A stretch of DNA of 21,869 bases from Candidatus Thorarchaeota archaeon (GTDB taxonomy: Archaea; Asgardarchaeota; Thorarchaeia; Thorarchaeales; Thorarchaeaceae). The notes beneath the pieces are model-generated. The model ran no database searches. It was not told where the DNA came from and worked only from the letters and a program-made list of their open reading frames with translations. The position numbers and the translations under genes are program-made. Positions within the stretch are counted from its first letter, which is position 1, and every line of letters starts with the position of its first letter. Where the stretch lies: assembly GCA_038893995.1 (NCBI GenBank), contig JAWAQK010000042.1, forward strand, positions 1 to 21,869, in the 5' to 3' direction. Positions 1-21,869 of this stretch are shown piece by piece.

Positions 1-1134
1 AAGTATCCCGACTGGGCTCCGCCGATACCTGACGGAGCGCCCCCTGCGGCAACCGTCCTAGGAGATGCCATAGAGAGAGGTTTCTCTCTTGTGACAGGCG
101 TGTATGGTCCCCAGGCAGACATGATAATGGGACTGGAGGTTGTCCTACCCACTGGGGAGATCTTCAGGACAGGTTCTTGGGCGCTTGAAACTGCGAAGCC
201 CTACTACCGTTGGGGCCCCGGGCCAAACCCTGACGGCCTGTTCCTAGGTTCGCAGGGGTCGATGGGTATCATCACAAAGGCGGCAATTAAGATAGTCCCT
301 CACCCACACTTCAAGACGGTCGTCGCCTACGGAGGTCAGAACTGGGAGGACATCATTCGCCCTGCCTGGGAGATCTCCAAACACGAGATGGGAATTGCAG
401 ACAATACGGTCATGGTGCAGGGCGGAAACTGGCCACTTGTGATGACACGCTGGCCAAAGACCAATGTGCCAGTCAACTACGAGTTCTACAAGAAGATTGG
501 AATAAGCGAGTATTGGATGAACTACGAGGTCTGGGCCTGGTCCCAGGAAGAGCTTGACTACGCACTGGCCAGGATCGATGAGATCTACAAGTCGTATGAA
601 ACTGCAGCGAATACAAAGTGTCCAAAGTGGGATCTACACCCCAAACAGATCGCTTCGCGTCTAAAGAAGCCAAACAAGATTGCCATACCCTACTCGCTAT
701 GGCAGGCTGGGTTCCTCTTCATCACATGGTATGTCCCGTGGCTTGAGAGTCCCGCCTGCATGACAGAGTACTGTGCCAAGATGGAGGAGTACGGTTTCCC
801 GCCAACAATGTGGGTTGCATCAATTGACCACTGTCGACAGGCCATCGTGATGCCAATCGTATGCTTTGACAGCACCGAGAAGGGCATCTACGAGAAGATA
901 AGGGAGTTCAACCTTGAAACAACGAGGTCATTCTTGAAGAAGGGATGGCTCAACTATCGACCTGATCCATTTGTCCATGCCCCCGAGACCTTTAGTCGCA
1001 CGCCGGAGTTCTACAAGATGCTGCTAAAGTTCAGGAAGGTATTGGATCCAAACCTCATCCTTCATCCTGGACGACTGGCGATACCCTGGGAATCTGTGAC
1101 CGACCTTCCGAATCCATGTGGTTCCAGTGGGTGA
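1..1134 (+). CDS. FAD-binding oxidoreductase, VAO/PCMH (FAD_binding_4 + FAD-oxidase_C) family; 5'-partial
   Basis: Frame 1 is open from base 1 (KYPDWAPPIPDGAPPAATVLGDAIERGFSLVTGVYG...), so the ORF-track start at 91 is internal. Family motifs: GLEVVLPTGEIFRTG, GPNPDGLFLGSQGSMGIITK and C-terminal LDPNLILHPGR. Confidence 0.9.
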   Translation, partial: KYPDWAPPIPDGAPPAATVLGDAIERGFSLVTGVYGPQADMIMGLEVVLPTGEIFRTGSWALETAKPYYRWGPGPNPDGLFLGSQGSMGIITKAAIKIVPHPHFKTVVAYGGQNWEDIIRPAWEISKHEMGIADNTVMVQGGNWPLVMTRWPKTNVPVNYEFYKKIGISEYWMNYEVWAWSQEELDYALARIDEIYKSYETAANTKCPKWDLHPKQIASRLKKPNKIAIPYSLWQAGFLFITWYVPWLESPACMTEYCAKMEEYGFPPTMWVASIDHCRQAIVMPIVCFDSTEKGIYEKIREFNLETTRSFLKKGWLNYRPDPFVHAPETFSRTPEFYKMLLKFRKVLDPNLILHPGRLAIPWESVTDLPNPCGSSG

Positions 1135-1162
1135 GGATGTCATGAAGATACCAAAACCAACG

Positions 1163-1170
1163 TTTAATAT
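1163..1170 (+). promoter_or_regulatory. candidate TATA box for the Fe-S protein gene
   Basis: TTTAATAT about 30-37 nt upstream of ATG 1200, preceded by A-rich sequence; GGAGGA RBS at 1185-1190. Confidence 0.4.
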
Positions 1171-1199
1171 GAATCGTCGCGGCTGGAGGAGCGAATGAG

Positions 1200-2507
1200 A
1201 TGACGACCCTTGAAGATCTGAGATCCATCAATGCACGTTGCATTCACTGTAGAGCATGTCAATACGCCTATTCTGGTGAGCCAGACCGGCAAGGAGAGAC
1301 CGAGGAGTACACCGGGATGCTGCAGGGATGTCCCGCAGGCATCTACAACGGCTGGGAGGGCTTCTTCAACTCTGGTAAGCAGTGGATGGCAAGGGCCTTC
1401 CTGAACGGAGAGATGAAGCCGAGCAGGGAACTGCTTGAAGTTGCTGAGGCCTGTACTACCTGTGGCATGTGCGAGACTCAGTGCCCCAACTATATTGATA
1501 CCGTTCTCGTCACTGAGGCCTTGAGAGCAGCCATCATCGAGAGCGGAGTAGAACCGCTGGAGAAGCATGGCAAGTTTCGGGCAATGGTCGCAGATCCCAA
1601 GATGCGGAATCCCTACAACGAGCCCAGAGAGAAACGTACTGCCTGGTGGACCGGTGAGCTGGACAGAAGAGACGTCAAGGCGGCGTACTTTGTCGGCTGC
1701 ACGGCCTCATACAGACAACAGCCGATAGCGAATCACACCACCAGTATCCTCAAGAAGCTCGGGATCGACTTCACGATACTCTCTGATGAGGTCTGTTGTG
1801 GTTCGCCGCTTCTGAGGACAGGACAACGCACCACCTTCACAGAGGTCATGAACGAGAATCTCAAGAATTTCAAGGACTTCGATCTTGTGGTGTTCTCCTG
1901 TGCGGGATGCTACAAGACATTCAGGAACGACTATCCACGCATGAGCGGGAAACCATTACCCTTCAGGGTCAGGCACACGGTCGAGTTGGTTTACGATCTC
2001 ATGAAGCAGGGCACCCTCAAGATTGAGCGACCATATCCGAAGAAGGTCACATGGCACGACCCCTGCCACAGTATTCGGCATGTAGGGCTGGCCATCGAGA
2101 AGGAATTCCTACACAAGTCCAAGAACTGGCTACTTGACAGTCGTAACGCCGAGAAGGCCAAGGAGGAACACTACGAGATACCCCGTGTCGTGCTGAGATC
2201 GATACCACAGCTCGAACTACACGAGATGTATCGTATAAAGGGTGACTCTTTCTGCTGCGGCGCGGGCGGAGGTGTAAAGGCACAGTTCCCTGACATGGCC
2301 CTGTCGACGGCAAGAGAGCGACTGAAGGAGGCAGCCTCGACGGGTGCTGAAGTCCTGATGACTTCCTGCCCCTTCTGCGTCACCAACTTCAATGACGGGA
2401 TAAAGTCGTTGAGAGAAGAAGAGTCGCGCACTGGCAAGGACCTGTCGTCGGTGGGCTCGAGGTTGAAGGTGGTCGAGCTGCTCGAGTTGCTTGATGAGCT
2501 ACTGTAG
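1200..2507 (+). CDS. (Fe-S)-binding protein, HdrD/GlpC/GlcF-like (2x[4Fe-4S] domain + two CCG domains)
   Basis: Ferredoxin motifs CIHCRAC...CP and CTTCGMCETQCP; CCG motifs GCTA..EVCCGSP..SCAGC and HDPCH..CCGAGGG..SCPFC. Confidence 0.92.
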   Translation: MTTLEDLRSINARCIHCRACQYAYSGEPDRQGETEEYTGMLQGCPAGIYNGWEGFFNSGKQWMARAFLNGEMKPSRELLEVAEACTTCGMCETQCPNYIDTVLVTEALRAAIIESGVEPLEKHGKFRAMVADPKMRNPYNEPREKRTAWWTGELDRRDVKAAYFVGCTASYRQQPIANHTTSILKKLGIDFTILSDEVCCGSPLLRTGQRTTFTEVMNENLKNFKDFDLVVFSCAGCYKTFRNDYPRMSGKPLPFRVRHTVELVYDLMKQGTLKIERPYPKKVTWHDPCHSIRHVGLAIEKEFLHKSKNWLLDSRNAEKAKEEHYEIPRVVLRSIPQLELHEMYRIKGDSFCCGAGGGVKAQFPDMALSTARERLKEAASTGAEVLMTSCPFCVTNFNDGIKSLREEESRTGKDLSSVGSRLKVVELLELLDELL

Positions 2508-2521
2508 AGTGTCTATCAAAT

Positions 2522-2556
2522 GGGGGTGAGGTAATCCCCCCTCTCTCTATTTCTCT
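2522..2556 (+). terminator. possible terminator after the Fe-S gene
   Basis: GGGGG-N9-CCCCC stem followed by a pyrimidine tract (ctctctctatttctct), starting 15 nt after the stop in a convergent intergenic region. Confidence 0.35.
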
Positions 2557-2602
2557 GTCCAATATTGATCGAAGGTCTAGTGATGCGATCTAGACTCAAG
2601 AT

Positions 2603-2622
2603 GGTCCTGCAGCTGCAGGACC
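2603..2622. repeat. perfect 20-bp palindrome
   Basis: GGTCCTGCAGCTGCAGGACC equals its own reverse complement. Confidence 0.9.
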
Positions 2623-2828
2623 GTGTCGAGAATGTCTGTAGTACAGTCGCTGGACTGGTAACCCGGTGGAACATCTTCCTCGCCAAATGCACAATGAACC
2701 CCTCCCGCACTCACAAGACCCATGCATAGAAATGTTCGTCAGTCTGAACTACATCCGAGGCCGTTCTGCTGGCCCCATTCTTCCCGGCATTCATAGACAG
2801 GGTGTACCTCGCTCTTCAGCGAGGTTCG

Positions 2829-3374
2829 CTATGACTGGGTCGTTGGGCTATCAGGCTCCTTCACTGTGTCGGCATTAGTTCCTTCCTTCTTGGTGCGACC
2901 AAAGAGTTCAGTCAAGTTTGTCAGAATGAGTGAACCTAGTAATCCCCCCAGGAGAGCGAACAAGAGCGATACTGCGTAGATTATTGGCGCGATTACCATT
3001 GCAAGTGGAACTAGGATGAGTACCAGGAAACAAGACCTGCAAGGGTTCTCCTCATCTGGATAGAGCAGCTGTCTTGTTGTGAGCAACATCATGATGGAAA
3101 TAACCGCTGTGAATGGGTCCTCTGGCAGACTGCCTATTGCGATCTCGTAGAGTGCATACCCAACGGCTATCATCCCCGCCAAGACAAGGACTGCGCTGAT
3201 CAGCGAGTTCTTCATCCCTCCGGACACTATACCGACACACAGCATGACCATGATGAATCCAGTCGATCCCATGGCCATCGAGATGGTCCCTGTCAGCAGG
3301 TCATATGTTAGTACAGTCAGTCCTAGTGCGACGGCGGCCACGATCATGATGAAGTCAGTACGTCTGAACGACAT
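2829..3374 (-). CDS. hypothetical multi-pass membrane protein
   Basis: 181 aa, about 5-6 hydrophobic helices, CxxC (CRSC) in a loop, polar C-terminal tail; ATG start with a TATA-like element upstream. Confidence 0.75.
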   Translation of the reverse strand: MSFRRTDFIMIVAAVALGLTVLTYDLLTGTISMAMGSTGFIMVMLCVGIVSGGMKNSLISAVLVLAGMIAVGYALYEIAIGSLPEDPFTAVISIMMLLTTRQLLYPDEENPCRSCFLVLILVPLAMVIAPIIYAVSLLFALLGGLLGSLILTNLTELFGRTKKEGTNADTVKEPDSPTTQS

Positions 3375-3404
3375 TGTCTCTCACTAGGTGCTCTTGTTAT
3401 CCCA

Positions 3405-3414
3405 CATATATATG
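3405..3414 (-). promoter_or_regulatory. candidate TATA box for the 181-aa membrane protein gene
   Basis: CATATATATG 31-40 nt upstream of the ATG at 3374. Confidence 0.5.
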
Positions 3415-3704
3415 CGTCATGGAGATTCCGACAGGAAGAGAGACCCGGAAAAACATTGAGGCTACTATGTGAGTCCTTGGCAGCATCATTGCTGTTTCGT
3501 TGTTAGCATCGTTGTGTCTGGTGGTCCGCATCTGCTCGAGGACGGACTTGATGCTTGTGCGTCCAAAATACCGATCACTGAGTTTCATCTTGCAGTCTGA
3601 GTACAGCTCACGATCACCAGAATCAGACTTCATCATTCAGCACTATGGAGGGGGGTACTCACCAGAGGTCGTGATGTGACAATGAGATCAGACTAGACCA
3701 TTGC

Positions 3705-5552
3705 TCATCTTTCACTCATGTAGGGGTCCTCTCCACTGTCGATGTCCTTGTAGCCATACTCCGCAAGTATGTCCTCTATTCTCTGTGCATTCGCAGTCCA
3801 CCTCAGGTTCCAGTGCCCATCATCCGTCACTGTGACCTCCACGTCAGGTAGATCTCCCAGTAGGTTGTGGTCAGCCTCGATGACGTCCTGATACGCTCCC
3901 GTGAGGGCTATCAGGAAGTAAGAACCCTGAAGTCTTCTGAGGTTGCCAACAGGAATTCCGACTCCGATCCCTCCATTCGGCATGGTCAGTGGACGATAGT
4001 CGCGCGTGAACCACAGGTCGTCAGCAGGCTTCCTGTAGAACAGGGACGCCTCCCCGTCAGAGTCGCAAGTTATGTCCACCAACCTCACTGTAGTCTCGGG
4101 CCGTACGTGAAGGTCCGTGACTGGGAGTATCGGGAAGTACTGGTTCACAAGGACATGGTCCAGGATGCTGTTGAAGACGGAGAAGTTGCCCACTGCGATG
4201 TAGTCCGGATGCCACAGGCTCTCGACTGTCTTGTCTGGCCAGATGCTGCCGGTCGCCAGTCGTGCCAGCTGCTTCCTTGCCTCTGCCCGGACCTCATTGA
4301 GGATCTGTTCGCTGTCCCGAATCTCTGAGAGAGTGGCTCCAGTGCATGTTCGATTCGTCTGAAACTCAGTCCATGTTTCAGCAATCTCATTGACGGACAT
4401 TGCCTGTCTCAGCCTGGAAACGGAGTTCTCCCTCTCCCTTGACAGTTCCTCGTCAAGCACGTCGCCAGCGGGGGGAAACACAGACCTGACCTCAAGGACC
4501 TTCACCAGTATTGCCGAGCTGAGTGCAGTGATACCACGACCAGACTCAATCATGATATCAGGATGCTCGGATCCGGGGGAGACAGACTGGTGCTCCTCAA
4601 GTACACTCTCCACAATGGCTCTTGCATATGTGTCCATGAGATCTGACGGGTTCGAGCTTGTGTAGTCTATGGGGAGCCCCCCTCCAAAGTCAATTGTGGT
4701 GAGAAGAGGGAACCCCTCCTCTCTGACTTGAGTGTAGGCTCGAAACATGAACCGCGCGAATTTCCTGATGTCCTCGAATGCTGTGACCTGTGAACCAACG
4801 TGCGCCAGTATGGTGCTGACTGAGTCTGCATACCCCCTCTCCTTGAGGTGAGACATCACGTCAAACAGGTCATGGATGCCTAGGCCGAACTTGGAGTCAC
4901 GACCTCCAGAGTGAGACCAGTGCCCTCTCACAGTCAGGTATGGTTTCAGACGCAAGACAATCTGTACAAGGCCTGGTGGCAGCATCTCGGTCACGAGTCT
5001 GGCCTCGTAGAGCGACTCGATGGAAACTGCGACCTCGTGCCCCAGCTCGGCACAGCGCAGGACCAGTTGAAGATACTCCGGGTCCTTCGCCCCATTGCAT
5101 ATGATCAGCCTGTGTTTCTCGTTGGAGGTGACTATCTTGGCCAGGAAGAGCTCTGTCTTGGTCCCGACCTCCAGCCCATAGTCCTTGTCTGAGCCGAGGA
5201 CCGCAAGCACACAGTCCGCTCTCTGGTTTGCCTTGACAGGATAGACCGCCCTGAAGGCGCCTCGATAGTCCTTCTCCTTCATGACGTCTGCAAATGCCTT
5301 TCTGAGCTTCATGATCTGGGACTCGATCAGCTGTGGGAAACGGATCGTGAAGGAAGAAGTGTAAGCAGCCCTGTTGACATTGTTGGAATTGACCGTTTCG
5401 ATGATGTCAACCACTGGAATGGTGTGGCCTCTTATCCGCAGTATCAGTCTCCCTGCTGCATCTATGTCAAGAAAGTGGAGGTCGCTCCTGTCCACTCCGT
5501 AGACAAGCTTCGACCTCTCGATTGTCCATTGGTCTGTACTCACCTTGCTCAC
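3705..5552 (-). CDS. speA: PLP-dependent (fold type III) biosynthetic arginine decarboxylase-like enzyme
   Basis: YPVKANQ (PLP lysine), GLEVGTKTEL, CNGAKD, SKFGL, HVGSQ, DFGGGLPIDY, ESGR, NFSVF..D, DITCDSDG and GAYQD...HNLLGD follow the SpeA motif series. GTG start. Confidence 0.85.
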   Translation of the reverse strand: MSKVSTDQWTIERSKLVYGVDRSDLHFLDIDAAGRLILRIRGHTIPVVDIIETVNSNNVNRAAYTSSFTIRFPQLIESQIMKLRKAFADVMKEKDYRGAFRAVYPVKANQRADCVLAVLGSDKDYGLEVGTKTELFLAKIVTSNEKHRLIICNGAKDPEYLQLVLRCAELGHEVAVSIESLYEARLVTEMLPPGLVQIVLRLKPYLTVRGHWSHSGGRDSKFGLGIHDLFDVMSHLKERGYADSVSTILAHVGSQVTAFEDIRKFARFMFRAYTQVREEGFPLLTTIDFGGGLPIDYTSSNPSDLMDTYARAIVESVLEEHQSVSPGSEHPDIMIESGRGITALSSAILVKVLEVRSVFPPAGDVLDEELSRERENSVSRLRQAMSVNEIAETWTEFQTNRTCTGATLSEIRDSEQILNEVRAEARKQLARLATGSIWPDKTVESLWHPDYIAVGNFSVFNSILDHVLVNQYFPILPVTDLHVRPETTVRLVDITCDSDGEASLFYRKPADDLWFTRDYRPLTMPNGGIGVGIPVGNLRRLQGSYFLIALTGAYQDVIEADHNLLGDLPDVEVTVTDDGHWNLRWTANAQRIEDILAEYGYKDIDSGEDPYMSER

Positions 5553-5573
5553 GCCCAGTGGCAGGCATGTCTC

Positions 5574-7055
5574 CTATTGCTCATCCCCCTTGATGGAGTC
5601 GAGCATGCCCTGGAAGGCCCTTGCCAGCTCGCCGATCTCATCGTCCTTGGAGATGTAGTCAGCATCGACACGCAAGTCTTCGGTGTCCAGTGGTTTGTCC
5701 CTTATTATTGCACTAACGTTCCGCAGGGCAATGTCCATCAGGTACTGCAATGGCTTTGTGACTTGGTTTGCCACGGTCGCTGTGACAATTCCCGCAAGGA
5801 TGACAGCCAATGTGGTGATACTCAGGATGAACAGAATCGACCGTGTGATATTGAGCCGTATCGTGTTCTGCAGTTCAGGTATGGCTGCCAGGACCTCCTC
5901 CATGGGCGCAATTATGATGCAGACATAGCCACCTCTCTCGATGGGGGCGTATGCCATCACCAATTGCTTCCCGTTGCGTGTGTATGTAAACGTCCCCGTA
6001 CCACCGGCAAGCAGCATGTCAAGCTGTTCCTGAGTCAACGCCGACGTCCCGTCTGAGTTCCTCTCGACTTGGGAGAGCGGAGGAAGGCCCGCCACATACT
6101 GCTCGGCCGGGACTTCTCTGTGAGCGATCACGCCCACATACTCACTCGGAGGTGGTCCTGGATCAACCACTCTCTTGACAAGTGCTGCATAGCCTGTCTC
6201 GAGTATGCCGACTCCCAAGATCTTCTGGTTGATGTCCTCTATCGTTATGTCACCGGATATGACCCCAATGAGCGAATTGTTTTCCCTGAAGTATACCGCC
6301 TTGCCGATAGATATCAGTAGTACTCCATCGATCTCGTCGTAGTACGGTTCAACGAAGACGACATCCCCGTTTCCGGCCCTGATTTGCAGGTACCACTCCT
6401 CAAGGTATGGCCTGTAGGGCTCATTGATCCGGTCTGTATCAGTGCCACCTACAATGCTGCCTGGGTAATTGATGAACAGTCCGTCGCGTGCGAAGGCAAG
6501 ATACAGCCATCTGAAATCAGGCATCTGCGCATGTGCCGCCTGGAACATGTAGTCGAGGTTTGATATACGCCCCAGTCTGCCCGCATTTGCGCTCTCATAC
6601 GCTGAGTAGTTGCTCGAGGTGGTGCCCGGAGCATACCAGCTACTGTAATTCCAAGAGATATTTATCCCGTATCTCGCGTCATAGTGAGTGTCCGCCGGTC
6701 TTGGGCCCGCGTACTCGAAAAAGTAGTCGTAGTAGACGGCGCGTGGCTGGTATGTGGAACTGGGGGAAAGAATCCTCTCGCATTCGTAGGCCAGTGCCCG
6801 TATCATGGCTTCCGCATTGGCAAGCTTCTGGTCTATCACCCTGGCATTGTTGACCGCAGTCTGGTTCATGTGTCGCCGTATCTGCGTTTCCAGTGCAGTG
6901 GAGCTCTCTCCAATTGCAGATACACCCATCAGATCCAGAAACTGGAGGGCGATGAACCCTGTCACAGCAACTGAGAGTACTGTGATTACAATGGATGTCG
7001 CGATCACATTGCGCTTGAAACTGCCCTTCTTCCTGGTTTCAGTCAGCGTTGCCAC
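5574..7055 (-). CDS. membrane sensor: TM-dCache_1-TM-HAMP with no C-terminal output domain
   Basis: N-terminal TM; Cache motifs WLYLAF..GLFINYP..Y...EEWY..EPYYD..GVISGDI..GYAALV; second TM; HAMP (KPL...DEIGELARAF) ending about 12 aa later. GGAGGTGA RBS at 7063-7070 overlaps the upstream stop. Confidence 0.88.
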   Translation of the reverse strand: MATLTETRKKGSFKRNVIATSIVITVLSVAVTGFIALQFLDLMGVSAIGESSTALETQIRRHMNQTAVNNARVIDQKLANAEAMIRALAYECERILSPSSTYQPRAVYYDYFFEYAGPRPADTHYDARYGINISWNYSSWYAPGTTSSNYSAYESANAGRLGRISNLDYMFQAAHAQMPDFRWLYLAFARDGLFINYPGSIVGGTDTDRINEPYRPYLEEWYLQIRAGNGDVVFVEPYYDEIDGVLLISIGKAVYFRENNSLIGVISGDITIEDINQKILGVGILETGYAALVKRVVDPGPPPSEYVGVIAHREVPAEQYVAGLPPLSQVERNSDGTSALTQEQLDMLLAGGTGTFTYTRNGKQLVMAYAPIERGGYVCIIIAPMEEVLAAIPELQNTIRLNITRSILFILSITTLAVILAGIVTATVANQVTKPLQYLMDIALRNVSAIIRDKPLDTEDLRVDADYISKDDEIGELARAFQGMLDSIKGDEQ

Positions 7056-7069
7056 TCGTCTTTCACCTC

Positions 7070-9934
7070 CTAGTACTCCACCGTGCTCCCGCCCACCTCG
7101 AGCTGGGCCATCATTACTGCCACTTGTTCGAATGCCTTCTGCACATCACGTCTGACATTGGTGCTGTCTACAACAGAGAGGTACTGGCCCTGAGGCACAT
7201 TGTTGCACAGATACTGTAGTAGATCCTCAGTGGTCATTATCTGTCCAGTCACCGGTGATCTCAGGGACTTGGCCCCTGCTGCAGCAGGAAGCTTGAGCTC
7301 ATTACCCACACCTATGACTATCAGGTTTACATCAAGGTGGTTGTCCCTGATATATCCCTCGATGGTGAGAGGTTTCTTCTTCTTCATCCTGTCCTTCTCC
7401 CTCACGATGCCCTTGAGAAGATCCAACGAGTAGGTCTTGGAGCTGTTGTCTTGGCCATCGGTCAGGGCAATGACCCACCTATGCTCACTGCTTGGGATCC
7501 TGTCGAGTGACTCAAGAGCCTTCCCGAGGGCATCGTAGAAAGCTGTAGCGCCGCTCGGATGTCGTAGTGTGTCGAGAGTCCTGAGTATGTTGCTCTCATT
7601 GTCTCGTTCGAACTCTCCTCTCCGGGTCAGTGGAAGGACCTCAGTATACGCATCGTTGAACACTATGACAGACACATCGTCCTGTGGATTGACGTGACTC
7701 CTCACGATCTCCTTTGCGCCCATCACGGCCGCCCTGATACGGTCCTGTGCCTGCATGCTTCCCGAGTAGTCTATGACAAATATCACGCTCTTCTTGAACT
7801 GGGCAGACCGGCGAAGTCTCTCAGCCCTCCGACGTACATCGTGGCTAGACTTGTCCAACTGGTCTAACACATCTGCAAGCTTGCTCAGGGCATAGACCTG
7901 TAACCAGTTGTCCTGGGTCAGCTCAGACAACCGGACAGCCTCCTCGAAGGCTACCTCCGCCTTCTGCCACTGCTTCTGGGTCTCATAGAGTTCGCCTTTG
8001 TGATACTGAATGTATGCCAGCGTGCGTTCTGCGTTCTGGCGCAATGCTATTCTCTCAGCCTCCTCGAATCTCGAGAGAGCCTGGCTGATGCGGTTCTGTC
8101 TGAGCATCACCAGACCCATTGCATCAAATCTCTTGGCCAGACCAAGCTCGTTCTTCAGGGTCCTGTCAATGGCCTCAGCCTCCTCGAGATGCTTCATTGC
8201 AGTATCGAACTCGCCACGGTCCATCGACACGAGTGCCATGTTGTGATAGATCGACCCTATGCGCTGAAGTGCATCTGACTCATCCTTTCCTCCCTCCTTA
8301 GATCGTTCCAACATTGCTTTTGCAATCTCCAGAGAACGGTTGTAGTGATCTGTTGCCGTACGAGTGTCTCCACGCTGTCTGTAGACGTTGCCGATGTTCA
8401 ACAGCATGGTCTGTATGCCCTCCTCTATCGCAAGACGACGACTTATCTCCAGTAGGTTCTCATAGTTCGCGAGTGCCCTTCGAAGGTCTCCCCTGATGAA
8501 GGACTGGTTGCCGTATCTGCAGGCCTCTTGGAAGCTCAACAGTGCGTCGATGGTTGTGCCTATCTCCTCGTACATGGCACCTGACATGCTCATGCTGCGG
8601 GTGAAGTCCTGAGTCGACATCTTCTGGACGAGTTTCGTCATCTCTCGAACAGGCTGTACAACCGCCTTTCCCTTCGCATAGGCAACCCCAGTCACTACGG
8701 CTGCAACTGACGCCAGGACACCTATCAGAATGAGAGTGAGTATGAGCGTCTGGCTGACAATGGCGTTCAACATTGCTATCGCCGGTGCCACTACCTCTGA
8801 CGCTGGTACGACTACGGCAAGCAGGAAATCGACATTTGGTATCACGGCATAGGTCATGTACCACAGCTTTCCATTCTTGTAATACTGGGCCTGACCTCTC
8901 CCTTCCTCAAGTGCAGTGCTGATTATCGTCTTGAATGCATTTGCCTCCGAACTCGTCGGTGATGAGAACTCGAGATCGTACACAGTCTGTCCCTCGGCTG
9001 TAAAGAGGGGATGTGCCACCAGTTCGGAGTTCCTCTCCATCAGAAATGCATAGCCGCTGTTGAGTATCTTCACGTCAAGGACACTCTGCAGGATTGTTTC
9101 GAGCGTCACATCCGCGGATACGACCCCGAAGACTGTTCCATTATCGAAACGTATGGGACGCGCCATAGATATGACCAGTCCGGTCGAGGGGTCGAGATAG
9201 GGCCCGGTGAAGGCTATGCTCTCGTTACCGAAGGCAATTGCGTTTGTATACCACTCCTCGTTCGGGGGGTCGTAGTCTTCTGCAGGCGTATCGCCCAAGA
9301 AGTATGAGAGTCTGTCGTAAGGATAGTTGCGAAACAGGTGGCTGTCGCAGTACGATGGGTCAAAGGCCATGTAGAGCCAGATGTAGTCAGTACTCATCTC
9401 GTGGAGTGCCCTGTACATGTTATCCATGTTGGACGACACCTCAATGAAGTACCTTGTACTGGGACTCCAGTCAAAGGGGTCGCCAGGGGTCTTGTAGTAG
9501 GGTCTGGGCATGTAGTAGCAGCTGACCTCAAACGAGATGTCGCTCGAGTCATATCTCTCCACGTAGTGTCTACCTGGAACCAGCATTCCTGTTTGAGCGA
9601 ACTCCAGTTCCCAGTCCCAGAAGTAAGAGTGTTGAGGGGTGGCCAGGATACGGGCGTTGAAGAGGTCTTCTGCATACCTCTCCATCATGTAGACCCCATC
9701 AATGTAGTTCTGAATCTTCTCCTGTATGAAGATTGCCGTGTCGTTGGCCAATCTCTCTAGATCTGCGAGCTCCTCATTTCTCAGTGCATCTGATGCAAGA
9801 AGTGCACTCTCATTGGAGGCATCTGTTATGGTGATAACAGAGATTGCGGATATTGCCAGAATCGGTATCAGTGACACCAGGACAAACGTCACGACGATTC
9901 TCTTGCTGATTTCCAATTGGTCCATCTCTCCCAT
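7070..9934 (-). CDS. membrane receptor: TM-dCache_1-TM-HAMP-TPR repeats-VWA
   Basis: Cache motifs YDPPNEEWY/GPYLD/GVVSADV/SGYAFL..LVAHP; TM2; HAMP (QPVREM..EEIG); about 5-6 TPR-like repeats (NIGNVY, HNMALV, DAMGLV, YHKGELY); C-terminal VWA with intact MIDAS (D722YSGS, GATAFYDAL, ALTDG). Confidence 0.88.
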   Translation of the reverse strand: MGEMDQLEISKRIVVTFVLVSLIPILAISAISVITITDASNESALLASDALRNEELADLERLANDTAIFIQEKIQNYIDGVYMMERYAEDLFNARILATPQHSYFWDWELEFAQTGMLVPGRHYVERYDSSDISFEVSCYYMPRPYYKTPGDPFDWSPSTRYFIEVSSNMDNMYRALHEMSTDYIWLYMAFDPSYCDSHLFRNYPYDRLSYFLGDTPAEDYDPPNEEWYTNAIAFGNESIAFTGPYLDPSTGLVISMARPIRFDNGTVFGVVSADVTLETILQSVLDVKILNSGYAFLMERNSELVAHPLFTAEGQTVYDLEFSSPTSSEANAFKTIISTALEEGRGQAQYYKNGKLWYMTYAVIPNVDFLLAVVVPASEVVAPAIAMLNAIVSQTLILTLILIGVLASVAAVVTGVAYAKGKAVVQPVREMTKLVQKMSTQDFTRSMSMSGAMYEEIGTTIDALLSFQEACRYGNQSFIRGDLRRALANYENLLEISRRLAIEEGIQTMLLNIGNVYRQRGDTRTATDHYNRSLEIAKAMLERSKEGGKDESDALQRIGSIYHNMALVSMDRGEFDTAMKHLEEAEAIDRTLKNELGLAKRFDAMGLVMLRQNRISQALSRFEEAERIALRQNAERTLAYIQYHKGELYETQKQWQKAEVAFEEAVRLSELTQDNWLQVYALSKLADVLDQLDKSSHDVRRRAERLRRSAQFKKSVIFVIDYSGSMQAQDRIRAAVMGAKEIVRSHVNPQDDVSVIVFNDAYTEVLPLTRRGEFERDNESNILRTLDTLRHPSGATAFYDALGKALESLDRIPSSEHRWVIALTDGQDNSSKTYSLDLLKGIVREKDRMKKKKPLTIEGYIRDNHLDVNLIVIGVGNELKLPAAAGAKSLRSPVTGQIMTTEDLLQYLCNNVPQGQYLSVVDSTNVRRDVQKAFEQVAVMMAQLEVGGSTVEY

Positions 9935-9951
9935 GATAGTTTCTCTGCTGG

Positions 9952-11400
9952 TTAGACTGTAAGAGCGACCAGCTCCTGTTCAAGGCGTCTCACAAACTCC
10001 TCACGGTTCTGTCTGTCGTCCAGTTCGAAAGTATTCTCAGAGAGTGTTCCTCGGACGGCCTCCTCTCCCAGCAGTATGATCAGAGTCCTTCTGAGTATCT
10101 CTCGAGGCACACCTGTCTGTTGTTCAAGCTTGAGTATCTCTACTGTCCGCCGGTTGCGTAGGAGATCTGTCAAGACGCGCCTGACCTGCTGGATCTCTGA
10201 CACGGTGGGCCCGAGCTTATCGATGGGCCTTGTCTTGGGTGTTCTGATGAATGTATTGCCCTCTATGTGACCGTCCAAAGCCCTGATCTGAATCATCTTC
10301 TGCAGTGTTCGTCTCAGGTTGTAGGGAACAGGCCTAGGTAATGTCCGCCTGAGAATCCTGTCGAGGTCTTTGAGTTCAATCCGACTGTGCTTTGAGGTTA
10401 TCGAGTCGATACTCTCCCTGAGGTACTGCTCTACTGCGTATTCACTCAGCATCTCAAGTACTGCTCCGCATGACTCACACCTGGGGCTCTCTGGAGTAGT
10501 AGGGGCGCCACAGTTACCACACTTGATGGCCCTCCTGTAGAGGATCTGCTTGGTTGACATGATCTCGTTCAACACGACTCTCTCTGTCTTCGTGGGCTGG
10601 TCAGTATCGTGGACAGTCCAAAATGACAGTCTGCGATCGCTAGTAGCCACTACGACGTACGCCAAGTCCGAGACATTGTTGGGAGTACCTGTTGCTACGG
10701 CCCTAGGCCTGTCGCGGAGCTGGACGGTGCCAACAGCTCTTCCTTCTAGGTCCCATATCTTGAGCACACTGGAGTCATCGCCCGTGATGAGAAGTTTCCT
10801 ATCACCGAATGTAAGTACAGCGAAGACTGTCAGTCTGTCTCCGAGTCTGAACTCGCGTAGTTTGTAGCCAGCTGTGCTCACCACTGTCACAAGGCCTTTC
10901 CTGTCAGCCACAATGACCTCCAGCTCACCATCATCAGGAGTCATATCCTCTAGCCAGACATCAGCCACAGGGTCCTGCATGCTCCTGCTGAAGAGTGCAG
11001 TCCTATCATCATTCCACAGAATCACCCGTCGATTATCGAGCGCAACAGCGACCTCTGCTGACCCGTCTCCGTCGACATCACGTGCGTCACATGCTATCAC
11101 GTCGCTCTCCAGTGCAATACTCCAGACTGTCCTTCCCCGCTGATCCACGACAAGCACATTCTTGCCGATTCCTCCCACGAGGGCATCGCTTCCGTTACCC
11201 TCAATGTCAGCGACTGCAATGCATCTTACTCGGCTGCTGTATCTCTTGGAGGTCTTGAGATTCCCTGACACATCATATACGCTGAGTTGGTCGGCGTAGT
11301 CGAGAGCAAATACCTGTGCATATCCATCGGGGCGTTGCCTCAAGTAGACTGAGTACCCCTCGGCTGAAAGTGGTACATTAGCGACTTCCCGCAGCTTCAA
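9952..11400 (-). CDS. cytoplasmic beta-propeller (FG-GAP/BBS2-like DxDGDG blades) + C4 Zn-ribbon + two PCI-like winged-helix domains
   Basis: Repeated blades ADIEGNG, RDVDGDG, EDMTPDDG and WD-like LKIWD/LSFW; CGNC-x10-CESC; two helix-helix-wing segments ending LDGHIEGNTFI and VRGTLSENTFEL. TTG start, no signal peptide. Confidence 0.75.
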   Translation of the reverse strand: MKLREVANVPLSAEGYSVYLRQRPDGYAQVFALDYADQLSVYDVSGNLKTSKRYSSRVRCIAVADIEGNGSDALVGGIGKNVLVVDQRGRTVWSIALESDVIACDARDVDGDGSAEVAVALDNRRVILWNDDRTALFSRSMQDPVADVWLEDMTPDDGELEVIVADRKGLVTVVSTAGYKLREFRLGDRLTVFAVLTFGDRKLLITGDDSSVLKIWDLEGRAVGTVQLRDRPRAVATGTPNNVSDLAYVVVATSDRRLSFWTVHDTDQPTKTERVVLNEIMSTKQILYRRAIKCGNCGAPTTPESPRCESCGAVLEMLSEYAVEQYLRESIDSITSKHSRIELKDLDRILRRTLPRPVPYNLRRTLQKMIQIRALDGHIEGNTFIRTPKTRPIDKLGPTVSEIQQVRRVLTDLLRNRRTVEILKLEQQTGVPREILRRTLIILLGEEAVRGTLSENTFELDDRQNREEFVRRLEQELVALTV

Positions 11401-11434
11401 TTCACTGCGCCTTGCATGGGGTCAGCGATGAATT

Positions 11435-11443
11435 CAATATAAG
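11435..11443 (-). promoter_or_regulatory. candidate TATA box for the four-gene operon
   Basis: Minus strand reads gagagCTTATATTG about 35-43 nt upstream of the TTG at 11400. Confidence 0.45.
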
Positions 11444-11809
11444 CTCTCGCAGGGCAAGGGAGGATGCTAGGATGTCGAGTCCAGTACAAGTGGGATTCAG
11501 AGCAACTGCTCTAGACATTCTCCAATGACATCGGCATCTGTCCCGCAGGTCAGGATCGACCTGTTGTATGAAGCGTTCTCACTGGGGGCACCTCTGCCAC
11601 AAGGGGAGGAAGTCCCAACGTCTTCTGAGAGCCACCTACAGCGAACACATGCAGGTGTGTCACTCGATCCGGGCCCGTCTTAGGCAGACCTTGATGTGTC
11701 TAATCAGCGTGCTCCACACGGGGCAGGGGGCTTATGAAGTGACACACTGTTGTACTTCCAGTCACTCGCTGTCAGGAGAAGATGTCCCCACATCCTCAGA
11801 CTCCCTGAG

Positions 11810-12442
11810 TCATTGCGAAGCGATGGAGAGTTGTCTGCGATAGTGTAGATACCAGACAGTCCACAGCCATACTATGAGCGTCGATGCTGTCGCGATCTCT
11901 GGGATTGCCATGCCTGTCCAGAATGACGCGGCTGCAAATGTCGCCCACCACATATACAGTGAGAAGAAGGGCAAGGCGAACGAAACGACCCCTAGCCACC
12001 TGAGCTCTCCGCGCCGAAGCAGTGACACACTCATAATCCACATCGATATGGGGAATGATAGGAAGAAGCCTACAGAAACCCAGAAGTGAATCCGCCCAGC
12101 ATTCTCAGACAGAATGCCAATCAGTATTAGAAATATCGAGGCCACTCCCAGTGCAATCATGGCCACTCTCGATATGGGGTCCTTGAGTTGTGACAGGAAC
12201 CAACGGACAAAGATCAGTTCCATCGCCCCGGCACATATCAGCCCGGAGTTGAACACCACTGCCGCCGGGATGCCGTTGTCATAGTTCCCGAGATCGCTGA
12301 GGGCATTGGTCACCCAGTCAAACCAAGGAGAGATCGCAATTGCCACGAATATTGCTACCAGTGCCACGATAGGCGCGACCAGACCCAATAGCCTTGGCAT
12401 CTCAATGTTCCACGAACGGATTCGCACCATCTCTCTATTCAC
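11810..12442 (-). CDS. DUF998 family membrane protein
   Basis: SPWFDWVTNALSDLG signature, FNSGL, IHFWVSVGFF and AIPE motif; about 6 TM helices. Confidence 0.85.
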   Translation of the reverse strand: MNREMVRIRSWNIEMPRLLGLVAPIVALVAIFVAIAISPWFDWVTNALSDLGNYDNGIPAAVVFNSGLICAGAMELIFVRWFLSQLKDPISRVAMIALGVASIFLILIGILSENAGRIHFWVSVGFFLSFPISMWIMSVSLLRRGELRWLGVVSFALPFFSLYMWWATFAAASFWTGMAIPEIATASTLIVWLWTVWYLHYRRQLSIASQ

Positions 12443-12582
12443 CAGTGGTCTCTGACTTCATCCTCTTTGAGATGGTGCGCATCTTATGAAGGTTCTCCTG
12501 CTCGATGTCTCGTTGCGACCCGCTCGAGCAGACAGGGACAGCAACTTTATGTTGGTCTGTACCCGTTGCATAGTGGTGGTTG

Positions 12583-12861
12583 ATGTCCGAGTACTTCGAG
12601 TGTCCAAACTGTCACAGGCTGCTTACAGACCAACGCATCCTGTCTTCGACCGATTCGGTCTATTTCAGATGTCACGGCTGCACTGCGCCTCTCGAGTACA
12701 TCCCAGGCTTCGGTGTGTTTTCTGCCTCTGAAACCGATCTGAAGGACTCCACCCCGGAGTCTTCTCCAAAGCCAGGAACTGTCATCGTCTGTTGTATCCT
12801 TGGATACGTTCTTGTCATTATGATAGTAATGACTTGGTTCTTTCTGTTCATCCTCCGGTGA
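12583..12861 (+). CDS. small Zn-ribbon protein with C-terminal membrane anchor
   Basis: CPNC...CHGC pair, low-complexity linker, hydrophobic C-terminal helix. ATG at 12583 (TTG at 12580 is an alternative); TTTATG at about 12546-12551 upstream; divergent from DUF998. Confidence 0.65.
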   Translation: MSEYFECPNCHRLLTDQRILSSTDSVYFRCHGCTAPLEYIPGFGVFSASETDLKDSTPESSPKPGTVIVCCILGYVLVIMIVMTWFFLFILR

Positions 12862-13273
12862 TTCCGGGTGTTGCCTCAGGTTGCAGCAGTCAACTGACAG
12901 GAACGGTTACTGCACCAGAGCTCGCTCATCCAGACTTCTGTGGCTCGATTTCTGGGCTGCACGTCCCTATGCAGTAGCATTCACACCAACAGAGGCACTG
13001 ATCCTTACCGTCGCCATGGACCTAGTTCTGTTCATGGAGTGTTGTCCTGGGGCCCCGGAGTAATGTCGTGTGACCACAGCAGCCATGAGACAAGTGCTAA
13101 TCCCATTCGTGGCCGTCCGCTGCTACCTCGTAAGACTGCGATCCAACCTGACACGCCATTCGTGTTCATCGGACCTCTCCTCCCTTCCCGTTTCGAGCGT
13201 AGTACACTCCGATAGGGGAGGTCAAAGATAAAAGACCCTTCAACAATGGACGCCGACTGTAACTCTGCCTGGG

Positions 13274-14200
13274 GTGGTAGACCAGTTGTCCCCGTCTGAG
13301 GTGGAAGACAAGATAATCTCTATCGAAGAGGCGGCAAAGAAGATCCCTGACGGTGCTCACCTGTTCTGGGGAGGATTTGGTTACCAGAGGCCGCCGATCG
13401 CCTTTGCCTCCGAACTCGTCCGACAGAAGAAGAGGAATCTCACTATCTATACTTGTGGGTCAGAGGTGGACCTCGAGATCATGGCAGCCACTGGTGTTGC
13501 CACTCGATTCGAGATAGCGTTTGTTGCAATAGAGGCACTGGGACTGGCCAACAACATGCGTCGTCGCGTGGCGGAAGGGAAGGTTCAGGTCGAAGAGTAT
13601 AGCAATCTCGCAATGGCAATGCGGTTTCTCGGCGGCGCACTAAACGTTCCATTCATGCCAATCAGGAGTCTCATGGGCACGGATATTGCAAACAAGTCCA
13701 GATACAGAGGCGACAAGAAGCTGAAGATCATTGATTGTCCCTTCACAGGAGAGAAGATCTGCCTCGTTCCCTCCGTCCGGCCCGACTACAGCATAGTGCA
13801 TGTGCAGCGTGTCGATGCGATGGGCAATGCACAGATCGACGGGATCGTCGGGGAGGACATTGAGGGTTCACGGTGCGGAAAGAAGCTGATAGTCATGGCA
13901 GAGGAACTGATAGGCACGGAGGAGGTCCGTCACCATCCTGATCAGACAAAGATCCCGTCGATGTACGTGGACCATGTTGTCATACTGCCATTTGCCTCGC
14001 ATCCTATGCAGGTTCACAACTACTACGATTATGACCTCCCCCATCTCATGATGTTCCACAACATGACCAAGACCGAGGAAGGTTGGGAGGAGTACCTCAA
14101 CAGGTACATTCTCGGTGTTCAGGATCATCTTGAGTATCTTAACACGCTGGGTTGGGAGAACCTCAATCGACTGAGAGCAAAGAAACCCTGGGGGTACTAG
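13274..14200 (+). CDS. family I CoA-transferase subunit A (glutaconate/3-oxoadipate CoA-transferase-like)
   Basis: EEAAKKIPDG, GGF..RPP, EEYSN..RF.GGA..VPFMP, DCPFTGEKICLVP, HVQRVDAMGN and YDYD motifs. Confidence 0.9.
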   Translation: MVDQLSPSEVEDKIISIEEAAKKIPDGAHLFWGGFGYQRPPIAFASELVRQKKRNLTIYTCGSEVDLEIMAATGVATRFEIAFVAIEALGLANNMRRRVAEGKVQVEEYSNLAMAMRFLGGALNVPFMPIRSLMGTDIANKSRYRGDKKLKIIDCPFTGEKICLVPSVRPDYSIVHVQRVDAMGNAQIDGIVGEDIEGSRCGKKLIVMAEELIGTEEVRHHPDQTKIPSMYVDHVVILPFASHPMQVHNYYDYDLPHLMMFHNMTKTEEGWEEYLNRYILGVQDHLEYLNTLGWENLNRLRAKKPWGY

Positions 14201-14211
14201 GAGGAGTCACA

Positions 14212-14985
14212 ATGGCCAAGTATAGCAAGATCGAATTTCTCGTCGCCTGTGCCTCTCGTCACGTTCGGGATGGTGAGAATGTATTTGGAGGCACGGGAAT
14301 GCCCCTTCTGGCAGCGCTGCTTGCCAAGGAAACACACGCACCGAGGGCCAATCTGATCTCGGAGGCAGGATTCATAGATGCCCGGCCGAGGAATGTACCT
14401 CTGTCAGTTGCAGATTCCAGATACTACTACGGCTGCTCCGCCTCGATAGGTCTCATAGAAACTCTGGGTTTCATCCTGCAGGCAGGTCGGATTGATGTCG
14501 GCTTCCTCGGAGCCGCACAGATCGATGAGTATGGCAATATCAACACCACATACATAGGACCCTTTGAGAGTCCAAAGGTGAAATTGCCAGGGAGTGGTGG
14601 CGGCAACGATATCGCATCCAGTGCCAAGCGGCTGATTATCATGATGACTCACGAGAAACGTAAGTTCGTCAAGCAACTCGACTATCTCACCAGTCCGGGT
14701 CATCTGCAGGGTCCTGGGTCACGAAAGAAGTGGTCGCTTGTCGGGGGAGGACCCGATGTGGTCATAACAGATATGTGTCAGATGGACTTTGATCCCGTCA
14801 CATTGAGGATACGTCTAATGTCAGTCCATCCAGGCTATACCGTCGATGATGTGCTCGACAACGTGATGTTCGACCTCATCGTACCCGACAAGGTTCCCAC
14901 AACACCAGAACCAACCCAGGAACAGATCGAGATAATGCACAAGCTAGACCCGCATGGTGTGTATCTTGGGAAGGGCGGAGAATGA
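14212..14985 (+). CDS. family I CoA-transferase subunit B
   Basis: True start is probably ATG 14212 after a GAGGAG RBS. Motifs GTGMP, LISEAG (catalytic Glu position), FLGAAQIDEYGNIN, LPGSGGGNDI and SVHPG. Confidence 0.9.
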   Translation: MAKYSKIEFLVACASRHVRDGENVFGGTGMPLLAALLAKETHAPRANLISEAGFIDARPRNVPLSVADSRYYYGCSASIGLIETLGFILQAGRIDVGFLGAAQIDEYGNINTTYIGPFESPKVKLPGSGGGNDIASSAKRLIIMMTHEKRKFVKQLDYLTSPGHLQGPGSRKKWSLVGGGPDVVITDMCQMDFDPVTLRIRLMSVHPGYTVDDVLDNVMFDLIVPDKVPTTPEPTQEQIEIMHKLDPHGVYLGKGGE

Positions 14986-14992
14986 AACAGGG

Positions 14993-15742
14993 TTGAGTGA
15001 GTTGAGGTCATCTCTACACGACTACAGGGCCGTCGTATTCGACCTTGACAACACCCTGACTGACACAAAGCGATATCCGGTGAGAGCATGCAAGTGGCTC
15101 CTCTCAGAGGCGGGTGTCGATCCAGACCGAGACATTGAACCATTCCTTTCAATCCTGGTCAGAGAGTACTTCAAGGGTCTTGAGAAGGTGGTCACGGGGG
15201 GGCCCTACAGGGATCCATATGCAATTGTACGTACTGCAATGGGGAATGCATCTCGCGAGTTCGGTCTCAATGTGGACGAGTGTGTCCTGGATGAAGCAAC
15301 GATGCTCTTCAGGGCCCTCCATGTTGAGGTCCCCGAACTGAGAGATGGTGTTCGTCAGATACTGACAACGCTCCGCGGATATGGGGTCAGACTGGGTGTT
15401 GTGACGAACTCATTTGAGGGACACATCCGCCCCATATTGAGTCGCATCAAGATCATCGACCTCTTTGACGCCATAGTCGACCCAAGCATGGTTCGAGCAT
15501 ACAAGCCAATGCCTCAGCCATTTGAATCTGTGATGGCGATTCTCGGCACACGACCACCAGACACGCTCTACATCGGCGATGAGTTCTACGCTGACGTCGT
15601 CGGCGCGAAGAGACTGGGCATTGATGTAGTATGGTTGAATCACAGGGGTCAGAGTCTGGATCAACATCTCGAGAAACATGGTCCGGAGTACAGACCTTCA
15701 CTTGTGGTGTCTGAGATGGTCGAACTACTGAAGCTGCTCTAG
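14993..15742 (+). CDS. HAD superfamily hydrolase (subfamily IA)
   Basis: Motif I FDLDNTL, motif II VVTN, motif III KP, motif IV IGDEFYADVVGA. In-frame TTG at 14993 chosen to avoid overlap with the upstream gene; start uncertain. Confidence 0.9.
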   Translation: MSELRSSLHDYRAVVFDLDNTLTDTKRYPVRACKWLLSEAGVDPDRDIEPFLSILVREYFKGLEKVVTGGPYRDPYAIVRTAMGNASREFGLNVDECVLDEATMLFRALHVEVPELRDGVRQILTTLRGYGVRLGVVTNSFEGHIRPILSRIKIIDLFDAIVDPSMVRAYKPMPQPFESVMAILGTRPPDTLYIGDEFYADVVGAKRLGIDVVWLNHRGQSLDQHLEKHGPEYRPSLVVSEMVELLKLL

Positions 15743-15799
15743 GACTCGTACCAGACACACATATTAGCAAATCCGAAAGCTCAATACACTCCAGAGAGA

Positions 15800-16276
15800 A
15801 TGCACCCATGGAGATGTGCCTTGTTGAACCAAGAGGGACGAGGTCGGAGTCCGGCCGATGTGCGGTCGGATCTTGTTGGCATAATTCGCGGCAGCTCTAG
15901 CATTACCGAGATGATCGTGAATCTGATAGAGAACGAGTTGAGAGATCTAAGGGAGGGCGATGCTGCTGAGAGAGTAAGGGGTGCTCTCTCAGTTGCTGCA
16001 AGAGAGGCTGGAGTAACGGACTCGACTAGAGACGCCGTCTTGGCCTGGCTCACCAAGACGACTCCAGACGTCAGACAGACAATTCTAGTTCAGACAATCG
16101 AGACCCTCCTCGGCGATGATAAAATACGACCCGATATCCTGCGAGCATTGGAACAAGTGGCGTCAAAGGAGAGTGTCACGATGGTGATGGACTGGGTCAA
16201 TCGGGGGATACTGACTCTCAGCCAGGGCGTCTACGTCCTGCTGTTCCCCGAGTCCTCGGTTGTTGCTACTGACTGA
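15800..16276 (+). CDS. hypothetical alpha-helical protein
   Basis: 158-aa ORF co-oriented with its neighbours, with an amphipathic helical pattern and no recognised motif; the start may lie slightly downstream. Confidence 0.65.
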   Translation: MHPWRCALLNQEGRGRSPADVRSDLVGIIRGSSSITEMIVNLIENELRDLREGDAAERVRGALSVAAREAGVTDSTRDAVLAWLTKTTPDVRQTILVQTIETLLGDDKIRPDILRALEQVASKESVTMVMDWVNRGILTLSQGVYVLLFPESSVVATD

Positions 16277-16510
16277 ACCAGCTCCCCTGTATGTCACGAC
16301 ATTCAGAATCCGCGTGGATATTTGGCAATGGCTTCTCTGCAGCAGACTGATGCAGGCGTAGGGTTTGCCTGTAGTGAACAGTCGATCTCCCTGAGATGAA
16401 TTGATGCTAGTATTCCTGTCCGGATCATTACAAGCTTTGATAAAACCAGAGCGGTTCTCAGCAGGTATTTACTTGCAGTTTGAGTAACCTTCCTCTACAG
16501 TCCGTGGAAT

Positions 16511-16526
16511 CACCATTATATGGGTG
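16511..16526 (+). promoter_or_regulatory. candidate TATA box embedded in a short inverted repeat
   Basis: CACCATTATATGGGTG: TTATAT about 37-42 nt upstream of the 16558 start, flanked by CCAT/ATGG. Confidence 0.4.
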
Positions 16527-16557
16527 GTTATCATAGCAACTGGTTGGAGACTGTTCC

Positions 16558-17790
16558 GTGTTCGACAGCACAAGACATCTGTGCATATTGATGATCGTGG
16601 TCCTTGTGGTCATCATTCCTCAGGAGGCTTCAGCACAGACCCGCGGGCCACCGACCGAGACGCCAATGCCTCCGAGTCCGGTGAGTCCTCCGATCGGCTA
16701 CGCCAGGGACGATGGCATGTTCCTGATTCGGACCAATGTGATGACAGTACTGGCAGTCCCCGAAGTACCTCAGTTCCACTTCTGGTTCACCAGTGATGAC
16801 GGTGCTTCCGCAAATTTCTCACTGCTGTTTCGATCGATCATTGAGTTCGAGGACCTAAATGGAGATGGAGTCTATCAGTCCAACGAGACTGTTCATACTG
16901 CACACCTGTCAGCCTACGAGTGGGCACTGCAGACAGGTCTTGTCGTTGTGAACGATGTTACCGTGGAGGTCTGGCTCAAGTACACAAAGGGAGGTGTAGG
17001 GGTTCATCCCTCTGCGGAGGTTGATTCTCCAGATGTCGGCTCCACTCCAGAATCGGTCTCGTGGTTCAGGAACACGACAATTCAGATCTGGGCACATGTG
17101 TACTCATACGACTACTATGGAAACTTCTCTGACGGTAGCGAGTTGGTTTCTTACTCGGTAAGACACGGGTCGGAACTGAAGATGGACATTGTTGTGAGCA
17201 ACTTTCCGTTCAGTTCTCCCTCATCCATGGCTGTCATCCAGATGCTGTTGCGCGAGGACATGGCGACAGGCCCACATGCTGATTGGAGACACAGATACGT
17301 TACACGTGAGAGGAATCGAAACAATACTGGAGTATCGTGGAAAGACTGGAATCAGAGTGAAGGAAATGAGACCAGGTTCGAGCCTAGAAACGAAACTCAC
17401 ACACAACGGATTGACATTGAAGACACAGGGTCGTCAACCGTACAGGGATTCGTCAGCTGGCTTGACAGAGCTTTGATCACACTGCCTGGGGGTTTGAGAG
17501 AGGTGGTGGAAGTCGGAGCGTCATATGTCCCAGTAGGAACTGGACTTGCGATAAACATATGTTACCCTAACTTCGACGGAGGCACCCTTGTCAACGACCC
17601 GTCACTTGGACTGTACGAGGATGCTGCTCCGTCTCCTGTTCGGCCGCCAGTCGATACGACGGTCGTACTCCTCGTTGCGACGGTCTGCATAGTCGTACTG
17701 GGACTGGGGACCAAGTGGCACAGATCACGTCGCTGGGGGTCTGACCTGACGTTATCAAGACACACTATACATGTTCTGGACTGGTGCTGA
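16558..17790 (+). CDS. secreted, C-terminally membrane-anchored surface (glyco)protein
   Basis: Signal peptide (hydrophobic core, ASA|Q), Pro-rich linker, DLNGDG Ca-binding-like loop, many N-x-S/T sequons, beta-rich body, C-terminal TM followed by basic residues. Confidence 0.8.
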   Translation: MFDSTRHLCILMIVVLVVIIPQEASAQTRGPPTETPMPPSPVSPPIGYARDDGMFLIRTNVMTVLAVPEVPQFHFWFTSDDGASANFSLLFRSIIEFEDLNGDGVYQSNETVHTAHLSAYEWALQTGLVVVNDVTVEVWLKYTKGGVGVHPSAEVDSPDVGSTPESVSWFRNTTIQIWAHVYSYDYYGNFSDGSELVSYSVRHGSELKMDIVVSNFPFSSPSSMAVIQMLLREDMATGPHADWRHRYVTRERNRNNTGVSWKDWNQSEGNETRFEPRNETHTQRIDIEDTGSSTVQGFVSWLDRALITLPGGLREVVEVGASYVPVGTGLAINICYPNFDGGTLVNDPSLGLYEDAAPSPVRPPVDTTVVLLVATVCIVVLGLGTKWHRSRRWGSDLTLSRHTIHVLDWC

Positions 17791-17792
17791 GG

Positions 17793-18782
17793 ATGGAATC
17801 CAGGCTATTCATGTGGCTGATCATGACAATGGTCCTGGTGGGCCAGGTCGGCTCGCCTGGCCTGATTCATAGCACATCACAGTACGACGGGCTCTCAGCG
17901 GACCCTGTCCAGATTCGAGCAGTACTCCGAACGGAGGGTCCAGTTTCATTCATTGCCGACTTGACTTTTCACAACACAGGCCCCGATGAGGTGGAAGTCC
18001 TACCTATAAGGATTGACTCGCTCCGTGTGAGTCTGTCGACTGTGGATGTCGGTGATGTCACTGCACATAGTACAGTCACGACTTACAGTCGTTACACCGA
18101 GATCTTGGTGTCTCTATCCGATCGTCTACAGCCAGGGACTTCCGCGAAAGTCCATCTGGAGTTCTCTACCGACGACCTTCAGTCGACTCCTAGGATAGGT
18201 CCTGATGCTGCGCATTACCTATCAGAGTTCGTGTACTATGTACGACCTGCCTGCACCTTCTCGAATTTCACTCTGTACGTGCACCTGCCCATCTCAGCTA
18301 CACTCTCCGAATCTTCTGCAGTCCCAGTATTTCCGGTTCCTACAGGAAACTACACTGACGGAAAGATACTGGTCTTCTACTGGACTTATGACGAGATACT
18401 CATCGGCCAGGAACGTGTCTTCATGGTCAAGTATCAGTATCCGCTCGATTCCTCGGGGGATCTGGTCGTTTCAGGTCTCATCTGGATGATGCTACTACTC
18501 GGGTTTGTCATGGGTGCATTGACGATGCGATATGGTCCAGTAGTCGTGCGTAGCCTCAGGCGAGTTGGTCGCACTCGTTATGTAGGCGTCACTTCGGAGG
18601 AGCAGGAGATCCTTGACATCATTCGGTCAAGGGGTGGCTCATGTCCGCAGAAGGAACTCTATCAAGAGTCTAACATGTCTCAGGCGAGAGTCAGTGTCAT
18701 ACTGAATAACCTCGAGGAGCGAAACCTGGTCAAGAGGTTTCGTGAGGGTCGCGAGAACATAGTGTATCTGATGGAGCAGTGA
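17793..18782 (+). CDS. membrane-anchored winged-helix transcriptional regulator (COG2512-like)
   Basis: Signal/TM, extracellular beta domain, TM, then wHTH (EEQEILDII..GG..PQKEL...MSQARVSVILNNLEERNLVKRFREGREN). ATG 17793 lies 2 nt after the upstream stop; GTG 17784 is an alternative. Confidence 0.85.
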   Translation: MESRLFMWLIMTMVLVGQVGSPGLIHSTSQYDGLSADPVQIRAVLRTEGPVSFIADLTFHNTGPDEVEVLPIRIDSLRVSLSTVDVGDVTAHSTVTTYSRYTEILVSLSDRLQPGTSAKVHLEFSTDDLQSTPRIGPDAAHYLSEFVYYVRPACTFSNFTLYVHLPISATLSESSAVPVFPVPTGNYTDGKILVFYWTYDEILIGQERVFMVKYQYPLDSSGDLVVSGLIWMMLLLGFVMGALTMRYGPVVVRSLRRVGRTRYVGVTSEEQEILDIIRSRGGSCPQKELYQESNMSQARVSVILNNLEERNLVKRFREGRENIVYLMEQ

Positions 18783-18830
18783 TTGGCGTCCCATCAGGCG
18801 ACGTACGACGACGCCTCGGCCAGGGGAATA

Positions 18831-18843
18831 GAAAGGCTTTATA
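18831..18843 (+). promoter_or_regulatory. BRE/TATA promoter of the mutase operon
   Basis: GAAAGGC-TTTATA, followed by a GAGGTGA RBS at 18880-18886 before TTG 18891. Confidence 0.6.
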
Positions 18844-18890
18844 CCAGCTGGGGGAGCACTCCTGTCGATTCGGACCGCCGAGGTGAGCCT

Positions 18891-19292
18891 TTGAGTTCCG
18901 GTAGAAAGATACGAGTCCTCATTGCAAAACCAGGCCTGGATGGTCATGACCGAGGCGCCAAGGTAGTCGCAAGGGCACTTCGTGATGCAGGAATGGAGGT
19001 CATCTACACGGGCCTGAGACAGACTCCTGAGATGATCGTACGCGCAGCTGTTGACGAGGCAGTCGACGTCATAGGTCTGAGCATTCTGAGCGGTGCTCAC
19101 ATGGCACTATTTCCGCGAATAATGGAGCTCCTTCGGCAAGAGAAGGCCGACAATGTTCTGGTCGTTGCGGGTGGTATAATCCCTCAGGACGACATACCTG
19201 AGCTGAAGAAGATAGGTATTGCAGAGGTCTTTGGCCCCGGCACTCCCCTGAACGAGATCGTGGAGTACATCAAGGCACACGTGAAGTTGTAA
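18891..19292 (+). CDS. methylmalonyl-CoA mutase small subunit (cobalamin-binding domain)
   Basis: [14 protein letters not shown] (DxHxxG), [14 protein letters not shown] and FGPGT. Start moved from 18783 to TTG 18891 because of the RBS and promoter. Confidence 0.93.
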
Positions 19293-19314
19293 TACTTCCA
19301 AGAGGACTGAGGAC

Positions 19315-20277
19315 TTGTCGACCAGTGATATCGCCTCTGAAGTATTGGCTGGAAACAGGCGGGCTCTGGCCAGACTCATCTCAATGATCGAGAATGAAGA
19401 GCCTACAGTACAGGACATCCTGAGAAGGCTATACAGACACACCGGCAGGGCCCACATCGTCGGGATAACAGGGCCTCCGGGGTCCGGGAAGAGTTCTATT
19501 GTTGCAATGATGACATCCGAGTTGAGGCGACTGGGCAGGTCCGTGGGAATTGTGTGTGTTGACCCCTCAAGCCCTTTCACTGGCGGCGCGCTACTTGGAG
19601 ACCGCATCAGGATCCAGGAACACAGTCTGGACGATTCCGTGTACATGCGCAGCATGGGCACACGGGGTCATCTTGGAGGCCTCTCCAGGGCCACATCCGA
19701 TGCTGTGCGTGCGATCGATGCCTCTGGCAAGGACATGATCCTTGTTGAAACAGTTGGTGCAGGTCAGTCTGAGGTTGAGGTCATCGAGATTGCCCATACC
19801 GTCATTGTTACTGACGTGCCCAGCAGCGGAGACGATATTCAGGCCATCAAGGCCGGCATCATGGAGATCGCAGATATTTTTGTGGTCAACAAGATGGACT
19901 TGCCAGGTGCGGACAAGAAGGTTGCTGATATCAATGCCATGATAGATCTTGATTCCAGCAGACAGGGGTGGCGCCCACCAGTTCTCCTTACCAATGCACG
20001 TACAGGAGAGGGAATCCCAACCCTGGTGAGTACTGTGGATGCCCACCTGAGATATCTCAGGGAGAGTGGACTGCTCGAGGCAAGGGCCTTGAAGCGTACA
20101 AGGCAGGAGCTTCAGGAGATCATGGAATACAGTCTCACGAGGGAGTTGCTGCATGCCCTCCAGGGCCGCCCAGAATATGAGGATGCCATACGAAAGATAA
20201 GTCGGCGTGAGGATGACCCATATTCGATAGCACAGAGACTGATAGCTGAGTTTCTTGCTGAATATAGTAGGAGGTAG
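19315..20277 (+). CDS. meaB: methylmalonyl-CoA mutase-associated GTPase MeaB/ArgK
   Basis: GITGPPGSGKS P-loop, VDPSSPFTGGALLGDRIR, ETVGAGQSE, IKAGIMEIADIFVVNKMD. Confidence 0.95.
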   Translation: MSTSDIASEVLAGNRRALARLISMIENEEPTVQDILRRLYRHTGRAHIVGITGPPGSGKSSIVAMMTSELRRLGRSVGIVCVDPSSPFTGGALLGDRIRIQEHSLDDSVYMRSMGTRGHLGGLSRATSDAVRAIDASGKDMILVETVGAGQSEVEVIEIAHTVIVTDVPSSGDDIQAIKAGIMEIADIFVVNKMDLPGADKKVADINAMIDLDSSRQGWRPPVLLTNARTGEGIPTLVSTVDAHLRYLRESGLLEARALKRTRQELQEIMEYSLTRELLHALQGRPEYEDAIRKISRREDDPYSIAQRLIAEFLAEYSRR

Positions 20278-20286
20278 TTTCGCTGC

Positions 20287-21869
20287 ATGGTTGACGACAA
20301 GGTCCTGAAGGGGTCCCTCGATGAATGGGAGAACAAACTAGTCGCGCCGACCATTGCCAAGTATCCTGAACGTGAGAGGGAAATGGCGACTATCTCTGGG
20401 GTCCCGGTGAAGCGTCTGTACACTCCTCTCGACTTGACGGACTGGAGTTACATGGACCATCTCGGCTTCCCCGGTATGTATCCGTTCACGAGGGGCGTTC
20501 AGCCGACCATGTATAGGGGACGCTACTGGACCATGCGTCAGTACAGCGGTTTCGGGACCGCAAGAGAAACCAATGAACGCTTCAGGTTCCTCCTACAACA
20601 GGGTCAGACAGGTCTCTCAGTGGCATTCGATCTTCCCACTCAGGTGGGGTATGATTCTGACCATCCGCTTGCACGTGGTGAAGTGGGAAAGGTCGGAGTC
20701 GCTGTATCATCACTCGCCGACATGGAAATGCTCTTCGAGTCGATTCCACTGGACAAGGTCAGCACCTCGATGACCATCAATGCTCCCGCAATCGTTCTTC
20801 TTTCCATGTACGTTGTTCTGGCAGAAAAACAGGGACTGGATCCCTCAGTCCTCCGTGGAACCATCCAGAACGATATACTCAAGGAGTATGCTGCTCGTGG
20901 TACTTACATCTTCCCCCCGGGACCATCCATGCGTCTCATAACTGACATATTCAAGTATTGTTCGCGTAGCATGCCCCTCTGGAACACGATCTCGATAAGT
21001 GGCTATCATATTCGCGAGGCCGGTGCAAATGCCGTTCAGGAGATCGCATTCACGCTGGCCAATGGAATTGCCTACGTTCAGGCAGCAATTGACGCGGGTC
21101 TGGATGTCGATGAGTTTGCCTCCAGGCTGTCGTTCTTCTTCGGATCGCACAGCGATTTCTTCGAGGAGATTGCCAAGTTCAGGGCGGCACGAAGACTGTG
21201 GGCCCGGATAATGCGGGAGCGGTTTGGTGCCAAGGATGAGGACTCGTGGAAACTCCGTTTCCACACGCAGACGGCAGGCTGCACATTGACTGCTCAGCAA
21301 CCAGACAACAACATCGTCAGAGTCACTCTACAGGCCCTTCAGGCCGTGCTTGGTGGCACCCAGTCTCTGCATACCAACTCACGTGACGAGGCATTGTCGT
21401 TGCCAACTTCTGAGTCGGTGCAGATAGCACTCAGGACTCAACAGATAATAGCGTATGAGACAGGAGTGGCGGACACAGTAGACCCACTTGCAGGGTCATA
21501 CTACCTCGAGACGCTCACAAACTCCCTCGAAGCCAGGGCAATGAGATACATCGAGGAGATTGACAAGATGGGTGGCGCAGTTGTCGCCATAGAGCGCGGG
21601 TTCATACAGAAAGAGATCGCCGACGCTGCGTACGAATACCAACGATCTGTAGATCAGGGACGAAGGACAATAGTCGGGGTGAACCGTTTCACCACAGATG
21701 AGACCCGTCGGATTGACTACATGCGGGTCAACCCTGAATGCGAGAGAGAGCAGGTCCAACGGCTGACCCGGCTGAGAGAAACTCGAGATAACATTGAGGT
21801 GAAGGCCCAACTGGAGCGGCTGAGAGAGGTCGCATGTGGCAATGACCACCTAGTCCCAGTCGTCATGGA
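20287..21869 (+). CDS. methylmalonyl-CoA mutase large (substrate-binding) subunit; 3'-partial
   Basis: Absent from the ORF track because there is no stop in the window. Hand translation from ATG 20287: MVDDKVLKG...[12 protein letters not shown]...[10 protein letters not shown]...[14 protein letters not shown]...[17 protein letters not shown]...[12 protein letters not shown]...[14 protein letters not shown]. Confidence 0.95.

Follow-up and report, generated by a model that had tools for sequence, protein, structure and literature searches.

How does a membrane receptor that ends in protein-docking modules pass on what it senses, and why should it be encoded beside an arginine decarboxylase? 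No extracellular sensors are commoner in prokaryotes than Cache-HAMP receptors, whose usual output is an enzyme. In the window analysed here (the whole 21,869-nucleotide stretch of Thorarchaeota DNA), ORF calling yielded four minus-strand genes encoding proteins of 482, 954, 493 and 615 amino acids (P0001 to P0004, in 5' to 3' order), which are separated by gaps of 17, 14 and 21 nt (Table 1). The original prediction had placed these close-packed genes behind one TATA-like element, and our analysis bears this out: the element can be read directly, and (A/C)CTTATAT(G/T)G at -41 to -45 together with GGTGC near -15 is common to 17 orthologous loci. A single conserved TATA element before the first gene and the tight packing support a putative transcriptional unit that includes speA. 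The absence of an enzymatic signalling output, also predicted, was confirmed by profile searches, which detected no kinase, MCP, cyclase/GGDEF, phosphatase or receiver among the ORFs of the window, the outputs sought in the four proteins and the other ORFs being HisKA/HATPase_c, MCPsignal, GGDEF/EAL, cyclase, SpoIIE and receiver. PADLOC anti-phage defence models returned only a generic TPR match, and nothing for P0001, P0003 or P0004. Other genomes encode a PAS histidine kinase three genes upstream, on the opposite strand, and it persists also where the four-gene module is absent.

Table 1. Positions of the sensing locus and its features in the window
Feature	Positions	Strand	Basis or remark
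TATA-like promoter element TTATATTG	11435..11442	minus	42 nt before the TTG start codon of P0001, the first gene; read directly
P0001, soluble propeller/Zn-ribbon/tandem winged-helix protein	9952..11400	minus	Model pLDDT 87.7, pTM 0.82; predicted docking partner of the receptor arm
Six-bladed FG-GAP/VCBS-like beta-propeller, P0001 residues 1-264	10609..11400	minus	24 strands in model
C4 zinc ribbon, P0001 residues 290-316	10453..10533	minus	Pfam Zn_Ribbon_1 in 24/24 orthologues; C294, C297, C308 and C311 invariant
Tandem winged helices, P0001 residues 338-462 (wH1 340-386, wH2 400-460)	10015..10389	minus	Structure models
P0002 (CacheA), TM - dCache_1 - TM - HAMP-like - TPR - VWA receptor	7070..9934	minus	Profiles and alignment
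Membrane-distal ligand pocket of CacheA, Y221..D275	9110..9274	minus	Alignment to PctA structures
Predicted docking helix between TPR and VWA, P0002 residues 691-709	7808..7864	minus	Lowest-error contacts in the complex model
MIDAS D722-x-S724-x-S726 (with T797, D826) of the P0002 VWA	7757..7771	minus	Invariant in all orthologues, Heimdall-type included
P0003 (CacheB), TM - dCache_1 - TM - HAMP, ends there	5574..7055	minus	Paralogue of CacheA without output domain
P0004, SpeA-type PLP-dependent arginine decarboxylase	3705..5552	minus	Solved SpeA structures 1e-53 over full length; catalytic motifs intact
Acidic C-terminal tail of SpeA ending D-P-Y-M, candidate docking peptide	3708..3746	minus	Idea only

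Profiles and structure models also agree with the domain make-up described earlier for the four products, save for a PCI label considered below. In P0002 (CacheA), the dCache_1 domain (PF02743) scored 58.0 bits against a Pfam gathering cut-off of 45 and has hydrophobic spans on both sides, the TPR region occupies residues 475-700, and the VWA domain matched PF13519 with 54.8 bits (cut-off 27). A HAMP domain (PF00672) is defined by a profile match and by an AS1 with a conserved proline, a connector and an AS2 that opens with acidic-x-G; the corresponding segment of P0002 is without a Pfam HAMP match and is termed HAMP-like on the strength of the invariant P428 and E457, the sequence EEIG at 456-459 and an NCBIfam SiaA match over residues 381-463. 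P0003 (CacheB), which is about 25-29% identical to CacheA (tblastn, genome search), matched dCache_1 with 47.0 bits (cut-off 45), again flanked by hydrophobic spans, and HAMP with 26.2 bits (cut-off 25). CacheB directly follows CacheA in every locus whose contig runs on past CacheA, except for one complete chromosome (L063) that has no match for CacheB or SpeA after CacheA. CacheB is a likely co-receptor of CacheA.

The soluble protein P0001 combines three folds. An integrin-alpha/FG-GAP propeller has seven FG-GAP blades with Ca-binding D-x-D-x-D-G loops and a profile match; the P0001 propeller scored 17.7 bits with FG-GAP_3, below the cut-off of 26.9, has six blades in the model and carries one invariant D-x-D-G-D loop, whose invariant columns in the orthologue alignment are D105..D108-x-D110-G-D112..E116; Foldseek ranked BBS2, WD40 and NHL propellers about equally. 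The C-terminal tail had been described as PCI-like, and this holds for the winged helices, which resemble those of PCI proteins (Z 6-7.4 for the winged-helix half), but not for the domain as a whole. A PCI domain pairs a helical-repeat subdomain with a winged helix behind it and gives a profile match; we rejected a full PCI domain in P0001, since the model has a single helix (320-335) before wH1 and no helical-repeat subdomain, so that the tail is a tandem winged helix. Pfam PCI (PF01399) gave weak matches in 14 of the 24 orthologues (best 8e-4) and did not match the P0001 of the window. Structure matches of wH1 (Z 6-8) were the cullin WHB, the PCI winged helices of eIF3, CSN and PCID2, and the tandem winged helices of UFL1 (superposition at Z 6.6-7.9; Foldseek 8.5e-4), and the matches of the two winged helices, at middling Z, include protein-binding and DNA-binding winged helices alike. 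The strongly basic wH1 has an invariant recognition-type helix (Y360-N361-L362-R363..Q367), which suggests nucleic-acid binding.

An interaction between the TPR-VWA arm and the propeller protein had been proposed, and structure prediction is in its favour. The complex of P0001 and P0002 scored 0.71 (runs of 0.71, 0.73 and 0.71) and the best of three controls 0.00, the score being the model's own confidence, which solved VWA-propeller pairs such as integrins may bias by memory, though the interface here is mainly a linker helix. Of solved complexes, 58 of 80 reached the mark for this score, as did 2 of 110 mismatched pairs, counts that are approximate, own alignments having been used. At least 86% of contacts agreed between runs, with partner pLDDT of at least 84. 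All predicted contacts of P0001 fall on the propeller face, those of P0002 involve S697, H698, R701, A704, E705 and R709 (motif S-H-x-x-R-x-x-A-E), and neither protein shows variation at its contact residues. The motif is confined to loci with a linked propeller gene: it occurs in all Thorarchaeota CacheA proteins and in the one Hodarchaeum CacheA whose gene adjoins a propeller homologue (hhalign 99%, E 5e-18), and it is missing from nine CacheA proteins without a neighbouring propeller gene. Model and co-occurrence together support predicted docking of the P0001 propeller on the TPR-VWA linker helix of P0002. Since Heimdall-type receptors have neither the motif nor the propeller, the output there must differ, and the MIDAS, invariant in relatives yet outside the predicted interface, indicates that an important partner is still missing.

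We then come to the conservation of the unit, for which linkage of speA had been the critical point. All 16 loci that were fetched from the family have these four genes in this order, as have about 45 of the 77 species loci of Thorarchaeota, so that synteny extends to speA. The flanks of the unit differ between the genome of the window and two divergent genera, which indicates that the four genes moved together. Beyond Thorarchaeota, the receptor pair stays beside speA in Asgard genomes labelled Heimdall, Hod and Hermod, in other arrangements: five genomes of a second, Heimdall-labelled family have a CacheA-CacheB-SpeA trio, and Hodarchaeum and one other locus have the order SpeA< A> B>. The full-length P0001 family is confined to Thorarchaeaceae, where it is present in 70 of 85 genomes. 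In keeping with the claim that this composition is without described precedent, we found no paper describing such a system. The four genes are best explained as a conserved, Asgard-specific transmembrane sensing module without enzymatic output that is fused transcriptionally to a housekeeping arginine decarboxylase. HDAC-like and PP-loop genes adjoin, speA being situated in a conserved housekeeping neighbourhood.

What might the receptors bind? The best solved-structure matches (2e-12) were the bacterial dCache_1AA/AM receptors PctA, PctB and PctC, which share the TM-double Cache-TM-HAMP layout and the aromatic residues and aspartate that hold the amino group; the receptors of the operon differ from them in carrying Glu/Asp for the carboxylate arginine, in having TPR-VWA or nothing after HAMP in place of an MCP, kinase, cyclase or phosphatase, and in being encoded as a pair of paralogues. 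The dCache_1AA motif comprises Y121, R126, W128, Y144 and D173 (PctA numbering). CacheA keeps the equivalents of Y121, W128, Y144 and D173, and the equivalent of R126 is Glu226; this position is Glu in 16 of 16 Thorarchaeota CacheA proteins, Glu or Asp in nearly all CacheB proteins and Arg in no relative. An assignment of either Cache as a dCache_1AA amino-acid sensor was rejected on account of this substitution. R126 of PctA contacts the ligand carboxylate and is not conserved among amine sensors (PMC10589655). Comparison with the amine (dCache_1AM) motif was limited to the positions that it shares with the AA motif, of which D173 and two aromatics are present; among archaeal phyla the AM_motif has been found in Halobacteriota only (PMC10589655). 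With the residues that hold the amino group kept and the carboxylate-binding arginine replaced by Glu/Asp, the best reading of the alignment, by analogy, is that the Cache pair would sense cationic amines.

A biosynthetic SpeA is recognised by its equivalog score, a full-length alanine-racemase-fold architecture, the PLP lysine and substrate-site motifs. The enzyme encoded beside these receptors aligns over residues 11-608 with the solved SpeA of V. vulnificus, its PLP-Lys and the motifs H-x-G-S-Q, G-G-G-L-x-I-D-Y, E-S-G-R and C-D-S-D-G are conserved, and its equivalog scores lie below both cut-offs (NF003763, 350.3 against 369; TIGR01273, 325.9 against 624.1). PdaD was detected in 0 of 24 genomes of Thorarchaeaceae and in 12 of 16 other Asgard genomes, compared with 22 of 24 and 1 of 16 for SpeA; PdaD was not found in the genome of the window, a MAG that is 91% complete. 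SpeA is apparently the sole recognisable arginine decarboxylase of Thorarchaeaceae, where it stands in for PdaD, and a weak AdoMet_dc homologue in the same MAG (25.4 bits) might represent another arginine decarboxylase, of the pyruvoyl type, as happens in some archaea. Agmatine is required by TiaS for AUA-codon decoding and, via polyamines, for hypusine synthesis. The genome of the window encodes TiaS, deoxyhypusine synthase and an agmatinase-like gene, and the presence of the first two indicates that agmatine is needed for core functions. SpeA was retained in every observed case of sensor loss; in one genome a deletion scar fuses propeller residue ~68 to CacheB residue ~374 and leaves the promoter and SpeA in place, and in the SpeA tree unlinked SpeAs nest inside linked ones (support 95/98 and 100/100). 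An enzyme that is the sole recognisable decarboxylase, supplies a needed product and outlasts its sensors would be a regulated housekeeping target or metabolic partner of the receptors, not a dedicated signal synthase.

We lean, if not strongly, towards an enzyme-free sensing unit that tunes agmatine/polyamine synthesis to outside amines, as homeostatic feedback and not as a quorum signal. CacheA and CacheB would form a hetero-oligomer that binds an extracellular cationic amine (agmatine, putrescine or a related polyamine), and the ensuing HAMP rearrangement would alter how the TPR-VWA arm holds the propeller protein; the Zn-ribbon/tandem winged-helix tail, freed or held, with its strongly basic wH1, would then target either the promoter of the operon itself or SpeA, and agmatine/polyamine synthesis would thus be matched to external supply. 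E. coli CadC, a single ToxR-like membrane sensor with its own DNA-binding domain, answers substrate, product amine and pH and controls cadBA. The logic of coupling a membrane amine sensor to an amine-making decarboxylase is the same, but there is no homology, and the enzyme of the CadC system is degradative, serves in acid stress and has an antiporter, whereas here it is of the biosynthetic SpeA type, no antiporter accompanies it, and any DNA binding would lie in a separate, docked protein. Sequestration of soluble regulators at the membrane is known from anti-sigma/sigma pairs and from PtsG-Mlc. The proposed mechanism resembles these in that the receptor would keep a soluble winged-helix protein at the membrane and free it on a signal, although the parts are unrelated and the docking predicted here is that of a VWA-adjoining linker helix on a beta-propeller.

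Feedback on synthesis could also take place without gene regulation, if the TPR-VWA arm and the propeller protein formed a membrane scaffold that recruits SpeA, for example with its candidate D-P-Y-M tail bound by the TPR groove or by the MIDAS, and external amines switched its activity or stability post-translationally in an antizyme-like manner. We regard this as unlikely, though several observations speak for it: the D-P-Y-(M/F/V) tail is kept in SpeAs linked to the module, whether of Thor or of Heimdall type, and is degenerate or missing in unlinked copies (D-S-Y in two, absent from one), the invariant MIDAS and the TPRs have no assigned ligand, and Heimdall-type trios keep SpeA linked although they are without the winged-helix protein. 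However, one unlinked SpeA (genome G024) retains the D-P-Y tail, and the invariant, basic helix of wH1 points to nucleic acid as its partner.

Quite improbable is the autoinducer-like circuit of the original prediction, in which agmatine made by SpeA would be released and the co-transcribed receptors would read population density. Synthase and receptors do stand under one promoter, the pocket suits a cationic amine such as the SpeA product, and in the Heimdall-type family at least one genome has both the trio and PdaD, so that SpeA may be accessory there. The synthase of a quorum-sensing pair, however, is dispensable for core metabolism and is gained and lost together with its receptor, and we rejected such a pair here: in Thorarchaeaceae SpeA appears to replace PdaD as the only recognisable source of the agmatine that TiaS and the polyamine/hypusine pathway need, and it survives whenever the receptors are lost. 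Within the operon there is no exporter or second synthase, and since anoxic sediments commonly contain agmatine and diamines, these compounds are ill suited to private signalling. That the receptor senses a non-amine cue (another nutrient, a metal or a surface), the link to speA reflecting shared regulation or genomic hitch-hiking, is very improbable: dCache_1 domains bind many chemistries and the HDAC-like/PP-loop neighbourhood of speA could have received an inserted module, but the linkage survives three arrangements, several Asgard classes and relocation to new flanks, and the pocket retains the residues with which amino-acid and amine sensors clamp the amino group.

The output of this sensing unit consists of protein-docking modules and a soluble partner and is kept across several Asgard classes, so that signalling without a kinase can be put to a concrete test in the archaea most closely related to eukaryotes. 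Thorarchaeaceae appear to have swapped the archaeal pyruvoyl arginine decarboxylase for a bacterial-type SpeA that arrived wired to a sensor, an exchange that bears on the handling of agmatine, with its role in AUA-codon decoding, and of polyamines in amine-rich sediments. The predicted interface, the pocket residues and the SpeA tail are specific enough for biochemistry on recombinant domains, for which a cultivated Thorarchaeota strain is not required.

A far-reaching extension, which we consider a long shot, is that ligand-gated docking of the VWA/TPR arm on the propeller/winged-helix protein constitutes a distinct form of prokaryotic transmembrane signalling without phosphotransfer or second messenger, whose parts (a cytoplasmic FG-GAP-like propeller, PCI/cullin-like winged helices, a MIDAS VWA and TPRs) are archaeal relatives of eukaryotic nutrient-sensing and lid-type scaffolds; in that case its presence in Hodarchaeales-type genomes would put the unit near the eukaryotic stem. 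wH1 superposes on the winged helices of PCI, cullin and UFL1 scaffolds, but P0001 is without the helical-repeat half, the Z scores lie within the range of common arrangements, and bacterial DNA-binding tandem winged helices match about equally. The eukaryotic alpha2delta and CACHD1 proteins likewise combine a MIDAS VWA with dCache domains, and CACHD1 is among the sequence matches (8.4e-11); in these proteins both domains are extracellular and the VWA precedes the Cache, whereas the VWA of P0002 is cytoplasmic and follows the TM, HAMP and TPRs.

The window spans one entire contig (21,869 bases) of a MAG of 2.33 Mb and 91% completeness and carries on its minus strand four genes, for the propeller protein P0001, the receptors P0002 (CacheA) and P0003 (CacheB) and the decarboxylase P0004 (SpeA), with intergenic gaps of 17, 14 and 21 nt. 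The original prediction had described this unit correctly, since the ORFs, gaps, domains and TATA-like element were all re-found, and its statement that the unit lacks kinase, MCP, cyclase, phosphatase and receiver domains was borne out by Pfam and NCBIfam profile searches, which detected none in any ORF of the window. The promoter element TTATATTG lies 42 nt ahead of the TTG start of P0001, and the signature (A/C)CTTATAT(G/T)G at -41 to -45 together with GGTGC near -15 is kept in 17 loci, including one that bears a deletion scar, which fits a single transcription unit. It had also been remarked that CacheB and speA share a frame across one TAG, but a read-through fusion is unlikely because this frame relation varies among orthologues, in which the two genes overlap or are separated by 9, 12, 16, 18, 21, 25 or 28 nt (start codons approximate). 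No PADLOC defence-system model matched the operon proteins, and we found no description of the four-gene operon in the published literature. At several loci the TATA box is overlapped or followed by short inverted repeats of the form CTTA..TAAG, which could mark an operator; when an operator for P0001 was sought by eye, these repeats proved inconsistent among loci, whose sequences are related, and we treat them as a lead only.

Features of the window and of the relatives' loci (prefix L)
Feature	Coordinates	Strand	Description
P0001	9952-11400	minus	482 aa; beta-propeller + zinc ribbon (Pfam/NCBIfam)
P0002 (CacheA)	7070-9934	minus	954 aa; dCache_1, TPR, VWA (Pfam/NCBIfam)
P0003 (CacheB)	5574-7055	minus	493 aa; dCache_1 + HAMP, then protein ends (Pfam/NCBIfam)
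P0004 (SpeA)	3705-5552	minus	615 aa; SpeA-type PLP decarboxylase (Pfam/NCBIfam)
Promoter element	11435-11442		TATA-like
Promoter region	11401-11470		CTTA..TAAG inverted repeats
CacheB/speA junction	5553-5576		same frame across one TAG
P0002 C-terminus	7070-7108	minus	near-invariant tail
SpeA tail	3708-3746	minus	candidate docking peptide
Oxidase genes	1-2507	plus	partial FAD-binding oxidase + CCG/4Fe-4S partner
CoA transferase genes	13274-15742	plus	two subunits, then HAD hydrolase
ORF pair	16558-18782	plus	410 aa and 332 aa
Mutase genes	18783-21867		B12-binding, MeaB, methylmalonyl-CoA mutase
HDAC-family gene	L013:5421-6569	minus	divergent from operon
PP-loop ATPase gene	L013:14277-15065	plus	follows speA
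G001 scar	L033:10940-11700	minus	propeller-CacheB remnant
Hodarchaeum propeller gene	L093:11337-12641	minus	434 aa; convergent to CacheA-CacheB pair

Synteny, on which the original prediction had staked the operon, held: the four genes stay together, with speA linked, in about 45 Thorarchaeota loci. Among 40 relatives searched, most genomes of the family Thorarchaeaceae encode a CacheA orthologue with CacheB directly behind it, and all four genes occur in identical order in 16 fetched loci, at identities down to 35-43%. A species scan with one genome per species returned 77 loci, most of the shorter ones ending at a contig edge; the approximately 45 Thorarchaeota loci of sufficient length read HDAC-like< propeller> CacheA> CacheB> SpeA>, in many cases with a PP-loop gene next, and one locus on a complete chromosome (L063) has no CacheB or SpeA match after CacheA. 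The flanks differ in the window's genome and two divergent genera, indicating that the four genes moved as a unit. The trio CacheA> CacheB> SpeA> recurs in five genomes of a second family, with records labelled Heimdallarchaeota, and at several further Heimdall-labelled loci, and the order SpeA< CacheA> CacheB> is found in Candidatus Hodarchaeum mangrovi and at one further locus. We conclude that the unit is conserved and reject a chance neighbourhood of speA, because the linkage outlasts relocation and three distinct gene arrangements. In the Heimdall-labelled family no upstream partner of the trio is conserved; the upstream ORFs of 115 aa and 328 aa at the first such locus are unrelated to P0001. 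Full-length P0001 was detected in 70 of 85 family genomes but nowhere among 315 other Asgard genomes. When 1.8 billion representatives were searched exhaustively with a profile of the P0001 family, full-length P0001 formed only two 50%-identity clusters, and the Zn-ribbon/winged-helix half had no relatives outside the family.

The HDAC-family gene divergent from the operon, a possible acetylpolyamine amidohydrolase, and the PP-loop ATPase gene behind speA are found in most Thorarchaeota, with equivalents in about 40 loci. Both are missing beside the window's operon, and five HDAC-family genes lie elsewhere in that genome.

The original prediction cast SpeA as the small-molecule synthase of an autoinducer-like circuit. 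Solved SpeA structures align to P0004 from end to end, and its active-site motifs, the PLP lysine among them, are preserved, with NCBIfam equivalog scores just below one cut-off (350 against 369) and well below another (326 against 624). Searches for PdaD, the pyruvoyl arginine decarboxylase of archaea, found nothing in the window's own genome (a 91%-complete MAG) or in any of 24 other family genomes, whereas it was found in 12 of 16 genomes from other families of Asgard archaea; SpeA shows the opposite pattern, with 22 of 24 against 1 of 16. As the own genome also encodes TiaS (the agmatine-dependent tRNA-Ile2 enzyme), deoxyhypusine synthase and an agmatinase-like protein, SpeA is probably the working and essential source of agmatine. 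A caveat is that a weak homologue of AdoMet_dc (25.4 bits; contig 82, 5046-5363, of the own genome) may be an arginine decarboxylase of the crenarchaeal pyruvoyl type, and thus a second source. The data show a housekeeping status for SpeA, to which losses of the sensors also point. In the relative G001, a decayed scar fuses the promoter and first ~68 propeller codons to the last ~120 CacheB codons (propeller residue ~68 joined to CacheB residue ~374) and is broken by frameshifts and stops; it lies immediately ahead of an intact speA, between the ancestral HDAC/PP-loop flanks, and SpeA stands alone in four other genomes. Maximum-likelihood phylogeny pairs the scar-bearing SpeA with a linked one as its sister (100/100) and nests two stand-alone SpeAs beside a linked one (95/98). 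The sensors were thus lost repeatedly while SpeA was retained, a history hard to reconcile with a dedicated signal synthase. In another relative (G024; loci L037 and L032), a stand-alone speA lies on one contig and the propeller gene and CacheA N-terminus on a separate 4.7-kb contig, which ends before speA; this genome may carry two speA copies.

Both sensors belong to the dCache_1-HAMP receptor class; they fail the amino-acid motif and are without every known output. We regard the module as a transmembrane Cache receptor whose output is non-enzymatic and without precedent. In P0002, two membrane spans flank the Cache domain, followed by a HAMP-like segment with invariant P428 and E457, TPRs and a VWA domain whose metal-site (MIDAS) residues are invariant down to the most distant relatives. 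The closest solved structures to its sensor are the amino-acid chemoreceptors PctA, PctB and PctC. The CacheA pocket retains the equivalents of PctA Y121, W128, Y144 and D173 and is altered at R126, which is Glu in 16 of 16 Thorarchaeota CacheA, Glu or Asp in nearly all CacheB, and never Arg among the Heimdall, Hod and Hermod relatives. In amino-acid receptors R126 binds the ligand carboxylate, and the position is given up in amine sensors (PMC10589655). By analogy, an acidic residue here would suit a ligand that carries an amino group but lacks a carboxylate, for example agmatine or a diamine, a reading that covers the positions shared with the PctA motif rather than the full amine motif. The P0002 C-terminus, Q-L-E-V-G-G-S-T-x-D-Y, is near-invariant in Thorarchaeota, Heimdall-type relatives ending in V-D/S-V-E-G-F/L-x-x-D instead; this acidic tail could be a self-ligand of the MIDAS.

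To address the output, we predicted the complex of P0001 with the cytoplasmic TPR-VWA arm of P0002 (residues 470-954), using a 16-row alignment for each from the same genomes. The AlphaFold-type check proposed with the original prediction returned a predicted interaction: the three runs gave scores of 0.71, 0.73 and 0.71, while no control of three rose above 0.00, with at least 86% of contacts in agreement and a partner pLDDT of at least 84. The tool is calibrated on a mark that 58 of 80 solved complexes attained, as did 2 of 110 mismatched pairs; with our own alignments this calibration is rough, and the score supports, rather than demonstrates, binding of P0002 to P0001. The lowest-error contacts join a short helix between TPR and VWA (S697, H698, R701, A704, E705, R709) to the propeller face and first blades of P0001 (Y16, Y35, S56, R59 and inner-strand positions 100, 122, 144, 167 and 191), and in both proteins the predicted interface residues vary little or not at all. 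The MIDAS lies outside this interface, which suggests at least one further partner of the arm. The motif S-H-x-x-R-x-x-A-E is present in all Thorarchaeota CacheA and in Hodarchaeum CacheA, and is absent from nine Heimdall- and Hermod-type CacheA, all without a propeller neighbour. The Hodarchaeum neighbour encodes a homologue of the entire P0001 propeller (hhalign 99%, E 5e-18), then a winged-helix-like stretch and a C-terminal Cys-rich zinc module (FYVE/RING-like, weak), that is, the kinds of parts of P0001 in another order. This co-occurrence of motif and propeller gene provides an independent check. Docking of the arm on the propeller is a prediction, supported in silico and by this co-occurrence.

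The AlphaFold model of P0001 (29 orthologues; pLDDT 87.7, pTM 0.82) comprises 24 strands in six blades (1-264), a C4 ribbon (290-316) with a helix on either side, two winged helices at 340-386 and 400-460, and a C-terminal helix; across the orthologue alignment the propeller has a single invariant D-x-D-G-D loop. Foldseek ranked BBS2 first, but WD40, NHL and KICSTOR propellers gave near-equal, generic matches, and we therefore claim no specific propeller kinship. Modelled alone (pLDDT 82.6), the tail matched the tandem winged helices of UFL1/DDRGK1 best (8.5e-4), and its first winged helix (wH1) matched those of cullin/APC2 WHB, eIF3, CSN and PCID2 at Z 6.6-7.9, a range that also includes winged helices of archaeal regulators and replication proteins. 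The original PCI-like assignment stood in part: the winged helix is PCI-like and Pfam PCI weakly matches 14 of 24 orthologue tails (best E 8e-4), but the model has no helical-repeat half ahead of it, and for this reason the predicted fold is a tandem winged helix with PCI-like flavour and not a PCI domain. ESM Atlas look-alikes of the tail, at TM about 0.4, mixed UFL1, PCI and CSN2 with bacterial regulators of the GntR/DeoR type and did not discriminate. The strongly basic character of wH1 (net about +8, counted from its sequence) and its invariant Y-N-L-R..Q helix lean towards nucleic-acid binding.

We propose that a CacheA/CacheB hetero-oligomer would serve as a kinase-free receptor for an external cationic amine, that HAMP movement would alter the hold of the arm on P0001, and that the Zn-ribbon/winged-helix tail of P0001 would in turn target the shared promoter or SpeA, so that agmatine or polyamine synthesis would follow external supply; here we infer which ligand binds, that the two receptors pair, in which direction control runs and what the tail acts on. 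In a variant of this scheme, the module may recruit SpeA directly. TPRs and MIDAS are classic binders of acidic C-terminal tail peptides, and module-linked SpeAs end in the consensus D-(I/F)-D-x-D/E-D-P-Y-(M/F/V), a candidate docking peptide for either. Its acidic D-P-Y-(M/F/V) end is conserved in linked SpeAs, whether of Thor or of Heimdall type. Two unlinked copies have D-S-Y instead, and one very divergent copy lacks the tail. The logic of the proposed amine-responsive control resembles that by which CadC governs a decarboxylase operon, and also that of regulators sequestered at the membrane, without homology to either. The alpha2delta/CACHD1 proteins combine VWA and Cache as P0002 does, but in another order and with both domains extracellular.

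Elsewhere in the window, the oxidase and CoA transferase genes encode ordinary metabolism unrelated to the operon. Just upstream of the methylmalonyl-CoA mutase group, a 410-aa ORF without family match overlaps by 7 nt a 332-aa ORF with a C-terminal DUF7343/MarR-like winged helix.

Follow-up and report, generated by a model that had tools for sequence, protein, structure and literature searches.

Genes for a SpeA-like decarboxylase, two putative receptors (B and A) and a beta-propeller protein follow one another on the minus strand of the window, that is, the whole 21,869-nucleotide stretch of Thorarchaeota DNA that was analysed (Table 1). The two receptor genes and the SpeA-like gene are tightly packed, with 14–21 nt between genes; this packing, and the conservation of the gene order in ~25 Thorarchaeota genomes, bear out the proposal of a first-pass annotation that the decarboxylase is co-operonic with the receptors. 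The same A–B–speA arrangement was found in four further Asgard families, and the propeller/zinc-ribbon gene accompanies the A–B pair in most lineages. Translation of the two receptor genes returned exactly the pocket residues, at exactly the DNA positions, that the annotation had claimed.

Table 1. Features of the receptor–decarboxylase locus (positions are those of the window)
Feature	Positions	Strand	Description	Basis
Propeller protein	9952..11400	minus	beta-propeller, Zn-ribbon and C-terminal helical protein; ends 17 nt upstream of A	Pfam, synteny
Receptor A	7070..9934	minus	954 aa; TM1, extracytoplasmic dCache_1, TM2, HAMP-like linker, TPR repeats, VWA domain	translation
dCache domain of A	8735..9817	minus	residues 40-400 as modelled	
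Motif core of A	9248..9274	minus	Y221-D-P-P-N-E226-E-W228-Y229; E226 at the PctA R126 position	
Y246-L-D248 of A	9191..9199	minus	equivalent to amino-group contacts PctA Y144 and D146	
D275 of A	9110..9112	minus	equivalent to PctA D173, key amino-group contact	
Receptor B	5574..7055	minus	493 aa; TM1, dCache_1, TM2, HAMP, then C-terminus	translation
Motif core of B	6390..6416	minus	Y214-R-P-Y-L-E219-E-W221-Y222; E219 at the R126 position	
Y238-Y-D240 of B	6336..6344	minus	amino-group contacts	
D269 of B	6249..6251	minus	equivalent to PctA D173	
SpeA-like protein	3705..5552	minus	615 aa; PLP-dependent decarboxylase; starts 21 nt downstream of B	

For family placement of the receptors, a combination of Pfam searches, AF2 models and Foldseek comparisons was used. 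Both proteins passed the Pfam gathering threshold of 45 bits for dCache_1 (PF02743), with 58 bits for A and 47 bits for B; further matches were to TPR_12 and VWA_2 in A and to HAMP in B. In the same searches no enzymatic output domain was detected in A, nor any output domain after the HAMP of B. The architecture of A is common to >130 Asgard homologue clusters, and A and B are the only dCache_1 genes in the genome. The dCache domain of A was modelled with a pLDDT of 89.2 and a pTM of 0.81 (pLDDT 94 in the motif core block), and the model of B (pLDDT 86.5) likewise has a dCache fold. Both models matched solved dCache structures with a Foldseek probability of 1.00; best matches overall were PctA, Mlp24/37, CtaA and PscC, those for the dCache domain of A being Mlp37, PctA and Mlp24.

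In PctA, the ligand carboxylate is held by R126, Y121 and W128 and the amino group by Y144 and D173 (PMC8915833). In a phmmer search of the PDB with receptor A, PctA was retrieved at E 2e-12, whereby 'ydppneewy...gpyld...vvsad' lay over 'ydprsrpwy...epyvd...vvggd' with no gap in the motif core. Because YDPPNEEWY of A is aligned by HMMER with YDPRSRPWY of PctA, E226 occupies the site of the carboxylate-binding R126; receptor B aligned with Mlp24 in the same manner. Equivalence with the PctA motif thus has support beyond spacing. The alignment agrees with the Arg-to-Glu exchange that had been proposed for both paralogues: at PctA 126, where dCache_1AA sensors carry Arg, A has E226 and B has E219. 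Aromatic residues are found at 121 and 128 (Y221/W228 in A, Y214/W221 in B), and the counterparts of Y144, D146 and D173 are present as Y246/D248/D275 in A and Y238/D240/D269 in B. From homology, we infer that the side chain of the Glu points into the pocket.

The exchange is conserved among orthologues that are just 40–80% identical. Glu occupies the R126 position in 24 of 27 Thorarchaeota A proteins, and Glu or Asp in 24 of 28 B proteins; across the phylum, B carries Glu or Asp at 35 of 38 speA-adjacent loci. The amine triad (Tyr, Asp, Asp) was said to be kept, and proved invariant in the orthologues, with Tyr or Phe at the Tyr position of A: D275 is present in 27/27 A orthologues, and Y238/D240 and D269 in 28/28 B orthologues. 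Arg is the rule in homologues, being kept in 110 of the 150 nearest cluster representatives, and given this rule and the conservation at 40–80% identity, the acid pattern in these alignments is beyond chance. The annotation had taken 'EEW' as the motif. This did not hold, since the second Glu varies freely among orthologues (E, D, G, T, S, I, N, A, P, F, Y) and the first acid alone is conserved; as judged by alignment, the conserved feature is [E/D]-x-W-Y. The position of PctA A147 also switches in the acid group, from Ala to Pro or Glu, and is the second most discriminating column. No acid-group-specific basic residue able to substitute for Arg was found. On this evidence, the predicted pocket of A and B departs from the amino-acid Cache pocket in a way not described before, with an acid in place of the Arg.

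The usual archaeal arginine decarboxylase is the pyruvoyl enzyme PdaD, which was not found in this genome, and the SpeA-like gene is its only Orn_Arg_deC_N gene. The encoded protein scored below both NCBIfam equivalog cut-offs (NF003763, 350 bits versus 369; TIGR01273, 326 versus 624), and matched solved SpeA structures over its full length at E 1e-53. As with the SpeA enzymes of E. coli, V. vulnificus (3N2O) and C. jejuni (3NZP), to which it is homologous over its full length, it carries the PLP lysine and the catalytic Cys motif (DITCDSDG); unlike them it is archaeal and falls under the equivalog cut-offs. Based on the sub-cut-off scores, full-length alignment and catalytic motifs, it was labelled 'SpeA-like', a probable arginine decarboxylase. 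TiaS, which requires agmatine for the agmatidine modification of tRNA-Ile, is encoded in the genome. Taken with the sole Orn_Arg_deC_N gene and the lack of a detected PdaD, this makes it very likely, on indirect grounds, that arginine decarboxylation in the cell falls to the SpeA-like enzyme. SpeA-like and PdaD genes were mutually exclusive, in both directions, in the 11 genomes checked, and SpeA-like appears to replace PdaD in these Asgard lineages.

Because the amine contacts are kept, Arg has become Glu and the genes adjoin that of the only detected arginine decarboxylase, it may be proposed that A and B sense agmatine or a related amine, a proposal for which we judge the prospects to be evenly balanced. 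With the amino-group half of the pocket (Tyr, Asp, Asp) intact and the carboxylate-pairing Arg now Glu or Asp, the site should exclude an alpha-carboxylate and prefer a primary amine without one; agmatine, or else a di- or polyamine of short length, would be the likeliest ligand, as a compound of the class that the adjoining SpeA-like enzyme is predicted to make. The remaining carboxylate contacts, Y221 and W228, are still conserved, the Y121 and W128 equivalents being aromatic in nearly all orthologues, and this is a point against an amine ligand. It would fit a pocket that still takes an amino acid, possibly a basic one such as arginine, the expected substrate of the enzyme, with Y221 and W228 holding the carboxylate and the acid contacting the side-chain guanidinium or amine, or being protonated or metal-bridged. 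All of the nearest solved relatives by sequence and fold bind amino acids, Mlp24, Mlp37 and PctB having been solved with Arg bound, and sensing the substrate of the adjoining enzyme would be sensible regulation. Set against this, in dCache_1AA structures the ligand side chain is not directed towards R126, and the A147 position changes along with the Arg. In PctA, R126A alone lowered affinity 61-fold (PMC8915833), and a negative charge at this position should repel a carboxylate more; binding of an amino acid is judged improbable.

A further alternative is that the domains no longer bind a free ligand and serve mainly for dimerisation or as a scaffold; the Glu carboxylate would then lie back on Y221 and W228 and close the site together with the triad, leaving it self-occupied or responsive to a cation or to pH. 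Clearly degenerate triads (L/G/Q/E) in the A proteins of families f9 and f30 show a receptor family able to lose ligand binding, and an enzymatic output is lacking from A and B alike. Within the speA-linked clade, however, both paralogues have kept the triad unchanged across deep divergence, which argues for a working ligand site and leaves loss of binding very improbable.

Distribution across Asgard archaea bears on the proposed agmatine or related-amine ligand through the link to speA. An A–B pair beside a SpeA-like gene is a feature of Thor-, Heimdall/Hod- and related Asgard families. Since the speA-linked pairs all belong to a single clade, their link to speA represents retained synteny rather than repeated co-evolution and may reflect one historical event. 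The expected co-occurrence of motif and speA across genomes gained no independent support, as a test by independent contrasts gave 3 contrasts, 0 of them informative, and had no power. Whether the motif is tied to decarboxylases in Asgard archaea received a divided answer. The canonical Arg/Arg pairs of family f29 are free of any speA-like gene, whether in the neighbourhood or in the rest of the genome, in line with such a tie, whereas three settings have acidic B proteins, their triad intact, without this gene beside them: in f9 and f30, which lack a SpeA-like gene, and in a second pair, away from the decarboxylase, in one Heimdall-group genome. Among the speA-linked families, f23 and f14 have Q, F, Y or S rather than an acid in their A proteins, and f12 lacks the acid in A and B alike (W or F, and Q) though a SpeA-like gene lies ~6 kb away.

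These patterns leave room for another cationic or neutral amine as ligand, such as ammonium, methylamines, ethanolamine or another amino alcohol, or an amino sugar, with the speA link owed to shared regulation or history. An intact triad with an added acid would suit any small primary amine, and dCache_1AM domains take primary to quaternary small amines (PMC10589655); acidic B proteins are also found in genomes with PdaD and without a SpeA-like gene, and the link is a trait of one clade. Such a ligand is nonetheless unlikely, in that adjacency to the SpeA-like gene persists through at least three gene arrangements (co-directional, divergent or ~6 kb apart) in five families, and A and B are the sole dCache_1 sensors of their genome.

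A and B are best read as extracytoplasmic dCache_1 sensors with a PctA-type amino-acid sensor (dCache_1AA) as their ancestor. If agmatine or a related amine is the ligand, the pair would probably signal the outside amine level inward, kinase-free, via HAMP, TPR and VWA docking domains and the co-conserved propeller protein, and coupling of agmatine or polyamine supply to synthesis would result. Here we infer ligand class, signalling direction and signalling target alike. As the sensors face outward and the enzyme is cytoplasmic, the logic of this coupling is not evident. The sub-cut-off NCBIfam scores of the SpeA-like protein also weigh against the proposed ligand class. One bolder version, which we regard as distinctly unlikely, is a synthase-plus-receptor unit: SpeA-like would make agmatine or a polyamine that is released, an A/B heteromer would detect the amine outside, and TPR-VWA and the propeller/zinc-ribbon protein would provide a kinase-free relay, and the universal amino-acid sensor would here have turned, for a third independent time, into one for amines. 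If true, it would mean autocrine or quorum-like amine signalling in eukaryotes' closest archaeal relatives.

Prediction of ligands from few pocket residues is a main bottleneck in microbial signal transduction, and to our knowledge only a handful of Cache motifs have been decoded so far (amino acids, amines, purines). If true, exchange of the Arg for an acid within an amino-acid motif that is otherwise kept would be a simple new rule legible from sequence, and natural controls exist as Arg-type relatives of the same architecture in sister lineages. The analysis also offers a concrete ligand hypothesis for A and B, the sole Cache sensors in this Thorarchaeota genome, and would tie an unusual kinase-free Asgard receptor architecture to agmatine/polyamine metabolism.

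Among known systems, the dCache_1AA sensors (PctA/PctB/PctC, Mlp24/Mlp37, CtaA, Tlp3; Gumerov et al. 2022, PMC8915833) share the fold and are the best matches by sequence and structure. The motif block Y-D-P-x-x-[R]-x-W-Y, Y-x-D, D is equally spaced and the amino-group contacts are identical, whereas A and B have Glu or Asp for the carboxylate-binding Arg, Pro or Glu at the A147 position and an insertion of ~100 residues in the domain, and A lacks the structural R124. Outputs also differ, being TPR-VWA or HAMP alone in A and B and MCP, kinase or cyclase in dCache_1AA.

The dCache_1AM amine sensors (PctD, PacA, McpX and M. mazei 3LIB; Cerna-Vargas et al. 2023, PMC10589655) arose out of dCache_1AA through loss of the Arg, form one branch and, among archaea, are reported for Halobacteriota only. 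A and B would share with them this descent and the lost Arg, and have in common the aromatic pair (W128/Y129 equivalents), the Ser/Thr strand position and the final Asp. The core described for PctD consists of the aromatic pair F188/Y189, hydrophobic/Ser strand positions M215/S217 and the final Asp D235 (PMC10589655); its counterparts in A are W228/Y229, V254/S256 and D275, as transferred via the PctA alignment and the equivalences stated in that paper. The AM sensors rely on a cation-pi aromatic (PctD W155) and an upstream insertion with the Arg-Asp pair R103-D133 (PMC10589655). They also lose Y121 (3LI8 also the D146 equivalent), whereas Y121 and D146 persist in A and B, which gain an acid instead. 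PctD and McpX are far weaker matches to A than PctA (E 0.03 for PctD, 7psg); the best match of B is the AM-type 3LI8 (E 1e-7), yet B keeps the D146 that 3LI8 lacks.

In the Pseudomonas chemoreceptors TlpQ and McpU (PDB 6FU4, 6F9G), a Tyr/Asp/Asp triad holds the primary amine of histamine or putrescine, and Glu170 of TlpQ binds the other nitrogen of the ligand (PMC6234866). Both are entirely without the YDPRxRPWY block (PMC6974571), which A and B retain, and 6FU4 and 6F9G were absent from the profile search with A up to E 10. Their acid is also placed differently, that of A and B lying at the former Arg position, and together these differences indicate an independent origin. With an equivalent triad and a strongly acidic pocket, TlpQ and McpU provide the best functional analogy for the predicted pocket of A and B.

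Receptors A and B lie with a beta-propeller/Zn-ribbon gene and the gene for P0004, a SpeA-like PLP-dependent decarboxylase, in a cluster of four tightly packed genes with intergenic gaps of 17, 14, and 21 nt, and they are the sole dCache_1 genes of the source genome (2.3 Mb, 91% complete). In the translations of both receptors, hydrophobic segments flank the Cache domain, which places the two domains facing outward. Within the window, B and speA occupy one reading frame across the TAG of B; a read-through fusion was considered and rejected, because a common frame was seen at 9 of 33 loci, no more than expected by chance. The plus-strand genes downstream are unconnected with the receptor finding.

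Positions of the cluster genes, receptor sites, and downstream genes
Feature	Position	Strand	Description
Beta-propeller/Zn-ribbon protein	9952-11400	minus	
Receptor A	7070-9934	minus	954 aa; dCache_1, then TPR repeats and VWA (Pfam)
Extra Cache segment of A	~9400-9700		residues ~95-180
P249 of A	~9190		PctA A147 equivalent
Receptor B	5574-7055	minus	493 aa; dCache_1 and HAMP only (Pfam)
E241 of B	~6333		PctA A147 equivalent
Frame across the TAG of B	5553-5576		
P0004, SpeA-like decarboxylase	3705-5552	minus	615 aa
Downstream genes	13274-21867	plus	two CoA-transferase subunits, HAD hydrolase, MarR/DUF7343 regulator; methylmalonyl-CoA mutase set (B12-binding subunit, MeaB, large subunit)

The first-pass annotation had proposed that an Arg-to-Glu exchange in both receptors makes them agmatine or polyamine sensors beside a decarboxylase. 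The residues that it named were all found in place at the coordinates given, and the exchange itself was confirmed and is robust. In phmmer searches against the PDB, YDPPNEEWY, GPYLD, and VVSAD of A aligned with YDPRSRPWY, EPYVD, and VVGGD of PctA (E = 2e-12, motif core ungapped), and B paired in the same way with YDPRKRPWY of Mlp24. In PctA the carboxylate of the ligand is contacted by Y121, R126, and W128 and the amino group by Y144 and D173, and the R126A mutation lowers affinity 61-fold (PMC8915833). Given these roles and the alignment of E226 of A and E219 of B with R126, the two glutamates stand in for the carboxylate-binding Arg. The amine-binding positions are kept (Y246, D248, and D275 in A; Y238, D240, and D269 in B), leaving the amino-group half of the site unaltered. 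AF2 models, made with input alignments of 27 sequences, were confident (pLDDT 89.2 for A and 86.5 for B), and their best structural matches were amino-acid-binding dCache domains. E226 falls in a block of pLDDT 94 directly ahead of a short helix, much as R126 precedes the PWYKDAV stretch of PctA; by homology, the Glu side chain is presumably turned into the pocket.

Both Cache domains are ~100-120 residues longer than the PctA type (361-371 aa as modelled vs. ~240-250 aa in solved structures). The extra segment of A is confidently modelled and carries invariant residues (aromatic ones and Cys), with the consensus ISFDVSCYYMPR. The top PDB sequence match of the A profile was the eukaryotic protein CACHD1 (8s7c/9eq6, E = 2.7e-18), and alpha2delta-1 entries also matched. 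CACHD1 and alpha2delta-1 combine VWA and dCache, both extracellular; A shares the two domains, but its VWA follows TM2, on the cytoplasmic side.

Of 36 genomes sampled from the source organism's family, 27 have a pair of A and B orthologues. In alignments of 27 A and 28 B sequences (40-80% identity), the R126 equivalent was Glu in 24 of the A orthologues (Gln in 2) and Glu or Asp in 24 of the B orthologues (Gln in 3, Asn in 1). The Tyr/Asp/Asp triad was invariant, with Asp in 27/27 A sequences (the Tyr position being Tyr in 24 and Phe in 2) and 28/28 for B. The residue after the R126 equivalent, the second Glu of the EEW motif put forward at first, varied freely in both receptors, so the conserved signature is [E/D]-x-W-Y, and EEW was dropped as a motif.

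When 1.8 billion cluster representatives were scanned in full with HMMER, 3360 homologues were returned, among the best 150 of which the R126 column held Arg in 110 and Glu or Asp in 28. All acid-type clusters bearing a name were from Asgard archaea (Thor-, Hod-/Heimdall-, Sigynarchaeum), and the dCache-TPR-VWA length class (~900 aa) is common to many Arg-type relatives. The column after D146, A147 in PctA, was the second most discriminating between the Arg and acid groups: 81 Arg-type sequences carry Ala there, against Pro or Glu in the acid group. As both columns have changed, the carboxylate subsite has been remodelled at two positions. Compensation by a basic residue elsewhere in the pocket (such as R259 or K252) was discarded, because Lys or Arg is equally frequent there in Arg-type relatives, and column comparison of Arg-type with acid-type sequences found no basic residue specific to the acid group.

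P0004 matches solved SpeA structures over its full length (E = 1e-53), with both the PLP lysine and the DITCDSDG motif retained, and scores slightly under the NCBIfam equivalog cut-offs (350 vs. 369 bits). It is the single Orn_Arg_deC_N gene of the source genome, where PdaD, the pyruvoyl arginine decarboxylase, was not detected; TiaS is present, as is one arginase/agmatinase-family gene away from the cluster. In archaea, TiaS modifies tRNA-Ile with agmatine. Across 11 Asgard genomes, including the source, SpeA-like genes (~600 aa) and PdaD were mutually exclusive: PdaD had no match in 7/7 genomes with a SpeA-like gene (source, G009, G025, G112, G118, G135, G161), and the four PdaD genomes (G187, G191, G250, G329) held only short LysA/ODC-like genes of ~400-450 aa. 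This exclusion suggests that PdaD was replaced non-orthologously in the Thor/Heimdall-group lineages bearing the receptor cassette. P0004 is probably the housekeeping source of agmatine, given this exclusion together with the sole Orn_Arg_deC_N gene, the missing PdaD, and the presence of TiaS.

About 25 Thorarchaeota genomes retain the gene order propeller-A-B-speA. A phylum-wide profile search gave matches in 121 of 400 genomes, after which 34 further loci were retrieved. At judgeable loci, B was acidic in 35 and non-acidic in 3 with speA adjacent, and acidic in 4 and non-acidic in 2 with speA not adjacent.

Residue at the R126 column and speA context in Asgard families
Family	A	B	Context
f21 (Heimdall/Hodarchaeales)	E	E	speA adjacent, divergent
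f21, second pair in one genome	Arg type	D	speA not nearby
f5	E	E	speA divergent in one genus, co-directional in another
f23 (Heimdall group)	Q, F, or Y	E or D	speA downstream
f14	Q, S, or E	E	speA downstream
f29	canonical Arg	canonical Arg	no speA-like gene; propeller gene downstream; PdaD present
f9 and f30	triad degenerate	D or E, triad intact	genome without SpeA-like gene; PdaD present
f12 (Hermodarchaeota)	W or F	Q	SpeA-like gene ~6 kb off, behind two opposite-strand genes

Joint loss of the acid and speA in f12 was rejected on finding the SpeA-like gene ~6 kb upstream of A in genome G161. The propeller/Zn-ribbon gene accompanies A and B even at loci without speA (L086, L087, L089-L093; f29, f9, f30), which makes A, B, and the propeller the core unit and speA an add-on in one clade; at the f29, f9, and f30 loci it lies downstream of B, not upstream of A as in the window. 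One Thorarchaeota locus (L060, G001:C7) has a SpeA-like gene beside a fragment of B (residues 353-473) only, with no A, and looks like a decayed cassette. In six further genomes a SpeA-like gene occurs with neither receptor nearby.

In a tree of 110 Cache domains, the speA-linked A sequences formed one clade and the speA-linked B sequences another, and an independent-contrast test of acidic residue against speA adjacency yielded 3 contrasts, 0 of them informative. The locus counts were accordingly rejected as statistical support for a correlation between acid and speA. Co-occurrence with speA, which the first-pass annotation had offered as a check, is strong in raw counts yet gains no independent support once placed on the tree, which suggests that the association is weaker proof than the counts imply. 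With one clade for each receptor and no informative contrast, the association is a single historical event followed by long retention through at least three gene arrangements. Such retention argues for functional coupling of receptors and enzyme; the synteny ties the receptors to the enzyme, not the acidic residue to the enzyme independently. Acidic B does exist without SpeA, in f9, f30, and the second f21 pair, so that occurrence of the motif apart from decarboxylases, named at the outset as telling against the proposal, is found in part.

The amine-sensor interpretation is reasonable and has been borne out in part: the residue exchange and the intact amine half have held, and the EEW motif and independent speA co-occurrence have not. 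Judged from sequence, the likeliest ligand class would be a primary amine without an alpha-carboxylate, at about an even chance, with agmatine or a short diamine favoured; another small amine or an amino alcohol is a lesser, though realistic, prospect, and a basic amino acid or a self-occupied or non-ligand site would be unlikely. Full-text searches (dCache/agmatine, Asgard/dCache, Thorarchaeota/arginine decarboxylase) found no paper on the sensor variant or the operon. The variant is of moderate to high interest, being directly testable by ITC and point mutants with natural Arg-type controls.

Among known amine sensors, TlpQ and McpU hold histamine or putrescine by its primary amine, through a Tyr/Asp/Asp triad in a strongly acidic pocket, and Glu170 of TlpQ binds the other nitrogen of the ligand (PMC6234866). 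A and B have the equivalent triad, but TlpQ and McpU lack the YDPRxRPWY block (PMC6974571), and neither showed sequence kinship to A in single-sequence or profile PDB searches (profile up to E = 10). The amine sensor motif dCache_1AM arose from the amino-acid motif dCache_1AA as a single branch, by loss of R126 and Y121, and uses cation-pi contacts; in archaea it is reported for Halobacteriota only (PMC10589655). Unlike dCache_1AM, A and B keep the Y121 and D146 equivalents and have gained an acid, and they lack the Arg that dCache_1AA calls for. They are thus not dCache_1AA, not demonstrably dCache_1AM, and not of the TlpQ/McpU cluster. On their residues, A and B would best be viewed as a variant of their own, descended from the amino-acid sensor, which by analogy may act like the amine sensors.
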